Assembly (NCBI GenBank): GCA_035559815.1
Contig: DATMAT010000057.1
Coordinates: 6,359-70,358 of the forward strand
Length of the DNA: 64,000 nt
Origin: Thermodesulfobacteriota bacterium
Lineage (GTDB): Bacteria > Desulfobacterota_D > UBA1144 > Nemesobacterales > CSP1-2
Direction: 5' to 3'
The notes beneath the pieces were generated by a model. It had not been told where the DNA came from. It was given only the letters and a program-made list of their open reading frames with translations, and did no database searches. Positions 1 through 64,000 of the stretch are shown piece after piece. A program made the position numbers and the translations under genes. Every line of letters begins with the position of its first letter. Positions within the stretch are counted from its first letter, which is position 1.

Positions 1-59
1 AGCTACTGAGTATCATTAAGTTAAAACCCCATTTCTGTAGATATAATTTAGAATAAGCT

Positions 60-782
60 ATGAGGACAAGGAATTTCATATTACCGGTCGTTTGTCTTCT
101 TTTTCTGATACCCATTACCTCACTCGCCGGCAAGCTGTATAAGTGGGTCGACGAGAAGGGCGTAACCCATGTTACCGATGACCCGGAAAAAGTCCCTGAA
201 GAGCATAAAGGTTCGATGAAAAAATTCGCCCCTGAAGACAAACTAGACTCATTAACAATCAAAGTTGAAGACATATGGAAGGACATTAAGAGCGAAAAAG
301 TGAAAATCGCCGCCGGGATCGCCGGGTTAATAATCATTACTGCGTTATACAAGCTGCTGAGACGAACAAAACTAAGAACAAACGAAAAGAAAAGGGAGAA
401 ACATCTCCAGGCACTAGAGCAGTCCGGGATAGACGTCCTAGACCTTGCCCAATATCAAAAATACATCGGAGCATTATTGACCAGACAAGGCTTTAATTTG
501 AGGACACCGGAAGGCTCTTTTAACCTCGGTGTTGACCTGATCGCCGAAAAGGATAAGAGCAGGTACGCCGTCCAGATCAAGCGGCAAGCATCTCCCATAT
601 CCGGTGCTATAGTCAACGACCTGGAGAGGGAAAAACACCGGTATGGTTGCGACCGGTCCATGATTATCAGCAACAATTACTTCACCGATGACGCCGTGGA
701 GAGAGCGGGGCCGAGCGGGTGCACACTTATCGACAGGGAAAAGCTCGGGGAGTGGATCCGGCAATTTGGGGAAAAAGCGTAA
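60..782 (+). CDS. Membrane-anchored protein with a DUF4124-like N-terminus and a C-terminal Mrr-type restriction-endonuclease-like domain
   Basis: 240-aa ORF. Hydrophobic N-terminus, then KLYKWVDEKGVTHVTDDP (DUF4124-like), a second TM segment, and a C-terminal GVDLIAEKD...YAVQIKR core resembling Mrr_cat nucleases. Confidence 0.55.
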   Translation: MRTRNFILPVVCLLFLIPITSLAGKLYKWVDEKGVTHVTDDPEKVPEEHKGSMKKFAPEDKLDSLTIKVEDIWKDIKSEKVKIAAGIAGLIIITALYKLLRRTKLRTNEKKREKHLQALEQSGIDVLDLAQYQKYIGALLTRQGFNLRTPEGSFNLGVDLIAEKDKSRYAVQIKRQASPISGAIVNDLEREKHRYGCDRSMIISNNYFTDDAVERAGPSGCTLIDREKLGEWIRQFGEKA

Positions 783-963
783 ATGCTTAAAGTTCTATAG
801 CCACAGAGAGCACGGAGACAAAAAGGTATTTCTGGAAATTATATTTGTTTACTAGTTGTAATCTCTTCCCAACCTAATCTAAAAGAAACTAAAGATAACC
901 TTAAGGAATTGGTATAATATTCGTCTGTTAATCGGAGCTAGTTAATTTTAAGAAATTTCATAT

Positions 964-2655
964 ATGAAAAAGCTGAATAAACCTATAAGAAAAATTCCGG
1001 TAATAAAACCAGGGCTGGGTATCAGAACCATCCCGGAGATGCTGGAGAGTAGTGCTGAGAAATATAAAGACAAAACAGCATTCATGATGCCCAGAAAGAA
1101 CAGGATGTATGAAATCAGCTTCGGTCAGACCCTGGAGTACGTTAAGCGCATTTCCAGGCATCTGAGGGAACTGGGCTTAGGGAAGGGTGACCACATAGCC
1201 ATTCTCGGAGAAAACAGGCCGGAGTGGGGGATAGCCTACTTCTCCGTAGCCTGGGTGGGCGCCACCGCCATCCCTCTTGATGCCAGGGCCTCACCCGACT
1301 CTTACAAGCCGATCCTAAAATTCTCCGGGGCTAAGGCCATAATCTTATCCCGCTCGTTTCTTCCCTACGTTGAATCCATTTCCGACGAATTGGAGCAACT
1401 GAGACATATCATTTTGATGGATGATTTTGAAGATATATACAACCGCTATTCGACCGGGGTGGATAGGGACACGGTTTCGCCTGACGACCTAATGGAAATT
1501 CTATTCACCTCCGGAACAACCGGCGACCCCAAGGGAGTGATGCTGACCCACGGTAACATCATGTCAAACGTGGACGATATCTACAGCGCCATAGAATTCA
1601 ACCCGGAAGATAGCATGTTTTCCATCCTACCTATCCATCACTCCTACGAATGCACTGGTGGGCTTCTCACCCCTTTCTATAACGGTATGAGCGTATTTTA
1701 CGCCAGAAGCCTGAAACCGAACGAAATGATAGAGGACCTGAGGAGTGCTAAGCCGACCCTCTGGCTTAATTCCCCACTGATTCTGGAGAAGCTCTACCAG
1801 CGGATGAATAAAGAGCTATCCAACCAGAAAGGCTTAAGAGCCTTCGTAACCAACATCCTGCCAAAGAGATTGATCGGCAAAAAGATTAAGGAGAGGTTAG
1901 GACTTCAAAGAATAAGGCTTATAGTATGCGGCGGTGCCGCCCTGCCCGGCTGGGTTTCCAGAGGGCTCGAGGAGTTGGGCTTTCCAATCATACAAGGCTA
2001 CGGTCTTTCCGAAGCAGCACCGCTTATAAGCGTTAATCCCCCCTCGAACCCCAATAACGATAGTGTGGGCATGGTCATACCCAGCGATGAGGTCGAGATA
2101 AGGAATATGGACGGCGAGGGAAACGGCGAGATAATCGCCCGCGGGCCGAACATAATGAAGGGGTATTACAAAAACGAAAGGGCTACGGAAGAAGTACTGA
2201 CCCCGGACGGATGGCTACTAACCGGGGATGTGGGCTATTTTGACGAGGAGGGTTACCTATACATAACCGGCAGAAAAAAGTTCGTGATAGTTACCAAGGG
2301 AGGAAAGAACGTATTCCCGGAGGAAATAGAGGAGAAGCTGACAAAATCGCCATACATCGAAGAGGCCCTGGTGTTCAGCCCGGACGATGAGAATATTCAG
2401 GCTATAATCCATCCCAACATGGAGGAGGTCCGAACAAAACTGGGCAGCTTGGGAGAGGAGTTAAGCGATGAAAACGTGTGGAAACTCCTGAAAGAGGAGA
2501 CCAGAAAAGCCAACCGGGACCTGGAGACGTACAAGAGGATTAGGCACTTTGCGGTGAGGTACGAAGAGTTCCCCAAGACCACAACCCGCAAGATCAAAAG
2601 GCATCTCTTCAGGAATGTGAGTTTAGGGCTCGAAACGAAAGTCTTTAGGGATTAG
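964..2655 (+). CDS. Long-chain acyl-CoA synthetase (AMP-binding family)
   Basis: 563 aa. AMP-binding motifs TSGTTGDPKGVMLTH, GYGLSEAAP and GWLLTGDVGYFDEEGYLYITGRKK. Confidence 0.85.
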   Translation: MKKLNKPIRKIPVIKPGLGIRTIPEMLESSAEKYKDKTAFMMPRKNRMYEISFGQTLEYVKRISRHLRELGLGKGDHIAILGENRPEWGIAYFSVAWVGATAIPLDARASPDSYKPILKFSGAKAIILSRSFLPYVESISDELEQLRHIILMDDFEDIYNRYSTGVDRDTVSPDDLMEILFTSGTTGDPKGVMLTHGNIMSNVDDIYSAIEFNPEDSMFSILPIHHSYECTGGLLTPFYNGMSVFYARSLKPNEMIEDLRSAKPTLWLNSPLILEKLYQRMNKELSNQKGLRAFVTNILPKRLIGKKIKERLGLQRIRLIVCGGAALPGWVSRGLEELGFPIIQGYGLSEAAPLISVNPPSNPNNDSVGMVIPSDEVEIRNMDGEGNGEIIARGPNIMKGYYKNERATEEVLTPDGWLLTGDVGYFDEEGYLYITGRKKFVIVTKGGKNVFPEEIEEKLTKSPYIEEALVFSPDDENIQAIIHPNMEEVRTKLGSLGEELSDENVWKLLKEETRKANRDLETYKRIRHFAVRYEEFPKTTTRKIKRHLFRNVSLGLETKVFRD

Positions 2656-2662
2656 CCCTAAA

Positions 2663-4660
2663 TTAATCCTGATTCCGAAACACACCTGTGACCCCGGCGA
2701 TTTTTTCCGGCTCGCCCAGTAGAATTAATATGTCGTTGGCAGCCAGTTGGGTATCTCCACCAGGATTAGGCAAGATGTTCGAGTCCCGGCGAATCGCCAA
2801 AAGGGTGACCCCGTATTTATTTCTAAGCTCGATCTGGGCCAGGGACTTTCCGATTATAGGGGACTTGTCGCTCACCTGAAGCGTGCAAACCTCGACATTG
2901 GGAAAGTGAAAGGTTAAGTCAAACAAGGACGGGGATGACCTGGAAGGACTCCTGAACATTTCGTACCCGTCGGACCTCACCTCGGCGATGAACTTTTCGA
3001 TATCGTCTCTGGGAACAAGGTATTTGGTCAGCACACGGGTAAAGATCTCCACCGAGGTCTCAAATTCCTCCGGAATAACCTCATCCGCGCCTAATTCGTA
3101 CAGGGGATTGACCTCCTGAATAAAGCGCGTCCTGGCAATAATATACACCTTCGGGTTTAGCCTTCGGGCGATGGAGGTCACTTGTCTGGTCGCTGCCGGG
3201 TCGGAGATCGCTATCACCACCACCCGGGCGTCCTTTATACCGGCATGCTCGAGCACTGCCTCTTGAACTGCGTCTCCGTAATAGATGAGTTCTCCCTTCT
3301 CCTGTTCATCCCTGACCGTTTCCGGGTTCATCTCCAGAATTAAATAGGGTATACCCGCAGCTTTGGCCGCACGGGCCACATTCCTGCCATTAACCCCGAA
3401 ACCTATTATGATGAGATGATCTCTGAGGCGCTCCTGGCGGTCGGCAATATCTATCCCCCGGTAAGGGTATAAACCTGATTTTAATCTTTCCGGCAGTGGC
3501 AACCGTGACACAGAATCGGCGATGCGAGGGGCCAGAGCTATGATAAAAGGAGCAGCAGCCATGCTTAACACCGAAACGGAGAGAAAGGTTTGATAGACGC
3601 TACCATCAAGCAAATCGTTTTGAAGACCGGTTCTAGACAATATGAAGGAAAATTCTCCAACCTGGCTTAGGGTCAAACCCACCAGGATGGTGGTACGAAG
3701 CGGAAACCCGATCAAAGCGCTGGCAAACCCGGCGGTGATGGTTTTCAACATCAGCACGCCCAAGGCAATCATTGCTATCAAAAATGGGTGGCTGAAAAGA
3801 AAATCAAGGTCGAGGAGCATCCCGATGGAGATGAAAAAGAAGCTGAGGAATACGTCACGGAAAGGCAGGATGTTGCTTAGCGCCTGGTGGCTGTATTCAG
3901 ACTCGGAAATGATAAGCCCGGCCAGGAATGCCCCGAGGGCTAGAGAGAGGCCGATGCTGGATGTAAGCCAGGCCACCGCAAAGCACATGACCACTATACT
4001 CAACAAGAAAAGCTCCCGGCTCCTAGTTCGGGCAATCTGAAAGAGCAGGCGAGGTACCAGGTAATGGGCGCTTGCCACCACCAATGCGATTACCAGTACA
4101 CCTTTGACCAGAAGATAGAGGAGGGATTGTCCCACATTCTCTACCCCTCTGGAGAGAAGGGGAGTCAACAACATCATAGGAACAACTATCACATCCTGGA
4201 AGATCAAAATAGCCAGGGAAGTACGTCCTTGTGGACTATCAACCTCGGCTCTTTCCTGGAGTAGTTTTAGCACAATGGCCGTACTGCTGAGGGATATAAG
4301 AAATCCCAGAAAAACCGATTCCCCAAACGGTCGACCGAAGAGCTCAGCCACGACGAATACGACCAGTATGGTTATGAACACCTGAAGAGAACCACCTAAC
4401 AATACTGTTTTTCTGATGTGAAGAAGACTTTTCAGAGAAAACTCAATACCGATCGTGAATAGCAGTAGAACAACCCCTATCTCGGCCAGGGTTTCCACTT
4501 CGTGTGACTGCTTTATCAAGGCTAGGCCGTATGGCCCGGCTATCGTTCCGGTCAAGAGAAACCCGACTATGGTGGGCACACGCAGTCGGTGGCATATGAA
4601 GAGAACAAAAATGGAAAGTCCAAATATTATGACTATTTCGCTGAGTAAAGGTATCTGCAT
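2663..4660 (-). CDS. CPA2 cation:proton antiporter with TrkA-N/TrkA-C regulatory domains (Kef-like)
   Basis: 665 aa. About 12 TM helices, then a Rossmann segment IIIGFGVNGRNVA and a C-terminal TrkA-C-like domain. Confidence 0.85.
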   Translation of the reverse strand: MQIPLLSEIVIIFGLSIFVLFICHRLRVPTIVGFLLTGTIAGPYGLALIKQSHEVETLAEIGVVLLLFTIGIEFSLKSLLHIRKTVLLGGSLQVFITILVVFVVAELFGRPFGESVFLGFLISLSSTAIVLKLLQERAEVDSPQGRTSLAILIFQDVIVVPMMLLTPLLSRGVENVGQSLLYLLVKGVLVIALVVASAHYLVPRLLFQIARTRSRELFLLSIVVMCFAVAWLTSSIGLSLALGAFLAGLIISESEYSHQALSNILPFRDVFLSFFFISIGMLLDLDFLFSHPFLIAMIALGVLMLKTITAGFASALIGFPLRTTILVGLTLSQVGEFSFILSRTGLQNDLLDGSVYQTFLSVSVLSMAAAPFIIALAPRIADSVSRLPLPERLKSGLYPYRGIDIADRQERLRDHLIIIGFGVNGRNVARAAKAAGIPYLILEMNPETVRDEQEKGELIYYGDAVQEAVLEHAGIKDARVVVIAISDPAATRQVTSIARRLNPKVYIIARTRFIQEVNPLYELGADEVIPEEFETSVEIFTRVLTKYLVPRDDIEKFIAEVRSDGYEMFRSPSRSSPSLFDLTFHFPNVEVCTLQVSDKSPIIGKSLAQIELRNKYGVTLLAIRRDSNILPNPGGDTQLAANDILILLGEPEKIAGVTGVFRNQD

Positions 4661-4770
4661 GTAAACAAAAGCTCCTTGAAATCAGGAACAGCTAACCATC
4701 GTGAAATATACGGAGTACGAATAGGTCGGATAAAACAGTAAACAATATAACATTTAAAGCTATCTTCATC

Positions 4771-5310
4771 CTAACTTTTATTCTTCCTTAGAATCTTAAA
4801 AACTTCCATCACCACCAGTATGCTCGATGCCAGGAGGAACAGGAAAAACCATTCCTCGATTGAAACCGGCGAGACTTGCAGAACCTTCTGCATGAACGGG
4901 ACATACATAGCCATGATGTGGATACCCTGGGCCGCAAGAACACCCACCACGAGAAAAACATTCTGCTTTAACGAGATCTTGAACACAGATTGGTATTCCG
5001 AGCGGCAGTTGAATACATGATAATTTTCCAACAAGACCATGAGCAATAAAACTATATTGCGAGCCGCAAATTCCTCCCAACCCGATTCCAACAACCAATA
5101 CCAGACTCCAAAAGATAAAGAGCCCATGACCGCACCGGAGACAAGCGTTTGCTGAACCATCAACCGGTTAAAAATACCCTCGGTCGGTTTACGGGGCGGT
5201 CGCAACATTGCCCCTGGCTCCCCGGGCTCAAAGGCCAGGGCGACGTCCTGAATGCCGTTGGTCACCAGATTAAGCCAGAGAAGTTGCTCTAAAAAGAGTG
5301 CAAGCGGTAA
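4771..5310 (-). pseudogene. 3' remnant of a P-type cation-transporting ATPase (C-terminal TM bundle only)
   Basis: The frame reads LPLALFLEQLLWLNLVTNGIQDVALAFEPGEPGAMLRPPRKP, which matches the TM5/6 to C-terminus region of P-type ATPases. The ~700 upstream residues are absent. The similarity stops where an opposite-strand CBS ORF begins at 5311. Confidence 0.55.
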
Positions 5311-5511
5311 ATGGCGACGAGTGTCAAGAAAATGACAAGCAGTCCGGTGATAACGTTAACAGAGGAGGATACCGTCGAAGAAGTAGTGAAGAAGATGCTC
5401 CACTATGATATAAACCGTATCCCCATTGTTGATAAAGAGGGAAGACCAGTCGGAATAGTTGCTCGATACGACCTGCTTCGGCTGATTTCACCGGTTAACA
5501 AAACAAGATGA
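5311..5511 (+). CDS. Single CBS-domain protein (possibly a fragment)
   Basis: 66 aa. VITLTEEDTVEEVVKKMLHYDINRIPIVDKEGRPVGIVARYDLLRL is one CBS motif, whereas CBS motifs usually occur in pairs. Confidence 0.45.
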   Translation: MATSVKKMTSSPVITLTEEDTVEEVVKKMLHYDINRIPIVDKEGRPVGIVARYDLLRLISPVNKTR

Positions 5512-5572
5512 AAAACAATAAGCCTAGCCCAAGTAAAACTCTTTTCTTGGCGTGTTAAAAGTAGTTAAGTGG

Positions 5573-5609
5573 GTAGGTAAAAGTACTCTACCGAAGTACT
5601 TTTACCTAC
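5573..5609. terminator. Perfect 15-bp-stem hairpin between convergent genes (candidate bidirectional terminator)
   Basis: GTAGGTAAAAGTACT-ctaccga-AGTACTTTTACCTAC, lying between the CBS gene end and the lipoprotein gene end. Confidence 0.55.
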
Positions 5610-5674
5610 GGTAAACCTTTTATATTGTCGTCGGCAATCTTTAATGAATTTAAAAGCTTAAATCGGAAAAGTTT

Positions 5675-6115
5675 TCAATGGGCAGGGGCTTCTTCCGTTT
5701 CATGTTCCATCATCTCTTTCCCGTGCTCCATCATTTCCTCGCCTTCCTTCTTCATTTCTTCCGCTGCCTCCTCCATCTTTTCACCGGCTTCTTCCATCGC
5801 TTTACCGGTTTCCTCGGCTGCATCCTTTCCCATCTCGGCGGCATCTTCCATCGCTTCGCCGGCTTTCTCTGCAGCTTCCTCTGCCATTTCCGCCGCATCT
5901 TCAGCCGCACCTACTGCCGCCTTTCCAGCATCTTCCACCATCTCACCGGCTTTTTCTCCAGCTTCTTCCATTGCTTCGCCGGCTTTTTCCGCGCCTTCCT
6001 TCACCGCCTCACCCGCTTCTTCAGTCGGTTTCTCCGCCCTCTCCGGACAGGCGCTCAAACCCACTACAAAAACACCTACCGACAGCACGATAAAAAGCTT
6101 CTTGAAGATTGACAT
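5675..6115 (-). CDS. Acidic Ala/Glu/Met-rich repeat lipoprotein
   Basis: AGGAGGAGG Shine-Dalgarno 7 nt upstream of the ATG. Signal peptide with lipobox VVGLSAC. The mature part consists of repeats such as AGEAMEEAGEKAGEMVEDAGK and ends EEMMEHGKEMMEHETEEAPAH. Confidence 0.6.
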   Translation of the reverse strand: MSIFKKLFIVLSVGVFVVGLSACPERAEKPTEEAGEAVKEGAEKAGEAMEEAGEKAGEMVEDAGKAAVGAAEDAAEMAEEAAEKAGEAMEDAAEMGKDAAEETGKAMEEAGEKMEEAAEEMKKEGEEMMEHGKEMMEHETEEAPAH

Positions 6116-6389
6116 GTCCTACCTCCTCCTTTAAGTATTTTCGCTATTCAATATTGAAAAAAAGCACAAAGTCAGAGCATTATGCAATTTGTGCACTAAT
6201 ATACACCATACCATTCCATTTTGTAAAGGCTTTAACCAACGACATGACCGTCGTCTATTTGCTTCAGAAAATTCGATGTTTAATCAGTCCGGAAAGCCAG
6301 ATAAAATTACAAACTAAGAGTCTTCGTTTAAGTGAATAGGATATCCCGCAGTGCTACTTTAGAGCGAACAACTTTAGGAGGGTCAAGCA

Positions 6390-7169
6390 ATGAAATTAGA
6401 CGGAAAGGTAGCCGTTGTAACCGGGGCGGCAAGCGGCATCGGACTGGCCATAGCCGAGGGACTAGCTAAAGAGGGTGTAAATATAACCATAGCCGATTTG
6501 GACGGTGAAGGAGGGAAGAAGGCTGTAGAGAAAATTCAAAAACTGGGTAGAGACGGTCTTTTCGTCAAAACCGATGTCACCAAGCGCGAGGACTGTAAGA
6601 ATCTAATCGCCGAGACCATGAAGAAGTTTGGTCGAATCGATATTCTGGTCAACAATGCCGGGCTACAGCACGTATCCCCGATCATTGATTTTCCGGAAGA
6701 GAAATGGGACCTGCTCATTGGGGTTATGATTACCGGCCCTTTCCTCTGCACCAAATATGCACTTCCACACATGATAAAACAAAAATGGGGAAGGATAATA
6801 AACATATCTTCCATACACGGGATTATTGCCGCTAAATTCAAATCCGCTTACGTTTCGGCAAAGCACGGCGTGATCGGTCTTACCAAGGTAACCGCGTTAG
6901 AGATGCTAGAACATGGAATAACCGCAAACGCTATATGCCCCACATTCGTGCGTACTCCACTCGTAGATAAACAGATAGACGACCAAGCCAAGGCCCACGG
7001 CATACCCAGGGAAGAAGTGCTCGAAAAGGTAATCCTGGCCGAGGCCCCTATGAAAAGGATGCTCGAACCGGAAGAGGTGGCAGACCTGGTTGTTTATTTG
7101 TCCGGCGAGTCGGCCCGTAACATCACCGGGTCGGCAATAACCATAGATGAGGGATGGACGGCGCAGTAA
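6390..7169 (+). CDS. bdhA: 3-hydroxybutyrate dehydrogenase-like short-chain dehydrogenase
   Basis: 259 aa. TGAASGIGLAIA cofactor motif, NNAGLQHVSPIIDFP, catalytic YVSAKHG, and a C-terminal IDEGWTAQ typical of BdhA-type SDRs. Confidence 0.75.
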   Translation: MKLDGKVAVVTGAASGIGLAIAEGLAKEGVNITIADLDGEGGKKAVEKIQKLGRDGLFVKTDVTKREDCKNLIAETMKKFGRIDILVNNAGLQHVSPIIDFPEEKWDLLIGVMITGPFLCTKYALPHMIKQKWGRIINISSIHGIIAAKFKSAYVSAKHGVIGLTKVTALEMLEHGITANAICPTFVRTPLVDKQIDDQAKAHGIPREEVLEKVILAEAPMKRMLEPEEVADLVVYLSGESARNITGSAITIDEGWTAQ

Positions 7170-7206
7170 AAAGAGATGTCTAAACTCACTTTAGTTGAGG
7201 TTTATA

Positions 7207-8127
7207 TCACCCGGCTCGTCGTTTTATAATGTTCTTACCAGAGACTCGGCGTGTAAATTCTTTGGCGACTTTGAGAAATGCTTGCAAAACAGGAGACTTA
7301 TTATCACGCTTCCAAGCTACATTTAATTCCATCTTTTTCATTGGCTGCCACAGCTCGCGATAAACCACTCCCTCTCTTTTCAAGTCTTTCATCGATTCGG
7401 GAACTAATGATATACCCAATCCCGTTGCAATAAGTCCAAGTATAGTTTGCATCTGGTTTGCTTCCTGTATTACGTTGGGAGTGAAATCGGCATTCTGGCA
7501 AAGTCCAATGATTTGATTGTAAAGACCACAACCTAGATGGCGAGGAAATAAGACAAAAGGCTCGCTTTTTAATGCTCGAAGAGGTATCTTCTGTTTTGCT
7601 GAAAGAGGGTGATTCTCCGGCAGTGCTACGATAATAAACTCCTCCAGTATGGGTTCAAAAGAAAGCTCTTCATCCCGTATGGGTGAAAGAAGAAAACCAA
7701 CTTGAATGTCCTTGTTATGGAGAGCCTCTATGAGTTGAGCGGTAGTCATTTCTTTTAATTGCAGATGAATATCAGGGAATCGCTCTCTGAAAATCTTTAG
7801 AATGTTAGGAATTACATCATATGTAGCAAAACCCTCAAAACCTACCGTAAGCTCACCAATTTCTCCACGGCTTGCACGCTGAGCGGTACGTATAGACTGT
7901 TCGACCCGCTCAAGTATCCTCCGCGCTTCATCGAGAAATGCTCGTCCCGCCTCAGTCAACTCAATTCTGCGTTTAGTCCTGCGGAGAAGTTCAACCCCTA
8001 ATTGTTTTTCCAGTTGGCGTATTTGCTGACTGAGTGGAGGTTGGGCAATATGGAGTCTTTTAGCAGCCTCACCAAAATGCAGTTCTTCAGCGACCGCGAC
8101 AAAGTATCGCAAATGTCTCAATTCCAT
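7207..8127 (-). CDS. LysR-family transcriptional regulator
   Basis: 306 aa. N-terminal MELRHLRYFVAVAEELHFGEAAKRLHIAQPPLSQQIRQLE helix-turn-helix plus a LysR substrate-binding domain. Confidence 0.9.
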   Translation of the reverse strand: MELRHLRYFVAVAEELHFGEAAKRLHIAQPPLSQQIRQLEKQLGVELLRRTKRRIELTEAGRAFLDEARRILERVEQSIRTAQRASRGEIGELTVGFEGFATYDVIPNILKIFRERFPDIHLQLKEMTTAQLIEALHNKDIQVGFLLSPIRDEELSFEPILEEFIIVALPENHPLSAKQKIPLRALKSEPFVLFPRHLGCGLYNQIIGLCQNADFTPNVIQEANQMQTILGLIATGLGISLVPESMKDLKREGVVYRELWQPMKKMELNVAWKRDNKSPVLQAFLKVAKEFTRRVSGKNIIKRRAG

Positions 8128-8301
8128 AGCCTCATTATATCATACTTTTAAAGTCTTAATTTATAACGAAAAATATATTGGACTAATATAAACCGCTTAT
8201 ATAAAATCTAAGCAGACTAAGGCTCTTAACAAATAATCCGAATAAGTATAGAAGTTTTCATTTGAGATTAAATAAAAACAATAGCAAGGGAGAGTAAAGA
8301 G

Positions 8302-8673
8302 ATGACTGATGAAGAAAGAAAATCCATAGCTTCGGAGTATCTAAAGAGGCTTGATAGAGGTGAAGATTTCTTCGAGCTTTTTGACGAAAATGCCGAGGTA
8401 TTCTTTCCCAGGTCGGGCGTCGCGGTAGGGGCTGATGCATACAAGAAGCTCTTCTCCGATTTAGCGGCGAAGGTGAAAAGGTTCAGGCATCATCATGCCT
8501 ATTTAAACTGGATAATTCAGGGCGACATGGTCGTGGCTGAAGGATCGAGCGAGGGAGAATTAAAGACCGGAGAAAAATGGACTGACAGCAAATGGTGCGA
8601 TGTATTTGAGATTAGGAACGGCAAGATTCAACGTCTCTACATATACCTGGACCCGGAGTACTCCAGATATTAA
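8302..8673 (+). CDS. SnoaL/NTF2-like small protein
   Basis: 123 aa. Size and pattern (KWCDVFEIRNGKIQRLYIYLD) are typical of the NTF2-like fold. Divergent from the LysR gene. Confidence 0.45.
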   Translation: MTDEERKSIASEYLKRLDRGEDFFELFDENAEVFFPRSGVAVGADAYKKLFSDLAAKVKRFRHHHAYLNWIIQGDMVVAEGSSEGELKTGEKWTDSKWCDVFEIRNGKIQRLYIYLDPEYSRY

Positions 8674-8817
8674 TGAAGTGCATATTGCAAAAACAGAGCA
8701 CAAAGCTGTGCCTGTATACAAAAGCTGATTCCCCATAGAAGTATCCAAGCAAGATCAAAGACGACGAAGGATAAAATAAGTTGCTAAAAAAATATCTAGC
8801 ATAAGGAGGAAAGTATT

Positions 8818-9537
8818 ATGATATACCCTGAGATTAAGACGAAACTTTTTCTAGTTGTTTTGCTTTTCCTGGTTTCTACAAGCGCCTGGGCGCAAAAGCC
8901 ATCTCCCAGAATGCTGACACCAACCAACCATATATTAATTCTAATCGACCATCAGCCCCAGATGGCTTTTGCCACCAAGTCAATCGATATCGTGGAGTTG
9001 AGGAATAACGTAACCGGACTGGCCAAAGCAGCCAAGGTTTTTAACGTTCCGGCTATATTAACGACAGTAGCAGAAAAAACCTTTAGCGGCCCTATGTTTC
9101 CGGAAATCATGGCTGTCTTCCCCGACCAGCAACCCATAGACAGGACCACAATGAACACCTGGGAGGATGATAGGGTAGTTAAAAAGGTAAAAGAGTTTGG
9201 TAAGAAGAAATTGGTGATCGCAGCTTTGTGGACTGAGGTATGCGGAGTTGGCCCGGTACTTTCTGCAATTGATGAAGGTTATGAAGTTTATTTCGTTACC
9301 GACGCATCCGGTGGTGTAAGTGACGATGCGCATAACATGGCCATAGAAAGAATGGTACTGGCAGGCGCCATCCCGATTACCTGGCTTCAGTACATGCTGG
9401 AATTACAACGGGATTGGGCAAGACAAGAAACTTATGCGGCTGTTACTGGTATTGCAAAAGAACACGGCGGCGGTTATGGGCTTGGAATAATTTATGCCAA
9501 GGAAATGTTCGGTGCAGAGGAAGGTAAAAACCAGTAA
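8818..9537 (+). CDS. Secreted isochorismatase-family hydrolase
   Basis: 239 aa. Signal peptide ending STSAWAQ. Isochorismatase-like core with LVIAALWTEVCGVGPVLSAIDEGYEVYFVTDASGG. Confidence 0.7.
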   Translation: MIYPEIKTKLFLVVLLFLVSTSAWAQKPSPRMLTPTNHILILIDHQPQMAFATKSIDIVELRNNVTGLAKAAKVFNVPAILTTVAEKTFSGPMFPEIMAVFPDQQPIDRTTMNTWEDDRVVKKVKEFGKKKLVIAALWTEVCGVGPVLSAIDEGYEVYFVTDASGGVSDDAHNMAIERMVLAGAIPITWLQYMLELQRDWARQETYAAVTGIAKEHGGGYGLGIIYAKEMFGAEEGKNQ

Positions 9538-9667
9538 GGCTAACCAATATGAAAGGGTCATGTGCAAAATGGGGGCACATGCCTCGTTGTTTTAGTATTT
9601 TTCTCAGCCATGGCGAAGCTTAGGGGTTCAAAATTTTGAGCCCCTATTAAAAAACAAGGAGACAGAT

Positions 9668-11491
9668 GTGATGAGAGCATTCAAAAGAATTAACAGATTA
9701 ATTCAAGGCGGCTCTTCTTTTCTAGTTATGATTTTTTTCTCTGTGTTGCTCTTCTTTTATCAATTCCAATCTGAACCCCCAGCCTCCAGGGCGGACACGA
9801 TAATAAAAAACGGTAAAATTGCTACGCTTAACCAAGATAATCAATTCGTTTCTGCCGTTGCCATCAAAGGGGACGAATTCATTGCAATCGGAAGTGACCA
9901 GGAAATCCTGAACTATAAAGGTCCCGATACCAAGGTGATTGATGTAAAAGGGAAGACCGTTATTCCGGGGTTAAACGACTCCCACTCCCATTTAATAAGA
10001 GGGGGTCTAAATTACAACCTGGAACTGAGATGGGATGGAGTAAGGTCTTTGAATAAAGCGCTTGAGATGCTTAGAGAGCAAGCCAAACGGACTCCAGAAG
10101 GACAATGGGTTCGTGTTGTAGGCGGGTGGTCTGAGTATCAATTTAAGGAAAAGAGATTGCCAACACTTGAAGAGATAAACGAAGCTGCGCCCGACACACC
10201 GGTATTTGTGATGTATTTATATTCTTTAGGGTTTTTGAATAAAGCAGCTATTGAGGCGCTGGGTTATACAAAAGACACAAAATACCCCGGAGGAGAGATT
10301 CAACTGGATAAAAATGGAAACCCTACAGGGCTTCTCATAGCCAAGCCAAGCGCGCTGATTCTTTATTCAACGCTTCTCAAGGGGCCAAACCTCTCTACGG
10401 AAGACCAGCTTAATTCAACCCTTCATTTCTTTCGTGAGCTCAACCGGTTTGGTTTAACCAGTTCTATAGACGCAGGCGGCGGCGGTCAGAATTTCCCCAA
10501 TGACTACCAGGTTGCCAAAAGGCTAGCTCAGGAAGGTAAGTTGACAATTCGTATTTCCTACTATCTCTTTGCCCAAGAGAAAGGAAGGGAGCTTGAGAAC
10601 TACGAAGAATGGATAAAGATAGTTAAACCCGGTCATAATGGCGATATGTTTCGCCCAAACGGATATGTAATGGAAGGAGCCGGAGAAAACCTGACCTGGT
10701 CAGCGGCCGATTTTGAGAATTTCCTGGAACCTAGACCAACGCTCTCGGAAAACATGGAAGGGGAGCTTAAAGCAATAGTTCAGCTACTGGTAAAAAACCG
10801 CTGGCCCTTCAGAATCCATGCCACTTACGACGAATCCATCGAACGTTTTTTAAACGTATTTGAGGAGGTAAATAAGGAGACACCGTTTAACGGTTTAAGA
10901 TGGACTATCGACCATGCCGAAACCATTTCTGAAAGGAATCTAAATAGGGTCAAGGCCCTCGGCGGAGGTATAGCAGTTCAGAATCGTATGATGTTTCAAG
11001 GGGAACATTTTGTGGAAAGGTACGGTGCTAAGGCCGGAGAGAATGCTCCACCAATTAAGAAGATGTTAGACATGGGAATTCCGGTAGGACTGGGTACGGA
11101 CTGTACCAGAGTTTCAAGCTATAATCCCTGGCTGGCATTATACTGGATTACATCTGGCAAGACCTGGGGGGGAACGGTTATTTACCCGGAGGAAAACCGC
11201 CTCAGCCGGGTCGAAGCATTAAGACTAATGACTGAGGGCAGCGCGTGGTTTTCCGGCGAAGAAGGTGTAAAGGGAACGATTGAAGTTGGGAAATATGCCG
11301 ATTTGGCGGTTCTCTCGGCGGATTATTTCTCCGTTCCCGAGGAGGAAATAAAAAATATTGAATCGGTATTGACTATCGTAGGGGGAAAGCTAGTCTATGC
11401 GAAAGACGAGTTCAAAGACCTGGCTCCGTGGAATCTGCCTGTGAGTCCGGCTTGGTCCCCGGTTGCCGAATTTGGCAGTTATGTAAATTAG
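9668..11491 (+). CDS. Amidohydrolase (Amidohydro_3 / YtcJ-like metal-dependent hydrolase)
   Basis: 607 aa. N-terminal TM segment, PGLNDSHSHL metal-binding motif, and C-terminal GKYADLAVLS typical of the family. Confidence 0.8.
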   Translation: MMRAFKRINRLIQGGSSFLVMIFFSVLLFFYQFQSEPPASRADTIIKNGKIATLNQDNQFVSAVAIKGDEFIAIGSDQEILNYKGPDTKVIDVKGKTVIPGLNDSHSHLIRGGLNYNLELRWDGVRSLNKALEMLREQAKRTPEGQWVRVVGGWSEYQFKEKRLPTLEEINEAAPDTPVFVMYLYSLGFLNKAAIEALGYTKDTKYPGGEIQLDKNGNPTGLLIAKPSALILYSTLLKGPNLSTEDQLNSTLHFFRELNRFGLTSSIDAGGGGQNFPNDYQVAKRLAQEGKLTIRISYYLFAQEKGRELENYEEWIKIVKPGHNGDMFRPNGYVMEGAGENLTWSAADFENFLEPRPTLSENMEGELKAIVQLLVKNRWPFRIHATYDESIERFLNVFEEVNKETPFNGLRWTIDHAETISERNLNRVKALGGGIAVQNRMMFQGEHFVERYGAKAGENAPPIKKMLDMGIPVGLGTDCTRVSSYNPWLALYWITSGKTWGGTVIYPEENRLSRVEALRLMTEGSAWFSGEEGVKGTIEVGKYADLAVLSADYFSVPEEEIKNIESVLTIVGGKLVYAKDEFKDLAPWNLPVSPAWSPVAEFGSYVN

Positions 11492-11669
11492 AAAATACGT
11501 CACGTCCAGCCGTTCTTTCGATAAAAAAGGTGCAAGTTTTAGACATAAATATTGCAGAATCGTTGCGACCACCAGGGCACGTAGAAGTAGAAAATGTCAT
11601 TTGGAATATCTTGGAGTGAATTGATTTTGTATAATACAGGAACAACTTTTATAGGAACCAGCTAGTTAT

Positions 11670-12929
11670 ATGCTCGATCACGACAAAAAGTTATCAGCTA
11701 ACTCCGATTTATTATCACTTTTCATCAGAGCGCCTAACTTGACAATTATAGTCTCGATTCTTTGCTTAATTTTAAGCCTCACCAGTTGCATTTCCCCGGT
11801 GATTTTAGACCAAGCGGTCTTACAATACGACGAGGCAGTTAACCAGACGCAATCTAAAATGCTTCTTCTAAATATTGCACGAGCGAGGCATTATCTCCCC
11901 ACCCATTTTACCTCTGTCTCAAACATCGCCGCCACTTACAACTTCGAGGTAAATGCCGGTATAACCGGAGGAGTAATCGAAGAGGGAGACACTCTCTTTG
12001 GCGTTTTAGGAGGAAGTGCGGCGGAAAATCCGACGATTAGCATAATTCCGTTCCAGGGGGAAGAATTCACCAAACGTCTTCTTACCCCGACAGACGAGAC
12101 AAAGTTTGAGTTTCTTTTCCATCGGGAAGCTGATATGGGGATCCTTTTAAGACTTATGGCAACTGCAATCTTTTTTGAAGAAGACGGTAAACGAGTTATT
12201 TACCGAAACGACCCAAGATACCCGGGAGAATACACAGAGTTTCGTCGCCGTGTCTTACACCTCTCATACCTCGACGAATCTCAAAAACTGGACGTCGGAG
12301 CCATTCAATATGAAGAAGAATGGCCGATACCAAAGGGTCAGCCGCCGAGTTCACAAGATTTAATAAATGCCCTGGAAAGTGGGTTTAGTTGGGAAATAGA
12401 TGAGGAAGGAAAGGCGTATATTTTGAGCAAAAAGTTAACGGGCCGAATGCTCATTGCCAATTATGACCCGGATCAACTGTCTAACAAAGAGCGACGCAAA
12501 CTACAAGATAGGGCTCAGCAGTTTCCCAGATATTTTATCCTGGTTGACATACGCCCCGGTTATCCCGGAGGGGATTACCCCTTTCAAGGATGGATCAAGC
12601 TTCGAAATTTCAACGGCATAATAGAATTTATCGCTCGGGGTATAGCAGATAGTCCAGAATTTGATGTAGTAAAGGACGCACGCACAGGCCCCGTGCTGAG
12701 AAACCCTGCTAAGACACTGGATATCAAGGAGACGAATAGAGAGCCCTTGGATGCAGCCTTGACGGTCGGGTTCAGAGGGAAAGTGTATTCGATAGCAAAT
12801 AAGCCGGATGAAGAGGGAATCTTCGGTAAATGGGACCGAGAGGCATTTGAGGTACTTTACCAACTATTTCAGATGACGGTGACAGATTTAACCCGAGTTC
12901 CCGTTCCGCCAATAACCATATCGAAGTAA
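11670..12929 (+). CDS. Hypothetical lipoprotein
   Basis: 419 aa. Hydrophobic N-terminus with LSLTSC lipobox. I recognise no domain. Confidence 0.4.
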   Translation: MLDHDKKLSANSDLLSLFIRAPNLTIIVSILCLILSLTSCISPVILDQAVLQYDEAVNQTQSKMLLLNIARARHYLPTHFTSVSNIAATYNFEVNAGITGGVIEEGDTLFGVLGGSAAENPTISIIPFQGEEFTKRLLTPTDETKFEFLFHREADMGILLRLMATAIFFEEDGKRVIYRNDPRYPGEYTEFRRRVLHLSYLDESQKLDVGAIQYEEEWPIPKGQPPSSQDLINALESGFSWEIDEEGKAYILSKKLTGRMLIANYDPDQLSNKERRKLQDRAQQFPRYFILVDIRPGYPGGDYPFQGWIKLRNFNGIIEFIARGIADSPEFDVVKDARTGPVLRNPAKTLDIKETNREPLDAALTVGFRGKVYSIANKPDEEGIFGKWDREAFEVLYQLFQMTVTDLTRVPVPPITISK

Positions 12930-12996
12930 TTTAAACCATTCTTTATGGTATCCTCATTTGACTGCTGACGGCAGCTACCTTACGAAATCACAAAGC

Positions 12997-14619
12997 ATGA
13001 ACGAGCAGCGTAAAGAGAATTCAGCCTGGACCCCTCTCAAAGAACCTATTTTTCGAGCACTGTGGATCGCCACGGTTGCATCAAACATCGGTACTTGGAT
13101 GCAGGATGTGGGGGCAGCATGGCTTATGACTTCGCTAGCGCCGTCACCCCTAATGGTCGCATTGGTCGAGGTAGCCACAACCCTGCCCATGTTTATGCTC
13201 GCCCTTCCTGCTGGAGCTCTGGCGGACATAGTCGACCGACGCCGTCTTCTACTCATTACCCAGGGATGGATGTTAGTAGTAGCCGCCGGACTCGGCATAT
13301 TGACTCTATTCGGCATTACTACCCCGTGGCTTCTATTAGCCTTCACTTTCTTACTGGGTTTGGGCGCAGCCATGAATGCACCCGCCTGGCAGGCCATAGT
13401 ACCGGAGCTGGTAACGATTAAAGAAATACCGGCCGCGGTTGCTCTTAACAGCGTCGGGTTCAATATTTCTCGCGCTGTCGGGCCCGCTCTGGGAGGGCTC
13501 ATTGTCGCCGCTGCCGGAGCCTACGCAGCGTTTATCTTGAACGCTGTCACGTTTCTGGGAGTTATAGTTGTTCTTTATCGCTGGCGCCGTAAGCCTAGTG
13601 ATAGCGCATTGCCCTCCGAACGTTTATTCGGGGCAATGCGGGCCGGGCTTCGTTATGTACGCCAATCAGAGGCCCTTCGCTCGGTCCTGGTTAGGAGTGG
13701 AGTTTTTATAATCTTCGCCAGTGCCATGTGGGCGCTCATGCCCCTTGTTGCCAGAATAGAACTGGGACGCGGCCCAGCCGGATATGGAATGCTTCTTACC
13801 TCCTTTGGAGTGGGTGCGGTGCTTGGGGCAACCGTCTTGCCCGCTTTTAGAAGAAGAATTTCGATAGATACGGTTGTTGCTGGTGCGACGATCCTGTTCG
13901 CCCTGGTGCTCCTTTCGTTTGCCTACCTCCGTATTTTTAGTCTCTTGTGCGCTGTTACATTAGTCGGGGGAGCCATGTGGCTGACGCTTCTATCCAGCTT
14001 CAACACTGCGGTGCAGGCGTCCGTTCCCTCTTGGGTTAGGGCCAGGGCCTTGTCCGTATACCTCCTTGTTTTCTTTGGGGGTTTTGCCGGGGCGAGTACA
14101 GTCTGGGGCATTACGGCAACGCATCTGGGGATTTCGAACACATTCGTAATTTCCTCTATAGGGCTCGCCCTTGGACTTGCCCTCACTCGCCGCTACCGTC
14201 TGATAAAATTCGAGGGGCTAGACCTTTCTCCTACAAAGCGCTGGCCTGCGCCGACAATGGTTCATAAAGTGGAACCAGACCATGGACCGGTGCTTGTAAC
14301 GATTGATTATCGAATCGACCCGGCAAGGTCTCGTGATTTTGCAAGAGTAATGAAGGCGGTGAGCGCAATACGTCTGAGAGACGGCGCTATTCGCTGGAAT
14401 CTATTCAAGGACACGGAAGACCCGGGGCGGTACTTGGAAACCTTCATCGTCGAATCTTGGATTGAACACCTGAGACAGCACGAGCGCGTAACCATTTCGG
14501 ACCACGAAATTTTAGACCAAGCGCTTGCCTATCACACCGGTAATAAACCCCCGGTTGTCTCACATTTCATCGCAGAGCCGTTAACCAAATATTTAGAGGA
14601 GGAATCATCTGATGAGTAA
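12997..14619 (+). CDS. MFS transporter with a ~130-aa soluble C-terminal extension
   Basis: About 12 TM helices of MFS_3/EntS-like character, then a soluble tail (VLVTIDYRIDPARSRDFARVMKAV...ESWIEHLRQHER). The ORF track starts at TTG 12958, and ATG 12997 is the alternative used here. Confidence 0.75.
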   Translation: MNEQRKENSAWTPLKEPIFRALWIATVASNIGTWMQDVGAAWLMTSLAPSPLMVALVEVATTLPMFMLALPAGALADIVDRRRLLLITQGWMLVVAAGLGILTLFGITTPWLLLAFTFLLGLGAAMNAPAWQAIVPELVTIKEIPAAVALNSVGFNISRAVGPALGGLIVAAAGAYAAFILNAVTFLGVIVVLYRWRRKPSDSALPSERLFGAMRAGLRYVRQSEALRSVLVRSGVFIIFASAMWALMPLVARIELGRGPAGYGMLLTSFGVGAVLGATVLPAFRRRISIDTVVAGATILFALVLLSFAYLRIFSLLCAVTLVGGAMWLTLLSSFNTAVQASVPSWVRARALSVYLLVFFGGFAGASTVWGITATHLGISNTFVISSIGLALGLALTRRYRLIKFEGLDLSPTKRWPAPTMVHKVEPDHGPVLVTIDYRIDPARSRDFARVMKAVSAIRLRDGAIRWNLFKDTEDPGRYLETFIVESWIEHLRQHERVTISDHEILDQALAYHTGNKPPVVSHFIAEPLTKYLEEESSDE

Positions 14620-15559
14620 AGAAATTCTGGGAATACATCATGTCACCGCAATAGCCGGCGAGCCGCAGGAGAACGTGGATTTCTATGCCGGAATACTGGG
14701 CTTACGCCTGGTCAAACAGACCGTTAATTACGACGACCCCGGCACATACCACCTTTATTACGGAGACGAGCTTGGCCATCCCGGCACGATTATGACTTTT
14801 TTCCCTTGGCCGGGAGCACGCAGGGGACAACGAGGCACCGGGCAGGTAACGGTTACGTCATTCTCAGTACCGGAGGGGTCTTTCAGCTACTGGACAGAAA
14901 GATTCAAACAAAACGACATAGCTTTTGAAGACCCGGTCCGCCGTTTCGATGAGGAAGTGCTCACCTTCCTTGACCCGGATGGGTTAGTTCTTGAGCTGGT
15001 ATCTCATGCCCGTGCGGATGAGCGTAGCCCATGGAAAGATGGCCCTATTCCCCAAGAACACGCTATAAGGGGATTCTACGGCGTGACTATCACGGTTGAA
15101 GGGTACGAGCGCACTGCATCATTATTAACTCAAGTACTTGGCTTCCGTTATCTCAATGATACCAGCAACAGGTTTAGATATGAAGCGGGGCCGGGGGGTT
15201 CCGGCACTCTCATCGACGTCCTCTGTCTTCCCTACGGAACTATGGGTAGAATAGCCGTTGGCACCGTTCACCACGTTGCCTGGCGAGTGGCCAAACATGA
15301 AGAGCAAAAAGCCCTGAGGGAAGAGATTGCCGGGCTAGGGTTTAACGTTACTCCGGTTATTAACCGCAATTATTTTCACTCGATTTACTTTCGAGAGCCC
15401 GGGGGCGTTCTATTTGAGATTGCCACCGACCCACCCGGATTCACTGTAGATGAATCACCGGAGCAACTGGGAACAAAACTACAGCTTCCGCCCTGGCTTG
15501 AACCAAATCGGGCGAAGATTGAGCAGATTCTTCCTCCATTGCGTTTGCCGAAGCTATGA
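14612..15559 (+). CDS. VOC-family ring-cleaving dioxygenase (MhqO/MhqA-like)
   Basis: 315 aa. GIHHVTAIAGEPQENVDFYAGILGLRLVKQTVNYDDPGTYHLYYGD is the hallmark N-terminus of this glyoxalase/dioxygenase family. Overlaps the MFS stop by 8 nt. Confidence 0.8.
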   Translation: MSKEILGIHHVTAIAGEPQENVDFYAGILGLRLVKQTVNYDDPGTYHLYYGDELGHPGTIMTFFPWPGARRGQRGTGQVTVTSFSVPEGSFSYWTERFKQNDIAFEDPVRRFDEEVLTFLDPDGLVLELVSHARADERSPWKDGPIPQEHAIRGFYGVTITVEGYERTASLLTQVLGFRYLNDTSNRFRYEAGPGGSGTLIDVLCLPYGTMGRIAVGTVHHVAWRVAKHEEQKALREEIAGLGFNVTPVINRNYFHSIYFREPGGVLFEIATDPPGFTVDESPEQLGTKLQLPPWLEPNRAKIEQILPPLRLPKL

Positions 15560-15604
15560 GGAAGAGTGATATTATAACTTCAACCTCTGATGAGGAAATA
15601 TGGC

Positions 15605-15900
15605 TGTCATCATTCCGAACCCTTCGATTCCTCAGGGTAAACTATGTGAGGAATCTTATTCGGTTTAGGGAATTTTCCCTTTCTTGTCATTCCCACGAAT
15701 CTTGTCCTCGCGGAAGCGGGGAGTGGGAATCCAGTCTTTAATTATGGATCCCGGATAAAGCTTGTCCCCGCATGTATTTAGCGGGGAACATTCGGGGATG
15801 ACAGAAAGGGTGGACACCCGATTGACCCCCGGTTTAACCGGGAAGACGGGAATGACAACACAAGGTGCCCGATTGATCCTTCAGTCTACTGGAATGGAGA
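15605..15900. repeat. Cluster of MITE-like repeats bounded by GTCATTCCC.../...GGRATGAC inverted ends
   Basis: 15686-15802 is GTCATTCCCACG...GGGAATCCAG...ATGGATCCC...ACATTCGGGGATGAC. 15817-15856 is CCCGATTGACCCCCGGTTTAACCGGGAAGACGGGAATGAC. Related copies lie at 41497, 43812 and 45647. Confidence 0.65.
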
Positions 15901-15926
15901 CAAGGTGCAGAATTGGCACGACGTGA

Positions 15927-16565
15927 GTGAGTAAAATGACTATTAAAGACCTCGGATTTATTCATTCCTTTGTCCCGGCGGAAAACCCGGAATCGTCTAC
16001 AACCTTACTCCTACTTCACGGAACGGGAGGAAACGAGGAGAGCTTGCTTTCACTCGGAAATACGCTGTCTCCGGGATCAGCATTACTCAGTCCGAGAGGC
16101 AAGGTGCTCGAAAATGGAATGCCTCGGTTCTTCAGGCGTTTTGCCGAAGGGGTTTTTGACCTCGAAGACCTGGTCTTCCGTACTCACGAACTGGCCGAGT
16201 TTATCGAGGCTTCATCCGTCGTTTACGATTTCGACCTGAGTAGGCTCGTAGCGGTTGGATATTCGAATGGAGCCAATATTGCCGTCAGCATTTTATTGCT
16301 GCATCCGAAACTCCTAGCCGGGGCAGTCTTGTTTCGCCCCATGGTGCCCTTCATGCCCCGGATAATGCCCGACCTCGCTAGAATCCCTGTCCTCATATCC
16401 GCCGGAATACATGATCCCATTGTTAGCGAAGAAGAGTCGGAAAGATTGTCCGAGCTACTTCAGAACGCCGGGGCGAATGTCACATTTCTTTGGCAAAAAA
16501 GGGGACACGATCTGGGATCCGACGAAATTAAATATGCTAAAGAATGGCTGTCCAAGCTGTGGTGA
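15927..16565 (+). CDS. Phospholipase/carboxylesterase-family alpha/beta hydrolase (MhqD-like)
   Basis: 212 aa. LLLLHGTGGNEESL and nucleophile elbow GYSNG. Confidence 0.8.
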   Translation: MSKMTIKDLGFIHSFVPAENPESSTTLLLLHGTGGNEESLLSLGNTLSPGSALLSPRGKVLENGMPRFFRRFAEGVFDLEDLVFRTHELAEFIEASSVVYDFDLSRLVAVGYSNGANIAVSILLLHPKLLAGAVLFRPMVPFMPRIMPDLARIPVLISAGIHDPIVSEEESERLSELLQNAGANVTFLWQKRGHDLGSDEIKYAKEWLSKLW

Positions 16566-16597
16566 ATTCATATCCCTGCCCTAGATTGTTCCTTATG

Positions 16598-16623
16598 TAG
16601 AGACGCAACATTTTGCGTCTCTA
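16598..16623. repeat. 11-bp-stem palindromic hairpin (TAGAGACGCAA-catt-TTGCGTCTCTA)
   Basis: Read directly. Lies 33 nt after the esterase stop with no U-tract. Same GTAG...CTAC style as the palindromes at 22129, 41451 and 53393. Confidence 0.5.
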
Positions 16624-16733
16624 TAGTACTAGAAGGTCTGAATTCGATTGTTTGCCTAAGTTAAATTTTCTAAGATATTATTTATCGATATAGAAAAGCA
16701 AAATTGTTCATAATAAGAGATTGATTGTCAGAG

Positions 16734-16866
16734 TTGGCCTGATGGTAATCAAAGGACTTCAATGACGTATAAATAAGAAGCAACCCCTCTTTAATTTTCC
16801 CCTTACCGAGGGGGGAAACACAAGGGGGGATAGAAAAACTATTTGAACTAACAGGGTTAGGACAGC
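16734..16866. repeat. ~130-bp hairpin-containing repeat element, compact copy
   Basis: TTGGCCTGATGGTAATCAAAGGACTTCAATGACG...CAACCCCTCTTTAATTTTCCCC-ttaccgag-GGGGGAAACACAAGGGGGG...TATTTGAACTAACAGGGTTAGGAC. The two halves recur at 30952-31017 and 31285-31335. Confidence 0.55.
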
Positions 16867-16979
16867 GTTTGCATAGCAAACAAAAAAGAGGGTAACCTGA
16901 TTTTAAAAAGATGCTGTTATTATCTAAAGGCCTTGTTTTACGAGTATGAATCGTTAGTTTCTAATTATTTTGGAAAGCA

Positions 16980-17711
16980 GTGATGGAAGAGGAAATTCAA
17001 AAGGCAAAAGAAATACTTAGAAACGCACGTGGGATTACCGTCCTCACCGGTGCGGGTATTTCCGCGGAAAGCGGTATTCCCACCTTTCGCGGAGAAGACG
17101 GCCTCTGGAAGAAATATAACCCTGTAGATGTGGATACCGCCGACGGCTTTAGACGGAATCCCCAGTATGTGTGGGAATGGTATAACGGCTTAAGGGAACT
17201 CATATCCACGAAAAAGCCAAATCCAGCCCATCATGCCCTTTTCAAACTGGAAAAGATAAAACCCTATTTTAGCATCATAACCCAGAACGTGGACGACCTT
17301 CATCGGGTCTCCGGAAACAAGAATATAATCGAATTACACGGCAACATCTTTCGGACCAGATGTGTTGAATGTTTACATGAAGAAGAAAACCGGGAGGTTC
17401 CGTTAGCCGAGATACCTCCACGCTGTAAAAAGTGCGGAGGACTACTAAGGCCTGCCGTTGTGTGGTTCGAGGATTACATTCCACTACCAATAATAGACTC
17501 ATGTCTTTTATCGATCGAGAATTCCGACGTAATGCTTATTATTGGGACTTCCGGATTGGTAGAACCTGCTGCTTCGATGGGCCTCGTAGCTAAGCATATC
17601 GGAAAGACGGTAATCGAGGTAAACCTGGAGGAGTCCACCCATTCTCAGAAGTACGACCTGGTTCTTTTGGGAAAAGCGGGAGAGATCTTACCAAGAATTA
17701 TCCCTGACTGA
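16980..17711 (+). CDS. cobB: NAD-dependent protein deacylase (Sir2 family)
   Basis: 243 aa. GAGISAESGIPTFRG, QNVDDLH, and a zinc ribbon CVEC...CKKCGG. Confidence 0.85.
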   Translation: MMEEEIQKAKEILRNARGITVLTGAGISAESGIPTFRGEDGLWKKYNPVDVDTADGFRRNPQYVWEWYNGLRELISTKKPNPAHHALFKLEKIKPYFSIITQNVDDLHRVSGNKNIIELHGNIFRTRCVECLHEEENREVPLAEIPPRCKKCGGLLRPAVVWFEDYIPLPIIDSCLLSIENSDVMLIIGTSGLVEPAASMGLVAKHIGKTVIEVNLEESTHSQKYDLVLLGKAGEILPRIIPD

Positions 17712-17739
17712 ATAGGTTTATTATCTCTTTTTACCAACG

Positions 17740-18340
17740 GATATAAATCCGCTCATACTGAGCTTGTCGAAGTATGAATTTAACACATAAGGTGTTCGTC
17801 CTTCGATAGTTCGACAAGCCCACTACTCAGGACGAACGGATTGGTTGCTTTTGTCCTCTATCCTATTCTTTCTTCATGGTGAGCCCTTGGACTTCGCTTA
17901 GAGCTTGTCCTGAGTAAAACAAAGGAATAAACTCATGCGAAGGAGCTTACTAGGAATCTGACAGAAGTGTCATTTCGGATGAACATGAGGAATCTTAAAC
18001 AATTTCATTACTAAGATTCCTCCCTTCGGCTGGAATGACAACCGGGTCTGATTACCTCTTAAAAGAATTTATCCCTGCCTGCCTTCCTTCCATGTCATTG
18101 CGAACGTTCCAGTTCCCTGACTTCCTCCCTCTTGATCGCTACCCCCAGATCCCAGCGAAGCAATCTCGCTTTTTTCAAGGGATTGCTTCGTCGTGGAATT
18201 TATCCTGAGCCTGCCGAAGGACTCCCTCGCAATGACACCCAAAAGCATTCCAAGTCTCCACTCTCACCACTTGCGATTACCTACCGTCCCTGTCATTGCG
18301 AGCCGCCGTCTTTTGGCGGCGTGGCAATCTCTTATTTTGA
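17740..18340. repeat. 600-bp non-coding tract packed with MITE-like inverted-repeat elements
   Basis: Example at 17969-18039: GTCATTTCGGATGAACATGAGGAATCTTAA...TTACTAAGATTCCTC...GGAATGAC. GTCATTGCGA/TCGCAATGAC pairs lie at about 18093, 18226 and 18291. Relatives occur at 30.4-31.3 kb. Confidence 0.55.
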
Positions 18341-18439
18341 ACAAGTTTGATTTGCTAGAAAATTTAACCCCCGTCCTTGCCCACCGAACCTAAGCGTAAG
18401 ACATCAGTAATATCCTCTCAATTTAATCATCCTTATTGC

Positions 18440-18465
18440 GGAAATTTTTTGAAACTTTTCGTCTA
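18440..18465 (+). promoter_or_regulatory. ECF-sigma-type promoter motif, copy a
   Basis: GGAAATTTTTTGAAACTTTTCGTCTAAG. GGAA, a 16-nt spacer, then CGTCTA. Ends 37 nt upstream of the GGDEF gene ATG. Confidence 0.5.
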
Positions 18466-18502
18466 AGACTGGCTAAAGGATCAAAAAGGAGGGTGATGGG
18501 AG

Positions 18503-19555
18503 ATGAAGACTAAGGTGGTTTCTTCCGTTGTTAAGTCAGTCTCTGGCCCGGATACACAGCCATCTGTGCAGAGTAAAGAGCTGTCGACATACAATAACCC
18601 GGAGATTGAAGAGCTAAAGATAGTCAGAAATAAAGGGTCAGCGGCATACAAATTCCATACTTTAATATCATACATACCCCTGCCCAAGAGCTACCTCGGT
18701 AAAATCACCCTGCTTATATTTCTAGCCGGATATCTCCCCATCCTGGCTTTCGTACTTTATCTTTTAACTTCTCACCCGAACGACCCGGCTTCAAAGCTTC
18801 AGATTTTCGGCATCAGCCTCGCTTTTGCCCTTCTGGGGCTAGCCGTCACCGCTTACCCGCTGAAATTGCTGCTTTCATCGTTATTGGTAGTCTCTCGCGC
18901 CCTCGACCAGTACATAAACGATAAAAAGATTCCGACGTTGTCCACCAGCCAGATCGATGAACTGGAGAGATTAATGCTGGATATTGAATTTAAGATACTC
19001 GACCTCCAGGGGCACATCCGGTCACTCGAAAAAAGGTCTATGACGGACTATCTAACCGGAATCCAAAACCGGTACTCTGCAGAGAGGCAGCTTAAGGAAG
19101 ATATCGCCCGTGCTCAGAGAAGCGGAAAAGAAATCTCATTAATAATCCTGGATATCGACGAATTCAAGCTTATCAACGACCGTTACGGCCACGATGTGGG
19201 GGATATTTGTTTAAAGCATGTAGTCGAGATAATCCAGGGCGGCATACGCAAGGGAGACTGGCTGGGGAGATGGGGAGGAGATGAATTCGTATTATTACTC
19301 TTCGATTCTGATGAAAAATCCTCGAGAAAAATAGTGGAGCGCATTGGTGACGCGGTGAAGGAGCAACCGGCCTTGACACCCAAGGGCGAGATAAGCATGA
19401 GCCTGAGCGTGGGCATATGCCAGCACAATGGAAAAGACCAAGCGGAGGAGCTTTTCAAGAAGGCCGATTGTGCCCTTTTATTGGCGAAGCGATTAGGAAA
19501 GTCGCAAATAGTCTATTACTCCAATACCCTCCCTATCTCAGCTACACATACTTAG
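18503..19555 (+). CDS. Membrane diguanylate cyclase (GGDEF)
   Basis: 350 aa. Two TM helices, a coiled linker, the RWGGDEF active site, and an intact RKGD (RxxD) I-site 5 residues upstream of it. Confidence 0.85.
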   Translation: MKTKVVSSVVKSVSGPDTQPSVQSKELSTYNNPEIEELKIVRNKGSAAYKFHTLISYIPLPKSYLGKITLLIFLAGYLPILAFVLYLLTSHPNDPASKLQIFGISLAFALLGLAVTAYPLKLLLSSLLVVSRALDQYINDKKIPTLSTSQIDELERLMLDIEFKILDLQGHIRSLEKRSMTDYLTGIQNRYSAERQLKEDIARAQRSGKEISLIILDIDEFKLINDRYGHDVGDICLKHVVEIIQGGIRKGDWLGRWGGDEFVLLLFDSDEKSSRKIVERIGDAVKEQPALTPKGEISMSLSVGICQHNGKDQAEELFKKADCALLLAKRLGKSQIVYYSNTLPISATHT

Positions 19556-19804
19556 CTCCTAACGGTTATTATTAGCGACGCAAATGTTTACGAGAGGACT
19601 TTTCTTGAACCCTTCTTAATAATGTAATAAAATGAGCTATCGAAAAAGGATGGAGGTCGTGATATTCAGCCTAAATTATCGTCAGCCCTCCGCGGCTACG
19701 GACACCTGCCCGAACGTAATTTTCTTTACCGAAGGTTTTACCAGTTTAACCAATATCGAAGAACACCGTATTTCTGCTTTCCTCTAAAAACCTAGGAGAC
19801 AGAA

Positions 19805-22123
19805 GTGGCAAATAAAATTGCTGGAATCAGAGAGAGACCTTTAAAATTAATCTTTATCTCACTTCTTTTAACCTCCTGCACCAGCGCTTTTTTAGTATTT
19901 CTCCTATCCGGCGGGCCTGGCGGACTGCCCATTGTTCCGGCGTTCATAGTTCCCGGAGCAAGGCAACTGGTGGCAACATCCAGCCACCCGCTTGTCCGAT
20001 TCTTCTCCGAGCCCCAGGTCGCTGCAGTGACGCCCGATAACTCCAAGGTTTACGTCACCAACCTAAGAAGCGACTCGGTATCGGTGATAGATACAGCAAA
20101 GGATAGAATAACGGCAACGATACCGGTTGGTAGAAATCCTTTCTCATTGGCCATAACACCAGACGGGACCAAGGTCTATGTGGCCAATTTCGGAAACCTT
20201 TTCCAGCCGGGAAACACCGTCTCGGTGATAGATGCTGAAACGGACGCCGTCGTCGCCACGGTTAGAGTGGGGATTAACCCGGGAGCAATAGCCATAACCC
20301 CGGACGGCTCTAAAGCCTATGTGGCAAACTCCGGATTCTCCGCCTCCGATAACACCGTCTCGGTGATAGATGTGGCCACAGACCAGGTTATCGCCACGGT
20401 AATTGTGGGAATTAATCCCGGGGCGTTAGCAATAACCCCGAATGGCTCAAGAGTCTACGTAAGCAACACCATCAGCAGCACCGTCTCGGTGATCGATACT
20501 TCAACCGACGAGGTAATGGATACGATAAACGTCGGGTTTAACCCAGCGGGGATAGCTATTACTCCCGACGGTTCCAAGGTCTATGTGGCCAACAATCTAA
20601 GCGATTCCGTGTCGGTGATAGACACGTCCAGCAACCGGGTTATCACCACCATTCCAGCAGGGACAGAGCCCTTGATTGTAGCAATAACACCCGACGGCTC
20701 GAAGGCTTACATCACCAGCTTAAGTAGCGACTCGGTCTCGGTGATAGATGTATCAAACGACGCCGTTGTCAACACAATTCCGGTCGGCAATATTCCGGTG
20801 TCCATAGGGATAACGGCGGATAGCTCTAAAGCCTATGTAGGAAACTGTAATTGCGGCATAGCCGACCCGGACAGTCCGGACACCGTATCGGTAATAAACG
20901 TATCGATGGATGAGGTTATTGCCACGATTCCGGTCGGATTTGGGCCGCTCGGCCTGGCCATAACATCAGACGGCTCCAAGGTGTACGTGCCCAGCTCCAA
21001 CGGCAGCACCGTATTTGTGGTCGACACAACTACAGACGAGGTTATTTCGGTAATACCGTCGGGGACAGGACCGGCGGCCATAGCGATAACGCCCGACGGC
21101 ACCAAGGTCTACGTGAGCAACTTTAATAACCCGGACAGTCCAGGCAATACCATATCAGTAATAAATACCGAAACAAACACAGTCGTTGATGAAGTCGAAG
21201 TAGGCATTGGGCCTGCTGCGCTGGCCATAACCCCGGATGGTTCAAAACTGCTGGTTGCTAATTACGGGAGTATATCCGAGCCTGGAAATACCATATCGGT
21301 GATAGAGATTGAGACGAACACGCTGATTGCCGACTTAACTGTCGGAACCGGCCCGATGGCTATTGCCATAAGCCCCGACGGCTCTAAAGCCTATGTGGCT
21401 AATTTTGGCAGTAGCAATTCAGTCGGCAATACCGTGTCGGTGATCGACCTTACTAGCAATACCGTTACACAAAGCATCGGTGTCGGTAATGGGCCTGCCG
21501 GAATAGCCATAACGCCCGACGGCTCACAGGTTTATGTCACCAACCTGGGCGGCGTCGAGGATCCTCCCGATTCCAGCGCTAGAAGCACGGTATCGGTAAT
21601 AGATACCGCAACTAATTCAGTAATCGCTGAGATACCGGTAGGAATTGGTCCCCTGGGCATAGCCATAACCCCGGACGGAACCAGGGCTTATGTGGCCAAC
21701 TTCGGCGGCATTACTTCTTTTAGCGACTTCGCCGCTGGAAATAAGGTGTCGGTCATAGATGTAATAAATAACATATTGATCGGTGAAGTGAACCTCGGAG
21801 ATGGTTTTCTAGGTCTTGGGCCGGCCGGCGTAGCCATAACCCCGGACGGATCTACCATATACGTAACCAACTTCGACATTGTTAATGAGGAGCTATTGGG
21901 CTCGGTCAAGGTTTCTACCCCCGGGGATACTATATCGGTGATAGATTCGACAAGTAACACGGTTACCGAAACTATCAACGTCGGAGAGAGGCCGCTGGGG
22001 ATAGCGATTACCCATGATGGAACTAAGGCTTATGTGGCTAACTACTTCGGCAATAGCGTTTCGGTGATAGATGTTTCGACCAATAGTGTGGCCGAGGAGA
22101 TACCAATTAAAAATGAAAAATGA
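19805..22123 (+). CDS. YVTN-family beta-propeller repeat protein (~17 repeats)
   Basis: 772 aa with a GTG start and N-terminal TM/signal. About 40-aa units of ITPDGSKVYVAN...NTVSVID..T. The repeats are also conserved at nucleotide level (ACCGTCTCGGTGATAGAT recurs). Confidence 0.8.
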   Translation: MANKIAGIRERPLKLIFISLLLTSCTSAFLVFLLSGGPGGLPIVPAFIVPGARQLVATSSHPLVRFFSEPQVAAVTPDNSKVYVTNLRSDSVSVIDTAKDRITATIPVGRNPFSLAITPDGTKVYVANFGNLFQPGNTVSVIDAETDAVVATVRVGINPGAIAITPDGSKAYVANSGFSASDNTVSVIDVATDQVIATVIVGINPGALAITPNGSRVYVSNTISSTVSVIDTSTDEVMDTINVGFNPAGIAITPDGSKVYVANNLSDSVSVIDTSSNRVITTIPAGTEPLIVAITPDGSKAYITSLSSDSVSVIDVSNDAVVNTIPVGNIPVSIGITADSSKAYVGNCNCGIADPDSPDTVSVINVSMDEVIATIPVGFGPLGLAITSDGSKVYVPSSNGSTVFVVDTTTDEVISVIPSGTGPAAIAITPDGTKVYVSNFNNPDSPGNTISVINTETNTVVDEVEVGIGPAALAITPDGSKLLVANYGSISEPGNTISVIEIETNTLIADLTVGTGPMAIAISPDGSKAYVANFGSSNSVGNTVSVIDLTSNTVTQSIGVGNGPAGIAITPDGSQVYVTNLGGVEDPPDSSARSTVSVIDTATNSVIAEIPVGIGPLGIAITPDGTRAYVANFGGITSFSDFAAGNKVSVIDVINNILIGEVNLGDGFLGLGPAGVAITPDGSTIYVTNFDIVNEELLGSVKVSTPGDTISVIDSTSNTVTETINVGERPLGIAITHDGTKAYVANYFGNSVSVIDVSTNSVAEEIPIKNEK

Positions 22124-22128
22124 ATTTT

Positions 22129-22156
22129 GTAGGGGCACATTGCAATGTGCCCCTAC
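22129..22156. repeat. Perfect 28-bp palindrome GTAGGGGCACATTGCAATGTGCCCCTAC
   Basis: Read directly. Starts 6 nt after the YVTN gene stop. Related copies at 41451 and 53393. Confidence 0.7.
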
Positions 22157-22198
22157 TTATCCTAACGTCAACATCGAGGTCGTTAAAAAGGGAAAGCG

Positions 22199-24127
22199 AT
22201 GAAATCAGTTTTGCCAAATGTAATAGATAGAAAGTCACCTCATCTAATTCTTCTCATTGCCGCTCTATTACCGCTAATTTTTAATTTAGCCTGTGATGGT
22301 GGAGAGGACGGAGAAGGAAAGCCTAGCGTCAGTCGTAAAATATTCGTCGCCAGTTCGGGCGGGGACAAAATAACCGTCTTCAATGCCGACGATGATGGTG
22401 ACGCCACACCGATAAGAACAATCGGGTCAAATACCGGGCTCATTAGACCTCAAGCAGTCTACGTTGACACAGTCAATGATGAAATATTCGTGGCCAACAC
22501 CGGGAATAACACAATTACCGTATACAGGAAAGGAGAGGATGGAGATGTAGCTCCTTTAAGAAGCATAGGTGGAGATAACACATTCCTTTTTCGCCCGGTA
22601 GCGATATTCGTCGATACCCAAAATAATGAAATTTTCGTGGCTAACCTATTTTCAATCACAGTGTATGGAAGGACAGACCAAGGGAACGTCTTCCCCACAA
22701 GGACTATAGAAGGAGAAAATACGGGGCTTTCTTTTCCCAGCGGAATATTCGTGGATGCAGAGAACGATGAGATTTTCGTATCCAACACCGAGAACGACAC
22801 CGTCACCGTGTACGGACGGTCGGCAGGGGGAGATGCCTCGCCCTTGAGGACACTATTTGTATTAGATGGAAGCGATAACGGTATCCATGAGACATTGGGT
22901 TTATTCGTCGACGCAAAAAATGGAGAGCTCTATGTGATTGATGCCGTTTTACCGGACTTTCCATCACCAGTCCCGATTACCCGGCCTATCAAGAGCACGA
23001 TAAAGGTGTATGGAAGAGATGCCGAGGGAAATGAACCTCCTTCAAGAACCATCGAGGGAGAAAGCACCGGACTTTTCAATCCTTCCGGCATCTATGTCAA
23101 TAATAATGAGATATTTGTGATTAACTCCTTTAATAACACCCTGACCGTCTATGAAAGAGAAGCCGAGGGGGACGCACCACCTTTGAGAACGCTTACCATA
23201 TTTGACTCTAACGACGCCGGCTTTCGGGCGTTCCGGGGGATGTCTTTGAGCATATCCGTGGATACCGAGGACGGCGAGATATTCGTTTCTAATCTTAACG
23301 ACACAATCACGGTTTATGGTAGAATGGCGGAGGGAAACACGCTTCCAATTAGAATCATAGGATCCCGCACCGGTCTTCTAGACCCAAACTGGATATACGT
23401 GGATACGGAGAACAAGGAAATATTTACCAGTAACTTTTTCAGCCAGCAGGTCACCGTGCACGGAATAATTGACGAAGGGAATGTTGCACCACTAAAAACC
23501 ATACCTCAAGGGCTTTTATCCCCGCAGGGAATTTTTGTGGATACTAAGAATGAGGAGATATTCGTTTTAACCAACGCCGCCGACACTGTCACTGTGTATG
23601 GAATGAGAGATAACAAACCTTTAAGGACGATATTCGGTGGAAACACCGGATTATCCTCTCCCCGGGGTATATACGTCGATATAGAAAGTAACGAGATATT
23701 CGTCACAAACCTGGGCAACGACACCATCACTGTCTACGACAGGACGGCTGAAGGAGACGTAAGCCCTTTGCGGATTATAGGCGGGGATAATACCGGCCTC
23801 CTCGGACCACAGGGAATATTTGTAGATAGAGAAAATGATGAGATTTTCGTTTCTAACTTTTTTACGATCACCGTATATAATAGGACTGCTGAAGGAGACG
23901 CCACCCCTTCCAGGACCATAGATGGGTTTAACACCGGGCTGGACGGGCCAACCGGGATATTCGTGGATGGGGAGAGCAATGAGATATTCGTCACGAACTT
24001 CAACAACAACAGCATCACTGTTTACGACAGGGCGGCGGAAGGGGATGTTGCTCCCTTAAGAAGCTTAGCCGGTCCTCACACCGGGCTTTCATTGCCGTTC
24101 GGAATATTCGTTGCCGATTCGCCATAG
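22199..24127 (+). CDS. NHL-like beta-propeller repeat lipoprotein (~14 repeats)
   Basis: 642 aa. Lipobox IFNLAC. About 46-aa units of P.GIFVD..N.EIFVSN..N.TITVY.R.AEGD..PLRTI.G.NTGL. Confidence 0.7.
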   Translation: MKSVLPNVIDRKSPHLILLIAALLPLIFNLACDGGEDGEGKPSVSRKIFVASSGGDKITVFNADDDGDATPIRTIGSNTGLIRPQAVYVDTVNDEIFVANTGNNTITVYRKGEDGDVAPLRSIGGDNTFLFRPVAIFVDTQNNEIFVANLFSITVYGRTDQGNVFPTRTIEGENTGLSFPSGIFVDAENDEIFVSNTENDTVTVYGRSAGGDASPLRTLFVLDGSDNGIHETLGLFVDAKNGELYVIDAVLPDFPSPVPITRPIKSTIKVYGRDAEGNEPPSRTIEGESTGLFNPSGIYVNNNEIFVINSFNNTLTVYEREAEGDAPPLRTLTIFDSNDAGFRAFRGMSLSISVDTEDGEIFVSNLNDTITVYGRMAEGNTLPIRIIGSRTGLLDPNWIYVDTENKEIFTSNFFSQQVTVHGIIDEGNVAPLKTIPQGLLSPQGIFVDTKNEEIFVLTNAADTVTVYGMRDNKPLRTIFGGNTGLSSPRGIYVDIESNEIFVTNLGNDTITVYDRTAEGDVSPLRIIGGDNTGLLGPQGIFVDRENDEIFVSNFFTITVYNRTAEGDATPSRTIDGFNTGLDGPTGIFVDGESNEIFVTNFNNNSITVYDRAAEGDVAPLRSLAGPHTGLSLPFGIFVADSP

Positions 24128-24186
24128 AGGTTTTAACCATCTTTTGCAATGCTAACGCCCTACAAAAGTTACAGAGGAGACTGGTC

Positions 24187-24381
24187 ATGGTTACCAAAAC
24201 CTGCATGATGAATTGGCTGGCATATAAGGGGGTTCCCACGGTGTATAGAAACACCATTGCAGACGAGGCAGTAAAGGCTACCTCGGCATCAGCGCTCAAG
24301 GCAGCACTGAAAGCAAAGGGCATCCCTCAAACCTGGATTGACATAGGGGTATGGTGTTACTATAAATGCGGCGGGAAGTAG
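24187..24381 (+). CDS. Small hypothetical protein (64 aa), uncertain
   Basis: GAGGAG Shine-Dalgarno about 8 nt upstream of the ATG. C-terminus WCYYKCGGK. No recognisable domain. Confidence 0.25.
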   Translation: MVTKTCMMNWLAYKGVPTVYRNTIADEAVKATSASALKAALKAKGIPQTWIDIGVWCYYKCGGK

Positions 24382-24401
24382 TTAAGACAATGCCAAACTT
24401 A

Positions 24402-24427
24402 GGAAACTTGTCTCAACTTTTCGTCTA
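24402..24427 (+). promoter_or_regulatory. ECF-sigma-type promoter motif, copy b
   Basis: GGAAACTTGTCTCAACTTTTCGTCTAAG. Ends 139 nt upstream of the TPR-CHAT gene. Confidence 0.5.
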
Positions 24428-24566
24428 AGAAGGAGAAAAACAAGCAGGTTTTGATGGTGAAACTGGGTCAGGATGATATCTTTTCGATTAAATTGCATTA
24501 AACTAAATTCTGGCAATCGCAATACTATTTCATACTTTAGCCATCCTTTTAAACCATCAGAAAAAA

Positions 24567-27392
24567 ATGATTGATTTTTCTTTCCTTCATCAAAAGAGCA
24601 TTAATTCCTATCTAGTCATAATGCTGATTACTTTATCTCTACCCTCGTGCGTAACGATAAAAAAAGCGGATATTAAAGTTCAGGACGAAGGAGCAGTACG
24701 GTTAATCACCGAAGGCGGGAAATTGTACGACCGGGGAAGATATGATGAAGCCCTGGGAAAATTCTCTGCGGCGGAGGCAGAGACCAGCTTGCCCCAGGAT
24801 AAAATTAGGATTGCGGACATATTATCCAAAGGCGGCTTCGACCTCTTCGAGAAAAAGCTCTTTGATGCTGCACTTTCCTACTACAACCAATCACTGAAGA
24901 TAAACAGGGTTTTAGATAACAAGCCGGGACTGGTTAATGACTACAGTTACATGGGAAGTATTTACACGGATATAGGAAAATACGACGAGGCGATCCTTCA
25001 CTTCAATCAGGCCATCGAACTGCAAAAGGACATGAATGATAAAGCCGGAGTAGTTCACAACCTGAATAACCTCGCCAATCTCCACGGCTACCTGGGCGAC
25101 TACCAGGAATCTATAAATCTTCTAAACCGGGCCCTTCAGATTAGCCGGAGCACCGACGTCCCGACCCAAACGGCAAGAACACTGATAAATCTTGCCGCTA
25201 TCGATTTTCGCCTGAGAAACTACGAAAAATCTATTGATTACCTAAACCAAGCACTTCAGATTGCGGATAGGGTAAAAAATGAAAACCTGAAAGCGGAAGC
25301 CCTAAACCTAACCGGCGTCGTCTACAGAGAGCAGGGTGAATTCGATAAGGCTTTAGCCAATTACCTTGCCGCGCTGAAAATCAACAAGAAAGAGGGCGTT
25401 GAAGCTGCAATCATAACCAGCCTTAGCACTATTGGCGAATTGTATAAGGAGACTGGAAGATACGGCCAAGCTCTTCAATACATTCAGGAATCTCTCCACC
25501 TGAGCAGGGAATCGAAAAACCAACTGATGACCGCCGTCAACCTGAATTACATGGGGGAGGTGAGATACAAGCAGGGAAAATACGACCAGGCTCTCAATCT
25601 TTACCAATCATCCTTGGGAATCTTTGAAGAGCTTGGGTTCAGGGACCGGATAGCCAGAAGCTACAACAACATCGGTTACCTGAGAGGGGAAACCGGGCAG
25701 TGGGATTCTGCGATCGAGAACCTGGATAAGGCCATCTCCATCTATAAAGACCTGGGAGACAGGGAGTGGGTCCGCATCTCTCTCTTTGGCCGGGGACTTT
25801 ATTCAGAAGAAAAAGGGGACCTTCTTTCCGCAGAAAAAAACTACAAGGAGGCCGTGGATATATTTGAATCGGTTAGAGAGGACGTCGCCGGGGGCCTGGA
25901 AGCAGAGCAAACCTTCAGCGACGTGAACGTGGAGATTTACGAGAGGCTGGTGTCATTGCTCCTGCGGCTTGGGAAAGACGAGGAAGCGCTCGAGTATATA
26001 GAAAGGAGCAGGTCAAAGAACCTCCGGGACACGTTTCTAAGGAGCGGTATCAGCTCTTTTGACGAGAGAACCAGGGGACTCCTTGAAAGATTTGATGAGC
26101 TTTTCAGAAAAGAGGCTTCCATAAACTACCAGTTGGTGAGGGAAAGAGCAAAGGCATTGCCTAACCCGGAGAAGATAGACAATTTAGTAAAAACATTGGC
26201 CAGGACTAGGGAAGAATTTATGAGAATAAATTCTGCTTTAGAGTCCGAAAATCCCAAGCTGTACGGCCTGCTCAGTATAAAACCGGAAGACGTTGCCGAA
26301 CTGGTAAAAAAGAATAGGCTCCCCGGAGACGTTATCTTTGTAGAGTACTTTATCACCGATAAAGAGACCTACATATTTCTCATGAGCGACAGGGACCTGA
26401 AGGTCAAGACCGTTTCTGCGAAGAAAGAGGAACTTGCAGAATTGGTCAAACTGTTTAGAGACCTGATAGAGCTTAATAAATCCATACCCAGCAACCGCTG
26501 GCGGGATGACCAGAGTGAGGAATACGAACAGGCTATAAAACCGCTCAAGAAGACATCATCGACCCTCTACGCCTACCTCATAGAGCCAATCGAGGCTGAG
26601 ATTGCCCCGGCCGAAACCATAGCCGTGATTCCCTTCGGCTCGCTCCATTACCTCCCATTCAACGCCTTGGCAAAAGAAAGGGATGACGGCACGTTGGAAT
26701 TTCTCATAGAAAGGAAGAAGCTCGTCTATATTGTTTCCGCCTCCGCCAATTACCTGGACGTAGTCCTGGGAAACGGCCGTAAAAGAGGAATCGAGAGTCT
26801 GGTTGCCTTTGGCAACCCGGACCTTGGGGAACCGGACCTCGCCCTTCCCTATTCCCAGGAGGAAGTTAAAGCCATAAAAACACTCTTTCCAAACGCCACC
26901 GTGTTCCTGGGAAAGGATGCTACCAAATATAATTTCGAGAGCAACTGGGGGGTGAATGACATAATCCATATGGCCACGCATGCAGTCGTCAAAGGAACGC
27001 CGTCAATACTCTTGGCCCCTTTAGGCACGGGCAGTCTTACCCTGAAAGACATTACCGGGCTGCCCCCTGCCGAGAACACCCATCTTGTGGTGCTCTCCGC
27101 GTGCCAGGCGGCGGTTGTAAGTGACGAAGACGGCCATGCTGCCGAGGAGCTAAACAGTATAGCTCTCGCTTTCAGCATGGTAGGCACCCCATCGGTTATT
27201 GCCACCCTCTGGAGGATAGAGGACAAAGCTACATTTGAGCTGATGGAGGATTTTTATGAGAATTTAAAGAAAGAGGGCAGATTCGATTACGAGGCGTTGA
27301 GAAGGGCACAGTTAGAGATGCTTAAGAGGCCGGATAAATACGGCCAGCCATTCTACTGGGCGCCCTTTATTCTTATGGGGGTATGGGAGTAG
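24567..27392 (+). CDS. TPR-repeat / CHAT-domain (caspase-like) lipoprotein
   Basis: 941 aa. Lipobox LSLPSC, about 8 TPR units (NLANLHGYLGDYQESINLLNRALQI and similar), and a C-terminal CHAT domain with His (IIHMATHAV) and Cys (VVLSACQAA) dyad contexts. Confidence 0.85.
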   Translation: MIDFSFLHQKSINSYLVIMLITLSLPSCVTIKKADIKVQDEGAVRLITEGGKLYDRGRYDEALGKFSAAEAETSLPQDKIRIADILSKGGFDLFEKKLFDAALSYYNQSLKINRVLDNKPGLVNDYSYMGSIYTDIGKYDEAILHFNQAIELQKDMNDKAGVVHNLNNLANLHGYLGDYQESINLLNRALQISRSTDVPTQTARTLINLAAIDFRLRNYEKSIDYLNQALQIADRVKNENLKAEALNLTGVVYREQGEFDKALANYLAALKINKKEGVEAAIITSLSTIGELYKETGRYGQALQYIQESLHLSRESKNQLMTAVNLNYMGEVRYKQGKYDQALNLYQSSLGIFEELGFRDRIARSYNNIGYLRGETGQWDSAIENLDKAISIYKDLGDREWVRISLFGRGLYSEEKGDLLSAEKNYKEAVDIFESVREDVAGGLEAEQTFSDVNVEIYERLVSLLLRLGKDEEALEYIERSRSKNLRDTFLRSGISSFDERTRGLLERFDELFRKEASINYQLVRERAKALPNPEKIDNLVKTLARTREEFMRINSALESENPKLYGLLSIKPEDVAELVKKNRLPGDVIFVEYFITDKETYIFLMSDRDLKVKTVSAKKEELAELVKLFRDLIELNKSIPSNRWRDDQSEEYEQAIKPLKKTSSTLYAYLIEPIEAEIAPAETIAVIPFGSLHYLPFNALAKERDDGTLEFLIERKKLVYIVSASANYLDVVLGNGRKRGIESLVAFGNPDLGEPDLALPYSQEEVKAIKTLFPNATVFLGKDATKYNFESNWGVNDIIHMATHAVVKGTPSILLAPLGTGSLTLKDITGLPPAENTHLVVLSACQAAVVSDEDGHAAEELNSIALAFSMVGTPSVIATLWRIEDKATFELMEDFYENLKKEGRFDYEALRRAQLEMLKRPDKYGQPFYWAPFILMGVWE

Positions 27393-27398
27393 GTTGAC

Positions 27399-27468
27399 AA
27401 TTTCGGATTTCGGAATGCGGATTTAAGTATTTCTTCCGTCCGCAATCTGCAATCCGAAATCCGAAATT
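27399..27468. repeat. Inverted arrays of 7-bp repeats forming a long imperfect hairpin
   Basis: Left side: AATTTCGG ATTTCGG AATGCGG ATTT. Right side: CCGCAAT CTGCAAT CCGAAAT CCGAAAT T. The outer 16 bp (27399-27414 and 27453-27468) are perfectly complementary. Sits between the CHAT stop and promoter motif c. Confidence 0.55.
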
Positions 27469-27474
27469 AAACGG

Positions 27475-27499
27475 GGAAGTTCCCCAGGCTTTTCGTCTA
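27475..27499 (+). promoter_or_regulatory. ECF-sigma-type promoter motif, copy c
   Basis: GGAAGTTCCCCAGGCTTTTCGTCTATA with a 15-nt spacer. Ends 47 nt upstream of the anti-sigma ATG. Confidence 0.5.
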
Positions 27500-27546
27500 T
27501 ACTAATATGTGTTAGTTTAAGTATCGAATTTTTCGGAGATTACTTT

Positions 27547-28152
27547 ATGAAATTAGAAAAAGAAGATGAAATATTGGGTGCGGTGGCGATATCCCTGATT
27601 GAAAGAAAAGGGGGAGAATGCCCTTCTGACGAGGAATTCGCCTTATACCTGGACAGAAAGTTAAACCGAGAGAGGAAAAAGACCCTCATCTCCCACTTTA
27701 TTTCCTGCCCTGCCTGCCGGGACAGACTGGCCGTCTCGAACTTGGCTCTCGAAACCGCCAGAGAGGAAAACATCCTAGAGAAATTACTGACTTTTTTCGG
27801 CCGTCCGCTGGTCATAGCGCCCGTAGCCATCGTAATACTCTTCCTGGCGGCTATAACCCTGAACGTTTATCTAAAATCGTCCAATTTTCCTGACACCGAA
27901 GAAAGATACAGGGGTGGAGATTTAGTCAGCGTAAACCAGGTTGATTTAACCCCTGGCCTCTTGAGAATTATCCAAGAGGGCGACCAGGGGGAATTAAAAA
28001 ATAACCTTGCCAAAGAGCTGCCTCCTCACTCTGAGGTATCGGATATAGTGGTGGAAGAGAGGCTTAAGTCTCTAAAGGACTTAAAGGAGAATGAGAAGAT
28101 AACCTTAATACTTTACAGCGATGGTTTATTGAAGGTGAAGCTAACCCAATAA
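27547..28152 (+). CDS. zf-HC2 anti-sigma factor, single-pass membrane protein
   Basis: 201 aa. HFISCPAC fits the H-x3-C-x2-C motif. TM helix LVIAPVAIVILFLAAITLNVYL, then an extracytoplasmic tail. Confidence 0.65.
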   Translation: MKLEKEDEILGAVAISLIERKGGECPSDEEFALYLDRKLNRERKKTLISHFISCPACRDRLAVSNLALETAREENILEKLLTFFGRPLVIAPVAIVILFLAAITLNVYLKSSNFPDTEERYRGGDLVSVNQVDLTPGLLRIIQEGDQGELKNNLAKELPPHSEVSDIVVEERLKSLKDLKENEKITLILYSDGLLKVKLTQ

Positions 28153-28154
28153 AC

Positions 28155-28946
28155 TCATAGCGTTTGTTCAAATATCTCCTTGATATCGTCGTTGGTTATC
28201 CCCTTTTCTCTCATGTATTTCCCCAGGCTCTTCAGTATCTTTTCTATTCTTTTGTACACCTTTTTCTGGTCAAGCCCGGGAATAGCCCCGGATATCTCCC
28301 TTGCGCTCAAATCTTGCTCGAAATAGAGCTGTAGTATCAGAATATCCTCCTCTTCGAGCCTGTGAACCTCCTCCCTGAGCACTTTCAACACCATCTCCTT
28401 TTTCTCTTTGGCCTCGGTGGTTATCAGACTCTCCTCCGGATTTGCCCCCCTACCCTCGGAGGCAATACCATCTACCTGTTCCCCGAGAAAAACGGTTCGC
28501 TTTTCATCGATCTCATCCATATTCACCCTACTCTCCCTTATCCTTTTTTCCACTTCATCAACCCTTATTTGAGCCTCCTCCGGGGGGATTTTAAACTCCG
28601 CTTGAATGGAATTCTCTACCCAGCCGGGAGACAAATTGTGATAAAAGAAGAGTTTAAAAACATGACGGTTTATCTCGTCGAACGCCCAGTAATACTTGGG
28701 TAAGACCTTATATCCGAATTGACTTCTCCTAAAATCAATGATGAGCTTCCCGGTAACGCTCTGGAGAAATGTCTTAAAGCTCGCCTCCCCGCGGAAGGAG
28801 CCTATCCTCCGGCTATTATCCTCATGTAGCTTCTCCCACACGTACAGGAAACAATCATTGGCCAGGTCGGGGTTGTTAGAAAAGCTCCTTCTACACATAG
28901 ACCGAACTACCAGTATGTCCTCATCAGTTAAGGTCCTATTATCCAT
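28155..28946 (-). CDS. Sigma-70-family ECF-like sigma factor, unusually long (263 aa)
   Basis: Region-2-like FLYVWEKL...FRGEASFKTFLQSVTGKLIIDFRR and region-4-like ILILQLYFEQDLSAREISGAIPGLDQKKVYKRIEKILKSL, separated by ~120 aa that include an acidic linker. Confidence 0.65.
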   Translation of the reverse strand: MDNRTLTDEDILVVRSMCRRSFSNNPDLANDCFLYVWEKLHEDNSRRIGSFRGEASFKTFLQSVTGKLIIDFRRSQFGYKVLPKYYWAFDEINRHVFKLFFYHNLSPGWVENSIQAEFKIPPEEAQIRVDEVEKRIRESRVNMDEIDEKRTVFLGEQVDGIASEGRGANPEESLITTEAKEKKEMVLKVLREEVHRLEEEDILILQLYFEQDLSAREISGAIPGLDQKKVYKRIEKILKSLGKYMREKGITNDDIKEIFEQTL

Positions 28947-29121
28947 TTTATGGTCGGGAAAAAGTAGCTATCTACGGGGTTAATCTGCTAATTCGCTGAT
29001 TAAAAGCCGGGGCTGGAAGCTTATCAATCCTCCATCTGATAATCTCGGCCAAATTCGCAGACCACCATCCGTCCTCGATTTTGAAAAAGATTTTAATACC
29101 ATACGGTCGTAATTAAAAGGG

Positions 29122-29146
29122 GGAATTTTCTCAAGCTTTTCGTCTA
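29122..29146 (+). promoter_or_regulatory. ECF-sigma-type promoter motif, copy d
   Basis: GGAATTTTCTCAAGCTTTTCGTCTATA with a 15-nt spacer. Ends 101 nt upstream of the LuxR-type gene GTG. Confidence 0.5.
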
Positions 29147-29247
29147 TATTCGAACAAGAGAACGAGGAATAAAGGTTATTAAAACCGGATGGATTCAGAC
29201 ATGATTAAAAACCCGAATTTCCATTTTAGCATGAAAAAGGAGGTACC

Positions 29248-29886
29248 GTGGTGAGAGAATCGAATAATCCGATACAAATAGCCTTAGCATCGCGCTCCCA
29301 GTTTTTTCTCCAAGGAATAAAAAGGATTCTCCAGGATGAGGGCGACATAAAGATAGTTGCCGAGGTTATCGATTCAAAAGAGGTCAAGAAATGTATTAAA
29401 GAGATAAAACCGGACTTTATATTTATCGACAATAGAACCCCGGAGTTTAGCATCCAGGATCAACTGAATTCCTTGATTAATAAAAATTGCACTACCCGGT
29501 TTATCTTATTCGACACCTATAGGGGGGAAAAACATTTTTCACGAAACATCGTATATATAAGCAGGGAAGCAGGCTCCAAAGAATTAATCGAGAGCGTGAG
29601 AAAAAACAGCCGGAGTAATGAAGGTGCTCAAGACAGGAAAGATTACTCGGGCCATGACAAAAATAGGCTTACAAACAGGGAAGCAGACATAGTTAATTTA
29701 ATCAAAATCGGCATGAGCAACAAAAGAATTGCTCAAAGACTCTCCATAAGGGAAAAAACGGTGAAGGCAAACCTGACCAATATTTTTACGAAACTACAGG
29801 TCCAAAGCAGGTACCAGCTCCTAGTGCGGGCCAGGCAGCAAGGCCCTAATAATTCTTCAGAACATGAATTTTCAAAAACCGGCTAA
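29248..29886 (+). CDS. LuxR/NarL-type regulator with an atypical (pseudo-)receiver domain
   Basis: 212 aa. C-terminal HTH LTNREADIVNLIKIGMSNKRIAQRLSIREKTVKANLTNIFTKL. The receiver-like N-terminus has IALASRS where the acidic DD pair normally sits, and retains FIFIDN. Confidence 0.7.
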   Translation: MVRESNNPIQIALASRSQFFLQGIKRILQDEGDIKIVAEVIDSKEVKKCIKEIKPDFIFIDNRTPEFSIQDQLNSLINKNCTTRFILFDTYRGEKHFSRNIVYISREAGSKELIESVRKNSRSNEGAQDRKDYSGHDKNRLTNREADIVNLIKIGMSNKRIAQRLSIREKTVKANLTNIFTKLQVQSRYQLLVRARQQGPNNSSEHEFSKTG

Positions 29887-29903
29887 GGATAGGAGGCTTT
29901 TCC

Positions 29904-30344
29904 ATGGCTACAGCTCAAAACCTGGAAAGGAACGGCGCAACAGCGGATATAAAAGCAATATGCAGGTGGATACAAAAAAAGCTGGGCGTAAGCCAGCCTG
30001 AAACACTCATAGTACCCATATATAACCACATAAACGAATACAGCCCAAGGTACATCGCCAGACGCCTCGCCGAAAAAGACACCAAGCTGAGGGTATTTTT
30101 CCACTTTAAGGACATGAACGATTACATCACCCTTTCGAGTAATGGGCAATTAAATGTGAGAGACGGGCAAGAAGAGTTGTTCAAGGCCTGGGGAATCTCT
30201 CAATTCAGAGACCTTAACCCTCAAACCATCTTCCAGGAGCTTGAGGGCAGAATAAGAAAAATAAACGTTATATCCTTCTCCGATTATATGAATCATTCCT
30301 TTAACTCCTACTCCGACTTTATAGAGTGGCTGTCTGAAGGGTAG
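29904..30344 (+). CDS. Hypothetical protein, likely co-transcribed with the LuxR-type gene
   Basis: 146 aa. GGAGG Shine-Dalgarno and a 17-nt gap after the upstream stop. No recognisable domain. Confidence 0.4.
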   Translation: MATAQNLERNGATADIKAICRWIQKKLGVSQPETLIVPIYNHINEYSPRYIARRLAEKDTKLRVFFHFKDMNDYITLSSNGQLNVRDGQEELFKAWGISQFRDLNPQTIFQELEGRIRKINVISFSDYMNHSFNSYSDFIEWLSEG

Positions 30345-30399
30345 ATTCAAGTAGCGATTATGTTTCATCCCTCTACTCAATATTTTCATCAGAAGACAG

Positions 30400-30700
30400 G
30401 ATTAGTTCTAAGAATGAAGCACCCCGCGGCAAGCCGCAGTGTATCAATACATACGCATGTACTCTAACGCGACATTGCGAGAGTTGCGATGCAATATGTT
30501 TAGATTCCTCACGTTTGTTCGGAATGACAAAAGCGGTTTTGCAGTCTCGGAAACGCAAATAGGGTTCTGTCATTTCGAAGGGAGAAATCTTAGTTTTTGG
30601 GAAACCTTTTGTCACATTGCTTCGTCGCGGAGTCTATCCTGAGGAAATCGAAGGACTCCTCGCAATCAGCGGAAACTCTGTGGCAAGCCACAGCGAATTC
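30400..30700. repeat. MITE-like repeat tract
   Basis: Contains AGATTCCTCACGTTTGTTCGGAATGAC, GTCATTTCGAAGGG and TTGCTTCGTCGCGG...CGAAGGACTCCTCGCAAT (compare 18170-18235), plus small hairpins GCGGCAAGCCGC and TGTGGCAAGCCACA. Confidence 0.5.
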
Positions 30701-30720
30701 TCAAGTTAAATTCATCAGAG

Positions 30721-30746
30721 GGAAATATCCATGAACTTTTCGTCTA
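30721..30746 (+). promoter_or_regulatory. ECF-sigma-type promoter motif, copy e (orphan)
   Basis: GGAAATATCCATGAACTTTTCGTCTAGT. No credible ORF for ~720 nt downstream. Confidence 0.4.
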
Positions 30747-30951
30747 GTACTTACGTAAGACAGGGATGATAAATCAGAACTAAGGCAACTACATACTCTC
30801 CAAACCTCCTGGCCGGCGCCGTTCCTCGCCCCATCGAACACGGCGCTGGCTGGCTAAGAAAGCTTGAAGTACCGGACAGTCAAATATGCTTTAATCTCGT
30901 CTTAAAGGTGGTTAATTATCCTCGCTCCCGGGTCAAGATGTTTTTATTAGC

Positions 30952-31335
30952 TTGGCCTGAAGGTAATGAAAGTACTTCAATGACGGAATAGGAAAAAGCA
31001 ACCCCTCTTTAATTCTCGTCTCAATAAGCCTGTCCTAAGCCCAGTCGAAAGGGCTATATCAAGCACGGTCGAAGGGTTGAAGTATGTCGATTTTGTCATT
31101 CCGAGTCTTGTCCCGAACTAACGTGAGGGAGCTTGCCAGGAATCTTAAGTAATAGCTTACTTATCTTCCTAACCAATACCTTAAGATTTCTCACGTTCGT
31201 TCGAAATGACATCCTCACTCTTTAATCCCACCTATAGACCCGCCCTGAGCATGCTCGAAGGGGCTGCCCTTAGGAGTCAAATTAGGGGAGAATACAAGGG
31301 GGTAAGAGGTTATTTAACAAATAGGTTCAGGACCG
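30952..31335. repeat. Second copy of the 16734-type element, split by a ~267-bp nested insertion
   Basis: Left half 30952-31017 and right half 31285-31335 align with 16734-16866. The hairpin loop is replaced by 31018-31284, which itself contains a GTCATTCCGAG...CGAAATGAC element at 31095-31210. Confidence 0.55.
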
Positions 31336-31472
31336 GTCAGGGCTGAAAATGGCAGGGTAAGAAATGATCCCTCCGAATAACAAATTACCCAAGCTCAGGA
31401 GCTTCACCAAAGATTGAAATTTCCGATTACCAATGTAATTTTCTAGGGGTAAACTCGCTGGGTAAGCACTTA

Positions 31473-33086
31473 ATGAAATTTGACTACGAAAAACTCTGCC
31501 GCTCTTGGAAATGGCAAATACCCAAATACTACAATATAGGGCGTGACTGTACCGACAAACATGTCAGGACAGAATCGCACCGGAATAAAATCGCACTATA
31601 CTGGGAGGATGAAGAGGGAGAAACCAGGAGATTCACGTTTACCGACCTTTCGGTTATTACCAACAAGATAGGAAATGCCCTACTTTCTCTCGGGTTCCAA
31701 AAAGGCGACCGTCTCCTTATTCGACTACCGAACCTTCCTGAATTTCCCCTGGTTTTTCTGGGGGCGATAAAAATTGGCGCAGTCCCCATTCCCACAAGCT
31801 CGATGCTTACTGCCGAAGAGATCGGTTTTCTGCTGGACGACAGCGGAGCTAGATGTATTGTTACCACTTCAGGGTTATACGAAGCGGTGGAAGAGAATCG
31901 AGGCCGGCATGAACGTTTCAGAGACGTTCTTATCGTGGGCCGACCCACACCTTCGGGTTGCATAGATTTAAACGAATTAATAAGGAAGAGTCCAGAAGGA
32001 TTGGATGTCCCGGAGACAAAAGCGGATGACGTAGCCTATATTTGTTATACATCCGGGACGACCGGGTTTCCAAAGGGTGTCGTTCATGCGCAACGGGCAC
32101 TGATCGGGCGCGACCCTTCCGCTCTTTACTGGCAGGCCTTGAAACCGCACTATACGGTCATGCATGCCGGAAAATTAAACTGGACTTACACCCTGGGCAC
32201 GGGATGCCTTGACCCATGGCGGCACGGTTGCTCCACGGTGATCTATGGAGGAGAGCACAACCCCAAAAAATTTTTTGAGCTAATAGCCAAGTACAGGGTT
32301 AACGTATTTATGGCCGTGCCTAGTGTTTATAGGCAGATGCTTCGCACCGCAGACGAGGTTAGTCCCGACCTTGCCAGTCTTCATCACGCCCTTAGCGCCG
32401 GAGAGCACCTGAGCGAAGAACTCTTTCACTCATGGGAAAGCAAACTAGGGGTAGAACTCTACGATGGCCTGGGCATGAGCGAGTTCAGTTACTATCTCTC
32501 AAACATGCCGGGTATGCCGATAAAACCGGGGTCTCCAGGAAAGCCGCAGCCGGGGCACCGCTCTACCCTCGTTGACCAGTACGGCCATGAGGTCGGCATT
32601 GGAGAGAGCGGGGTTCTAGCTACTCCGAAGAATGACCCCGGAATAATGCTTCGATACTGGCAGCGTCCGGAGGAAACCGAGAAGATGTTTCTAGGTGAAT
32701 GGTTTGTAAGCGGGGATTACTTTTACAAGGACGAGGACGGCTACTTCTGGCTTGTGGGAAGAGAAGACGACATAATCACCACATTTGGGTATAGGGTTTC
32801 GCCATTCGAGGTAGAGAGGGTTTTAGGTGAACATCCAATAGTCCATGAATGCGCGGTGACCGGTATCGATGTCGGAGAAGATAAAACAATTACAACGGCT
32901 TTTGTAGTGCTTAAAGAAACCATGCCGGAAATGGAAAAGCTAAAAGAAGAGCTTTTAGACTACACTCTTAAACGTCTTGCCAGATACAAATGTCCCCGGG
33001 AAATAATCTTCCTTGAATCACTTCCTAAGACCGCAAATGGGAAGATTAAGCGCCGTGCACTTAGAGAAACATACAATACTTTCTAA
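31473..33086 (+). CDS. AMP-forming acyl-CoA synthetase
   Basis: 537 aa. YTSGTTGFPKGVVH, GDYFYKDEDGYFWLVGREDD and LPKTANGKIKRRAL. Confidence 0.85.
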   Translation: MKFDYEKLCRSWKWQIPKYYNIGRDCTDKHVRTESHRNKIALYWEDEEGETRRFTFTDLSVITNKIGNALLSLGFQKGDRLLIRLPNLPEFPLVFLGAIKIGAVPIPTSSMLTAEEIGFLLDDSGARCIVTTSGLYEAVEENRGRHERFRDVLIVGRPTPSGCIDLNELIRKSPEGLDVPETKADDVAYICYTSGTTGFPKGVVHAQRALIGRDPSALYWQALKPHYTVMHAGKLNWTYTLGTGCLDPWRHGCSTVIYGGEHNPKKFFELIAKYRVNVFMAVPSVYRQMLRTADEVSPDLASLHHALSAGEHLSEELFHSWESKLGVELYDGLGMSEFSYYLSNMPGMPIKPGSPGKPQPGHRSTLVDQYGHEVGIGESGVLATPKNDPGIMLRYWQRPEETEKMFLGEWFVSGDYFYKDEDGYFWLVGREDDIITTFGYRVSPFEVERVLGEHPIVHECAVTGIDVGEDKTITTAFVVLKETMPEMEKLKEELLDYTLKRLARYKCPREIIFLESLPKTANGKIKRRALRETYNTF

Positions 33087-33120
33087 GTGTGTTATCTACA
33101 CTATTAACAGTCAAACCTGT

Positions 33121-33146
33121 AGTTGGGCTATGATCGTAGCCCAACT
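33121..33146. terminator. 10-bp-stem hairpin between convergent genes
   Basis: AGTTGGGCTA-tgatcg-TAGCCCAACT, between the acyl-CoA synthetase stop (33086) and the P9 stop (33180). Confidence 0.4.
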
Positions 33147-33179
33147 TGAGCTGGCTATAAATTTTCCGCGATATTTAAG

Positions 33180-33536
33180 TTATTGGCAAAACTTATCTAC
33201 CGTACAAATATCATAGGTATCACAGAAAGGCCCCCATGAAAACGGCCAGCAATCCGTCACCGGGGAACATTTCTTTGCACACCTACCGCTGCTACACTGA
33301 TTATTACTCTCGCACCGGCTCCCTCTGGGGAGATTACTACCGGAGGGTGGTGGGGGTTGGTCAGCACCTCCGTTCCCCACAGGCCTACTAAAAAGCCACT
33401 GAAGGAGTTGGTCCAAAAATTGCGGACTAACCACATCTCCCGGCAATAGTGAACGTGAGGATCTCTGTTGGTAGTAACCTCTTGTTTTATATAGCGATAC
33501 CTCCGCTGTAAACCCTGGAAGTGTAGATATTCTCAT
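33180..33536 (-). CDS. Leader-bearing Cys-rich protein P9 (118 aa)
   Basis: AAGGAGG Shine-Dalgarno. N-terminus MRISTLPGFTAEVSLYKTRGYY. C-terminal 8-Cys region CESNNQCSSGRCAKKCSPVTDCWPFSWGPFCDTYDICTVDKFC. Confidence 0.7.
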   Translation of the reverse strand: MRISTLPGFTAEVSLYKTRGYYQQRSSRSLLPGDVVSPQFLDQLLQWLFSRPVGNGGADQPPPPSGSNLPRGSRCESNNQCSSGRCAKKCSPVTDCWPFSWGPFCDTYDICTVDKFCQ

Positions 33537-33620
33537 CTTGGTTGCCTCCTTTTAGCCTAGATTTAACTTCGGCCGTCCTAATAATGCCATATTAGCAGCT
33601 AAGATTGCAAATTGATGACC

Positions 33621-34094
33621 CTAAACAAAACAGATGCCCCCATATCCGGGTAGCGTCACAGTGGAACAGGACGCACCGACAAAGGGAATCGGAACACAAA
33701 TTCTATTTCTGCAGAGGCAGGGAGTAGTAGAGAAAAATGTCATAATTGCAGTTCCGGCGATCTGTCCCGATACGCTCGATGTGCGTGCTATAGCGCCCGG
33801 CATATATGCAATCAAGTTACGATCACATTGGCAATCAAGATATCCGCGGCGACCGTAGCAGAGGTCATGTTCCCTACATACTGCATCGACTGCGTCTATG
33901 GGCGGTGTATTTCCGGTTGGATCACCGAATCCGGGCCCGCAGTAATTGCCGTAAACCGGGACGCTGAGTTGTTGCGGCAATACCGGATCTTGTTTGGAGC
34001 GTAGGTTTATCTTTACGCCTTTATTGTCAATGCCGTAACGCTTTATTTGCCTGCCTAAGCTGGCCTCCGCTTTAAATCCTGGCACCTTGTTCAT
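33621..34094 (-). CDS. Leader-bearing protein P8 with a phospholipase-A2-like domain (157 aa)
   Basis: AAAGGAG Shine-Dalgarno. N-terminus MNKVPGFKAEASLGRQ. YCGPGFGD, then about 17 aa, then CREHDLCY, which is the secreted-PLA2 Ca-loop and His-Asp motif arrangement. Confidence 0.7.
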   Translation of the reverse strand: MNKVPGFKAEASLGRQIKRYGIDNKGVKINLRSKQDPVLPQQLSVPVYGNYCGPGFGDPTGNTPPIDAVDAVCREHDLCYGRRGYLDCQCDRNLIAYMPGAIARTSSVSGQIAGTAIMTFFSTTPCLCRNRICVPIPFVGASCSTVTLPGYGGICFV

Positions 34095-34118
34095 TTCATT
34101 CAACTCCTTTTTTTGTAT

Positions 34119-34925
34119 TCACCGGTCGTAGTAAGGTGACATCTTTGTAACCAAGAACGGAAACTCCGACCACAAAAGCGCAATGGCACCTGTTACAAAT
34201 GGGGCTGCAGCACTAGTTTCTCCAAATGTGAGCGACTTGCCATTAGCCCCGAGGCTGGTAATGTTGTCGCCGGGAGCGCTTAGACCTCGCTTTCCGATAG
34301 AACTTCCTAGGTTCGAGTAGTTAATCGGTCTACCTTGAAGGTCGCAGGCAACAACCGGAATAACCCACGTGTGACCGGTAACGGCAGAACTTCCGATAGT
34401 CCCCTGATTCCCAGCCGCCGCAACAACAATAACACCACCCCTTGCAGCATAATCTAGAGCCTTTTCTAATTCGCGCTCACCTTTAGATGATGGTTGTGCA
34501 AGTGCAGCGCTTAGGTTTATTACACGCGCACCTGCATCAATGGTCTCTATGATTGCCCCTGCAAGCTCCTCTGGGGTTGCGCTTGGCAGGGATTTAGCGG
34601 GCTCACCCCAGGTCTGTCTGTTTCCCGATGCCCTCTCTGAAAAAATGGGACGTACAAGCAGTGTGCAATCAGGACAGATTGCCGGAGCTAGAGAACCCCT
34701 CCTACCGCACAAGATGCCTGCCACAAACGTCCCATGCATACAGGCAGCACTGCTTGCTACGGTGTATGTCCCATCCAGTTTTCCAGGAACCTCGCGGATA
34801 TTTTCACCTGTAAGGCTGGGATGGTTAATTATGATGGGGCCATCTATTAACCCAACTGTAATTTCGGGTCTACCGCTTGTGAGTTCCATCAATGCTGTGA
34901 GCTTGACCACATCCAAAGGATTCAT
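34119..34925 (-). CDS. Subtilisin S8 peptidase, second copy, C-terminally truncated and fused to the tail of the PatG-DUF-like gene (possibly decaying)
   Basis: 268 aa, highly similar by eye to the peptidase at 41599-42495 up to LLWSEFP. It then ends FLVTKMSPYYDR, identical to the last 12 aa of the protein at 40062-41006. GLIDGP, HGTFVAG and AAAGNQG are kept, but the Ser motif reads GETSAAAP (Gly to Glu). No obvious Shine-Dalgarno. Confidence 0.65.
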   Translation of the reverse strand: MNPLDVVKLTALMELTSGRPEITVGLIDGPIIINHPSLTGENIREVPGKLDGTYTVASSAACMHGTFVAGILCGRRGSLAPAICPDCTLLVRPIFSERASGNRQTWGEPAKSLPSATPEELAGAIIETIDAGARVINLSAALAQPSSKGERELEKALDYAARGGVIVVAAAGNQGTIGSSAVTGHTWVIPVVACDLQGRPINYSNLGSSIGKRGLSAPGDNITSLGANGKSLTFGETSAAAPFVTGAIALLWSEFPFLVTKMSPYYDR

Positions 34926-35001
34926 AGTTTCATCTATGAATCCTTGTTTAACCGAAAATTCCCATTTTAAATAAACTTGTTTATATCTAAGCCTTTCCTA
35001 G

Positions 35002-35283
35002 TGCCATTGTCTTACAAAGAATAGGTTATTGTCAAGGAAAATTTTTTCTCCCTACTTTACTTCTGAGGAAGATGAAAATTACGTAGATACTGTAAAATTT
35101 TTGAGAATGTAGAAAGAGGTGAGTTAAAAGCTATAACAAGCAAAGTCCCCGACTTCACTCAGATAGCTGTAGGAGTTTTGAGGAAGGTGAGAACTTTTCT
35201 TACAAACGATCTGGATTTCAAGGAAATAGAGAGCATAAGAGTTATACAATTAAGTAACTTTAAAACGGTCAAGCAACCTTAAA
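35002..35283 (+). pseudogene. Degraded PIN-domain (VapC-like) remnant
   Basis: Open frame without a start codon reads ...ERGELKAITSKVPDFTQIAVGVLRKVRTFLTNDLDF. The PIN-like ending KEIESIRVIQL is only reached after a 1-nt shift in an A-run near 35220. The N-terminal catalytic region is absent. Confidence 0.3.
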
Positions 35284-35512
35284 TGTCTTTCCGATAAGAA
35301 CGAGTCCTTCTAACTCTTCTCTCTCAAGCTTTCTTCTAATCTCGTCAAATTTCCTTACAGTATCGGGTGCGTAGAATCTCTTACCACATTTTAGACATAC
35401 CTCAAGCCATAACCCTAAGAACTGCCGTGTTAGTTCCACCTCATAGGAGCTTATCAACTTCCTTTTCGACGATTTCCCCTCCACACACAGGACATTTATC
35501 AAATAGCTTCAT
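35269..35512 (-). pseudogene. YgiT-type zinc-finger (MqsA-like antitoxin) gene with an internal frameshift
   Basis: ATG at 35512 overlaps the upstream stop as ATGA and encodes MKLFDKCPVCGGEIVEKEVDKLL, then stops at 35441-35443. The second zinc knuckle (EVCLKCGKRFYAPDTVRKFDEI) continues in another frame, which is the listed ORF 35269-35502. Confidence 0.5.
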
Positions 35513-35847
35513 CCCTTTGTTAAAACCTCAATAATATTTTTCATATTCTCAAATACTTCTTCTACCGATGGCTCTTCACACGGCACATGCTTTCCTGCCT
35601 CCCCAAAGGGATGATAGTGCCATCCCTTCAGATTATCAATTCCATAAATCCTCTCGTTCTTATGTATCAGTGCAAAATCTTTCCTTTCAGTCTCACAGTT
35701 AGCATAAATGTCTATCAGTAAATCTTGTTGAAAAGTAATTCGAACATATAGGTGAGTATTTCGAACTATATTGTATTGAAGCGTAACTAGAGGGAAGAAT
35801 TTCTTAGAGGCGTTATTTATCTCTTCTAAGAAGCGATTTAAATCCAA
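35509..35847 (-). CDS. DUF6516/TumE-like putative toxin
   Basis: 112 aa. RIYGIDNLKGWHYHPFGEAGKH resembles the DN..H.HP...H core I associate with TumE-family proteins. Translationally coupled to the zinc-finger gene. Confidence 0.4.
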   Translation of the reverse strand: MDLNRFLEEINNASKKFFPLVTLQYNIVRNTHLYVRITFQQDLLIDIYANCETERKDFALIHKNERIYGIDNLKGWHYHPFGEAGKHVPCEEPSVEEVFENMKNIIEVLTKG

Positions 35848-35859
35848 AAAGGCACCTTT

Positions 35860-36189
35860 CTACTCTAGGTTTTTAAGTAGTTCAAGCCATTTTTTCTTCT
35901 CAGCCTCTAATCCTTCCCAGACCATGTAATGCCTCTCTACCCGATGAGAGTACTTGTTCTCTATTTCTCCTCTCTCCCAGGCATCTGCAAATTCATTAAA
36001 GGTGCTCCCATATTTTACCTCAAACTTGTAAATTTCCTCTTCACATTCCCGGAGACGCCTAGCCAGATCAGACTTTATCAATTTGAGTATTTTTTCTCCC
36101 GGTGTATCTCCTTCAACATAATCGAAAAATTCGAGTATCTCTTTAGATAGGTCTAACGTAGGCATCTTATTTTCCTTATTTTGACTCAA
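35860..36189 (-). CDS. Hypothetical small helical protein in the TA islet
   Basis: 109 aa, 12 nt upstream of the TumE-like gene. No recognisable domain. Confidence 0.35.
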   Translation of the reverse strand: MSQNKENKMPTLDLSKEILEFFDYVEGDTPGEKILKLIKSDLARRLRECEEEIYKFEVKYGSTFNEFADAWERGEIENKYSHRVERHYMVWEGLEAEKKKWLELLKNLE

Positions 36190-36245
36190 TTAACTACACA
36201 GATTCTACCTTCCTATAATGACAAATGTCAAAAAACTAACTCCAT

Positions 36246-36539
36246 CTAGTGTTCTTCTCGTTCTGCGACAAAGTCCGCCTGTGGTGAGCAAAGTCGAACC
36301 ACTGTCAGCGAGCCAGGAATCTTCGAGAGAGCTTTCCTCACCGCCTCGAGGCTTATGCTCTCATCCACCTCGGCGGCATAGAGTTGCAAGCATTCGACAA
36401 CTAGCCATTCCTCCTCCGAAGGGATTGCTGGCAACTTAGACACGATTAAGGTGACGCGCTCGTGCTCACGGAGGTCAAGCGGTTCCAGCAGACGTAATAC
36501 ACCATTCTCATAAACCGCTTCAAGCCTTTTACTCATCAC
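36246..36539 (-). CDS. DUF104 (AF2212-like) antitoxin-family protein
   Basis: 97 aa. N-terminal LEAVYENGVLRLLEPLDLREHERVTLIV is the typical DUF104 motif. Confidence 0.5.
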   Translation of the reverse strand: MMSKRLEAVYENGVLRLLEPLDLREHERVTLIVSKLPAIPSEEEWLVVECLQLYAAEVDESISLEAVRKALSKIPGSLTVVRLCSPQADFVAEREEH

Positions 36540-36681
36540 GTACCTCTTTTACCCAAGACTTGTCCTGGCGTCTACTTCTTTTATCCCTCTAAGCCGTGCC
36601 CTAAGGCGACATCTTGGCGACTAGGAATAAGAACTTCTCAGCTAGATCTTAAATAACCACCTCTTCTCTCTGCAGTTGATC

Positions 36682-36930
36682 TCAGAAACAGATCCAACGG
36701 CAGTATCCACCCCAATGAGGCAGGCACACCCGGACGCATGAGGGCTCCACAATAGGCCACCGAAGCAAGTCTGGCCTAAAGAACTGTGTATCTGTGAAGA
36801 GCAATTGCGCTGGATATATGGTTACGTTAGCTTGGTTCAGAAGAGTGATCATCTGGTAATGTTCACTTGTCTTATAGAGTGATACTTCTGCGGTGAATCC
36901 CGGCATCTTCATCTGGTTCATTTTATTCAT
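36682..36930 (-). CDS. Leader-bearing Cys-rich peptide P7 (~82 aa; start uncertain, 36930 or 36921)
   Basis: N-terminus MNKMNQMKMPGFTAEVSLYKTSEHYQ. Putative core after IYPAQ is LLFTDTQFFRPDLLRWPIVEPSCVRVCLPHWGGYCRWICF (4 Cys). Confidence 0.7.
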   Translation of the reverse strand: MNKMNQMKMPGFTAEVSLYKTSEHYQMITLLNQANVTIYPAQLLFTDTQFFRPDLLRWPIVEPSCVRVCLPHWGGYCRWICF

Positions 36931-37029
36931 CCCCACTTCAACAAAATTTTTTGACCTCACTTCCGCTAGGAGATATGTCGTTGCACTTAGTAAATCGTTT
37001 TTCACCCTCCTTAATCAGAGAGCGAAGAG

Positions 37030-37995
37030 TCAGACCGGGATACAACGCCCCGAATCGAAGAGGCAAGTCCAACCAGGTGGACAGCCACTGTTGCCACAAC
37101 ACGACCAACCCGGCGGAGCACACTTTGTGCCATTAGCACAGCAGGAGTGACCAGGCGGGCAGCAACCCCGCCCGCAACACACAGGAGCCCACGACGGACA
37201 GCAATGGTCGCCACAACACCGCTCACCAGATACGCAGCAGCGGTTGCCACAAGTCTGACCCGCCGGGCAACAACCACCGCCGGTGCATACTTCTCCTGGC
37301 CCACAGCAGTGATTGTTACAGACTCGACTAGGTGGACAGCAGCCCTCGATGGTGCACTGCTCTCCCGGAGCACAGCGACGGTTATTGCAGACTCGATCTG
37401 CAGGAGCACAGCCGTCCAGGGTGCACACTTCTTCCGGCGCACAACAACGCTCGTTGCAGACTCGATCTTTAGGGCAGAAGCCGTCCCTAGTGCACTGCTG
37501 CCCATCTGGCACATAACAACCGAAACCGAAGCAGCATCGTTGACCTGGCGGACAGCAGCTTAATGTATATCCGGTTGCCGTTTCATTAAGGATGTGGCAG
37601 CATTCATGGTCTCCCGGGCAACATTCCGGACGCTTTCCGATGCGCCCGCACAACTTCATTTCAGGTGGACAGAGAGGAGGAATGAACTCGCATTGGACCA
37701 AGCACTGTACTCTGCATTCATCACGCAGAATCGCGATTGGAACATCCGGATTATCAATGCGTCCAGCTTTGACGCAGGCACCTACGCAGCGATCAACACA
37801 GGGTTTTTTATGGCAATATTCCATGCACTGATGGTCAGGGTGGCCAGCCCTGAGGCAATCGTCCATACAACGATTCACACCGTTGTATGCCGGGTATATA
37901 GTCTCATTCACTTGGCTAGAAGTCCCAATAGTATAGTAGTGCCCGCTCGTTTTATAGAGTGACCCTTCTGCGGTAAATCCTGGTATCTTGTTCAT
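37030..37995 (-). CDS. Leader-bearing giant Cys-rich repeat protein P6 (321 aa)
   Basis: N-terminus MNKIPGFTAEGSLYKTSGHYY. About 58 Cys by my count, with CCPPG..CC motifs. Three tandem 23-aa units RVCN..CCAPEEVCT.DGCAPAD are also visible as repeated TTGCAGACTCGATCT at nucleotide level. Confidence 0.75.
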   Translation of the reverse strand: MNKIPGFTAEGSLYKTSGHYYTIGTSSQVNETIYPAYNGVNRCMDDCLRAGHPDHQCMEYCHKKPCVDRCVGACVKAGRIDNPDVPIAILRDECRVQCLVQCEFIPPLCPPEMKLCGRIGKRPECCPGDHECCHILNETATGYTLSCCPPGQRCCFGFGCYVPDGQQCTRDGFCPKDRVCNERCCAPEEVCTLDGCAPADRVCNNRRCAPGEQCTIEGCCPPSRVCNNHCCGPGEVCTGGGCCPAGQTCGNRCCVSGERCCGDHCCPSWAPVCCGRGCCPPGHSCCANGTKCAPPGWSCCGNSGCPPGWTCLFDSGRCIPV

Positions 37996-38064
37996 TTAAT
38001 TCGCCCCTAATTTCAATCATAATATGTCGTGCCTAATCACGGCCTTCACCCGGGTGCATAAGGT

Positions 38065-38388
38065 CTAAGTTCGAGTAGGGCTGCATCCTTTGAGGCATTC
38101 TCGATAATTCTCATCGCAGATAATACAGTGGGTAGATCCCTTCGGGTTTTCAGGCGTGCCTTCACAACCCTCCAAACACAGGACCCAGGCTATATAGCAA
38201 AGACCTCTACAAAGCGAACGCCCGATCCCGCCAAAAAGCCCAGAACCGGGCGATACAGGTAATGGATTAATAGTCAGTTGAGAAATAACTCTTTGCCCAC
38301 AGTTGCTATAAGCTTGCATCGCTATAGACTGGTACTGCTCACTCGTCTTATAAACCGATGCCTCTGCTGTGAATCCCGGTGTTTTCAT
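38065..38388 (-). CDS. Leader-bearing Cys-rich protein P5 (107 aa)
   Basis: N-terminus MKTPGFTAEASVYKTSEQYQ. C-terminal region LCRGLCYIAWVLCLEGCEG...HCIICDENYRECLKGC. Confidence 0.7.
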   Translation of the reverse strand: MKTPGFTAEASVYKTSEQYQSIAMQAYSNCGQRVISQLTINPLPVSPGSGLFGGIGRSLCRGLCYIAWVLCLEGCEGTPENPKGSTHCIICDENYRECLKGCSPTRT

Positions 38389-38441
38389 TTCATCAACCCC
38401 CATTTATTTCAGATTATCCCTACAGCAGCCGACCTAAACCC

Positions 38442-38693
38442 TTAGGCCATTCCCCCGCCACCACAGACCCCAAAGCACGCACCGCACGTCAAAAAATCTC
38501 CTGGGTCTGGCACAGGCGACATAACAAGGAAAGCCGCACAGGCTAGGCAAGCGGTCATGCAAAACCTGCTTCTGAACATCGCCGGAACGATCCCACTTTC
38601 TTTCATATCCGAACTATAAGAAACCGTATATCGTCCAGTAGACCTGTATACAGAGGTTTCTGCAGTAAATCCAGGCAAATTCATTTTACTCAT
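38442..38693 (-). CDS. Leader-bearing Cys-rich peptide P4 (83 aa)
   Basis: GGAGGTG Shine-Dalgarno. N-terminus MSKMNLPGFTAETSVYRSTGRY. Hydrophobic Cys/Gly-rich core FCMTACLACAAFLVMSPVPDPGDFLTCGACFGVCGGGGMA. Confidence 0.7.
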   Translation of the reverse strand: MSKMNLPGFTAETSVYRSTGRYTVSYSSDMKESGIVPAMFRSRFCMTACLACAAFLVMSPVPDPGDFLTCGACFGVCGGGGMA

Positions 38694-38748
38694 TTTATTC
38701 ACCTCCTTCACACATTGTTCAAAACCGAGATGAGTGCAGTAATCGGTC

Positions 38749-39126
38749 TTACCAGCCGAACCCGACACCTAGCTCGGTGTCGCAGGTCGTATCTGGCACG
38801 TCCCATTCACCCCAAATATTAAACCAAGTGTTTTTACACCGGTCTGGAGGCCGACCTTCAAGACCCGGAGTCGTTCGACAAGCTTCTTCCCACGATACGC
38901 CCCAAGGGATACCCCACAATATGGCTGAAAACTGTCGCCGTCCGCAGCCTGACCCTTCCGTCCACCAACAGCCGCGCTTAGTACAGTGATCTCTCTTGAA
39001 GCTACCCCAGGTCTGGGCCGGCACAAGGCGTCCCATTTCCGTCGGCATGTACTGAAAACCCGCTCGATACTGATGGCTCCCGCGATATAGCGAAGCCTTT
39101 GCGGTAAATCCAGGTATTTTGTTCAT
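38749..39126 (-). CDS. Leader-bearing Trp/Cys-rich protein P3 (125 aa)
   Basis: GGAGGTG Shine-Dalgarno. N-terminus MNKIPGFTAKASLYRGSHQY. The core has 6 Cys and many Trp (GCWWTEGSGC...ILWGIPWGVSWEEAC...NTWFNIWGEWD). Confidence 0.7.
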   Translation of the reverse strand: MNKIPGFTAKASLYRGSHQYRAGFQYMPTEMGRLVPAQTWGSFKRDHCTKRGCWWTEGSGCGRRQFSAILWGIPWGVSWEEACRTTPGLEGRPPDRCKNTWFNIWGEWDVPDTTCDTELGVGFGW

Positions 39127-39177
39127 TTCATTCACCTCCTTTTTTCACTCCCTCACCAGACCCTAGAGACCGAACAC

Positions 39178-39588
39178 TCAGATCAGGGTGCAGAAAGAAG
39201 GACTACATCCTATGAAGGGTGCACATATTCTCCTGCACTTTGTCCCCGCCGGACAACAGCCCTCGTTATTACAGCAGGACGTACCGGGCGGGCAACAACC
39301 ACGAGCACAGCAAGGATGACCAGGGGGACAAGAGTGGGTGCCGCAGTTGGGTCGAGGTGGAGGAGGTGGGGGTGGAGTACAAGATACTTCTTTACAAATA
39401 GGTCCTCCTGTTTCTGGGTCATATCCAAAGCAACAGGTCTTCTGCCCATTTTCACATGGCGTGCACCCTTTAATCTGTTGTAGTACTAAGCCGCTAACTG
39501 ACTTGCTAGTCCAAGTCGATTCAAGCGCATAAATCCCAGCCGTCCTGTAGAGCGAAGCCTCTGCGGCAAATCCCGGCATTTTGCTCAT
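39178..39588 (-). CDS. Leader-bearing Cys/Pro-rich protein P2 (136 aa)
   Basis: GGAGGTG Shine-Dalgarno. N-terminus MSKMPGFAAEASLYRTAGIY. The core has a poly-Pro tract PPPPPPPRP and CCPPGTSCCNNEGCCPAGTKC repeats similar to P6. Confidence 0.7.
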   Translation of the reverse strand: MSKMPGFAAEASLYRTAGIYALESTWTSKSVSGLVLQQIKGCTPCENGQKTCCFGYDPETGGPICKEVSCTPPPPPPPRPNCGTHSCPPGHPCCARGCCPPGTSCCNNEGCCPAGTKCRRICAPFIGCSPSFCTLI

Positions 39589-39657
39589 TTGACTCACCTC
39601 CTTTCTCTTTTTCCTCCGTCCGTATAGAATTCACCTGATAAACCGCCGCGGTCTCAA

Positions 39658-40026
39658 CTAGTCAATCGCTACCAAGCTGTCAACACAGTCACGCCACGGC
39701 TCACTTGCCGGCACCCAACCCCAATAGCAGCCAGGCGGTTCAGGACAGATCTTTGCATACTTAAACCATTGGCATATCCGGCACTCGGTTTGAAAAGTCA
39801 GACCCCAAAATTTCCATGTGCTGGTCGTTTTATCCCAGCACAATTTTTTCATCGTAAACACTACGCCCGGCATTGATGTTGGCACGTCAACGGTAGATAG
39901 TGTGCCCATCAGTCCCTGGGTAAGAACCAACGCACCTACTCTCACGCCTGCACGATTCGGGGCTACTGCATAGCTCATGGCTGATTTGTAGAGCGAGACC
40001 TCTGCTGTAAACTCAGGCAATTTCAT
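39658..40026 (-). CDS. Leader-bearing Trp/Cys-rich protein P1 (122 aa)
   Basis: GGAGGTGA Shine-Dalgarno. N-terminus MKLPEFTAEVSLYKSAMSY. Core LCWDKTTSTWKFWGLTFQTECRICQWFKYAKICPEPPGCYWGWVP...DC. Confidence 0.7.
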   Translation of the reverse strand: MKLPEFTAEVSLYKSAMSYAVAPNRAGVRVGALVLTQGLMGTLSTVDVPTSMPGVVFTMKKLCWDKTTSTWKFWGLTFQTECRICQWFKYAKICPEPPGCYWGWVPASEPWRDCVDSLVAID

Positions 40027-40061
40027 TTCCTTCACCTCCATTCAATTGAATCCGGTCGACC

Positions 40062-41006
40062 TCACCGATCATAATACGGCGACATCTTTGTAACCAGGAA
40101 CGGAAACTCCTCGGTCACATCCACACGGGTAAAGAACTTCTCGGTAACGTCCGTCTGACGATTGGTGAAGGAGAAAATGACATCTACAACCTTGCGTGTG
40201 CCGCTGAGAGGCGAATGACGAACTTCTACCGCTGTCAAAGAAGAGTTTTGAGCAAAAGCCTCCGCAGCTTTAGCATAGATGGCGTTGTATCGTACTGCCA
40301 GATAGTTTAAAGCACGGTGGTCGTCAGTGGCTCCGGCATTGTCAGCTATCTGCATTATCCTCATGAATAGCTCCTCTGCTGCTGGGGTGAACTCCTTTGC
40401 TGACATCTTTTCCGGCTTAGGAATAGATTTGATTAGAGAATCGATATCGAATGAATACATCTGGTCGAACACAACAATAGGCACCATGAGTCCATTGCAC
40501 ATCTCTGGCGGGGCGATTGGCCCTCTCATGCCAATAACCACATCAACATCAGTGGGGCGTGGAGCGGGACGTAAGGCCTCCACTAACATATCCAGGTCCG
40601 CAGGGTCGCGCGGCACCAGAATGTATGTCTCCAAACCCTCAATGGTTAAAACCCAGCACATCTGTCTCACCAGGTAGCGGTTCTGTCTATGGGTCAGAAC
40701 CTTGTGGAGTGCCTCTCGGTCGGTAAGCCCGGCTGTCTTTTCCCGCCCTGTAACTTGGGCGAATTCCTTCTCCACAGCTAAACGAGGAAAGCGGGCCTCG
40801 ACCCTGCCCAGGGCATAAACGAAGCTGGGTGTAACTCCGCCATTTGACCCGGTGGAGCTTCCGCATGTAGGACACCCTCCCCCTCCAGCTTGGGTGGGAA
40901 GAATAGTTCCAGTACGACTTTCAGAAGAGGATACTACTGTTGGTGAGTCTTTCACGTTAACGGCTTGCTCTCCCATCTGTTCCTTCGATTCAACATTTTC
41001 TTCCAT
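40062..41006 (-). CDS. Protein resembling the C-terminal DUF of cyanobactin proteases PatA/PatG (PatG_C/PatG_D-like)
   Basis: 314 aa from the ATG preceded by AAGGAGGAG. FVYALGRVEARFPRLAVEKEF, CWVLTIEGLETYILVP, LMVPIVVFDQMYSF, DHRALNYLAVRYNAIY and FTRVDVTEEFPFLV follow the motif order I recall for the PatG DUF (VYALG..GYDFG.EARRD.F ... DRALNF ... DVS..PV). Recalled from memory, not verified. Confidence 0.5.
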   Translation of the reverse strand: MEENVESKEQMGEQAVNVKDSPTVVSSSESRTGTILPTQAGGGGCPTCGSSTGSNGGVTPSFVYALGRVEARFPRLAVEKEFAQVTGREKTAGLTDREALHKVLTHRQNRYLVRQMCWVLTIEGLETYILVPRDPADLDMLVEALRPAPRPTDVDVVIGMRGPIAPPEMCNGLMVPIVVFDQMYSFDIDSLIKSIPKPEKMSAKEFTPAAEELFMRIMQIADNAGATDDHRALNYLAVRYNAIYAKAAEAFAQNSSLTAVEVRHSPLSGTRKVVDVIFSFTNRQTDVTEKFFTRVDVTEEFPFLVTKMSPYYDR

Positions 41007-41199
41007 GATATTTCTCCTCCTTTCAGGATAGATTTCAAAGGCTTCATAATTAGCCACAAAGACTCAAAGGAAATTGTTAACGAGTTAGCTTACGCCTTTT
41101 GTCGTGTTAGCGAGTTTGCGTGTTATTTTTCTAGCTCGTAAACCAGCAAACACGTTAACCCGCAAACATTGTTTCTTTGTGCCTTGGTGGTTTATATTT

Positions 41200-41418
41200 T
41201 TATCTCGAACGCCTGCCAGAGAAAACCAGCCAACCGTTGAGTGTGGAGGCGCGACGTTCACATCCGCCACACGGTTTAATCCCAATAGTAGACGTGACTC
41301 GCTTAATCGCATCACCCAGTCCAATTTCCTCATCGCTAATGAAACCAGGAAGACGAACCCGGTAAGGCTGTCCTTTAGTCTTACTTCTTTGACCATTTCT
41401 TGTTTCTTCCTTTTTCAT
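41200..41418 (-). CDS. Small basic protein with an LPGF motif and a C-x-x-C pair (72 aa)
   Basis: AGGTGA Shine-Dalgarno. MKKEETRNGQRSKTKGQPYRVRLPGFISDEEIGLGDAIKRVTSTIGIKPCGGCERRASTLNGW. Lies between the S8 and DUF genes. Confidence 0.4.
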   Translation of the reverse strand: MKKEETRNGQRSKTKGQPYRVRLPGFISDEEIGLGDAIKRVTSTIGIKPCGGCERRASTLNGWLVFSGRRSR

Positions 41419-41450
41419 GACATTCACCTATGTTACGCAAATATACATTA

Positions 41451-41477
41451 TAGGGGGACGCTGCAGCGTGCCCCTAC
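41451..41477. repeat. GTAG...CTAC-type palindrome copy (TAGGGGGACGCTGCAGCGTGCCCCTAC)
   Basis: Read directly. Imperfect relative of the palindromes at 22129 and 53393. Confidence 0.6.
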
Positions 41478-41496
41478 CTAAGTTGAACGCACAACT

Positions 41497-41569
41497 GTCA
41501 TTCCCGCACGCTTATGGATACCCCACAGCTCCCCGATAACTACATTCGGGGACAGGATTCGGGTATGAC
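41497..41569. repeat. MITE-like element (GTCATTCCCGC...ATGGATACCCC...ACATTCGGGGAC...GGGTATGAC)
   Basis: Same family as 15686-15802 and 45647-45716. Inserted between the S8 gene and the small ORF. Confidence 0.6.
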
Positions 41570-41598
41570 AATGTAAAAAAGCGAATAACGTGAGATAT

Positions 41599-42495
41599 TC
41601 ACCTCCTTAAACCAGACCTTATAATCTGATACGCCCCCCATGCATCAAGCAAGGGTGGAACTACCGTATTTCTCCTTCGCCCGTTCGACCGTGTAATCAC
41701 GACTTTCATATCAGCACCGGTAGCTTTTGGGAACTCTGACCAAAGCAGCGCAATAGCCCCCGTCACAAAGGGAGCCGCAGCGCTCGTTCCGCTGAACGTG
41801 AGTGGTTTGCCATCGGCTCCGAGGCTAGTAATGTTGTCGCCGGGGGCGCTCAGACCTCGTCTCCCTATCGAATTTCCCAGATTGGAGTAACTAATCGGTC
41901 TACCCTGAAGGTCACAGGCAACGACCGGGATAACCCAAGGGTGACGGGTGATAACAGTGCTACCAACTGCTCCCTGATTTCCCGCCGCTGCTACAATCAA
42001 AACGCCTCTCTTTGATGCATAATTCAAAGCCCCTACTAACTCTCGTTCACCTGTGGAAGATAGCTGCGCCATAGCTGCACTCAGGTTTATCACGTGCGCT
42101 CCCGCATCAATGGTCTCGATTAATGCCGCTGCTAGTTCATCGGGAGTGGTACTGGGCATGGGCTCTAGATGCTGGCTGCGGCTATTTCCATTTCCTGACA
42201 TCGTCTCAGCAAAAATAGGACGCACCAACAACGTGCAATCAGGACAGATAGCCGGAGCTACAGAACCCCTCTTTCCGCACAAAATTCCTGCCACGAATGT
42301 TCCATGCAAACAGGCGACACTACTTGCCTGTGCACATGCACCCGCAAGTTTTCCAGGGACCTCACGAATGTCTCCACCTGAAAGATCCGGATGGTCTAAT
42401 AACACGGGCCCGTCAATCAGACCAACTACTATCTCTGGCCTCCCGCTGGCAATATCCATCAAAGCGGTGAGCCTGATTAAATCCAGATGATTCAT
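41599..42495 (-). CDS. Subtilisin-family S8 peptidase without a signal peptide (PatA-like)
   Basis: 298 aa from ATG 42495 (GAGGTGAGG Shine-Dalgarno). Catalytic contexts VGLIDGPVLLDHP (Asp), CLHGTFVAG (His), AAAGNQG (Asn) and FSGTSAAAPFVTG (Ser). No hydrophobic N-terminus. Confidence 0.8.
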   Translation of the reverse strand: MNHLDLIRLTALMDIASGRPEIVVGLIDGPVLLDHPDLSGGDIREVPGKLAGACAQASSVACLHGTFVAGILCGKRGSVAPAICPDCTLLVRPIFAETMSGNGNSRSQHLEPMPSTTPDELAAALIETIDAGAHVINLSAAMAQLSSTGERELVGALNYASKRGVLIVAAAGNQGAVGSTVITRHPWVIPVVACDLQGRPISYSNLGNSIGRRGLSAPGDNITSLGADGKPLTFSGTSAAAPFVTGAIALLWSEFPKATGADMKVVITRSNGRRRNTVVPPLLDAWGAYQIIRSGLRR

Positions 42496-42683
42496 GCGTG
42501 GATTCCTCACCTCAACCCAGTGATAGGAGTTAAAAACTAGATAAAGACTAAAGGAGAACGAGTACTTACAGTTAATCTTTCAAGTGAGCAGAAATAAACA
42601 ACCGGCGGTTATCGTTAATAACCTGATGTTGTGGACAGAAGTTGCTTAGGCTCTTTATAGTTATTGCTCTCCCTCTCAGGGTG

Positions 42684-42713
42684 ATTATAGGCCTAGTCAA
42701 AAAGTAAAGTCAA
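42684..42713 (-). promoter_or_regulatory. Candidate sigma-70 promoter for the S8/precursor locus
   Basis: On the minus strand, TTGACT, an 18-nt spacer, then TATAAT. About 175 nt upstream of the S8 start and downstream of the LLM gene stop. Confidence 0.4.
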
Positions 42714-42753
42714 GCAAAATTTTGACCGAGTAAAAAAATGGCCTATGTAAAAA

Positions 42754-43695
42754 TCAACTGCCCGCCAGAGCCTTAATCATGATCTTCATCACCTCGACAT
42801 TGCTCTGCTTTCCCACCGGGTTTGGGACGATGATCGGAAGTTGAACCCCTGCTTCTCTGTAAGCCTCGAGTCTTTCACGGCACCTTTCGGCAGGGCCAAC
42901 CAAAGCCACCGCGTCCAGTAGGTCATCGGAAAACGCCTCGGCTGGGCTTACACCAGATTTAATCTTCTCCACCACATCGCCAAATCCTAAGTTTGTAATC
43001 AAGCGCTGGTAGAAAGGAAAGCGGGCATAGCCGGAAAGACCGCGCTTTCCGGCGTTTCTGGCAGCTTCCAAGTCGTCGGAGATAAAACAAGGGATTCCAT
43101 TGGTGATGTCGATATCCGAAGGAGCACGGCCGGCCTTTTCCGCACCTCTTTTAACCGCGCCTATCAGCTTCTTCAAATGACCGGGAGTAGCCATATAGGG
43201 CATGATGCCGTCTGCTACCTCGCCGGCCAGTTCCGCCGCTTTTTCGGTCAGCACCGCCGTGTATATCGGGAGATAAGGGAGTTGTCTTTTGATTGTCAAG
43301 AGTGGCGAGCTTCCATCAGCGAAGGACCTGACCGCTGTCACATATTTTCGCATTTCCTCGATCGGGTCTTTCATGTCAATTCCGAAGCGGTCATTCACCG
43401 GCTTATGACTGACACCCAACCCAAGCACCATCCTTCCGCCTGAAATTTCCTGAACAGTAAGGGCCTCGGCCGCACATATAACCGGCTGGCGCATGTAGAT
43501 ATTGGTTATCCATGTACCCACTTTAATTTTCGAGGTCGCCTCGGCAAAAACCTGGGCGTTAGCCAGGGCGCTGTAGGGTGGCACCTCCGGGGAAAATATC
43601 GCCTCGAATCCCCCAGCCTCCGCTTCTTTGGCTAAAGCGCGAAGGTCGTCTACGCTGCATCCCCATACCGGTGAAATGGTCGCTATCCGTTTCAT
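42754..43695 (-). CDS. Luciferase-like (LLM class) flavin/F420-dependent oxidoreductase
   Basis: 313 aa. TIM-barrel LLM pattern (FEAIFSPE..., GRMVLGLGVSHKP). Confidence 0.75.
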   Translation of the reverse strand: MKRIATISPVWGCSVDDLRALAKEAEAGGFEAIFSPEVPPYSALANAQVFAEATSKIKVGTWITNIYMRQPVICAAEALTVQEISGGRMVLGLGVSHKPVNDRFGIDMKDPIEEMRKYVTAVRSFADGSSPLLTIKRQLPYLPIYTAVLTEKAAELAGEVADGIMPYMATPGHLKKLIGAVKRGAEKAGRAPSDIDITNGIPCFISDDLEAARNAGKRGLSGYARFPFYQRLITNLGFGDVVEKIKSGVSPAEAFSDDLLDAVALVGPAERCRERLEAYREAGVQLPIIVPNPVGKQSNVEVMKIMIKALAGS

Positions 43696-43811
43696 TCATC
43701 TTCTCCTCCTTTTATTTTGGCCACGAATTCTCACCAATAGTCTCGAATGAAAAATGAAAATGAATAAAAAACTGGTATTAGCATTTATAGATTCTAAATA
43801 AGACGCAAAAC

Positions 43812-43896
43812 GTCATTGCCGCATGCATTTGCGGTAATCCAAAGCACTGATGGATGCCCGATTGATCCGCCGGTTTAAACGGGGGACGGGCATGAC
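43812..43896. repeat. MITE-like element (GTCATTGCCGC...GCGGTAATCC...ATGGATGCCCGATTGATCCGCCGGTTTAAACGGGGGACGGGCATGAC)
   Basis: Combines modules seen separately at 15686-15802 and 15817-15856. Confidence 0.6.
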
Positions 43897-43975
43897 CATC
43901 ATAAGACATACAGAACAGGAGTGAACGAGGTTTTAATTTGTGATAATTCGTGTTCATTCGTGGCTAAATAGTCAT

Positions 43976-44869
43976 CTAATACTGATTAATCACATCCCGG
44001 TAAAAATCGGGGCGGAGCAAAGACTCATCTCCTCTTTCCAAGACCGCTCTTATCTCTTCCAAGACCCTTTCCTTATCCTGGGGGAATCTTGCTTTGATAG
44101 GAAGATAATTAGAGATGTGATTCGAAAAGAAATACCCGTCAGTCAGGTTTGTATTCTCGACGATAATTTCTAGCTCTTTTATCATCTGAAACTTATCCGG
44201 GAGTTTGAACTTTCCGTCAAGCCACTCCTGGTAAATCGGAGCCCCCGGGCGGACCTGAAGGGAAAGTGCCCCTACATACTCAGGGTCAGTATCGGTCAAG
44301 AGCCTTCCGGTCGCATATGCATGCTCAAGGCTTCTATCCACCCCGCCAACCCCGAGAAGAACCATGGCCGAGTTTTTGACCCCGGCCTCTTTAAGGATTT
44401 TTGATGCTCTTACCGTCTCCTCGTAATTTGCCCCTTTTTTAATCCTTTCTAGAACTATATCGTCTCCGCTTTCAAATCCGATGTAAACCATCTCCAACCC
44501 GAGGTCCCTCAGCACTTTTAAATTCTCAGCTCCTTTTCTCAGGATGTCGCTAACGTTTGCATACATGGTAATTCGCTGCAAGTCCGGACGTTTCTCCTTT
44601 AAATACTGCAAAATCTCGACCAGCTTTTTCTGGGGCATGACCAGGGCGTTGCCATCGGCGATGAACACCCGGTTGAAATCATATCTCTCCACAGCTTCAT
44701 CAATAATAGTCTTGATCTCATCTATGGGGCGCATACGAAACCTTTGGGTATCTTTCCGATACATGGCGCAGTAGGTGCACTCGTTATGAGAGCAGCCTAT
44801 CGTAGCCTGAAGGATGAAGCTATTTGCCTCGCTGGGAGGCCGGAAAAGCGGCATGGAATATTCAATCAT
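43976..44869 (-). CDS. Radical SAM protein
   Basis: 297 aa. The cluster motif reads GCSHNECTYC, which is C-x4-C-x2-C rather than the canonical C-x3-C-x2-C, followed by a TIM-barrel-like GFESGDD segment. Confidence 0.7.
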   Translation of the reverse strand: MIEYSMPLFRPPSEANSFILQATIGCSHNECTYCAMYRKDTQRFRMRPIDEIKTIIDEAVERYDFNRVFIADGNALVMPQKKLVEILQYLKEKRPDLQRITMYANVSDILRKGAENLKVLRDLGLEMVYIGFESGDDIVLERIKKGANYEETVRASKILKEAGVKNSAMVLLGVGGVDRSLEHAYATGRLLTDTDPEYVGALSLQVRPGAPIYQEWLDGKFKLPDKFQMIKELEIIVENTNLTDGYFFSNHISNYLPIKARFPQDKERVLEEIRAVLERGDESLLRPDFYRDVINQY

Positions 44870-45068
44870 GACCCTAGAAGTTAACGTAAAAAGGGGGTTA
44901 ATGCAAGCAATCCTCCCTAAACTTTACAAAGGAGAATCATTCGTTATAATCAAAGCACCATGGAACAGCACGAGAAAGAAGGAACAATCTACATACTGGC
45001 AATCATAGGTTTTATTGCGTCAATCTTAATCCTTGTATCTTTGACGCACGTAATCTTTGATTAAAGCA

Positions 45069-45557
45069 CTATTCCGATACAGCCCATCTTATTATGTGTA
45101 GTATCATTTCTTCGGGGTCTAATATGGACCCTGTATTATCTTTCAGTAAGTAACCGTCTTCTGTTTTAACAAAAGAGACTTTAATAAGCTGTCTAGCCCT
45201 GGTGAGTAGGTTCTCGCCCGAACCGGAATTTTGTCTCTTTTTGCCGAATACCACCACCTGACCTGGCTCATCGTCGAGAAAAACTACAAACTTCTCCGGA
45301 GCAACCAGACAAAACCCGACCCGTTTTCCGGAGAGATTAAGGAAAAGGGCCAAGAGTTCCCCCGGCAAACTATAAACAGAGAGCCCTTCATCCCCCACCA
45401 ACTGGTTGTAAAAGCTTACCGCCAACTCCGCAATTTTGAGTAGGCCGTTCATAACCTCTTTTACATCGTCTGGTGCGGATTCGGCTTTCCGGTCCGCCGT
45501 TTTCGTTTTTAGTTTTTCCCTAGCCAAACTCATCACTTCCTCACGAAAGTTATTCAT
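45069..45557 (-). CDS. Hypothetical protein
   Basis: 162 aa from the ATG preceded by GGGAGAG. No recognisable domain. Confidence 0.35.
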   Translation of the reverse strand: MNNFREEVMSLAREKLKTKTADRKAESAPDDVKEVMNGLLKIAELAVSFYNQLVGDEGLSVYSLPGELLALFLNLSGKRVGFCLVAPEKFVVFLDDEPGQVVVFGKKRQNSGSGENLLTRARQLIKVSFVKTEDGYLLKDNTGSILDPEEMILHIIRWAVSE

Positions 45558-45646
45558 ATTGTCTCTCCCATGTGTATTTATAATTTTATTATGTGTCATT
45601 TATCCTATGACAAAGTCCTTCAAATTAATCAGACCCCATACCGTAT

Positions 45647-45780
45647 GTCATTCCCGCGAAAGCGGGAATCCAGTTTTTTAAAAGATGGATTCCCGATTAG
45701 TACATTCGGGAATGACAGATTGGTAGATCCCGCTTAAGCTTGTACCCGAAAGCATTAATCGGGTAACGTGCGGGAATGAC
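45647..45780. repeat. MITE-like elements with GTCATTCCCGCG / CGCGGGAATGAC-type inverted ends
   Basis: GTCATTCCCGCGAAAGCGGGAATCCAG...ATGGATTCCCGATTAGTACATTCGGGAATGAC, followed by GATCCCGCTTAAGCTTGTACCCG...GTGCGGGAATGAC. Both modules occur fused in the copy at 15686-15802. Confidence 0.65.
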
Positions 45781-45842
45781 TTTCTTTTTGAGCATAGTAG
45801 CCATTTGGATGATCAACACTAGCTCACCATTCAGTTACAATA

Positions 45843-46184
45843 ATGATAATGAAGATTCCTATCCCCGACGGGTCGAGCTTTCTAGGCTATCTCACCACGA
45901 AGGGAAGAGTAACAGGGAAAGAGCATACAGTAAAATTACGATTAGTCTTCTACAAGGGAAGATTCTTTGCATCCAGGAGAAGCCTGGCCGGAGACTGGTT
46001 AAAAAATGTAATGACCAATCCATCGGTTTCCGTTGAAGTTAACGGGACGGTGGTCGAGGGTCTGGCCAGACTGGTCGAAGACGACGAACTATCACGAAAG
46101 ATATCGGAGTTGAAATATGACGATATACGAAGAGAAGAAAGCAGGGTGGTAGTAGAGATTACCCCTATCGAATCAACCGAATAG
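45843..46184 (+). CDS. Small DUF385-like (deazaflavin-dependent nitroreductase family) protein
   Basis: 113 aa. LTTKGRVTGKEHTVKLRLVFYKGRFFASRRS...DWLKNVMTNPSVSVEV resembles the DUF385 beta-barrel pattern. Confidence 0.4.
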   Translation: MIMKIPIPDGSSFLGYLTTKGRVTGKEHTVKLRLVFYKGRFFASRRSLAGDWLKNVMTNPSVSVEVNGTVVEGLARLVEDDELSRKISELKYDDIRREESRVVVEITPIESTE

Positions 46185-46209
46185 TACTAAGAAAACCAAG
46201 ACATGAGCC

Positions 46210-47451
46210 TTATTCAAGACCCTTCACTATTTGTTCCAAATCCGTATTAGGGTCCTTCAGCCCGTCCTCGTATTTTCTTATGTCAATGTCTCGAATTTGT
46301 ATTAGTTCCCGCACTGCCCTTACCCCCTTTCCACCCGGCTCGATGAGAAAGGCGCCAACTATTCGGCCATCTCGAACGGCAAAAGAACCGACCGGGGGTT
46401 CCCCAGGCATTCCCCTGACCCAATGTTCTTGCCCGAATTCGAGGGCACCTACAAAAATAAGCGGTAGACCAAAAATGGCCGAGTCATAACCGGTTACCTG
46501 TGAGTAGGGAATTTTTGCCCCGGCCATATTTCTTCCGGCAATTCTCCCCTGAAACTGAGCGTTCTCTATGTGACCGACCAGATGCTTTTCTCCCAGAATT
46601 AAATCATCAAACTCGGCCAGGTCTCCGGCGGCATAAACCCCGTCTATGCTGGTCTCTAGAAATTCATTAACCCGAATGCCCCGTTCAACCGATATGTCCG
46701 TACCCTTGAGGAAATCGATGTTCAGGTCAAGCCCTATACCCACCCCCACCAAATCCCCCTCATAAGTCTTTCCGCTCTCGGTTTTCACCGAACCTACTGT
46801 TCCACCCTTGCCCTCAAACTCGACCACCTTCTCGTTTGGAAAGACCTCGACCCCGCCCTCCACGAGTTTCTCTATCAGATAATTCCCTAGAGGCTCAGGT
46901 ATTAGCGTCTGCCAGACATATTTCTCCATCATAATGAGCTTTACCGGAACTCCCACTTCACGAAGAGCAACCGCCAGCTCGACCCCTATGAAGCTTCCGC
47001 CTATGACCACAGCCTGCCTTGAATTATTAGCCGCTTTTATGATTTGATTAGAGTCATCAAGGGTCCTGAGATAATAAATGCCCTCTAGGTTTCTGCCTGG
47101 AATATCAAATTTCCTCGGCCTGCCTCCGGTGGAAATTAGTAGTTTTTCATAATTGATCTCCGCCCCGTCGTCGAGTGTCACCCTTTTTTCCTGGAAACCA
47201 GACCTAACCGCACGCCTGCCCTTGATGAAAATCGCCTCGTTCTTATCAAAGAAGTCCTCCTTCACCAAATAAAGGGCATCTTCGCCAAACCGTCCTTGAA
47301 TGTATCCCTTGGTCAGAAGGGGAAGCGAATAGGTGCGATACGGCTCGGCCCCGACGATGACTATCTTCCCCTGCTTGTCCTCCTGCCTGATACCCCTCAC
47401 CGCCCAGGCCCCGGCTGGTCCTGCTCCCAGAATTAAATATTTGGTCTGCAC
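46210..47451 (-). CDS. FAD-dependent pyridine nucleotide-disulfide oxidoreductase (ferredoxin/rubredoxin-reductase-like)
   Basis: 413 aa. LILGAGPAGAWA, a second Rossmann segment VVIGGSFIGVELA, and VYAAGDLAEF. Confidence 0.8.
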   Translation of the reverse strand: MQTKYLILGAGPAGAWAVRGIRQEDKQGKIVIVGAEPYRTYSLPLLTKGYIQGRFGEDALYLVKEDFFDKNEAIFIKGRRAVRSGFQEKRVTLDDGAEINYEKLLISTGGRPRKFDIPGRNLEGIYYLRTLDDSNQIIKAANNSRQAVVIGGSFIGVELAVALREVGVPVKLIMMEKYVWQTLIPEPLGNYLIEKLVEGGVEVFPNEKVVEFEGKGGTVGSVKTESGKTYEGDLVGVGIGLDLNIDFLKGTDISVERGIRVNEFLETSIDGVYAAGDLAEFDDLILGEKHLVGHIENAQFQGRIAGRNMAGAKIPYSQVTGYDSAIFGLPLIFVGALEFGQEHWVRGMPGEPPVGSFAVRDGRIVGAFLIEPGGKGVRAVRELIQIRDIDIRKYEDGLKDPNTDLEQIVKGLE

Positions 47452-47643
47452 TGCTTAATTATAAACGCTGGCACTAATCGGTAAAGAATTCGCTATTTTT
47501 AACCGGAATTTTTCTTGAGCTTGAATATAAAGAAAGTTATACTTTTTGATGTTTGATAGCAAAGAAATCCGCATTAAAAGGAGCTAAATATAGAGCATAT
47601 ACACGGCAATACATCCGGCTTAAAACCAAGCGAGCTACGCAGC

Positions 47644-49275
47644 TTGGCCAGGCTTTACAGAAGAAGAATCCCACCTAAAGAAGTAATAACCCTGGAACTG
47701 GGAAGAACGCTTTCCCAGATATCCTCCGATATAGAAAGAGCAATAAGCATTCTCATAGACCGAAGGGGAAAGGTGGAAGCTGTATTTGTAGGCGAGTCCT
47801 ATGAAGTGCCTTTTGACAAGATTCTGGAGAGGCACAGAGAGGCAAAATACAGACTGAGGGGATATCGCCTAGTTCATACCCACCTTAAAAATCCCCCCCT
47901 TACCCATTCAGACCTGGTTACCCTGCTGAACGAAAGGCTTGACCTGATTGGTGCACTAGAGGTAAGAGACGGCGGTCTTCACGGAAAATTCGAGGTGGCG
48001 CATATTCTTCCGCCAAATTCCAGGGAGGAGATGTGGCGGATAATCACGTACAACGACTTGGGAAGAATTGATATAAATTTTGAAGAGTTCATAAGAGATA
48101 TTGAGAGCGAGATAGAAAAAGCGTACTTCCAATTTGGCGGGAGGAGTGAAAAAGAAGGCGTCTTTCTGGTCGGCTTTTCCACCAAACACCGGGCAGAGGC
48201 TCAGGAATCGCTAGATGAGCTCGAATCACTGGCACTCTCTGCAGACAAAGTGGTGTTAGATAAAACGGTACAGGTTAGAAAGCAAATAGACCCCAGATAC
48301 CTCATCGGAAAGGGGAAACTGGAAGAGGTAATCCTGAAAGCGAAGCAGGTCGGCGCTGAGACTCTTATTTTTGACGTCGAGCTTACCCCAGCACAGGTGA
48401 GAGGGATCTCCGATGAGACCAACCTGCAAGTGGTAGACAGGACACAATTGATATTGGAAATCTTTTCAAGACACGCCACCACCAGCGAGGGAAAAATTCA
48501 GGTTCAGCTTGCACAGCTACGCTACACCCTACCCCGGCTTACCGGCAAGGGCGTCGAACTATCCCAACTAGGGGGCGGAATCGGCACCAGAGGGCCCGGA
48601 GAGAAGAAGCTTGAAGAGGAAAGAAGAAGATTGAGAAAACAGATAGAGCGCTACGAAAAACAGATCGAGGAGCTTAGCCGGAGGCGTGAACACACCAGAA
48701 AGCACCGAAGAGAAACCGGCGTTCCCACCGTCACCCTAATCGGTTATACCAATGTGGGGAAATCCACGCTCTTTAACGCTCTCACTAAAAGCGGGGTGGT
48801 AGTGCAGAACAAGCTCTTCTCCACTTTAAACCCCACTACCCGGAGGCTTATGCTTCCCAGCGGAAGAGAGATACTCATAACCGATACGGTCGGATTCATA
48901 AGGAATCTGCCCAAGGAGCTGGTAACCGCATTTCGGGCCACCCTCGAAGAATTGGGAGGGTCCTCTCTTCTAGTTCATGTAGCTGACTGTAGCGACCCGA
49001 TGGTAGAGGAAAGAATAGAATCGGTCGAGAACATACTGAGAGCGGCCGGCTACGACTCGGTCCCCAGAATTATAGTATTCAACAAGATAGATTCCGTCCC
49101 ATCCCAGGTAACCAAAGATGGATTAAAGAGCAGATACAAAGGAACTCTGGTATCAGCACTAAATAAAGAAACACTTGATGACCTACTGGAAAAACTGGAC
49201 GAGGAAATAAAATTCCTCGAAATCGGCAGACAAACTCAAATAACTAAGTCTAATCTATCGGAAGCTAAAGCCTGA
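47644..49275 (+). CDS. hflX: GTPase HflX (N-terminal extent uncertain; TTG start in the ORF track)
   Basis: HflX N-domain followed by G1 GYTNVGKSTLFN, G3 DTVGF and G4 NKID. Confidence 0.85.
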   Translation: MARLYRRRIPPKEVITLELGRTLSQISSDIERAISILIDRRGKVEAVFVGESYEVPFDKILERHREAKYRLRGYRLVHTHLKNPPLTHSDLVTLLNERLDLIGALEVRDGGLHGKFEVAHILPPNSREEMWRIITYNDLGRIDINFEEFIRDIESEIEKAYFQFGGRSEKEGVFLVGFSTKHRAEAQESLDELESLALSADKVVLDKTVQVRKQIDPRYLIGKGKLEEVILKAKQVGAETLIFDVELTPAQVRGISDETNLQVVDRTQLILEIFSRHATTSEGKIQVQLAQLRYTLPRLTGKGVELSQLGGGIGTRGPGEKKLEEERRRLRKQIERYEKQIEELSRRREHTRKHRRETGVPTVTLIGYTNVGKSTLFNALTKSGVVVQNKLFSTLNPTTRRLMLPSGREILITDTVGFIRNLPKELVTAFRATLEELGGSSLLVHVADCSDPMVEERIESVENILRAAGYDSVPRIIVFNKIDSVPSQVTKDGLKSRYKGTLVSALNKETLDDLLEKLDEEIKFLEIGRQTQITKSNLSEAKA

Positions 49276-49336
49276 CCGGATATGACTGAAATTCTCGAAG
49301 CTCTTTAGACCGGCATACAAGAAGTTCGGTACTGGA

Positions 49337-50239
49337 TCAAATAGCCACCTCGGCTATCCCGCCCTTTATAACCTTGATATCATCCTCCTGTCTCGTCACC
49401 TCAAAACCCAGTATGGTCCTTCCATCCTGCCTGCCTATCTCCCACCCGTCAGCAACGAGAACATCACCGGGATAGACCGGGCTGGAGAACCGTACGTTGA
49501 TCCTGGACAACAAGGCCGGGTTGCTATCGGCGTAGCACTCGATTATGGCCCTCATGGCCATAGACATCGTACAAAGACCGTGCACGATTATCCCCTTAAG
49601 CCCGGCTGCTTTGGCCACCTTTTCATCGATATGAATCGGGTTCCGGTCATTGGATGCTTCGGCGTATCTATAGGTGATGTCCTCACTCACCCTTATAATC
49701 CTCCTGAATGCCAGGGGGCTCTCTCCACCTAGCGCAACCGGTTCCTTCTTCCCGTCGTTCTTGGGCTTCTGCCCGCTTCCGATGCCCCTTATGAATATTC
49801 CCCAAACGGAGTCTACAACCTTAACCCCGTTTTGGTCCCTCGAAGCAACATTAAAAACTATGAGCTCGCCGCTGCCCTTATCCTCTATGCTCTTTATCTT
49901 AGCTACGGCGGTGATTTTATCCCCGGGTCGAATCGGCTTGTAGAAATGCATTTCCTGCTCGCCATGGACCAGCATGAGAACATTACGTGCCGCTTGCTCC
50001 CTTCCTCCATGAAGACCTTCGTCAGTCCATATTTCTTCGAGTAAAGGAAGCTCGTAGACAACAGCGAAGCTCGGAGGAGCCATGCCCAGCGGTCCCTCCG
50101 GGCTTAAGGCGCCGTCATAATTGAAGTAGGTTAGGTTACGGGCTCCAATAGCCCAGGCATACTTGTGTATAGCCTCCTCAGTAACCTCGTAAACTATCGG
50201 ACTGAATTCCTTGCCTATGTATTCCCGGTTAAGGCCCAT
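49337..50239 (-). CDS. Double hot-dog MaoC-family (R)-hydratase/dehydratase
   Basis: 300 aa from the ATG preceded by AAGGAGAG. N-terminal MaoC_dehydrat_N-like half, then a C-terminal half with SNDRNPIHID. Confidence 0.75.
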   Translation of the reverse strand: MGLNREYIGKEFSPIVYEVTEEAIHKYAWAIGARNLTYFNYDGALSPEGPLGMAPPSFAVVYELPLLEEIWTDEGLHGGREQAARNVLMLVHGEQEMHFYKPIRPGDKITAVAKIKSIEDKGSGELIVFNVASRDQNGVKVVDSVWGIFIRGIGSGQKPKNDGKKEPVALGGESPLAFRRIIRVSEDITYRYAEASNDRNPIHIDEKVAKAAGLKGIIVHGLCTMSMAMRAIIECYADSNPALLSRINVRFSSPVYPGDVLVADGWEIGRQDGRTILGFEVTRQEDDIKVIKGGIAEVAI

Positions 50240-50778
50240 GTTTATTCTCTCCTTCTTTCTCCTATTTGTGTTTCTTACATCTTTTCCAGAATCTACACCG
50301 ACCACAACCCATTTTAGGTTTGCAACTGCACAGACCTCTACTATAACAAACTGTAAATACGTGAGGAAAATCCTTCCATATTTAGAAATTGGTAAACAGT
50401 TGGGATACCATATTCGCCCCTAAAATCCTCAAAACCCATTGATATATTTGAGTAATTATTGCAGTCAGGGAATTCTTTAGGCCTCATTGCCGTTATTTTT
50501 AATTTAATATGAAAAAGTACTCTTTGTCAACATAATAATTCGCAATTGCAAAATCCTGCTTATTATAATTAGCTCCGTATCACAGACAGAGGCGAACAAT
50601 AATTAACTTTGAAATAGAGGCTAAAGCAATAGGATTTAAGTATGGTTTAAGCACCGGGAATTAAGAATGCCCTTCTCCTGTTTGGTCAATTTTTGAATGT
50701 CCAGGCCTGGATAAGTCCTTGATTTTCCACCAACAGGTAATATCTTATGAGAAAAGCGCCATTTCCGGAGGATTAGAC

Positions 50779-53382
50779 ATGAAGTTTGAAAAATTAACGA
50801 TCAAGGCACAGGAAGCGGTTGGGGAAGCGCAGGCTATCGCCCAAAGGGAAAAGAATCAACTGATCGATATACCGCATTTGCTATTCGCACTACTTAACGA
50901 AGAAGGAATTCCTACTGAGATCATAGGTAAAATAGGTGCCAACCCGCACGCCATTCGTGACCTGGCAAAGAGGGAGATCGGATTATTGCCCAAAATAGAG
51001 GGGGCGGCAGACCAGGTTTATCTAAGCCGGGAAATGAGCCAGGCGCTAAATACTGCCGAGCAAGAAGCCAAATCCCTAGGCGACGAATACATAAGCACGG
51101 AACATCTTCTTCTGGGAATAGCGCAACAAGCTATAGGCAACATTAAAAACGAGTTTAAACGGCTGGGTATAACCAGAGAAAATATACTCAAGGTTCTCAA
51201 AGAGGTAAGAGGCGGGCAAACCATAACCAGCCAAACCCCGGAGGAGACATTCCAGGCCCTCAAGCAGTACGGCAAAGACTTCACCGAGCTTGCCCGTCAG
51301 GGAAAGCTCGACCCGGTAATCGGCCGTGACGACGAGATTAGAAGAGTCATACAGGTGTTATCACGGAGGACTAAGAATAACCCGGTGTTGATAGGAGAGC
51401 CGGGGGTAGGAAAGACGGCAATCGTAGAGGGGTTAGCACAGAGAATAGTAAACGGGGATGTACCCGAGGGCCTCAAAAATAAACGCCTGGTAGCTCTCGA
51501 CGTGGGAGCGCTGGTGGCCGGCGCAAAGTACCGAGGGCAATTCGAAGAGCGGCTCAAAGCGGTGTTGAAAGAAATCACCGAATCTCAGGGTGAGATAATC
51601 CTCTTTATAGATGAGATCCATACCGTCGTTGGAGCCGGCGCAGCCGAGGGAGCGATGGATGCATCAAACATGCTCAAACCAGCCCTGGCCCGCGGCGAGC
51701 TTCACTGTATAGGCGCCACCACACTCGACGAATACCGGAAGCACATTGAAAAGGATGCCGCACTGGAGAGGAGATTCCAGCAGGTATTCGTGGACGAGCC
51801 TACTGTAGAGGAAACGATTTCTATACTCAGGGGTCTCAAAGACAAATACGAGGTTCATCACGGGGTGAAGATAAAAGACGAGGCCCTGATCGCCGCGGCC
51901 GTACTTTCCAACCGATACATAACCGGAAGATTTCTCCCGGATAAGGCCGTTGACTTGATAGACGAAGCCGCAGCAAGGCTGAGGATGGAAATAGACTCCA
52001 TGCCTACTGAGATTGATGAAATCGAGCGGCGGATTATGCAACTGGAGATAGAAAGAGAGGCTCTAAAAAAAGAAAAGGACGAAGCCTCGGTGGAAAAACT
52101 GAATTTGATTGAGAAGCAGATCAGCAACCTCAGGGAAGAAGCGGACAGCTTGAAAGCGCACTGGCAGAGGGAAAAGGAGCATATATCCGAGATCAGAAAG
52201 ATAAAAGAAGAAATCGACAGGGTGAAGATGGAAGCAGAAAAAGCGCAGAGGCTTAGCGACCTCTCCAAGGCATCTGAGCTTCTGTACGGAAAGCTCCCTG
52301 AACTAAACAAGAAACTAGAGGACAAGAGTAAAGAACTGGCCGAGATTCAGAAGGCAAAGAAGATGCTTAAAGAAGAGGTTGACGCCGAGGACATTGCCGA
52401 GATTGTATCCAAGTGGACCGGGATTCCGGTCTCAAGGCTCATGGAGGGCGAAGTGGAAAAGCTCATCCACATGGAAGAGCGTCTTTCAAAAAGAGTGGTG
52501 GGACAAGAAGAGGCAATTAGGGCGGTTTCTGATGCCCTCAGGCGTTCCCGTGCTGGCCTTTCCGACCCGAAGAGGCCGATCGGATCCTTCATTTTCCTTG
52601 GTCCAACCGGCGTGGGAAAAACAGAACTGGCCAGGGCGCTTGCCGAATTCATGTTTGATGACGAGAACGCAATGGTGCGTATTGATATGAGCGAGTACAT
52701 GGAGAAGCACACCGTATCCAGGCTGATAGGCGCTCCTCCGGGCTATGTTGGATATGAAGAGGGTGGACAACTAACCGAGGCGGTAAGAAGACGCCCCTAC
52801 TCCGTGATATTATTCGATGAAATCGAAAAAGCACACAACGATGTTTTCAATATCTTGCTTCAAATCCTGGACGATGGACGTCTTACCGACGGGCATGGAA
52901 GAACTGTAGATTTCAGGAACACCGTTATCATCATGACCTCTAACCTGGGAAGTTCAGAGATACACGGGATGATGAAAGAGGAAGCGGTCAGACAGAAGGT
53001 GATGAATGTGCTGAGAGAGCACTTCAGGCCGGAATTCTTAAACCGAGTGGATGAAATAATCATTTTCCGGTCCCTCTCTATAGAACGGTTAAAGGAGATT
53101 GTCGGTATTCAGATTGAATATCTAAGAAAGAGACTCTCCGAGAAAAAGATCGAACTCGAACTCAAGGAAGAAGCAAAAGAATTACTGGCCGAAAAGGGAT
53201 ACGACCCGGTTTACGGGGCCAGGCCGCTCAAGAGGACCATCCAGCGGCTCATAGAAAACCCATTGGCTACAAAGATTTTGCAAGGAGAATTTAAGGAAGG
53301 AGATACCGTGCTGGTGGATGTGGACAAAAACAAGGAATTTGTCTTCACCAAGAAGCAGAAGAAGAAGGTAGCGGCTAGCTGA
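50779..53382 (+). CDS. clpB: ATP-dependent chaperone ClpB
   Basis: 867 aa from [14 protein letters not shown]. Clp_N repeats, Walker [10 protein letters not shown], a long coiled-coil M-domain, a second Walker [10 protein letters not shown], and GARPLKR. Confidence 0.95.
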
Positions 53383-53392
53383 TGCATACGTC

Positions 53393-53419
53393 AAGGGGCG
53401 CGCTGCAGCGTGCCCCTAC
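53393..53419. repeat. GTAG...CTAC-type palindrome copy (AAGGGGCGCGCTGCAGCGTGCCCCTAC)
   Basis: Read directly. Starts 11 nt after the clpB stop, between convergent genes. Confidence 0.6.
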
Positions 53420-53434
53420 AACAACAATCACAAA

Positions 53435-53875
53435 TCAATCCAATGGATTCATCACGTTTAGAAATTCGAATCTGGCAAAGTGTTTTGTGTTTCTCGTAAT
53501 TATTCCATCGACCCCGTTATCCAGAAGCGTTGCGACAAAAACTAGGTCAAATATATCTTGCCCCGCTATGTCATAGTTAGATAGCAAGTTTATGACATTT
53601 CGCAAATTGCTTTTACGGGGATATATCTTGGGTATGTTTTTAGCTCTTATATAAGTTTCTATTATTTCTCTTGCCTGACCAGTTGGTAAAGGCTTCTCCA
53701 CCCGTCGTGCGTTTGTAATAACAGAATAGAATTCGTATAAGCTTTGATAGGGTAAGCAGGTACTTATGCTTCCGGTTAATACCTCTTCCTTTAAGAAAGC
53801 ATGGGCTTTCGGATTAAGTGGGCTGTCCAGATTGAAGGCGTAAACTAAAATATTGGTGTCAATAGCATATACCAC
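53435..53875 (-). CDS. PIN-domain toxin (VapC-like)
   Basis: 146 aa with a GTG start sharing 1 nt with the upstream TAG. Acidic residues in IDTNIL, YEF and IFDLVFVA, plus C-terminal TRNTKHF. Confidence 0.8.
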   Translation of the reverse strand: MVYAIDTNILVYAFNLDSPLNPKAHAFLKEEVLTGSISTCLPYQSLYEFYSVITNARRVEKPLPTGQAREIIETYIRAKNIPKIYPRKSNLRNVINLLSNYDIAGQDIFDLVFVATLLDNGVDGIITRNTKHFARFEFLNVMNPLD

Positions 53876-54189
53876 TAATTATTACCCATTTTACGGTCAA
53901 GATACTCTTCATAAACGCTTTTTCTCGTTAAGGCTTCCTCTTTGATCTCGCCTAAATGCCCTGTAGGGATTTCCTTTAATTCTATGCCTTCTTCCTTACT
54001 TAAAGCTCTACCCCGTCTTAAGAGAAATTCTCTCAAGTCCTCTTCCGTTACCCTGTAGCTGCGTCCTACCTTGACCGCTTTAAGACGCCCCTGTTCAATA
54101 TAACCTCTCAGAGTTACTTTATTGACCCCCAGAATTTTTGATAACTCGTCTAAGTTATAAATCTTTAGTCCCGCTACCCTTATCGGCAT
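53875..54189 (-). CDS. Excisionase/MerR-type HTH antitoxin partner of the PIN toxin
   Basis: 104 aa. YNLDELSKILGVNKVTLRGYIEQGRLKAVKVGRSYRVTEEDLREFL. Confidence 0.65.
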   Translation of the reverse strand: MPIRVAGLKIYNLDELSKILGVNKVTLRGYIEQGRLKAVKVGRSYRVTEEDLREFLLRRGRALSKEEGIELKEIPTGHLGEIKEEALTRKSVYEEYLDRKMGNN

Positions 54190-54887
54190 CTTATTGCCTT
54201 TTGAACATGTTCTTAGTACTATATTATAACTTTAAATTAGTTTGTCAAGCGTTTTCTATGTTAACGTAACTTTTTATAGATCGGATTCTTCTAACAGGGG
54301 TGGCAGAAACGTCTACGGTAAAGGTTTTGCTGTAATTTAAGGCGAGCTTGGAGAGCAGTTCTGGATAAAAAGACGGCGCTCTGGGATTTTCCTATGTTCC
54401 TAGTTGTTGTCACGCTTCCTTTCTTCATTGTAGCCCTTTACACCTCATATATGATAATGTTCTGGGCTACAATTTTTTTCACCACGAGCATTTTACTGAA
54501 ACTCTGTCTGTCAACTGAATGGTGCTCTTCTATGAACAGAAATAACAATTTTGTCATTAAAAACACCACTAATCTTGACTTGAAATCAGGTTTTTTGTAC
54601 TTTATGGGCTATAATCAGTGAGAGCGTATGTTTGCGGTACAACTCACTTAATAAAATGTTATATTGCGTTTTTCAATCTAAGTAAGTTAACCACTAGCCC
54701 ATGGGTAGACTGTCTATTCCTAATCCGCTCAAAGTTGAGTTCGCTACCGTTGAAGCTCTTTGGAACTCAACAGGAAAAACTCGACGTGTTGATGCCCTGA
54801 TCCTATCATGGGTTAAATATGAGAAGCAGCTTCGGCGTCTATTCTGCTTTCTAGTGTTCCAACACCCGAAGATCAGCTCTGATAAGA

Positions 54888-55292
54888 TTGATGAAATCGT
54901 CACTGTTCAAAAGAAACCTTTATCCAGAAACTTTCATCGCTGGCATCAAAGCTCTTGGCGTTACTACAGTACCAGAACTGCTTGATGAGCGTCATGCAAA
55001 ACTCTGGGCGGAGATATGTCGCATTAAGAAGTATAGAAACAAGCTTATTCATGGTCAGATAACCGGCCAAGGTATCTCATCTGCTCAACTGGAGCAGGAT
55101 ACTCTCTGGATTATCGAATGGATTTCCTGCCTTGCTCAAGCTGCGGAAAATACCTTTGGCTACGATGGACTTAAGCGGAACACATACCGCAATGCCAAGA
55201 GCATTTCAAAGATCAATGTTGAGCGCTATCCATTCTCAACGGCTGAAGAGTTCAAGCAATGGCTGTCTCGGTTAGTAGCTAAGTTTGGCTAA
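54888..55292 (+). CDS. HEPN-motif protein (R-x4-H), possibly the 3' part of a frameshifted longer gene
   Basis: 134 aa. KYRNKLIHGQ fits the HEPN R-x4-6-H motif within a helical context. ORF 54701-54985 overlaps it in another frame. Confidence 0.4.
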   Translation: MMKSSLFKRNLYPETFIAGIKALGVTTVPELLDERHAKLWAEICRIKKYRNKLIHGQITGQGISSAQLEQDTLWIIEWISCLAQAAENTFGYDGLKRNTYRNAKSISKINVERYPFSTAEEFKQWLSRLVAKFG

Positions 55293-55334
55293 CAAAGTTC
55301 ATTTATATTTGAGTATTCATTTTGAGGATAGGAA

Positions 55335-56699
55335 ATGTCAGACCATACAACTGCGTTAGTACCCCTGGAATCCTGGTGTTATAACTCGCCGGAGTTGCGT
55401 GCATCTGGTAAATCGATAGATGTAGGCTTACTAGTTGAGGCACTTATCTATTACGATCGCGTTATCGTTAATGTTGGTAACCAACCACAATTTGCAGAAT
55501 TATTAAATTGGTTTATCGCTCAGAAAAAGTACAATGATTTCCTCGCCCTTGTTAATGATGGCGTCATAAGAATATAGGATTACGCGTTCTCAACCAACGC
55601 CATTTTAAAAGACGGCGTTTATTCGATCTGGAATATCCAAGATTCTATTCAAGCGCAACCAAATACTTTTGATCAGCGTTTTCTATATCACAAAGATATA
55701 CAAACTTGTTTAAATCATGCACGACAAAGGCAGAAACTGTATAAAGCACTGAGGGATAAAGTTATTGAAGTAAAAGCTGATGAATTTGGAAGCGCTATAG
55801 AAAACGCTAGACGGGATTATGACGATGCTAATAGAAATGCGCTAATAATTCAAGCTTTTGTTGATGAATTATATAAAATTAAAAACTTAGGTAGCGTACC
55901 AGAAGTAAGTGCTAGTGTAATAGCTTCACCAGATGGTGGTCGAAAGCATATCACTTGGAATGTTGATTTTGATCATCTTTCTTACATAGCAGGAAAAGAA
56001 CTCAATTTCCATCGTGGTACGCCACTCACTGCGGGGGCTATTTCAAATAGGCTACTGTGGTCAGCAGCTTCATTGGAATGTGACTTGTATTTAGGACAAC
56101 CAATCAGTGTATTGGTAGGTGATAAACTATATGAAAGCGGTAAGCAAATTAGCAAGGTTCATTCTATTATTGAAGAGCTACATCAGAAGGTAGAGTTTCC
56201 AGATTTACGTCAGCTAGTAAATTGCGGGAAGATAGGCCTTAAAGAAATTTTAATCATAAGAAAAAAGGCTCGAAAATTTCGTGAATGGCTACAACAAGAA
56301 TCGGATCGAGACAGGGATGCAATAATTGCATACCATCACGAAGTTGCCAAAGAGGCAGGGTTTACAAAGTTGGGTCGCAAAAGACTAAACCTCATAGGTG
56401 TGATCGGAGGTGGAGCTATTGGTTCTGTTGTAGGAAGCGTTGTTTCAGGCCATTCAGGTGCTGCATTAGGTGGTGCAGCAGGTAGTACTGTAGGATATGT
56501 ATTAGACATTGCCTCTAAGCTAGGGGCAGATTGGAAACCAGTAGTATTTGGTAACTGGTTTAGGGACCGGATTGAAAAAGTATTAGATAACAAAGAGCGA
56601 CTGGCACTAATGGCATTCAAACCGCTCAGCTCATCGGCTGCTTTAAACGCAGTGTTAGAAGATAGAGTTAAGCCCGTCGTAAGGCAAACGCTTCATTAA
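55335..56699 (+). pseudogene. 454-codon reading frame interrupted by one in-frame TAG (55575-55577); function unknown; glycine-zipper membrane segment near the C-terminus
   Basis: I translated 55578-56072 by hand and found no further stops, in the same frame as both listed ORFs (55335-55577 and 56073-56699). GAGGATAGG Shine-Dalgarno before ATG 55335. C-terminal GVIGGGAIGSVVGSVVSGHSGAALGGAAGSTVG. Confidence 0.5.
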
Positions 56700-57418
56700 G
56701 AAACAGACAAAATAATCTCGTCGACCACTGCCTCAGGCTCTTTTGCCTCGGTTATAGCTCTTCCTATCACCAAGTAATCTGCTCCGAGAGAAACGGCTTC
56801 GGAGGGGGTTACAACCCTCTTTTGATCATGGATACCTAGACCCAAGCGAACACCAGGCACAACCAGTATAAATCTATCTCCAAATTCTTTCCTCAAAATC
56901 TCAACCTCTTTTCCGGAGGCAACCAGCCCGTCCACCCCGGCTTTATCGGCAAGTGCGGCAAGTCTAATCACTTCTTCTTGAGAACCATAGTTAATACCAA
57001 TCTCCCTTAAATTTTCTTCGGCCTGACTGGTTAGCACGGTTACCGCCAGGACAAGCGGCCTGGGTTTTGACAGTTTCTGAGACTCATCTCGAACTGTTTC
57101 TACCGTTGCTTTCATCATTTCTAATCCACCGAGAGCGTGAATGGTAAACATCTTAATACCATGTTGGACTACCTGACGAGATGCCTTTTCTACTGTCGAG
57201 GGAATATCGTGGAACTTGAGATCAAGAAAAATATCCACGCCGATATTGATAAATTCTCTTATACCTTCTGGTCCTGAGTTTAAAAAAAGGATTGGCCCGA
57301 CCTTGAATGCTTTAATTTTTTGTTTGAGTCTTTCCACCCAGCTTTTAGCTTCTTTAAACTTGGGAAAATCCAGGGCCAAGATAATTCGCTCTTCGGGTCT
57401 GAGATTAGGTTTAACCAT
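56696..57418 (-). CDS. pyrF: Orotidine 5'-phosphate decarboxylase
   Basis: 240 aa. ILALDF, DLKFHDIPSTV and VVPGVR motifs. Confidence 0.9.
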   Translation of the reverse strand: MVKPNLRPEERIILALDFPKFKEAKSWVERLKQKIKAFKVGPILFLNSGPEGIREFINIGVDIFLDLKFHDIPSTVEKASRQVVQHGIKMFTIHALGGLEMMKATVETVRDESQKLSKPRPLVLAVTVLTSQAEENLREIGINYGSQEEVIRLAALADKAGVDGLVASGKEVEILRKEFGDRFILVVPGVRLGLGIHDQKRVVTPSEAVSLGADYLVIGRAITEAKEPEAVVDEIILSVS

Positions 57419-57531
57419 GTTTTGAAGTTAGAAGCCACAAATTGACACAGATGGACACGAATGAAAAGAAATTTGTGATTTTAGCACTGAAGACAAATCG
57501 TTTTTATTCGTGTAAATTCGTGGCTACTTGA

Positions 57532-59247
57532 TCACTTTGAACCAAGAATCATCTCAACTTCTTTCTCCACTTCTTCGATCTTTACCTTCTTAGAGATCCC
57601 ACCTTTTCTCAACTTTATCTCTGCTGCGCCTTCCTTGATGGTCCTGGGCCCGACGGTAACCTGAATGGGCATACCCATCAAGTCCGCATCCTTAAACTTG
57701 AATCCGGCGCTTTCTTCCCTGTCGTCGATAATCGCCTCCACACCGCGGTCGAGCAGATTTCTATAAATTTCCTCGGCAACGTTTTTTACTCGCTCCTCTT
57801 TCATATTGAGCGGAAGAATAACCACCTGAAAAGGGGCCAGAGAAAGCGGTAGTACTATTCCATTTTCATCATAGTTCTGTTCTATCGCCGCCGCAACCGT
57901 ACGACCGATGCCAATACCGTAGCACCCCATTATGAATAATCTCTCCTTCCCGTTTGCATCGATAAAAGTGGCATTCATGCTCTCGCTATACTTGGTTCCG
58001 AGCTTAAAAACATGGCCTACCTCGATTCCTCTACTGGAGCGGAGAACACCGCCTTTACATCTCGGACACGGGTCACCATCAGATGCCACCCTAACGTCTG
58101 CAAATTCACTTACACGAAAATCCCTGTCCAGGTTTACATTAATCACATGGTAATCCCTTTTGTTCGCCCCGGTAACTGCATTCCTTATGCCCTTAATAGA
58201 CCGGTCGGCAATAATTCTAATCTTGAGTCCAACCGGGCCGCTAAATCCGAGCGGCCCCGTCGTTACCTCTTCGATCCTATTCGGTGTGGCAAGCTCGACT
58301 GTATCTGCACCGATCGCTTTTTTGAGCTTGGTCAAGCTGAGCTCATGGTTCCCCCGGACAAGCGCAGCCACCGGTTGGCCATCAGCCTCCACTATCATAG
58401 TTTTTATCAAATCACTCGGTTTAACCTTTAAGAACGTGGCAACCTGCTCCACCGTCTTTAAGCCGGGGGTATGAACCTCCTGAATTGGTCTTTCTTCGAG
58501 GCCTTTTTCCGTCGTTTCTCCACCGCCCTCCCCTATCTCCGCCAGCTCCAGATTAGCCGCATAATCGCACTTGTTGCAGCTCATAATCACATCCTCACCG
58601 GTCGGGGCCAGGACCATGAACTCGTGGGAAAAACTACCTCCGATATTACCCGTATCCGCCAGCACCGCGCGAAACTCAAGCCCGCATCTCTCGAAAATAC
58701 GGTTATAGGCTTCGTACATCAGCCAGTAGGATTTATCAGCCCCTTCGTCGTCGGCATCAAAGCTGTAGGCGTCCTTCATTATGAATTCCCTGGCCCGCAT
58801 AACGCCGAACCGCGGGCGGATTTCGTCCCGGAATTTTGTCTGAATCTGGTACAGGTTGACCGGCAGTTGCTTATAAGACCTTATTTCCCGGCGAACGATG
58901 TCCGTTATAATCTCCTCGTGAGTGGGGCCGAGGCAGAATTCCCTCTCCGCCCTGTCCTTAAACCGGAGGAGTTCCCTTCCGTATTTATCCCACCTTCCGC
59001 TTTCCTTCCAGAGTTCCGCTGGTAAAACCGAGGGCATGAGCAATTCAATAGCCCCGGCTCGGTTCATTTCTTCCCTCACTATATTCTCAACCTTTTTTAT
59101 CGAGCGAAGTCCGAGCGGAAGATAGTTATAAATCCCGGCAGCCAGTTTTCTTATCATCCCGGCACGCACCATCAGCTTATGGCTTATCACCTCGGCATCG
59201 GCAGGGTCTTCTTTTAGAGTAGGAAGGAAATAATTAGAGTATCTCAA
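57532..59247 (-). CDS. proS: Prolyl-tRNA synthetase (bacterial type with editing insertion)
   Basis: 571 aa. MRYSNYFLPTLKEDPADAE N-terminus, class II motifs, an INS domain and a C-terminal anticodon-binding domain. Confidence 0.95.
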   Translation of the reverse strand: MRYSNYFLPTLKEDPADAEVISHKLMVRAGMIRKLAAGIYNYLPLGLRSIKKVENIVREEMNRAGAIELLMPSVLPAELWKESGRWDKYGRELLRFKDRAEREFCLGPTHEEIITDIVRREIRSYKQLPVNLYQIQTKFRDEIRPRFGVMRAREFIMKDAYSFDADDEGADKSYWLMYEAYNRIFERCGLEFRAVLADTGNIGGSFSHEFMVLAPTGEDVIMSCNKCDYAANLELAEIGEGGGETTEKGLEERPIQEVHTPGLKTVEQVATFLKVKPSDLIKTMIVEADGQPVAALVRGNHELSLTKLKKAIGADTVELATPNRIEEVTTGPLGFSGPVGLKIRIIADRSIKGIRNAVTGANKRDYHVINVNLDRDFRVSEFADVRVASDGDPCPRCKGGVLRSSRGIEVGHVFKLGTKYSESMNATFIDANGKERLFIMGCYGIGIGRTVAAAIEQNYDENGIVLPLSLAPFQVVILPLNMKEERVKNVAEEIYRNLLDRGVEAIIDDREESAGFKFKDADLMGMPIQVTVGPRTIKEGAAEIKLRKGGISKKVKIEEVEKEVEMILGSK

Positions 59248-59387
59248 TTTTTCTTTACCTCGGTGAGTAATAAGTTACCGATTTTGCTGTCAAAAGCAAT
59301 AAGAAATAATAAAGCACCTGTCCTATCGTCCTAGCTAAATGAGACCATTTTGAGTAAACTTTCACCCAAGCTTAACCGAGCTGAGGG

Positions 59388-60506
59388 ATGATAGTTTCTC
59401 ATAAAAAGATATTTATTATACATTTGCTCACTGCTTTCTTATTATCGGGTCACGAGATATGGGCAAGTGACCGGATGATCCCATCGGGCGCTTGCACCAA
59501 TAACCTGATAATGACATTTCCCACTTCCGGCCCCGAGCAAACGCGCTGGGATATATGCTTCGAAACTATATCGGCCAATGGATTGGTCATCACCCAGGCT
59601 TTGTTTCGCCGGTCGGCGGGTTCCTCGCAAATACAGGTTTTGTCCGACGCCCGGATTGCCGAAATCTTCGTACCCTACCATCCGGGATCTCCTCGCTTTC
59701 ACGATGTAAGCGACTTCAACTTCCCGTTATTAACACTTAAAGGTACAGACTGCCCTGCCTCGGCGGGCGGTACACTCATCGGGAATTCTCAAGTATGTAA
59801 GGAGGTGCGAGACCGAGGAGTAGCCTGGAAGGATGACAGCCTGGTGCGTAGAGGAGAGGAATTGGTGCTATGGTCCGTGGTCGACGCTTCTAACTACAAC
59901 TACATCATACAATGGGTATTTCGGGATGACGGAACGATTCTAGGAGAGGTGGGGTCCACCGGACCCAAACTGGGTGGCGCTGACGATACCACCGGGCACA
60001 TGCATACCTTTTCCTGGCGGCTCGACATCGACCTCAACGGTTCCGACGGGGACTCAGTTCACTTAACCAGGCATTCCGAGCCTCTTCCCGGCCTGTCCGC
60101 AACCGACCACGAAAGACTTATCACCACCGAATCGGGACTGGTATGGAAACCCAGAAAATATACCACCCTGAAGATCAGCGACACCTCCCTCCAAAATGAC
60201 AACGGGCGCACTACGTCCTACGAGCTAGTCCCGCTGCGGTCCGGAACGGCACGGCATAACGAGGCGTTCACCAAAAAGGATTTGTGGGTCACCAGATTTA
60301 AAGAAGGAGAGCTACTGGCCAGGAATCTGCCTTCATTCCTGACAAACGAGTCGGTAGTGGATACAGACATAGTTATCTGGTATACGGTGGGAGCGCACCA
60401 CGAGAACGGGATGCGGGACGAGGATCGAGACACGGTGCCGGTCAAATGGGTAGGATTCGAGTTATCCCCAAAGAACCTCTTCAACGGCACTCCGCTTTAC
60501 CCGTGA
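59388..60506 (+). CDS. Secreted short copper-amine-oxidase-like protein (catalytic domain only)
   Basis: 372 aa with a signal peptide. ASNYNYIIQWVFRDDGTI sits at the TPQ-site position (consensus N-Y-D/E-Y). HMH in TGHMHTFSWRLDIDLNG matches the H-x-H copper ligands. VIWYTVGAHHENGMRDED matches the third-His region. Confidence 0.55.
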   Translation: MIVSHKKIFIIHLLTAFLLSGHEIWASDRMIPSGACTNNLIMTFPTSGPEQTRWDICFETISANGLVITQALFRRSAGSSQIQVLSDARIAEIFVPYHPGSPRFHDVSDFNFPLLTLKGTDCPASAGGTLIGNSQVCKEVRDRGVAWKDDSLVRRGEELVLWSVVDASNYNYIIQWVFRDDGTILGEVGSTGPKLGGADDTTGHMHTFSWRLDIDLNGSDGDSVHLTRHSEPLPGLSATDHERLITTESGLVWKPRKYTTLKISDTSLQNDNGRTTSYELVPLRSGTARHNEAFTKKDLWVTRFKEGELLARNLPSFLTNESVVDTDIVIWYTVGAHHENGMRDEDRDTVPVKWVGFELSPKNLFNGTPLYP

Positions 60507-60574
60507 GTCGCCTAGACTAGATGATTAAACGGATGAGATTCTGTATAATTAACAGAGTCTTTTTTTAAGGAGAA

Positions 60575-61042
60575 ATGAAGATGAATAGGATTTGGAAAAA
60601 TATTGCTTTAGCCACGGCAGTACTGTTAATCGGTATAGGAGCTTTCTCAGCGTATCCAGAGTCCCAATCCAACACGACCACAGTTACGGTCTATAAGGAC
60701 GCCTCTTGCGGCTGTTGTACCAAGTGGGTTGACCACCTCAAAGAAAATGGCTTCCAGGTAACCGCACATGACACTACCGATTTGATGAAGGTCAAGACTG
60801 AACATGGGATTCCGGGCAAACTTTCTTCTTGTCATACCGCGCTCGTGGACCGTTATGTAGTAGAAGGGCACGTACCCGCAGATGTGGTAAAGCGCTTACT
60901 ATCGGAAAAACCTGACGTGGTTGGAATCGCTGTGCCCGGAATGCCCATGGGGTCGCCGGGCATGGAGGGTAACTACACCGAGCCCTACAACGTTCTTACT
61001 TTCGATCGCGAAGGGAATACGAAGGTTTATACTAGCCATTGA
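60575..61042 (+). CDS. DUF411 (CopG-like) periplasmic metal-binding protein
   Basis: 155 aa. Signal peptide, CGCCTKWVDHL, SCHTALVDRYVVEGHVPADVVKRLL and GMPMGSPGME. Confidence 0.75.
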   Translation: MKMNRIWKNIALATAVLLIGIGAFSAYPESQSNTTTVTVYKDASCGCCTKWVDHLKENGFQVTAHDTTDLMKVKTEHGIPGKLSSCHTALVDRYVVEGHVPADVVKRLLSEKPDVVGIAVPGMPMGSPGMEGNYTEPYNVLTFDREGNTKVYTSH

Positions 61043-61127
61043 CTGGATACACCAGTATAACCACCCTTCATCTGCTTAATGTCGGCTTGATTTGCACGAG
61101 TATCCAGTCTATCTTAACAATCAAAAG

Positions 61128-62024
61128 ATGGATAACCGCTCAAAAACAGATGAAGACGGTATAATTTCCCTGCCTGTCCAAAAGGTAAAAGGCGTTCATA
61201 CATCCGCACATCAAGACCTTCTGGTCGTGGAAGAACCTTTGGAAATTCGGCTTGGTTTCTATTCAGAAGGCAAACGCAAAAACAAAAGCATATCCGTCAC
61301 CATGCGCACGCCGGGGCAGGATTTGGAGTTGGCCGCCGGGTTTCTTTTTAGCGAAGGAATCATAAATGGCTTTGACTGTATCGAGAATATTCGCCATCTT
61401 GATTCCAATGGAGGCAGGGGGCGGCAGAGCAATGTTGTTCATGTGGAATTAGTGCCCAACGTAGGGATTGATTTCAACAGGCTTGAGAGACACTTTTATA
61501 CTACGTCCGGTTGCGGCGTTTGTGGTAAGACCTCGATCCAGGCTCTTCAATTAATCGGACGCCCTGTGTTGCCCGATGACAGCCCGATTCTTAAATCCGA
61601 AACCATTCATATGCTCCCCGAAGCCCTCTTGAATGCACAAACCGTATTTGGTCGAACCGGAGGCTTACACGCCGCTGCCCTTTTCGATCGCAGTGGAAAG
61701 CTGATGGCGTTAAGGGAGGATGTCGGACGCCATAACGCCGTGGACAAGGTAATCGGGGCAAAGCTGTTTGAAAAACGAATTCCGTTAGTTGACCAACTCC
61801 TTCTGGTCAGCGGAAGGGCCGGTTTTGAGATTGTGCAAAAAGCCCTCATGGCTGGAATTCCAGTCCTTGCTGCCGTCGGAGCCCCCTCGAGCTTAGCAGT
61901 AGAATTAGCTTCTAATCTCAACATGACTCTGTTGGGGTTCGTTCGGGACAACCGATTCAATATTTATTCCGGAGCATGGAGAATCAAGATAGACGGTGCC
62001 GGATACAGGATGCAAGATAAATAA
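61128..62024 (+). CDS. fdhD: Formate dehydrogenase accessory sulfurtransferase FdhD (start uncertain; TTG 61092 in the track)
   Basis: SGCGVCGK motif, GGLHAAALF and EDVGRHNAVDKVIG. Confidence 0.85.
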   Translation: MDNRSKTDEDGIISLPVQKVKGVHTSAHQDLLVVEEPLEIRLGFYSEGKRKNKSISVTMRTPGQDLELAAGFLFSEGIINGFDCIENIRHLDSNGGRGRQSNVVHVELVPNVGIDFNRLERHFYTTSGCGVCGKTSIQALQLIGRPVLPDDSPILKSETIHMLPEALLNAQTVFGRTGGLHAAALFDRSGKLMALREDVGRHNAVDKVIGAKLFEKRIPLVDQLLLVSGRAGFEIVQKALMAGIPVLAAVGAPSSLAVELASNLNMTLLGFVRDNRFNIYSGAWRIKIDGAGYRMQDK

Positions 62025-62102
62025 TGACTAATCCTGCATCGTGAATCATTCATCATGTATCGTTTTCTGGATAATAAATAGTTACACCGTGGCATATTAG
62101 TA

Positions 62103-64000
62103 ATGAAGGAAAAAATAGAACACGGAAAATCACGCGAAGAGCCCCCTGAGGAGTTTGCCGGGATCGAAGTTAAACCACCCAAGAAAACGGCTGCAGGGAT
62201 CCCCGCTATTTTATCCACCTTACAACACTCGTACAACGACATGGGCGTTATTAACGCCGTGAAAACACTGCTTAAGGTAAATCAGAAAGACGGCTTTGAT
62301 TGCCAAAGCTGTGCCTGGCCGAACCCGGATGACCACCGTCATACGGTTGAATTTTGTGAAAACGGCGCCAAAGCCGTCGCCGATGAAGCCACCAGAAAGC
62401 GGGTCACGCCGGAGTTTTTCAAGAGATGGTCGGTTACAGAACTCAGCAACAAATCGGATTACTGGCTCAACAAACAGGGACGGCTAACACACCCTATGGT
62501 GCTTGGCGAGGGCAGCGACCATTATGCACCGATAAGTTGGGAAGAAGCATTCAAACTCATTTCCGAGGAATTAAATTCACTTTCCTCCCCCGACGAAGCC
62601 GTCTTCTACACATCGGGAAGGACAAGCAACGAGGCAGCATTTCTATATCAGCTCTTTGTAAGACAATTCGGCACAAATAACCTGCCGGACTGCTCTAACA
62701 TGTGCCACGAATCGAGTGGGAGGGCGTTAACCGAGACCATAGGCGTTGGCAAAGGGACGGTAAGCCTGAATGACTTCGAGCTTGCGGATGCCATATTCAT
62801 AATCGGCCAGAATCCCGGCTCTAACCACCCGCGGATGCTGTCTTCCCTCCAGAAGGCGGCTAGAAAGGGCTGTAAGATAGTGAGCATAAACCCTCTGCCT
62901 GAAACCGGATTCTTCCACTTCAAGAATCCCCAGGAAGTCTTGGAGACGCTATTCACAAGGGGCACACAGCTTTCTAACCTTTTTCTTCAGGTACGCATCA
63001 ACGGAGACGTCGCCCTGTTAAAAGGCATCATGAAAGAGATGCTCGAAGAGGAAGAGCGCCGACCGGGAAATGTATTAGACCACGAGTTCATCCGGGAGCA
63101 CACGGTAGGCTTTGAGAGCTTTGTCGACGACTTACGAAAGACGGAGTGGGACGAGATTCTAGAAGAAAGCGGAATCACCAGAGAGCAAATAAGAGAAGCA
63201 GCTAGGATCGCCATAGACTCGAAACGCATGATCTGCTGCTGGGCAATGGGGTTGACCCAGCACAAGAATGCGGTGGCAACTATACAAGAGATCGTTAACC
63301 TAATGCTTCTTCGCGGCCAGATTGGAAGGCCCGGAGCCGGCCTTTGCCCTGTTCGAGGCCACAGCAATGTTCAGGGCGACCGAACCATGGGGATCTGGGA
63401 GCGGCCGACAGAGGCTTTTTTCGAAAGCCTTTCCAAAGAGTTCGATTTTGAGCCACCTCCCCAGCACGGATACGATACCGTCCAGTCAATAAAAGCCATG
63501 TATGAAGGTAAAGCAAAAGTCTTCATAGCTATGGGCGGCAACTTCCTCTCGGCAACGCCGGATACCCATTACACGGCAGAGGCGCTCAGGCGCTGTCGAT
63601 TAACCGTCCACGTGTCAACGAAACTGAATCGCTCCCATCTAATCACCGGAAAACGGGCATTGATACTTCCGTGCCTCGGCCGTTCGGAAAAGGACGTGCA
63701 GGCAGAGGGACCTCAGTTTGTCACTGTAGAGGACTCGATGAGCGTCGTGAGTTCCTCACGTGGGTCGCTCAAACCAGCGTCCGAACATTTACTTAGCGAG
63801 CCGGCAATCGTGGCCAGGCTCGCCCGGGCAACATTAGGGGAACGAAGCACCGTAGATTGGGAAGGTCTTGTAGCAAATTACGACCGCATACGAGATCACA
63901 TAGCAAAAGTAATTCCGGGATTTCATGACTATAATCGTCGTATTCGGGAGGGGAGTTTTTACCTTCCTAATAGCGCACGGGAGCGTGAGTTTAACACCCC
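62103..64000 (+). CDS. FdhF/YdeP-family molybdopterin oxidoreductase (3' end beyond the window)
   Basis: My translation from ATG 62103 reads MKEKIEHGKS...GFDCQSCAWPNPDDHRHTVEFCENGAKAV...SGRTSNEAAFLYQLFVRQFGTNNLPDCSNMCHESSG. The frame stays open to the window edge. It is absent from the ORF track because no stop is reached. Confidence 0.85.
   Translation, partial: MKEKIEHGKSREEPPEEFAGIEVKPPKKTAAGIPAILSTLQHSYNDMGVINAVKTLLKVNQKDGFDCQSCAWPNPDDHRHTVEFCENGAKAVADEATRKRVTPEFFKRWSVTELSNKSDYWLNKQGRLTHPMVLGEGSDHYAPISWEEAFKLISEELNSLSSPDEAVFYTSGRTSNEAAFLYQLFVRQFGTNNLPDCSNMCHESSGRALTETIGVGKGTVSLNDFELADAIFIIGQNPGSNHPRMLSSLQKAARKGCKIVSINPLPETGFFHFKNPQEVLETLFTRGTQLSNLFLQVRINGDVALLKGIMKEMLEEEERRPGNVLDHEFIREHTVGFESFVDDLRKTEWDEILEESGITREQIREAARIAIDSKRMICCWAMGLTQHKNAVATIQEIVNLMLLRGQIGRPGAGLCPVRGHSNVQGDRTMGIWERPTEAFFESLSKEFDFEPPPQHGYDTVQSIKAMYEGKAKVFIAMGGNFLSATPDTHYTAEALRRCRLTVHVSTKLNRSHLITGKRALILPCLGRSEKDVQAEGPQFVTVEDSMSVVSSSRGSLKPASEHLLSEPAIVARLARATLGERSTVDWEGLVANYDRIRDHIAKVIPGFHDYNRRIREGSFYLPNSAREREFNT

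Follow-up and report, generated by a model that had tools for sequence, protein, structure and literature searches.

Described systems and the present locus

The two known systems closest to the locus described here are the ECF sigma/anti-sigma pair DdvS/DdvA of Myxococcus xanthus (PMC6061681, PMC11506125) and the type III-E craspase (Cas7-11/Csx29/Csx30/CASP-sigma RpoE). Four DdvS promoters of the form GTAA-N16-CGT have been mapped by 5'-RACE (PMC6061681) and clipping of the anti-sigma factor DdvA by CHAT has been proposed by its authors as the first proteolytic step (PMC6061681, PMC11506125). The locus lies within a 64 kb window (the whole stretch of DNA that was analysed, to which all coordinates refer) and, in common with DdvS/DdvA, links a sigma factor to a CHCC zinc anti-sigma domain, one transmembrane helix and an extracytoplasmic TPR-CHAT with a His-Cys dyad. 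Also as for DdvS, a small local regulon with near-identical promoters is predicted, with five predicted sites of the form GGAA-N15-CGT as against four of GTAA-N16-CGT. However, DdvA carries ~900 residues of TPR-CHAT fused to the anti-sigma factor, whereas here the TPR-CHAT protein is encoded by a separate lipoprotein gene and the anti-sigma factor has its own outer domain of ~90 aa. Furthermore, ddvS and ddvA are co-transcribed and autoregulated from PddvSA, while here the sigma and anti-sigma genes converge and the former has no copy of the motif. Defence by CBASS and CRISPR-Cas makes up the DdvS regulon. In the present locus no defence genes were found, PADLOC returning no match to cas or defence models for nine of its proteins (the sigma factor, the anti-sigma factor, TPR-CHAT, both propellers, the 146-aa and 64-aa proteins, GerE and GGDEF). 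PDB searches gave no sequence match to DdvS.

The likeness to the craspase lies in the genetic linkage of a TPR-CHAT protease to a sigma factor and a sigma inhibitor. The Cys region of the TPR-CHAT protein aligns with the craspase TPR-CHAT (7x8a, E 0.004; also 8d9f), while matches of the CHAT domain to NF041237 Csx29 (2.4e-8) and of the sigma factor to NF041236 CAS_III-E_sigma (E 0.0012) both fall far below the cut-offs. Unlike the craspase, the locus has neither Cas7-11 nor CRISPR, and its inhibitor is a membrane zinc anti-sigma factor rather than Csx30. The craspase TPR-CHAT is cytoplasmic whereas the protein here carries a lipoprotein signal, which places it outside the cytoplasm. When compared with SigW/RsiW, RpoE/RseA and AlgU/MucA, in which class I anti-sigma factors undergo regulated proteolysis, the sigma factor here is distinguished by its 263 aa, by an insertion of ~90 residues and by scores below Pfam thresholds, and there is neither a sigma-anti-sigma operon nor autoregulation. 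The place of DegS, PrsW or CtpB in the canonical systems would be taken by a CHAT caspase-like lipoprotein as candidate site-1 protease.

The five motif copies and the genes around them

A sequence-only reading of this DNA had reported five near-identical promoter-like motifs, and all of their coordinates were reproduced: P1 (18440..18465), P2 (24402..24427), P3 (27475..27499), P4 (29122..29146) and P5 (30721..30746), all on the + strand and all intergenic. The pattern GGAA-N14-17-CGTCTA matches five times against 0.50 expected on both strands of the window, no dinucleotide shuffle out of 100 contained at least five copies, and the 11-mer CTTTTCGTCTA is found exactly only at these sites. Under a weight matrix whose training sites all came from other genomes, the five score between 25.3 and 32.7 bits and the sixth-best position on either strand reaches 4.8 bits, in agreement with the remark that no further copy was seen in the window by eye. 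What the copies have in common is a motif of ~30 nt alone, the flanks being unrelated. It is asymmetric and in two blocks, (G)GGAA, 15 nt and CGTCTAA, with a -35 block of (G)GGAA(A/T), an invariant CGTCTAA as -10 and 15 nt from GGAA to CGT. A spacer varying between N15 and N16 had been described. The pattern itself stands, although the difference in spacing vanishes in a fixed register anchored on CGTCTA, in which the -35 core is GGAA at two sites and GAAA at three. Of the ECF features described, a CGTC-like -10 and a GGAAC-like -35, the first is seen in the invariant CGTCTAA, and in the second the C is absent. The classic ECF -35 has 'AAC' and the spacer of the motif is 1-2 nt shorter than is common for ECF promoters.

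Four of the five sites are situated 37-139 nt 5' of a start codon on the same strand, as had been proposed for the GGDEF, TPR-CHAT, anti-sigma and LuxR-type genes, and the identities earlier given to these genes and to the propellers agree with profile searches. P1 (30.0 bits) precedes by 37 nt the gene for a 350-aa membrane GGDEF diguanylate cyclase (18503..19555, +; Pfam GGDEF 1.1e-41, TIGR00254 2.3e-45) with hydrophobic segments at residues 63-131 by hydropathy. P1 probably drives a putative operon that continues through beta-propeller protein 1 (19805..22123, +; 772 aa, YncE/lactonase-like, a predicted lipoprotein with LLTSC), beta-propeller protein 2 (22199..24127, +; 642 aa, NHL repeats, a signal peptide and lipobox-like FNLAC) and a conserved 64-aa ORF with a Cys-rich C-terminus (24187..24381, +), which has no Pfam match and is the last gene before P2.

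P2 (30.0 bits) lies 139 nt 5' of the gene for the 941-aa TPR-CHAT protein (24567..27392, +; Pfam TPR_12 2.5e-61, CHAT 3.4e-53), a predicted exported lipoprotein with a caspase-like His-Cys dyad. Across seven orthologues there is no variation at the lipobox Cys, at the dyad His (in H[LM]A[AT]H[GA]) or at the dyad Cys (in LS.C), and the dyad is intact. P3 (25.3 bits) is found 47 nt 5' of the anti-sigma gene (27547..28152, +), the product of which is a 201-aa single-pass membrane protein with a cytoplasmic CHCC zinc-finger domain, one transmembrane helix (approximately residues 85-110) and an extracytoplasmic alpha/beta domain of ~90 aa. It carries the class I ZAS signature, H-x3-C-x2-C with an upstream Cys/His ligand in an N-terminal helical domain.

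The sigma gene (28155..28946, -) is convergent with the anti-sigma gene across a gap of 2 nt and encodes the sole sigma-70 relative in the window, in line with the earlier statement that no other sigma gene is nearby. Both ECF-like sigma2 and sigma4 domains are present in this 263-aa protein, separated by ~90 residues that the AF2 model divides into three helices (residues 90-140) and a disordered linker (residues 140-173). There is no Pfam match at threshold and none to r3, and the insertion gives weak colinear matches to the FliA/WhiG and SigB/F/G models. The nearest relatives have 245-295 aa. By these characters it is a divergent, ECF-like sigma-70 protein and not a textbook ECF sigma factor. 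Most ECF sigma factors autoregulate and the cognate anti-sigma gene is typically adjacent and co-transcribed. Here the anti-sigma gene adjoins the sigma gene, yet the two are convergent and not co-transcribed. The absence of a motif copy from the sigma gene means that the usual ECF autoregulation is absent. The sigma gene has a putative promoter of housekeeping type (TTTTAA-N17-TAAAAT; 29088..29118, -), which lies within the conserved TATTAAAATCT and back-to-back with P4, its -35 abutting the P4 G-run. In each of 10 loci this element occurs a single time, on the strand that is sense for the sigma gene and 83-217 nt 5' of the sigma ATG, and its position and conservation suggest that it acts as the sigma-gene promoter.

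P4 (30.8 bits) lies in the intergenic region upstream of the sigma gene and is directed away from it. As a predicted promoter it would drive the gene for a 212-aa NarL/LuxR-type regulator (29248..29886, +) with a GerE helix-turn-helix (1.3e-15) and a degenerate receiver-like N-terminus (Response_reg only 0.005; NarL-family matches below cut-offs). This is followed by the gene for a conserved 146-aa protein (29904..30344, +) that gave no family match in profile searches. P5, which at 32.7 bits is the best site in the window, has no adjacent ORF. It is located ~730 nt 5' of the gene for an acyl-CoA-synthetase-like AMP-binding enzyme (31473..33086, +; Pfam AMP-binding 9.6e-69), across repeat-rich non-coding DNA. 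This gene, which in the related locus L002 directly follows the homologue of the 146-aa gene, is a possible target of P5 and may belong to the regulon. Short dispersed repeats are abundant around P5.

Conservation of the motif and its interpretation

Homologues of the sigma factor, 54-66% identical, are present in about ten related uncultured Thermodesulfobacteriota/Dadabacteria-like genomes, and 14 loci from these (~238 kb) were scanned on both strands at a cut-off of 15 bits. All 36 sites above 15 bits are intergenic and lie 5' of, and co-oriented with, anti-sigma, propeller/TPR-CHAT, regulator or GGDEF genes, other than P5 (in the window and in L066), which has no adjacent gene. No site was found above 15 bits on the sigma gene's own strand in any of the 14 loci. 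These sites invariably have the 263-aa sigma gene as a neighbour, and the module conserved in the relatives consists of this gene, the convergent anti-sigma gene (198-204 aa in all loci), TPR-CHAT and a propeller. Throughout the loci TPR-CHAT is a separate gene of 924-972 aa with its own lipoprotein signal, adjoining the anti-sigma gene in every case. Homologues of propeller 1, a member of this module, adjoin TPR-CHAT in L001, L002, L004, L006, L007, L012 and L052; propeller 2 is present in L002, L008, L024 and L066, and the 64-aa gene is also called in L002 and L066.

The motif recurs at the anti-sigma gene, the beta-propeller/TPR-CHAT operon and the regulator gene divergent from the sigma gene, at positions that are orthologous though the intergenic DNA is otherwise unalignable. 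P3 is the most constantly conserved, being found 5' of the anti-sigma gene wherever a locus extends over that gene. A site 5' of TPR-CHAT is also present in L002, L008 and L066. The GGDEF gene is preceded by the motif in some genomes only (L002/L061 and L066). The orthologue of P4 precedes an RpoD/RpoS-family sigma, a sigma54 activator or a GerE gene, and the 146-aa gene (homologues in L002, L008, L047, L063 and L066) follows the regulator gene in several relatives. P5 is kept in the 98%-identical strain L066 and a matrix scan of the L002 locus found no counterpart. This conserved placement supports the earlier proposal of a candidate local regulon under the ECF-like sigma factor encoded nearby.

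When 185,579 species genomes were scanned with a stringent pattern, which recovers about 40% of known sites, 56 matches were returned. Eight of these come from six sigma-bearing genomes, where they map to the sigma locus or beside it, and they score highest of the 56 under the full matrix; most others fall inside long ORFs of unrelated taxa. As every stringent match of the six sigma-bearing genomes, which are incomplete MAGs of relatives, is in or beside the locus, the regulon looks local.

RNA polymerase carrying the 263-aa sigma factor very probably reads the five motifs as its promoters, an assignment drawn from their association. The motif could instead serve another sigma factor encoded elsewhere, for example one of the RpoD/RpoS family, the 263-aa sigma being a mere neighbour. 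The missing motif copy, and hence autoregulation, at the sigma gene would fit with this, as would the RpoD/RpoS-family sigma that forms part of the locus in six relatives. However, an RpoD-like sigma is absent from the window, L002, L004 and L008, where the motif is present, and no regulators other than the 263-aa sigma and its anti-sigma factor are invariant beside the motif. The two-block GGAA...CGTC moreover suits an ECF-like sigma2/sigma4 and not a group 1/2 sigma, and we consider such an assignment unlikely. In the six relatives the sigma-divergent motif stands directly 5' of the RpoD/RpoS-family gene and, if it functions, an alternative sigma factor would there be driving a group 1/2-type sigma. 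This recalls the transcription of the principal sigma gene hrdB by the ECF sigma ShbA in Streptomyces (PMC12019637). The downstream sigma of the relatives scores below every RpoD/RpoS equivalog cut-off and so is probably not a principal sigma, unlike that encoded by hrdB, and the window itself lacks this arrangement.

As another alternative, the motif could be an operator bound by a transcription factor such as GerE/LuxR instead of a promoter core, a view that draws on the GerE regulator gene in the locus and on the conserved block CTTTTCGTCTAA, which exceeds a typical -10 element in length. Inverted repeats are the usual targets of LuxR/GerE proteins, however, and the motif has no dyad symmetry but two blocks at a fixed spacing of 15 nt, with the orientation of the downstream gene at 36 of 36 sites (P5 of the window and L066 having no adjacent gene). 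Sites also persist in loci without GerE (L001, L004, L006 and L007), which argues against GerE as their reader and leaves an operator improbable. It is more improbable still that a dispersed repeat or mobile element left the copies behind, or that they match by chance, and that they have no regulatory role. The repeats surrounding P5 might suggest such an origin, but the restriction of the shared part to the motif, the outcome of the shuffles and the orthologous positions at such protein divergence speak against it.

A proposed circuit

With the motif read as a promoter for the 263-aa sigma, a circuit can be proposed in which the sigma gene would be transcribed from its own conserved housekeeping-type promoter and the CHCC zinc anti-sigma factor would hold the sigma, by a presumed direct interaction, inactive at the membrane. 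An envelope signal may be sensed via the extracytoplasmic domain of the anti-sigma factor, the co-conserved TPR-CHAT and the beta-propeller lipoprotein(s), whereupon the sigma would be released. Free sigma would then transcribe a small, mostly local regulon of the propeller/TPR-CHAT genes, the anti-sigma gene (as negative feedback), a second transcription regulator (here GerE/LuxR with the 146-aa protein, in relatives an RpoD/RpoS-family sigma or sigma54 activator), the GGDEF cyclase in this lineage and probably the AMP-binding enzyme. It is well supported that this is a fairly ordinary type of bacterial stress-signalling circuit with a predicted exported caspase-like protease as an unusual partner. 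It would provide a concrete regulon, with promoter consensus and target genes, for an uncharacterised sigma family of uncultured Dadabacteria-like Thermodesulfobacteriota, and would link one envelope-signalling switch with a CHAT protease, beta-propeller lipoproteins, c-di-GMP synthesis and a second regulator tier. ECF-like sigma/promoter pairs are useful as orthogonal parts in synthetic biology.

We suggest tentatively, as a possibility that is rather doubtful, that the exported TPR-CHAT, perhaps loaded by a beta-propeller lipoprotein, acts in trans as a signal-activated site-1 protease, cutting the ~90-aa outer domain of the anti-sigma factor and thereby setting the sigma free. The sigma would then induce protease and substrate but not itself, which would result in a self-limiting pulse. 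Such a system would amount to a 'split DdvA', a periplasmic and CRISPR-independent counterpart of the craspase, and would offer a separable two-protein system for the CHAT-dependent anti-sigma cleavage so far hypothesised for DdvA. As TPR-CHAT and the anti-sigma factor are separate proteins, they may make a simple in vitro model for the idea, with a cytoplasmic parallel in the craspase, that anti-sigma proteolysis is started by CHAT.

Promoter-like sites in the window and the genes they precede

The pattern GGAA-N14-17-CGTCTA matched five places in the 64 kb window with both strands counted, all on the + strand, at 18440, 24402, 27475, 29122 and 30721 (P1 to P5), against a mean chance expectation of 0.5; none of 100 dinucleotide-preserving shuffles gave five. 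Within the window, exact copies of the extended block CTTTTCGTCTA are confined to these five places. The sequences, positions and strand are as first recorded in the sequence-only reading, and the observation of five motifs is confirmed. The difference between N15 and N16 spacers described there proved to be only apparent, reflecting GGAA versus GAAA at one fixed position, and the five sites align without gaps when anchored on CGTCTA. A position weight matrix built from the sites of related genomes only scored the five window sites at 25-33 bits and the next best position at 4.8 bits, in agreement with inspection by eye, which had found no further copy in the window. A generic promoter and terminator scan was discarded as uninformative because it returned fewer sites than shuffled sequence.

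Four of the sites lie 37-139 nt from the gene downstream, which bears out their original assignment to the membrane GGDEF cyclase (18503-19555, +), the TPR-CHAT protein (24567-27392, +), the anti-sigma gene (27547-28152, +; a 201-aa protein with one transmembrane helix and a weak zf-HC2 match) and a NarL/LuxR-type regulator (GerE; 29248-29886, +). The 263-aa sigma is encoded at 28155-28946 (-) and, as had been supposed, is the only one nearby, local HMM searches with two sigma profiles finding no other sigma-70 relative in the window. The cyclase gene is followed by those for a YncE-like beta-propeller with lipobox LLTSC (19805-22123, +) and an NHL beta-propeller with a signal peptide (22199-24127, +). 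The final gene of this GGDEF-propeller operon is a conserved Cys-rich 64-aa ORF (24187-24381, +) ending WCYYKCGGK, without family match, which is also a called gene in two related loci (L002 and L066) and whose product may be a short peptide that is secreted or modified. The regulator has a degenerate N-terminus in which the receiver domain is only residual (Response_reg E 0.005) and the acidic pair is apparently replaced (…ALASRSQ…), so that it may act independently of phosphorylation. It is followed by a gene for a 146-aa protein without family match (29904-30344, +).

P5 is separated from the next gene, encoding an AMP-binding enzyme (31473-33086, +), by approximately 730-760 nt of repeat-rich non-coding DNA, both in the window and in the 98%-identical strain L066, where P5 is retained. 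L002 is more distant; there the AMP-binding gene comes straight after the homologue of the 146-aa gene and lacks a separate site. Most simply, the AMP-binding gene would belong to the regulon, being reached by read-through in L002 and from its own promoter, P5, in the window. A structured small RNA downstream of P5 is not supported: an Rfam scan of 17.5-32 kb gave sub-threshold chance matches only (E<=1), and the predicted fold was no better than those of shuffled sequences (z = -1.26). Short dispersed repeats fill the 1.1-kb gap after the 146-aa gene (30345-31472), and one of them has a further copy at 16734-16796. Since L066 carries an extra 295-aa beta-helix/NosD-like gene (7393-8280) inserted upstream of P5, this region is a recent insertion/deletion hotspot.

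Conservation and extent of the proposed regulon

Homologues of the sigma form 43 clusters at 54-98% identity, all from metagenome-assembled genomes (MAGs) that bear labels such as Thermodesulfobacteriota, Deltaproteobacteria or bacterium HR37. One relative is labelled Candidatus Dadabacteria, which is a class within the phylum Thermodesulfobacteriota. The anti-sigma of the window has exactly the sequence of NCBI VNN20_14265, from a Thermodesulfobacteriota MAG, and was also assembled from SRR7882662. Gene order was compared in the DNA around nine sigma homologues. Every one of these loci contains the motif and has a sigma gene and a ~200-aa anti-sigma gene in convergent orientation, a ~930-aa TPR-CHAT gene ahead of the anti-sigma gene and, usually, a ~770-aa propeller gene immediately before that. 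A scan of both strands of 14 loci (~238 kb) gave 36 sites above 15 bits, every one intergenic and, apart from the P5 sites, each upstream of and co-oriented with a recurring gene. The motif precedes the anti-sigma gene wherever the locus includes that gene, and its other targets are the propeller or TPR-CHAT gene, the GGDEF gene and a regulator divergent from the sigma gene; no site above 15 bits was found on the sigma gene's own strand in the 14 loci. The identity of the divergent regulator varies between genomes: six relatives have an RpoD/RpoS-family sigma in this place, L008 has a sigma54 activator, and the window, L002 and L047 have GerE together with the 146-aa protein.

The sigma-sense strand carries instead one copy of TATTAAAATCT per locus, 83-217 nt before the sigma ATG (10/10 loci), with a TTTTAA/TTGATT-type hexamer 16-17 nt upstream of its TAAAAT. 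We infer that the window copy at 29088-29118 (-), TTTTAA-N17-TAAAAT, would be the sigma gene's own housekeeping-type promoter, placed back-to-back with P4, whose G-run its -35 hexamer directly abuts. Such an arrangement would account for the constant association of P4 with the sigma gene despite the changing identity of the gene that follows P4, and suggests that polymerase can occupy only one of the two promoters at a time. Between P3 and the start of the anti-sigma gene, the leader (27500-27546) contains a TGTTA(g/a)(g/a)TT element that is weakly conserved in most loci.

The stringent pattern GGGAA-N10-11-CTTTTCGTCTAA, which recovers ~40% of known sites, was run over 185,579 species-representative genomes and gave 56 matches, against ~140 expected by chance from simple base-composition arithmetic. 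Eight of the 56 come from six sigma-bearing genomes (L012, L024+L061, L046, L047, L052+L034 and L063), where they fall within the sigma locus or next to it; all eight are intergenic, and their full-matrix scores are among the nine highest. Most of the remainder lie inside long ORFs of unrelated taxa. The sigma-bearing genomes, which are incomplete MAGs searched here with a pattern of ~40% sensitivity, gave no match outside the locus, where an equal number of sites elsewhere would predict about 8 or 9 further matches. The interpretation of the motifs as promoters of a local regulon of the ECF-like sigma is supported, with the refinements described here.

Another of the 56 matches, a high-scoring intergenic motif of full consensus (38 bits), lies at 1178-1210 (-) of L041, a 4.8-kb contig labelled Dehalococcoidia, with no obvious ORF downstream. 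It adjoins a 128-aa DUF1360-type gene and a large unannotated gene, resembling L008; the contig may therefore come from the same lineage and is probably a misbinned fragment. In six relatives the sigma-divergent motif directly precedes a gene for a 362-382-aa RpoD/RpoS-family sigma (regions 1.2-4) that falls below all NCBIfam equivalog cut-offs (L001 8390-9532, L006 8670-9818, L007 8420-9547, L063 1144-2232, and L012 and L052). This suggests a sigma cascade in these genomes that is absent from the window.

The sigma, the anti-sigma and the TPR-CHAT protein

The 263-aa sigma has no Pfam match at threshold and matches NCBIfam TIGR02937 'sigma70-ECF' (54.3 bits, cut-off 42.9). Across 27 aligned family members, Sigma70_r2 and r4 are matched below the Pfam threshold in all and r3 is matched in none. 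An AF2 model (pLDDT 73) places a sigma2-like bundle at residues 7-76, three helices at 90-140, a disordered stretch at 140-173 and a sigma4-like domain at 169-246. The family's next relatives, likewise unnamed sigmas, are 245-295 aa long and can be aligned from end to end; their best NCBIfam matches are to ECF models in sigma2 and sigma4 and to FliA/WhiG models in the segment that leads up to sigma4. On these grounds the protein is classed here as ECF-like with a long insertion. Alignment of the family with the RpoD-like sigmas of related loci by hhalign, as a test for a sigma3 domain in the insertion, gave nothing meaningful, as the profiles lack diversity. An exhaustive profile search showed the family to be a single 50%-identity cluster, and the next-nearest relative (P0064, E 7.6e-27) has a very different gene neighbourhood (TIR-WD40, trypsin-like), which argues that the module is restricted to this narrow family.

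Residues C25, H50, C54 and C57 of the anti-sigma do not vary, its outer domain covers residues 113-201, and its model has matches to RsiW, RslA and MucA/RseA in the N-terminal part; a PDB sequence search with this protein gave no match. The TPR-CHAT protein has an invariant Cys in the lipobox, an invariant His in H[LM]A[AT]H[GA] and an invariant Cys in LS.C. A full-length PDB sequence search was swamped by TPR proteins, whereas a CHAT-only query aligned the Cys region with craspase TPR-CHAT structures. The protein thus looks like an exported, potentially active caspase-like protease. It may be the protease that activates the system or no more than one of the regulon's effectors.

Related systems and a proposed sigma/anti-sigma switch

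The closest described system is DdvS/DdvA of Myxococcus xanthus, in which DdvA combines a CHCC zinc anti-sigma with a periplasmic TPR-CHAT, self-cleavage of the CHAT has been proposed as the first proteolytic step, and DdvS acts at four local promoters of the form GTAA-N16-CGT (PMC6061681, PMC11506125). Here, in contrast, the TPR-CHAT is encoded on its own as a predicted lipoprotein, the sigma gave no sequence match to DdvS in PDB searches, and there is no sigma/anti-sigma operon, autoregulation or defence cargo. A DdvS-like defence island is unsupported, PADLOC models returning nothing beyond generic TPR/HTH matches for nine proteins of the locus. The type III-E craspase shares the theme of TPR-CHAT, sigma inhibitor and sigma, although it is cytoplasmic and CRISPR-guided and the similarity here is weak and below threshold; with classic ECF/regulated-proteolysis systems the overall logic is common. 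Full-text literature searches found no paper describing this sigma family and no ECF group associated with a separate CHAT lipoprotein. The system adds an as yet uncharacterised case to the class of sigma/anti-sigma regulons, and its split-DdvA-like architecture makes one hypothesis testable.

The best-supported model for the regulon is an envelope-signalling sigma/anti-sigma switch. The sigma would be made constitutively and held at the membrane by the zinc anti-sigma until a signal sensed outside the cytoplasm released it, whereupon sigma-RNA polymerase would fire P1-P5. The output would comprise more anti-sigma, providing negative feedback, the TPR-CHAT and propeller lipoproteins, c-di-GMP from the GGDEF cyclase, and a second regulator leading to a cascade. 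More speculatively, sigma expression might be damped further by transcription that runs from P3 convergently into the sigma gene, and also by the overlap of promoters at P4.

Beside the sigma locus lies a - strand cluster (33621-41057; also L066 325-4364) in which no motif sites were found. It encodes a protein with PatG_D/PatG_C domains (40062-41057, -), eight ORFs of 107-139 aa and one of 321 aa without Pfam match, a Peptidase_S8 fragment (34119-34925, -) and a phospholipase-A2-like ORF (33621-34103, -), and may be a cyanobactin-like peptide-maturation cluster. In L008 a PatG-like S8 protease (627 aa; 15365-17248) lies inside the locus itself, between the TPR-CHAT and NHL propeller genes.

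Follow-up and report, generated by a model that had tools for sequence, protein, structure and literature searches.

Canonical ECF sigma factors and their anti-sigma factors are co-transcribed and positively autoregulated (PMC7826278). At the locus described here the two genes converge instead, and of the pair only the anti-sigma gene belongs to the putative regulon. How is such a pair controlled, and does the orientation of its genes contribute to that control?

The locus lies in a window of 64,000 nucleotides, that is, the whole stretch of DNA that was analysed. Its features are collected in Table 1. The initial annotation had described a 263-aa sigma factor on the minus strand, its gene convergent with the anti-sigma gene across a 2-nt gap. 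Both reading frames are present as described, and only positions 28153 and 28154 separate their stop codons.

Table 1. Features of the locus, in window coordinates.
Feature	Position	Strand	Remarks
Motif copy 1	18433..18470	+	GCGGAAAT-N8-AACTTTTCGTCTAAG; end of -10 block 36 nt before GGDEF start codon
GGDEF diguanylate cyclase, membrane-anchored	18503..19555	+	Putative regulon member here; Pfam GGDEF E = 1e-41
g772, YNCE/lactonase-type beta-propeller repeat protein	19805..22123	+	Lipoprotein signal LLLTSC
g642, NHL-repeat beta-propeller lipoprotein	22199..24127	+	Lipobox FNLAC
Motif copy 2	24395..24432	+	TAGGAAAC-N8-AACTTTTCGTCTAAG; 138 nt upstream of TPR-CHAT gene
TPR-CHAT caspase-like protease lipoprotein, 941 aa	24567..27392	+	Pfam CHAT 181 bits, TPR_12 204 bits
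Long imperfect hairpin	27399..27468	.	Between TPR-CHAT stop and anti-sigma promoter
Motif copy 3	27467..27504	+	CGGGGAAG-N8-GGCTTTTCGTCTATA; putative anti-sigma promoter
AS201, ZAS-type single-pass transmembrane anti-sigma, 201 aa	27547..28152	+	
Spacer between AS201 and SIG263 stop codons	28153..28154		2 nt, no terminator
SIG263, sigma-70 family factor, three-domain, 263 aa	28155..28946	-	sigma2 ~aa 8-77; sigma4-like middle domain aa 84-140; disordered acidic linker aa 141-175; sigma4 aa 183-247; C-terminal helix aa 252-262
TTTTAA-N17-TAAAAT element	29090..29118	-	Equals inverted repeat TTTTAAT-N14-ATTAAAA; ~137 nt before sigma ATG
Motif copy 4	29114..29151	+	AGGGGGAAT-N8-AAGCTTTTCGTCTATA; faces LuxR gene, away from sigma
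LuxR/GerE-type regulator	29248..29886	+	Degenerate receiver domain
g146, conserved hypothetical protein	29904..30344	+	Downstream of LuxR
Motif copy 5, orphan	30714..30751	+	GAGGGAAAT-N8-GAACTTTTCGTCTAGT; no ORF for ~725 nt downstream

The two proteins

The sigma factor, SIG263, passes the cutoff of a single model, the generic sigma-70 model TIGR02937 (54.3 bits, cutoff 42.9). This match covers aa 14-244 but only 151 model positions, which points to an insertion of about 80 aa. AF2 models of SIG263 and of the anti-sigma factor, AS201, are of moderate confidence only (pLDDT about 70 each). For SIG263 the model ends sigma2 near aa 77 and starts the sigma4 HTH near aa 183-199. Three helices occupy aa 91-139, and the acidic stretch that follows is disordered.

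The N-terminal part of AS201 carries the zinc motif C25/H50-x3-C54-x2-C57, flanked by helices in the AF2 model. A single transmembrane helix (about aa 87-111, its hydrophobic helix at aa 90-111) leads into a flexible, low-confidence juxtamembrane linker with a conserved E119-x-x-R122-G, and then into a conserved exported alpha/beta domain (aa 126-199, AF2 pLDDT about 85). Foldseek finds no match to the AS201 model at E <= 0.001. Class I/ZAS anti-sigma factors are recognized by the pattern H/C-x(23-26)-H-x3-C-x2-C in an N-terminal helical domain and by a single transmembrane helix followed by an extracytoplasmic domain; AS201 has both.

Promoter motif and putative regulon

The window contains five copies of an ECF-type motif, GGAAA-N9-aaCTTTTCGTCTAA. 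All are intergenic, on the plus strand and within 18.4-30.8 kb; four precede the GGDEF, TPR-CHAT, anti-sigma and LuxR genes, and the fifth is an orphan. By an arithmetic estimate, CTTTTCGTCTA would be expected about 0.03 times in 64 kb, against the five occurrences found. A looser pattern gives four matches against 0.33 expected, a number reached in none of 100 shuffles.

The five copies define a putative local regulon, and SIG263 presumably recognizes them, an assignment made from co-localisation only. The -10 of copy 3 occupies positions 27494-27500, and its end lies 46 nt before the AS201 ATG. Copy 4 and the putative promoter element of the sigma gene stand back-to-back. The orphan copy has no known RNA target, since a search of the whole window against Rfam matched no families.

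Across the nine independent loci, the motif precedes the AS201 gene in all nine, and it precedes g772 or the CHAT gene in seven of the eight loci scanned for that; in L001, L006, L008, L010 and L011 the gene concerned is the g772 orthologue. An outward-facing copy lies beside the sigma gene in 9/9 loci, although it is degenerate in L001. At none of the nine loci, the one in the window included, is there a copy in the sigma gene's own orientation.

The sigma gene is preceded by a different element, TTTTAA-N17-TAAAAT, whose arms are conserved with a variable spacer in seven of the nine loci and absent in L001 and L005. This is a candidate housekeeping-type promoter or operator and, being palindromic, may be the latter.

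Since the motif never faces the sigma gene, which has this other element, sequence comparison supports a wiring in which the anti-sigma factor is induced and the sigma factor is not autoregulated. It had been noted initially that an ECF-type motif stands before the anti-sigma gene and none faces the sigma gene, an observation that now extends to 9/9 loci. Negative feedback without positive autoregulation, proposed at the same time, fits a motif that is always at the anti-sigma gene and never at the sigma gene. The accompanying statement that only the anti-sigma gene has the motif is right relative to the sigma gene; it does not hold more widely, as the window has five copies and other genes carry them too.

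The convergent arrangement

The convergent layout is present in all nine independent loci found, in Candidatus Dadabacteria and related MAGs, with gaps of 2-36 nt. In the eight loci other than this one the sigma factor has 54-64% identity and the stop codons are 13-36 nt apart; the layout is therefore not a chance feature of this genome. A terminator scan of positions 27300-29400 gave none between the convergent genes, with totals no higher than in shuffles. With no terminator to separate them, the sigma and anti-sigma transcripts must overlap unless they are ended inside coding sequence.

More distant relatives suggest how the layout arose. Where the two genes are co-directional, an element CCGTCT[AT][AT] lies between them. 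Because these relatives already have a separate anti-sigma promoter, convergence is probably secondary, a lineage-specific rearrangement over an older design. The idea that convergence is the source of the wiring is thus not borne out.

The orientation itself may then be neutral, as the separate promoter predates it. It is possible, though on balance not expected, that the wiring exists as described, with a constitutive sigma factor and a sigma-dependent anti-sigma factor, while convergence has no regulatory role and reflects an inversion fixed in the Dadabacteria ancestor, the two genes being independent transcription units as in the co-directional relatives. The element in the spacer before the anti-sigma gene of distant sigma-then-anti-sigma relatives agrees with this, as does a stop-to-stop gap that ranges from 2 to 36 nt and has no conserved sequence. 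A role for the orientation is favoured by its retention in 9/9 species-level loci despite about 45% protein divergence, and by the missing terminator.

Neighbouring genes

The conserved module consists of one or more beta-propeller lipoproteins, a TPR-CHAT caspase-like lipoprotein, the anti-sigma factor and the convergent sigma factor. The beta-propeller gene g772 belongs to the core and is found in every locus whose sequence extends that far; g642 is found in the window and in L003 and L004. In the TPR-CHAT protein the lipobox cysteine is kept in the six orthologues examined, and the His/Cys dyad of its catalytic motifs, H801-x3-H805 and VVLSAC846, is conserved. The GGDEF protein has hydrophobic segments at its N-terminus.

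Here and in L003 the putative output is the LuxR gene. At the same position, a sigma70-type factor (r2+r3+r4) follows the outward-facing promoter in six of the nine loci. The hairpin between the TPR-CHAT gene and the anti-sigma promoter is stable as folded RNA (-33.4 kcal/mol, z = -4.8, equalled in 0 of 200 shuffles); it is specific to this genome and absent from the other loci.

A reading of the region as a defence island was rejected: PADLOC gave generic TPR and HTH matches only. No CRISPR or CBASS system is nearby. Elsewhere, a related long sigma factor with a ZAS partner adjoins a Peptidase_C14 caspase. The initial annotation left out the neighbouring motif copies and the exported lipoproteins (TPR-CHAT and beta-propellers), and it is in the setting of these lipoproteins that the pair makes sense.

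Proposed mechanism

The favoured reading is a lineage-specific, conserved module for envelope signalling, at whose centre stand a three-domain, ECF-like sigma factor and a zinc-binding transmembrane anti-sigma factor. For the whole mechanism set out below, the probability is put at roughly 0.6.

The sigma gene would be expressed from its own non-ECF element, without a Shine-Dalgarno sequence and without autoregulation. Its product would be tethered to the membrane through the CHCC zinc domain at the N-terminus of AS201. Sensing of an extracytoplasmic signal would fall to the exported lipoproteins, the beta-propellers and TPR-CHAT, and this signal would inactivate AS201, most likely through CHAT cleavage in the juxtamembrane linker (site-1, in trans) followed by intramembrane proteolysis. 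The freed sigma factor would then transcribe all promoters with the motif.

Several consequences would follow from the identity of its targets. Sensor and protease genes are among them, which would give positive feedback on sensing. So is the anti-sigma gene, which would give negative feedback and a reset. The outward-facing promoter would pass the signal to the LuxR-type regulator here and to the sigma70-type factor in most relatives, as the output of a cascade. Antisense run-through into the sigma gene is expected because the anti-sigma gene converges on it without a terminator, and induced anti-sigma transcription might in this way act as a second brake. Both the cleavage of AS201 by CHAT and the antisense interference are steps that we infer.

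Instead of being the site-1 protease, TPR-CHAT could simply be one of the products of the regulon. TPR-CHAT and the beta-propellers would then be sigma-induced outputs, which suits genes with a sigma-type promoter, and AS201 would be inactivated by zinc/thiol oxidation of its ZAS domain or by a DegS/Prc-type protease. ZAS domains can indeed be redox sensors (weak NCBIfam match to RsrA; PMC11506125). In addition, sequence similarity between TPR-CHAT and DdvA or Csx29 does not go beyond the generic CHAT and TPR domains, and among the matches listed from a sequence search of the PDB there are only generic TPR proteins and neither of these two. This alternative is nevertheless considered rather unlikely. 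In 9/9 loci TPR-CHAT comes before AS201 in the gene order, its catalytic dyad has been kept, and both proteins face the same compartment. The conserved E-x-x-R-G in the low-confidence linker of AS201 and the Peptidase_C14 gene beside the related long sigma factor also favour TPR-CHAT as the protease.

Class of the sigma factor

The operational definition of an ECF sigma factor (ECF re-classification / ECF Hub) combines Pfam sigma2 (PF04542) with sigma4 (PF04545 or PF08281), the absence of Pfam sigma3 (PF04539), and a stretch of no more than 50 aa from sigma2 to sigma4, a rule that serves to exclude a cryptic third domain (PMC7826278). SIG263 scores 15.9 bits against PF04542 (gathering score 24) and 12.9 bits against PF04545 (24.1). 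PF08281 is not among the Pfam matches reported for it, and neither is PF04539. At least 100 aa lie between its sigma2 and sigma4, including a folded three-helix domain. The initial description of the protein as ECF-like is therefore apt for its sigma2/sigma4 character, but the operational definition fails on Pfam scores and linker length.

The second HTH-like segment reported in the same description is real and corresponds to the middle domain. When this domain of about 65 aa is aligned by hhalign to the family's own sigma4, the probability is 92% and E = 7e-7. Sigma70_r4_2 is matched by 12 of 54 isolated middle domains and r4 by 9 of the 54; region 3 (PF04539) is not among the families listed for these domains or for 147 relatives of SIG263. 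On these comparisons the middle domain is sigma4-like, and its identification as a true sigma3 was rejected. A search of the PDB with the middle-domain profile gave nothing significant, its weak sigma-related matches (PhyR, sigma factors) falling in their sigma4 regions. Reading of the extended -10 (aaCTTTT) by the middle domain has been considered.

Group 3 sigma factors (FliA/SigD, SigB/SigF) share with SIG263 a length of about 240-260 aa and apparently, to judge from the three helical domains of its AF2 model, a three-domain layout; its best Foldseek matches are among them. They differ in two respects: the middle domain of SIG263 is not detectably sigma3 and resembles sigma4, and the anti-sigma factor here is a ZAS-TM protein and not FlgM or an RsbW-type kinase. 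It is very unlikely that SIG263 is an ordinary FliA/SigB-like sigma factor with a divergent sigma3, and that the GGAAA...CGTCTAA motif belongs to another ECF sigma factor elsewhere. Its best full-length structural matches are, it is true, three-domain sigma factors (SigD at E = 5.5e-6, SigB, sigmaS, FliA), with no two-domain ECF within the top 50. These top matches span 240-280 alignment columns, though with TM-scores of about 0.25. Weak FliA/WhiG profile matches point the same way. By sequence, the sigma profile finds only weak sigma4 matches in the PDB (WhiG, FliA, SigL), and hhalign of the family against a single L005 sigma70 r2/r3/r4 sequence gave no usable alignment, even for sigma2 or sigma4.

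Several observations stand against a group 3 assignment. With the FliA-family model TIGR02479 the protein reaches 26.9 bits where the cutoff is 189.6, and with TIGR02980 it reaches 15.3 where the cutoff is 234. Region 3 is missing among the families listed for SIG263, its relatives and the isolated middle domains, some of which match region 4 instead. Moreover, the motif accompanies a SIG263-type gene at every locus, clustered around it, and distant relatives of SIG263 likewise have the -10 core CGTCT nearby.

The superfamily of SIG263 comprises 581 cluster representatives at E <= 1e-10, and at least 131 of the top 148 have a length of at least 240 aa. SIG263 typifies a large unclassified group of sigma factors of 250-290 aa with a sigma4-like middle domain.

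A candidate cognate pair

Evidence that SIG263 and AS201 belong together comes from their neighbourhood. They are a plausible candidate for a cognate pair because their genes are adjacent in nine of nine family loci and because a sigma/ZAS-TM pairing recurs in distant relatives, where in 4/4 informative cases the gene after that of a long sigma factor encodes a single-pass membrane protein with HxxxCxxC. One of these partners is homologous to AS201 across the ZAS and TM region (E = 2.5e-5). AS201 would accordingly be expected to bind SIG263.

That AS201 instead serves the TPR-CHAT system as a membrane adaptor or a substrate, and lies next to the sigma gene by chance, is highly improbable: its match to Pfam zf-HC2 is below threshold (E = 0.004, 17.7 bits, gathering score 22.2) and the two genes are not co-transcribed, but its CHCC ligands are invariant (all four, in 19 orthologues) and spaced as in ZAS, and sigma/ZAS-TM adjacency recurs in unrelated contexts without CHAT (L014, L018, L020).

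Relation to known systems

The closest known system is DdvS/DdvA. DdvA joins, in one protein, a periplasmic TPR-CHAT to a ZAS domain and a TM helix; it is proposed to cleave its own juxtamembrane linker, with CHAT as the site-1 protease, before RseP acts (PMC11506125). The present module has in common with it a CHCC-type zinc domain, one TM helix and a flexible linker next to the membrane, an extracytoplasmic TPR-CHAT whose dyad is His/Cys (here with a lipoprotein signal, H801/H805 and C846), and several sigma-dependent promoters clustered at the locus, which here are putative. The differences lie in how the parts are distributed. At all nine loci one gene encodes the ZAS-TM protein (201 aa) and another the TPR-CHAT protein (941 aa), and AS201 keeps only an exported domain of about 90 aa, so that the proposed cleavage would occur in trans. 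The ddvS-ddvA operon is co-transcribed, DdvS-dependent and autoregulated, whereas here the genes converge and the sigma gene has no motif. Finally, DdvS is described with sigma2 and sigma4 only, whereas SIG263 has a third domain.

Type III-E craspase (Cas7-11, Csx29 TPR-CHAT, Csx30, Csx31, RpoE) likewise links a TPR-CHAT protease to a sigma factor and a restraining protein. The NCBIfam models for III-E Csx29/RpoE match weakly (NF041237, 33.3 against 300 bits; NF041236, 18.9 against 100 bits). Craspase components are cytoplasmic and RNA-guided, whereas TPR-CHAT here is exported; Csx30, unlike AS201, is not a ZAS-TM protein. Neither the ORFs examined in the window nor the gene tables of related loci include a cas-like gene.

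Canonical ECF systems that combine a class I (ZAS) anti-sigma factor with regulated intramembrane proteolysis (RpoE/RseA/DegS/RseP; SigR/RsrA) resemble this module in having ECF-like sigma2 and sigma4, an ECF-like promoter shape (GGAA... / CGTC), a partner with a zinc anti-sigma domain and a TM helix and, probably, proteolysis at site 1 and then site 2. SIG263 differs from their sigma factors in its extra sigma4-like domain of about 65 aa and acidic linker of about 35 aa, with which it fails the 50-aa rule. A precedent for an anti-sigma gene inside its sigma's own regulon is flgM.

Significance

A wider reading joins these observations, and taken as a whole it is doubtful. The 50-aa linker rule would have kept a large class of sigma factors with the order sigma2, sigma4-like domain, acidic linker and sigma4 out of the ECF classification. 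Ancestrally this class would be wired the opposite way to canonical ECFs, with a constitutive sigma factor and a sigma-induced ZAS anti-sigma factor. In Dadabacteria an exported TPR-CHAT lipoprotein would act as a trans site-1 protease, and convergent transcription would add antisense repression. If this joint reading is true, the module would be a free-standing relative of the DdvA mechanism and of the logic that links craspase Csx29 to a sigma factor.

For sigma factors in general, the family would represent a sizeable group between groups 3 and 4, outside current ECF catalogues. Its third domain is apparently a sigma4-type HTH, which may serve as a substitute for sigma3, as an extra promoter contact or as a docking site for the anti-sigma factor.

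A circuit wired for negative feedback only, for which there is comparative support, predicts pulse-like or adaptive responses. Autoregulated ECFs, by contrast, show bistable or amplifying behaviour.

The module may also be seen as a natural split DdvA, in which the proposed CHAT cleavage of an anti-sigma factor would be approachable in trans with two separable proteins. In evolutionary terms, it may connect TPR-CHAT signalling at the envelope with the craspase/RpoE module associated with CRISPR.

A convergent gene pair

The gene of the 263-aa sigma factor (SIG263) and that of its putative 201-aa anti-sigma factor (AS201) converge in the window, with 2 nt between their stop codons. The open reading frames agree with the initial annotation in coordinates, orientation, gap and sigma length.

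The SIG263 family is tight, with 43 clusters of about 262 aa at 54-66% identity, and its hosts are Candidatus Dadabacteria and MAGs labelled Thermodesulfobacteriota or Deltaproteobacteria. A hypothetical protein from a Thermodesulfobacteriota MAG has the same sequence as the AS201 of the window. In every independent locus recovered (eight, plus the window) the gene order is g772, TPR-CHAT and AS201, convergent with the sigma gene; one contig (L007) stops within the TPR-CHAT gene, with the g772 position beyond its end. Because this order recurs in all of these loci, the convergent layout is a stable trait of this lineage rather than an accident in a single genome. The stop-to-stop gaps of the nine loci measure 2, 13, 14, 22, 24, 34, 35, 35 and 36 nt, and their sequence is not conserved.

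Features of the module in the window
Feature	Position	Strand	Remarks
GGDEF protein	18503..19555		Membrane-anchored
g772	19805..22123	+	YNCE/lactonase beta-propeller; N-terminal lipoprotein signal
g642	22199..24127	+	NHL repeats; N-terminal lipoprotein signal
TPR-CHAT	24567..27392	+	Pfam CHAT 181 bits, TPR_12 over 200 bits
AS201	27547..28152	+	201 aa
SIG263	28155..28946	-	263 aa
LuxR/GerE regulator	29248-29886
Motif copy 1	18433-18470	+	Downstream gene GGDEF
Motif copy 2	24395-24432	+	Downstream gene TPR-CHAT
Motif copy 3	27467-27504	+	Downstream gene AS201
Motif copy 4	29114-29151	+	Downstream gene LuxR-type
Motif copy 5	30714-30751	+	-10 at 30741-30747; about 725 nt without ORF, then AMP-binding gene
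TTTTAA-N17-TAAAAT	29090-29118	-	About 137 nt before sigma ATG
Weaker motif-like site	8381-8408	-	GGAAAGAATACCTCGGCATTTTCGTCAA, 2 mismatches; about 250 nt upstream of 306-aa ORF 7207..8127 (-)
Hairpin	27399-27468		Long, imperfect; -33.4 kcal/mol, z = -4.8; between TPR-CHAT stop and anti-sigma promoter

A shared promoter-like motif

An ECF-type promoter-like motif, with the core TT[TC]CGTCTA and GGAAA at a fixed distance 5', occurs five times in the window, always on the forward strand and always between genes. Its consensus is gGGAAA-N9-aaCTTTTCGTCTAAt, with a further 6-7 nt conserved upstream of CGTC. The common 11-mer CTTTTCGTCTA is expected about 0.03 times in 128 kb, both strands taken together (our own arithmetic), and the degenerate pattern gives 4 matches against 0.33 expected, a count reached by none of 100 shuffles.

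The motif precedes AS201 in nine of nine loci, and g772 or TPR-CHAT in seven of the eight scanned (the window, L001, L003, L006, L008, L010 and L011), being absent there in L005. It also lies 5' of the sigma gene in all nine loci (a degenerate copy in L001), always facing away from that gene, in keeping with the earlier remark that no reverse-oriented copy is found there. The initial annotation restricts the motif to the anti-sigma gene, which is correct for the pair but not for the region, given its five copies.

The fifth copy may be a relic or the promoter of a non-coding RNA; the region after it (30714-31472) has no Rfam match. The equivalent gap in L003 spans about 150 nt and lacks the motif. 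MITE-like repeats are present in the window, for example at about 30508 (ttcctcacgtttgttcggaatgaca) and 31188 (tttctcacgttcgttcgaaatgaca), with an inverted copy at about 31095-31130, and such elements appear to have expanded the intergenic region 30345-31472.

Many copies have a palindromic -35 region, such as GGGGAAGTTCCCC, AGGGAAATTCCCT, GGGAAGATCCC and GGGAAATCCC (window 27473-27485; L006 near 17853; L003 near 12464; L008 near 16462). It could be a second protein-binding site, or be tied to the two sigma4-type domains of the sigma factor. The other loci lack the hairpin before the anti-sigma promoter; there the -35 box directly adjoins the stop codon of TPR-CHAT. For the weaker site on the reverse strand, regulon membership is only possible.

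Expression of the sigma gene

A second conserved element, in the orientation of the sigma gene, abuts the outward-facing motif. It reads CCCTTTTAATT...TATTAAAATCTCT, or TTTTAA-N17-TAAAAT, and has invariant arms and a variable spacer in seven of nine loci. It may be a housekeeping-type promoter. The element can also be read as an inverted repeat, TTTTAAT-N14-ATTAAAA, and is therefore a possible operator.

In all nine loci the sigma ATG lacks a preceding Shine-Dalgarno sequence (28947-28970 in the window, and equivalents); GGAG(G) precedes AS201 and the LuxR gene. Translation of the sigma factor may thus be initiated weakly or unusually.

Genes behind the outward-facing motif

In six of nine loci, the gene after the outward-facing motif encodes a conserved member of the sigma-70 family, 362-382 aa long (L005:6670-7818(-) and divergent equivalents in L006, L007, L008, L010 and L011), which suggests a sigma cascade. 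These proteins share 43-52% identity between clades, and that of L005 contains Pfam regions 2, 3 and 4. No homologue is encoded within the 64-kb window. There, and in L003, the position is taken by a regulator of the LuxR/GerE type whose receiver is degenerate, with the gene of a 146-aa protein after it; in L001 it is taken by a DUF4394 protein. The regulator of the window has IALASRSQ in place of the usual acidic DD pair and keeps the Asp in 'FIFID', so its N-terminus is probably a pseudo-receiver.

Feedback and the role of convergence

Within the pair, the anti-sigma gene alone appears to belong to the motif regulon. The motif distribution in all nine loci, together with that in distant relatives, supports the proposal of negative feedback without positive autoregulation.

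Four distant loci with informative context (L014, L016, L018 and L020) encode a long sigma factor followed by a co-directional single-pass membrane protein with HxxxCxxC. One of these four partners matches Pfam zf-HC2. The L016 partner aligns with the AS201 family across the zinc-type anti-sigma (ZAS) domain and TM region (E = 2.5e-5), and its first ligand shows the usual exchange of His and Cys. The spacer between sigma stop and anti-sigma start contains CCGTCT[AT][AT] in all four, and L020 has an additional outward-facing motif copy upstream of the sigma gene. These partners and spacers indicate that the pairing and the anti-sigma gene's own motif-type promoter predate the Dadabacteria family, and the convergent layout would be a later rearrangement. 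This weakens the view that the feedback topology arises from convergence: the topology itself is supported by motif distribution, but convergence is probably not its cause.

A consensus scan of the window found no terminator between the two genes, so convergence may add antisense or collision effects. We infer, in sum, recognition of the motif by the sigma factor, its binding by AS201, CHAT-mediated cleavage and antisense interference.

In two of these distant loci, the sigma/ZAS pair adjoins a giant TIR-beta-propeller protein and a trypsin/kinase protein (L014:1-5715), or a Peptidase_C14 caspase with DUF4384 (L016:4116-6542). One representative of the superfamily carries a TIR domain and another a TRADD-like N domain. 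These neighbours and domains hint at a connection with conflict or NLR-like systems.

A sigma factor with a predicted third domain

The one profile that SIG263 passes is TIGR02937, the generic sigma-70 model, with 54.3 bits where the cutoff is 42.9; its hits to Pfam regions 2 and 4 stay under the gathering score. The TIGR02937 match covers aa 14-244 yet uses only 151 model positions, bearing out the long inter-domain stretch first noted. To count as an ECF under the re-classification, a protein needs Pfam sigma2 and sigma4 without sigma3, and no more than 50 aa may lie from sigma2 to sigma4, a rule meant to exclude cryptic third domains (PMC7826278). SIG263 falls outside this definition by both the Pfam thresholds and the linker rule. 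It is thus not a formal ECF sigma factor.

In an exhaustive profile search, the family comprises one full-length representative and two fragments at 50% identity, and the next relatives are distant (E at least 2.7e-27); 581 representatives are found at E <= 1e-10. Among the top 148 sequences, 131 have at least 240 aa (median 274 aa), the middle segment measures 60-76 aa in 135, and 98 to 110 match Pfam regions 2 and 4; region 3 is absent among the families listed for them.

In the AF2 model (pLDDT 69.6), the helices of sigma2 lie at aa 8-77 and three further helices at aa 91-139; aa 141-175 are disordered and acidic, sigma4 covers aa 170-247, and an extra C-terminal helix follows. By Foldseek, the model is best matched over its full length by three-domain sigmas, namely B. 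subtilis SigD (E = 5.5e-6), SigB, S. aureus SigB, sigmaS and FliA; no two-domain ECF is among the top 50.

When middle segments of distant relatives are isolated, Sigma70_r4_2 is matched in 12 of 54 (best E = 1.6e-5) and Sigma70_r4 in 9 of 54, and region 3 is not among the families listed. The middle-domain profile aligns with the sigma4 profile of the superfamily itself across 56 columns (91.9% probability, E = 7e-7); both controls, which paired the middle domain with sigma2 and sigma2 with sigma4, stay below 1%. Therefore, by Pfam matches, profile alignment and controls, the middle domain is predicted to be a sigma4-type tri-helical HTH at the position held by sigma3 in group 1-3 sigmas. The second HTH-like segment of the initial annotation is thus confirmed and given a type.

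The anti-sigma protein and its envelope neighbours

AS201 matches zf-HC2 below threshold (Pfam E = 0.004) and the RsrA and antisigmaE models of NCBIfam weakly. In an alignment of 19 orthologues, C25, H50, C54 and C57 are invariant, with the ZAS spacing C-x24-H-x3-C-x2-C, and the alignment also shows a hydrophobic segment and strong conservation in a C-terminal region of about 90 aa. In the AF2 model (pLDDT 69.5) helices surround the zinc ligands and a TM helix spans aa 90-111; aa 108-121 form a linker of low confidence, and aa 126-199 an alpha/beta domain (pLDDT about 85). A conserved E119-x-x-R122-G (residues 119-123) lies at this predicted flexible juxtamembrane linker. It resembles the ExxR consensus at which separase cleaves, and is a candidate site for cleavage by CHAT.

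All TPR-CHAT orthologues examined begin with a hydrophobic signal closed by a lipobox cysteine, and keep the VVLSAC cysteine motif and H-x3-H histidines. Since the module proteins carry lipoprotein signals or a membrane anchor, its sensory side is predicted to be extracytoplasmic. The sensory proteins would share a compartment with the C-terminal domain of AS201, provided that the zinc domain faces the cytoplasm, as sigma binding demands. Subtilase (Peptidase_S8), phospholipase A2-like and Sir2-family genes are among the neighbours (33621-34925 (-) and 16980-17711 (+)); no motif or synteny ties them to the module.

Related systems

Among characterised systems, DdvS/DdvA of M. xanthus comes closest. 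DdvA joins a CHCC-zinc anti-sigma domain, one TM helix and a periplasmic TPR-CHAT region of roughly 900 aa, and is proposed to act in trans on its own juxtamembrane linker, cutting it ahead of RseP (PMC11506125); ddvS-ddvA is a DdvS-dependent operon (PMC6061681). The window module has the same parts, but its TPR-CHAT is a separate lipoprotein, its sigma and anti-sigma genes are convergent, and its sigma factor lies outside its own regulon and has a predicted third domain.

Craspase (Csx29, Csx30 and RpoE) shares the principle of a TPR-CHAT protease that targets the restrainer of a sigma factor. Unlike the window module, it is cytoplasmic and CRISPR-linked; its family models score far under their cutoffs on the window proteins, and PADLOC gives only generic matches.

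No description of the sigma2/sigma4-like/sigma4 architecture was found in the searchable literature, the coverage of which is incomplete. The observation in the initial annotation is real and conserved, and its interpretation is correct in part. Two points of greater interest escaped it: the split, DdvA-like TPR-CHAT context, and the sigma4-like third domain, which defines a large unclassified group of sigma factors.

Follow-up and report, generated by a model that had tools for sequence, protein, structure and literature searches.

An acyl-CoA synthetase gene of an uncultured Thermodesulfobacteriota bacterium is probably preceded by a pile-up of non-autonomous repeats, in which a decayed MITE (denoted O) carries a block of about 250 bp (denoted M, with an inner palindrome, Z) at the tip of its hairpin. 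The copy of O in this spacer is called copy B. A complete copy, copy A, lies elsewhere in the window, which is the whole 64-kb stretch of DNA analyzed here. Copy A provides the most noteworthy result, a clean insertion of O at the start codon of a Sir2-family gene that is polymorphic between 95%-identical strains. O is mobile, because it occupies seven independent loci, is flanked by 9-bp target duplications, and has an empty site; its ends and its target duplication are defined.

The picture of nested repeats at a hairpin tip, first read from the sequence alone, is essentially correct as to anatomy. The repeats make up a new set of unnamed families of well-known kinds, namely MITEs, REPIN-like palindromes, and nested small repeats. 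A lineage known from metagenomes only is found to hold unnamed miniature mobile repeat families, at least one of them recently active. The inserted O now provides the whole 5′ leader of the Sir2 deacylase gene, and spacers of stacked repeats mislead gene callers and regulatory-motif searches. The hairpin of O, as a hot spot, raises the question of whether palindrome tips are chosen by enzymes or simply happen to be the sole place tolerating damage. The current understanding of bacterial mobile DNA is unchanged by these findings.

The O family and its insertion at the Sir2 start codon

The O family is a 284-bp repeat with seven independent loci and two fragments in the source MAG and related JGI metagenome contigs. 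Copies were retrieved by scanning the JGI contigs with a degenerate pattern from the conserved core. The matches comprise the orthologue of copy B (L006, identical in sequence to L002), the orthologue of copy A (L013), and five more copies with unrelated flanks (L008–L012); the match in L007 lies inside an antitoxin gene and was set aside as chance. The copies are alignable across ~284 nt, and a profile built from five full copies recovers full copies at E values of 1e-77 to 4e-94. The profile also matches a fragment at 10513–10624 of L012 and, with positions 1–25, a solo left end on the minus strand at 18325–18352, 3′ of the Sir2 gene (reverse complement TCAAACTTGTTCAAAATAAGAGATTG). Self-comparison by blast pairs 16691–16723 with 18357–18325 at 88%, and the solo end is present in L023 as well.

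O starts with CAAACTTGTCCAAAATAAG and finishes with TTATTTTGGACAGCAGTG, giving ends of the form 5′-CA...TG-3′. Its terminal inverted repeats are 18 bp long and match at 14 of the 18 positions (CAAACTTGTCCAAAATAA versus the reverse complement of the right end, CACTGCTGTCCAAAATAA). A 9-bp target duplication is present at three loci: copy A, L009 (ATACCTCCT, 9/9), and L012 (AGCTACAAA / AGCTGCAAA, 8/9); the copy in L008 has no flanking target duplication. Copy lengths run from 254 to 304 nt, with indels not divisible by 3 in L011 and L012. The stop-free stretches vary between 54 and 87 codons; O has no conserved open reading frame and, at its size, has no room for a transposase gene. A sequence-only reading of this DNA had placed the outer element at 16734–16866 with a size of ~130 bp, which is only its core.

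Copy A is complete, spanning 284 bp on the plus strand (16699–16982; ends CAAAATTGTTCATAATAAG... and ...TTATTTTGGAAAGCAGTG; profile positions 1–285, E 4e-93), with inverted ends and the 9-bp duplication. The left duplicate, ATAGAAAAG (16690–16698, plus strand), has decayed at 2 of 9 positions. The right duplicate, ATGGAAGAG (16983–16991, plus strand), is also codons 1–3 (Met-Glu-Glu) of the Sir2-family gene, whose product contains the Pfam PF02146 domain (E 1e-49). Contigs with the empty site were reached through Sir2 homologues in synteny. L023, whose flanking genes share ~95% identity with those of the window, has an empty site that reads ATCGAT-ATGGAAGAG-GAAATT, and the filled site of the window reads ATCGAT-ATAGAAAAG-O-ATGGAAGAG-GAAATT; an unduplicated ATGGAAGAG is also found in L017. 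This shows that copy A inserted exactly at the Sir2 start codon and duplicated ATGGAAGAG. The ATG of the upstream duplicate has since been lost through decay.

The insertion has also changed the sequence in front of the start codon. Copy A and its counterpart in L013 end in GGAAAG, the other O copies in GGACAG, and a Shine-Dalgarno-like motif therefore stands 5 nt before the Sir2 ATG. The empty site of L023 (AATCGAT-ATG) has no such motif. The flanking genes of L013 and the window are only ~89% identical, but the two have the inserted O in common together with an identical 75-nt stretch 5′ of it (window about 16620–16982 compared), whereas the closer relative L023 has the empty site and a divergent stretch upstream. 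This distribution suggests either that the filled allele moved by recombination between lineages or that O was precisely lost in L023.

The center of copy A is a hairpin block at 16784–16829 (plus strand) with an outer stem of CCCCTCTT/AAGGGGGG and an inner stem of TTCCCC (16797–16802) and GGGGGG (16810–16815) closing the loop TTACCGA. Its DNA fold of −10.3 kcal/mol (z −1.5) is unremarkable by fold alone.

O seems to be confined to a narrow lineage, whose nearest named relatives are Candidatus Dadabacteria. There were 0 matches across 185,579 reference genomes, none in 43 kb from an 82–87% relative (L014 and L016, from one metagenome), and 0 in the IMG/VR viral-contig collection, and a plasmid blast with copy B as the query gave no match. 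Literature searches with the repeat termini as text returned unrelated primers only, and the literature on MITEs and small dispersed repeats held nothing specific to this lineage. In two of the loci, the stop codon of the upstream gene falls within the first 26 nt of O (L009 3231–3256, L010 3190–3215), where it is the TAA of CCAAAATAAG; those reading frames thus terminate in sequence contributed by O.

Copy B and the block at its hairpin tip

Copy B lies in the spacer 5′ of the acyl-CoA synthetase gene and is split into two parts. The left halves of the two window copies (16734–16799 and 30952–31017) are 85% identical over 66 nt (blastn, E 2e-16), and the match reaches 31028 when copy B is compared with other O members by blastn. 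The right halves (16810–16866 and 31285–31335) are ~70% alike, which is too weak for blastn, and that of copy B was recovered by the family profile only (positions 87–168, E 3e-7). The flanking halves are thus homologous beyond short motifs, as had been proposed from the sequence. The left part (30952–31028, plus strand, profile positions 36–112) closes with the arm CTCGTC (31015–31020), the loop TCAATAA (31021–31027), and G 31028; the right part (31285–31335, plus strand, profile positions ~113–168) opens with the arm GGGGAG (31285–31290). Compared with the consensus CCCCCC/GGGGGG, a C-G pair has become T-A in these arms, and their pairing is preserved. Detectable O homology of both copy B and L006 ends at an internal GGAC(A/C)G motif resembling the true right end, so copy B is a short version of O or one that has decayed.

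In L002/L006, the orthologue of copy B retains profile positions 3–35 as well. There the whole hairpin block is absent, and CTTTAATT is joined directly to ACAAATAGG. In the window, 81 nt at 30871–30951 stand in place of the first 35 nt of O still present in L002. Within these 81 nt, CTTTAATCTCGTCTTAA (about 30893–30910) is similar to the left arm and loop specific to copy B (31007–31024; 16/18, p about 0.02) and may be a stray duplicate of the copy B hairpin half. L014, which has an 82% orthologue of the acyl-CoA synthetase gene, has no O, and it shares with the window only 31410–31453 in this spacer, presumably the native promoter region. Scanning both spacers for promoters and terminators yielded nothing informative. 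Because O is missing from L014 and copy B is present in the ~89% relative, copy B inserted between those two splits. No empty site for M is found in either, L014 being without O and the only orthologue of copy B (L002/L006) being without the hairpin.

Junctions of the block were mapped by split alignment of copy B to the O consensus. The left junction is sharp, at 31027/28|29, 3′ of both the arm CTCGTC and the loop TCAATAA. The right one falls within 31277–31284, immediately 5′ of the arm GGGGAG, and placements with a duplication of 0–7 nt score equally. The insert is therefore 249–256 nt long and sits at the 3′ edge of the hairpin loop. The sequence-only reading had the loop replaced by about 267 bp; an insertion at the hairpin tip is what the alignment recovers, of smaller size and beside the loop rather than in its place.

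The middle block M (31029–31279, with the right limit at 31276–31284) has the ends CCTG-TCCTAAGCCCAG and CTGCCCTTAGGA-GTCA. As the same reading had it, the insert is bounded by inverted ends, since TCCTAAGCCCAG (31033–31044) and CTGCCCTTAGGA (31264–31275) are complementary at 10 of 12 positions. By our own estimate, the chance of such an inverted match so near both junctions is ~0.004. M is flanked by AATAAG (31023–31028) and AATTAG (31280–31285), a likeness that extends up to 9 nt with a gap. These flanks are possibly a decayed target duplication, with alignment scores equal with or without it; if they are taken as one, the inverted ends lie 4–5 nt inside both junctions. Parts of M also resemble O. 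The first 18 nt of M agree at 15/18 with O 151–169 read as the reverse complement (p 0.013), and CTCTTTAA-TCCCACCT matches O 88–105 (p 0.003), both values being before correction for 8 tests; the similarity is no more than suggestive.

A different parse of copy B, given by nhmmer, was considered and ruled out. It consists of a ~200-nt insertion flanked by a CTCTTTAAT duplication (31005–31013 and 31218–31226) together with a 43-nt insertion in the loop. The left half matches the O family through arm and loop to 31028; GGGGAG pairs with CTCGTC at 31015–31020 and not with CCCACC at 31227–31232; and the inner CTCTTTAATCCC pairs with GGGTTGAAG within M.

The inner element claimed earlier is present in the insert. 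Z spans 31094–31211 (TGTCATTCCG...CGAAATGACA) and forms one long hairpin (−18 kcal/mol, z −4.0). A second, shorter copy at 17968–18040 (TGTCATTTCGG...GGAATGACA) also folds as a hairpin (−14.1 kcal/mol, z −5.0), and a further copy is found at L008 4120–4236. Two half-sites facing apart occupy 30500–30595 (right arm 30500–30529, left arm about 30567–30595), a single arm stands at L013 9569–9598, and a scan of IMG/VR found a half-site on one viral contig. Copies and half-copies are spread over the window, L008, L013, and L015. Full members have two inverted arms, each ~30 nt long, on either side of a variable center, and solo arms occur too; all are extragenic, and three copies show no target duplication. 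GTCATTNCG occurs 8 times in the window versus 1.8 expected, all within two spacers. These observations show that Z is a member of a dispersed palindromic repeat family.

Z is centered in M, with 65 nt on its left and 64–68 nt on its right. We estimate the chance of this at about 0.04, and the centering is suggestive. When Z is removed in silico, its junction lies within the apical loop of a local M stem (GGGTTGAAG/CTCTTTAATCCC). A second copy of M was found neither in the window and related loci (roughly 270 kb) nor in the IMG/VR viral contigs, and for this reason we only infer that it is a separate element and that there were hence three insertion steps. Neither an M lacking Z nor a copy B lacking M was found, and the order and number of events are therefore not demonstrable. 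Of the successive nested insertions first proposed, the mobility of O and the separate, dispersed nature of Z hold; M is a putative element.

The hairpin as a hot spot and the origin of the stack

The O hairpin is clearly a hot spot for insertions, deletions, and substitutions, with all large structural changes in the family lying in or beside it. In the window, the hairpin of copy B has the M and Z insertion, and in L002/L006 the entire hairpin block is gone. L012 carries 26 extra nt in the left hairpin arm, an insertion containing a CTGAGC..TCGAAG-type unit that is also present in M, and L011 has lost 28 nt immediately 3′ of the hairpin. Between copy A and L013, 14 of the 22 differences fall in 38 of 283 nt, within the hairpin block (binomial 7e-8). 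Targeting by an enzyme, fragility of a G/C-run palindrome in replication, and tolerance of change are candidate causes that these data do not separate.

A preference for hairpin loops had been suggested for the inserting elements. Both nested junctions do lie at tips or loops, but there are only two or three events, and other insertions fall elsewhere. The L012 insertion is in a stem arm; an insertion specific to the window relative to L023 (about 18107–18152, 46 nt) lies within a GTCATTGCGA-type palindrome 5′ of the stem and not in its loop; and another (17735–17827) is not obviously in a loop. An active choice of the loop by the inserting machinery, as opposed to simple tolerance of inserts there, would be an inference.

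In the favored reading, O would have landed as a 284-bp miniature inverted-repeat element in the spacer 5′ of the acyl-CoA synthetase gene, before the split from the ~89%-identical relative that also carries copy B. A DDE-type transposase whose gene lies elsewhere in the genome must act on it in trans. Terminal inverted repeats and the 9-bp duplication are the reason to place O among DDE-type MITEs and not with IS200/IS605, elements that have no inverted ends, no target duplication, and subterminal hairpins. In the window's lineage, the ~250-bp block would then have entered the tip of the central CCCCCC-N7-GGGGGG hairpin of O. The block would be a palindromic shell, M, with inverted ends and with Z at its exact center, and M and Z would have come as two separate events. 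The hairpin may be a structurally fragile or permissive spot where changes accumulate. The transposases can be named by conjecture, the parent enzyme of O presumably being IS4/IS5-like, as guessed from the 9-bp duplications and the ends. A transposase search, as had been advised, found none of any kind encoded in the 64-kb window, no Y1 or RAYT gene among the open reading frames tested, and no autonomous partner of O in the window.

It is possible, if doubtful, that the ~250-bp block entered as one piece, either as a pre-assembled composite repeat or as repair or template-switch filler after replication stalled at the G/C-run hairpin or the hairpin was cut. The nested look would then be how palindromes grow and not a record of successive targeted insertions. 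M is unique in all DNA examined and mosaic-like, combining O-like bits in both orientations, three TCGAAGG-type motifs (family D1), and Z. Its target duplication is ambiguous, and an extra copy of the B-type left arm may exist at about 30893–30910. The deletions and dense substitutions in the hairpins of other copies likewise point to general instability rather than a specific integrase. Against entry in one piece are the inverted ends of M, placed symmetrically 4–5 nt inside both junctions, the position of Z at the center of M, and the clear occurrence of the Z family alone elsewhere.

An unlikely alternative is that a Y1/HUH enzyme (IS200/IS605 TnpA or RAYT) moves the palindromes as single-stranded hairpins into exposed loops. 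Such an enzyme would suit Z, a near-perfect palindrome without target duplication at three copies, whose single arms alternate in orientation as in REP/REPIN sequences, and both nested junctions lie in loops. It suits O poorly, since O, and possibly M, has terminal inverted repeats and target duplications, and IS200/IS605 elements have neither. Neither a Y1 transposase nor a RAYT is encoded in the window, and neither the stem-arm insertion in L012 nor the one at about 18107–18152, 5′ of a stem, went into a loop. The IS200/IS605-type mobilization proposed at the outset is accordingly contradicted for O and possible only for Z. We would also give little credence to a more specific proposal, that the G/C-run hairpin of O is a dedicated landing pad where a structure-specific enzyme layers palindromes (O > M > Z) and causes the variability by repeated cutting.

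The reading of O as an immobile, conserved cis-regulatory leader (RNA or operator) of the Sir2 and acyl-CoA synthetase genes, with a hairpin tolerating inserts, is very improbable and was rejected: although the plus-strand genes that follow the two window copies encode a protein deacylase and an AMP-forming acyl-CoA synthetase, which share a pathway, and 5/5 independent copies with known context are oriented like the downstream gene (p only about 0.06), there is an empty site with a 9-bp duplication, the flanks and downstream genes are unrelated (Sir2, acyl-CoA synthetase, ECF sigma factor, thiolase, asparagine synthase), no Rfam match was obtained, RNAalifold gave 1/70 compensatory pairs with an unfavorable covariation term, and L014 has the 82% synthetase orthologue without such an element.

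Known counterparts and the surrounding spacers

Bacterial MITEs include the Correia elements of Neisseria, Nezha of cyanobacteria, RUP, and ERIC. O is like them in being small and non-coding, with inverted ends, a fixed-length duplication, dispersed intergenic copies, and a central hairpin, and in inserting beside gene starts and becoming part of the 5′ leader. It differs from the named families in having no sequence similarity to them and no identified parent insertion sequence, in its 9-bp duplication (TA for Correia elements), and in its host, an uncultured Thermodesulfobacteriota/Dadabacteria-like lineage.

Heterocyst-forming cyanobacteria reportedly contain nested MITEs and small dispersed repeats of 21–27 nt (Elhai et al. 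2008, Genome Res). Very small repeats also sit inside other repeats here, but the sequences and the phylum differ. A 23–30-nt CTGAGC...CGAAGG unit is variably present in the L012 hairpin, in M, and in the second Z copy, whose right arm has the unit (CTGAGCATAGCGAAGG) in L023 and L013 and not in the window. The CTGAGC..TCGAAG motif is not enriched in the window (3 occurrences versus 1.15 expected).

REP and REPIN sequences are moved by RAYT and usually have a GTAG-type REP head. Z resembles REPINs in its two inverted short arms of ~30 nt, variable center, single arms, extragenic location, and lack of target duplication; unlike them, it has no GTAG-type head, and no RAYT gene was seen in the 64-kb window. 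A RAYT/HUH-type mechanism is possible for Z, as is another. IS1397/ISKpn1 and IS110-family elements insert into REP palindromes, and IS231A (IS4 family) prefers GGG-N5-CCC targets. M is comparable to these elements in that the center of a short palindrome was hit and that a duplication may span the loop in CTCGTC-N7-GGGGAG. Those elements are autonomous and have tested specificity, whereas M represents one event with an ambiguous duplication.

Presence and absence differences between the window and the 95%-identical L023 reveal recent small-repeat activity in the lineage. The spacer between the Sir2 and GGDEF genes (17712–18502), at 791 nt, is longer in the window than in L023 (611 nt) or L017 (231 nt), and small palindromes of the GTCATTGCGAG...CTCGCAATGACA and CTGAGCTTGTCGAAG types are patched together in it. 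Relative to L023, its blocks at 17735–17827, about 18107–18152, and about 18205–18270 are found only in the window. Near copy B, about 409 nt of small repeats at 30388–30796 are absent from the orthologous spacer of L002/L006. They comprise the two Z half-sites, two GYGGCAAGCCRCAG hairpins, and a GATTGCTTCG-type element that also occurs at 18182–18233 and in L013.

Two other palindromes follow genes in the window. One is a perfect 28-nt palindrome at 22129–22156, just after a gene for a 772-aa beta-propeller protein, and the other is an imperfect 61-nt palindrome at 27400–27460, after a CHAT/TPR gene. Each is probably a terminator or another small repeat.

Downstream of copy B, a block at 33180–42510 separates the acyl-CoA synthetase gene from luciferase-like and radical-SAM genes; the synthetase gene sits directly beside the luciferase-like gene in L014 and L003. 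The block contains PatG-like domains, a phospholipase-A2-like open reading frame, and about ten small open reading frames of 100–140 aa that share repeats. Its two S8 subtilase genes (34119–34925 and 41599–42510) are 73% identical over 770 nt, and the whole has the look of an inserted gene cluster for a cyanobactin-like peptide.
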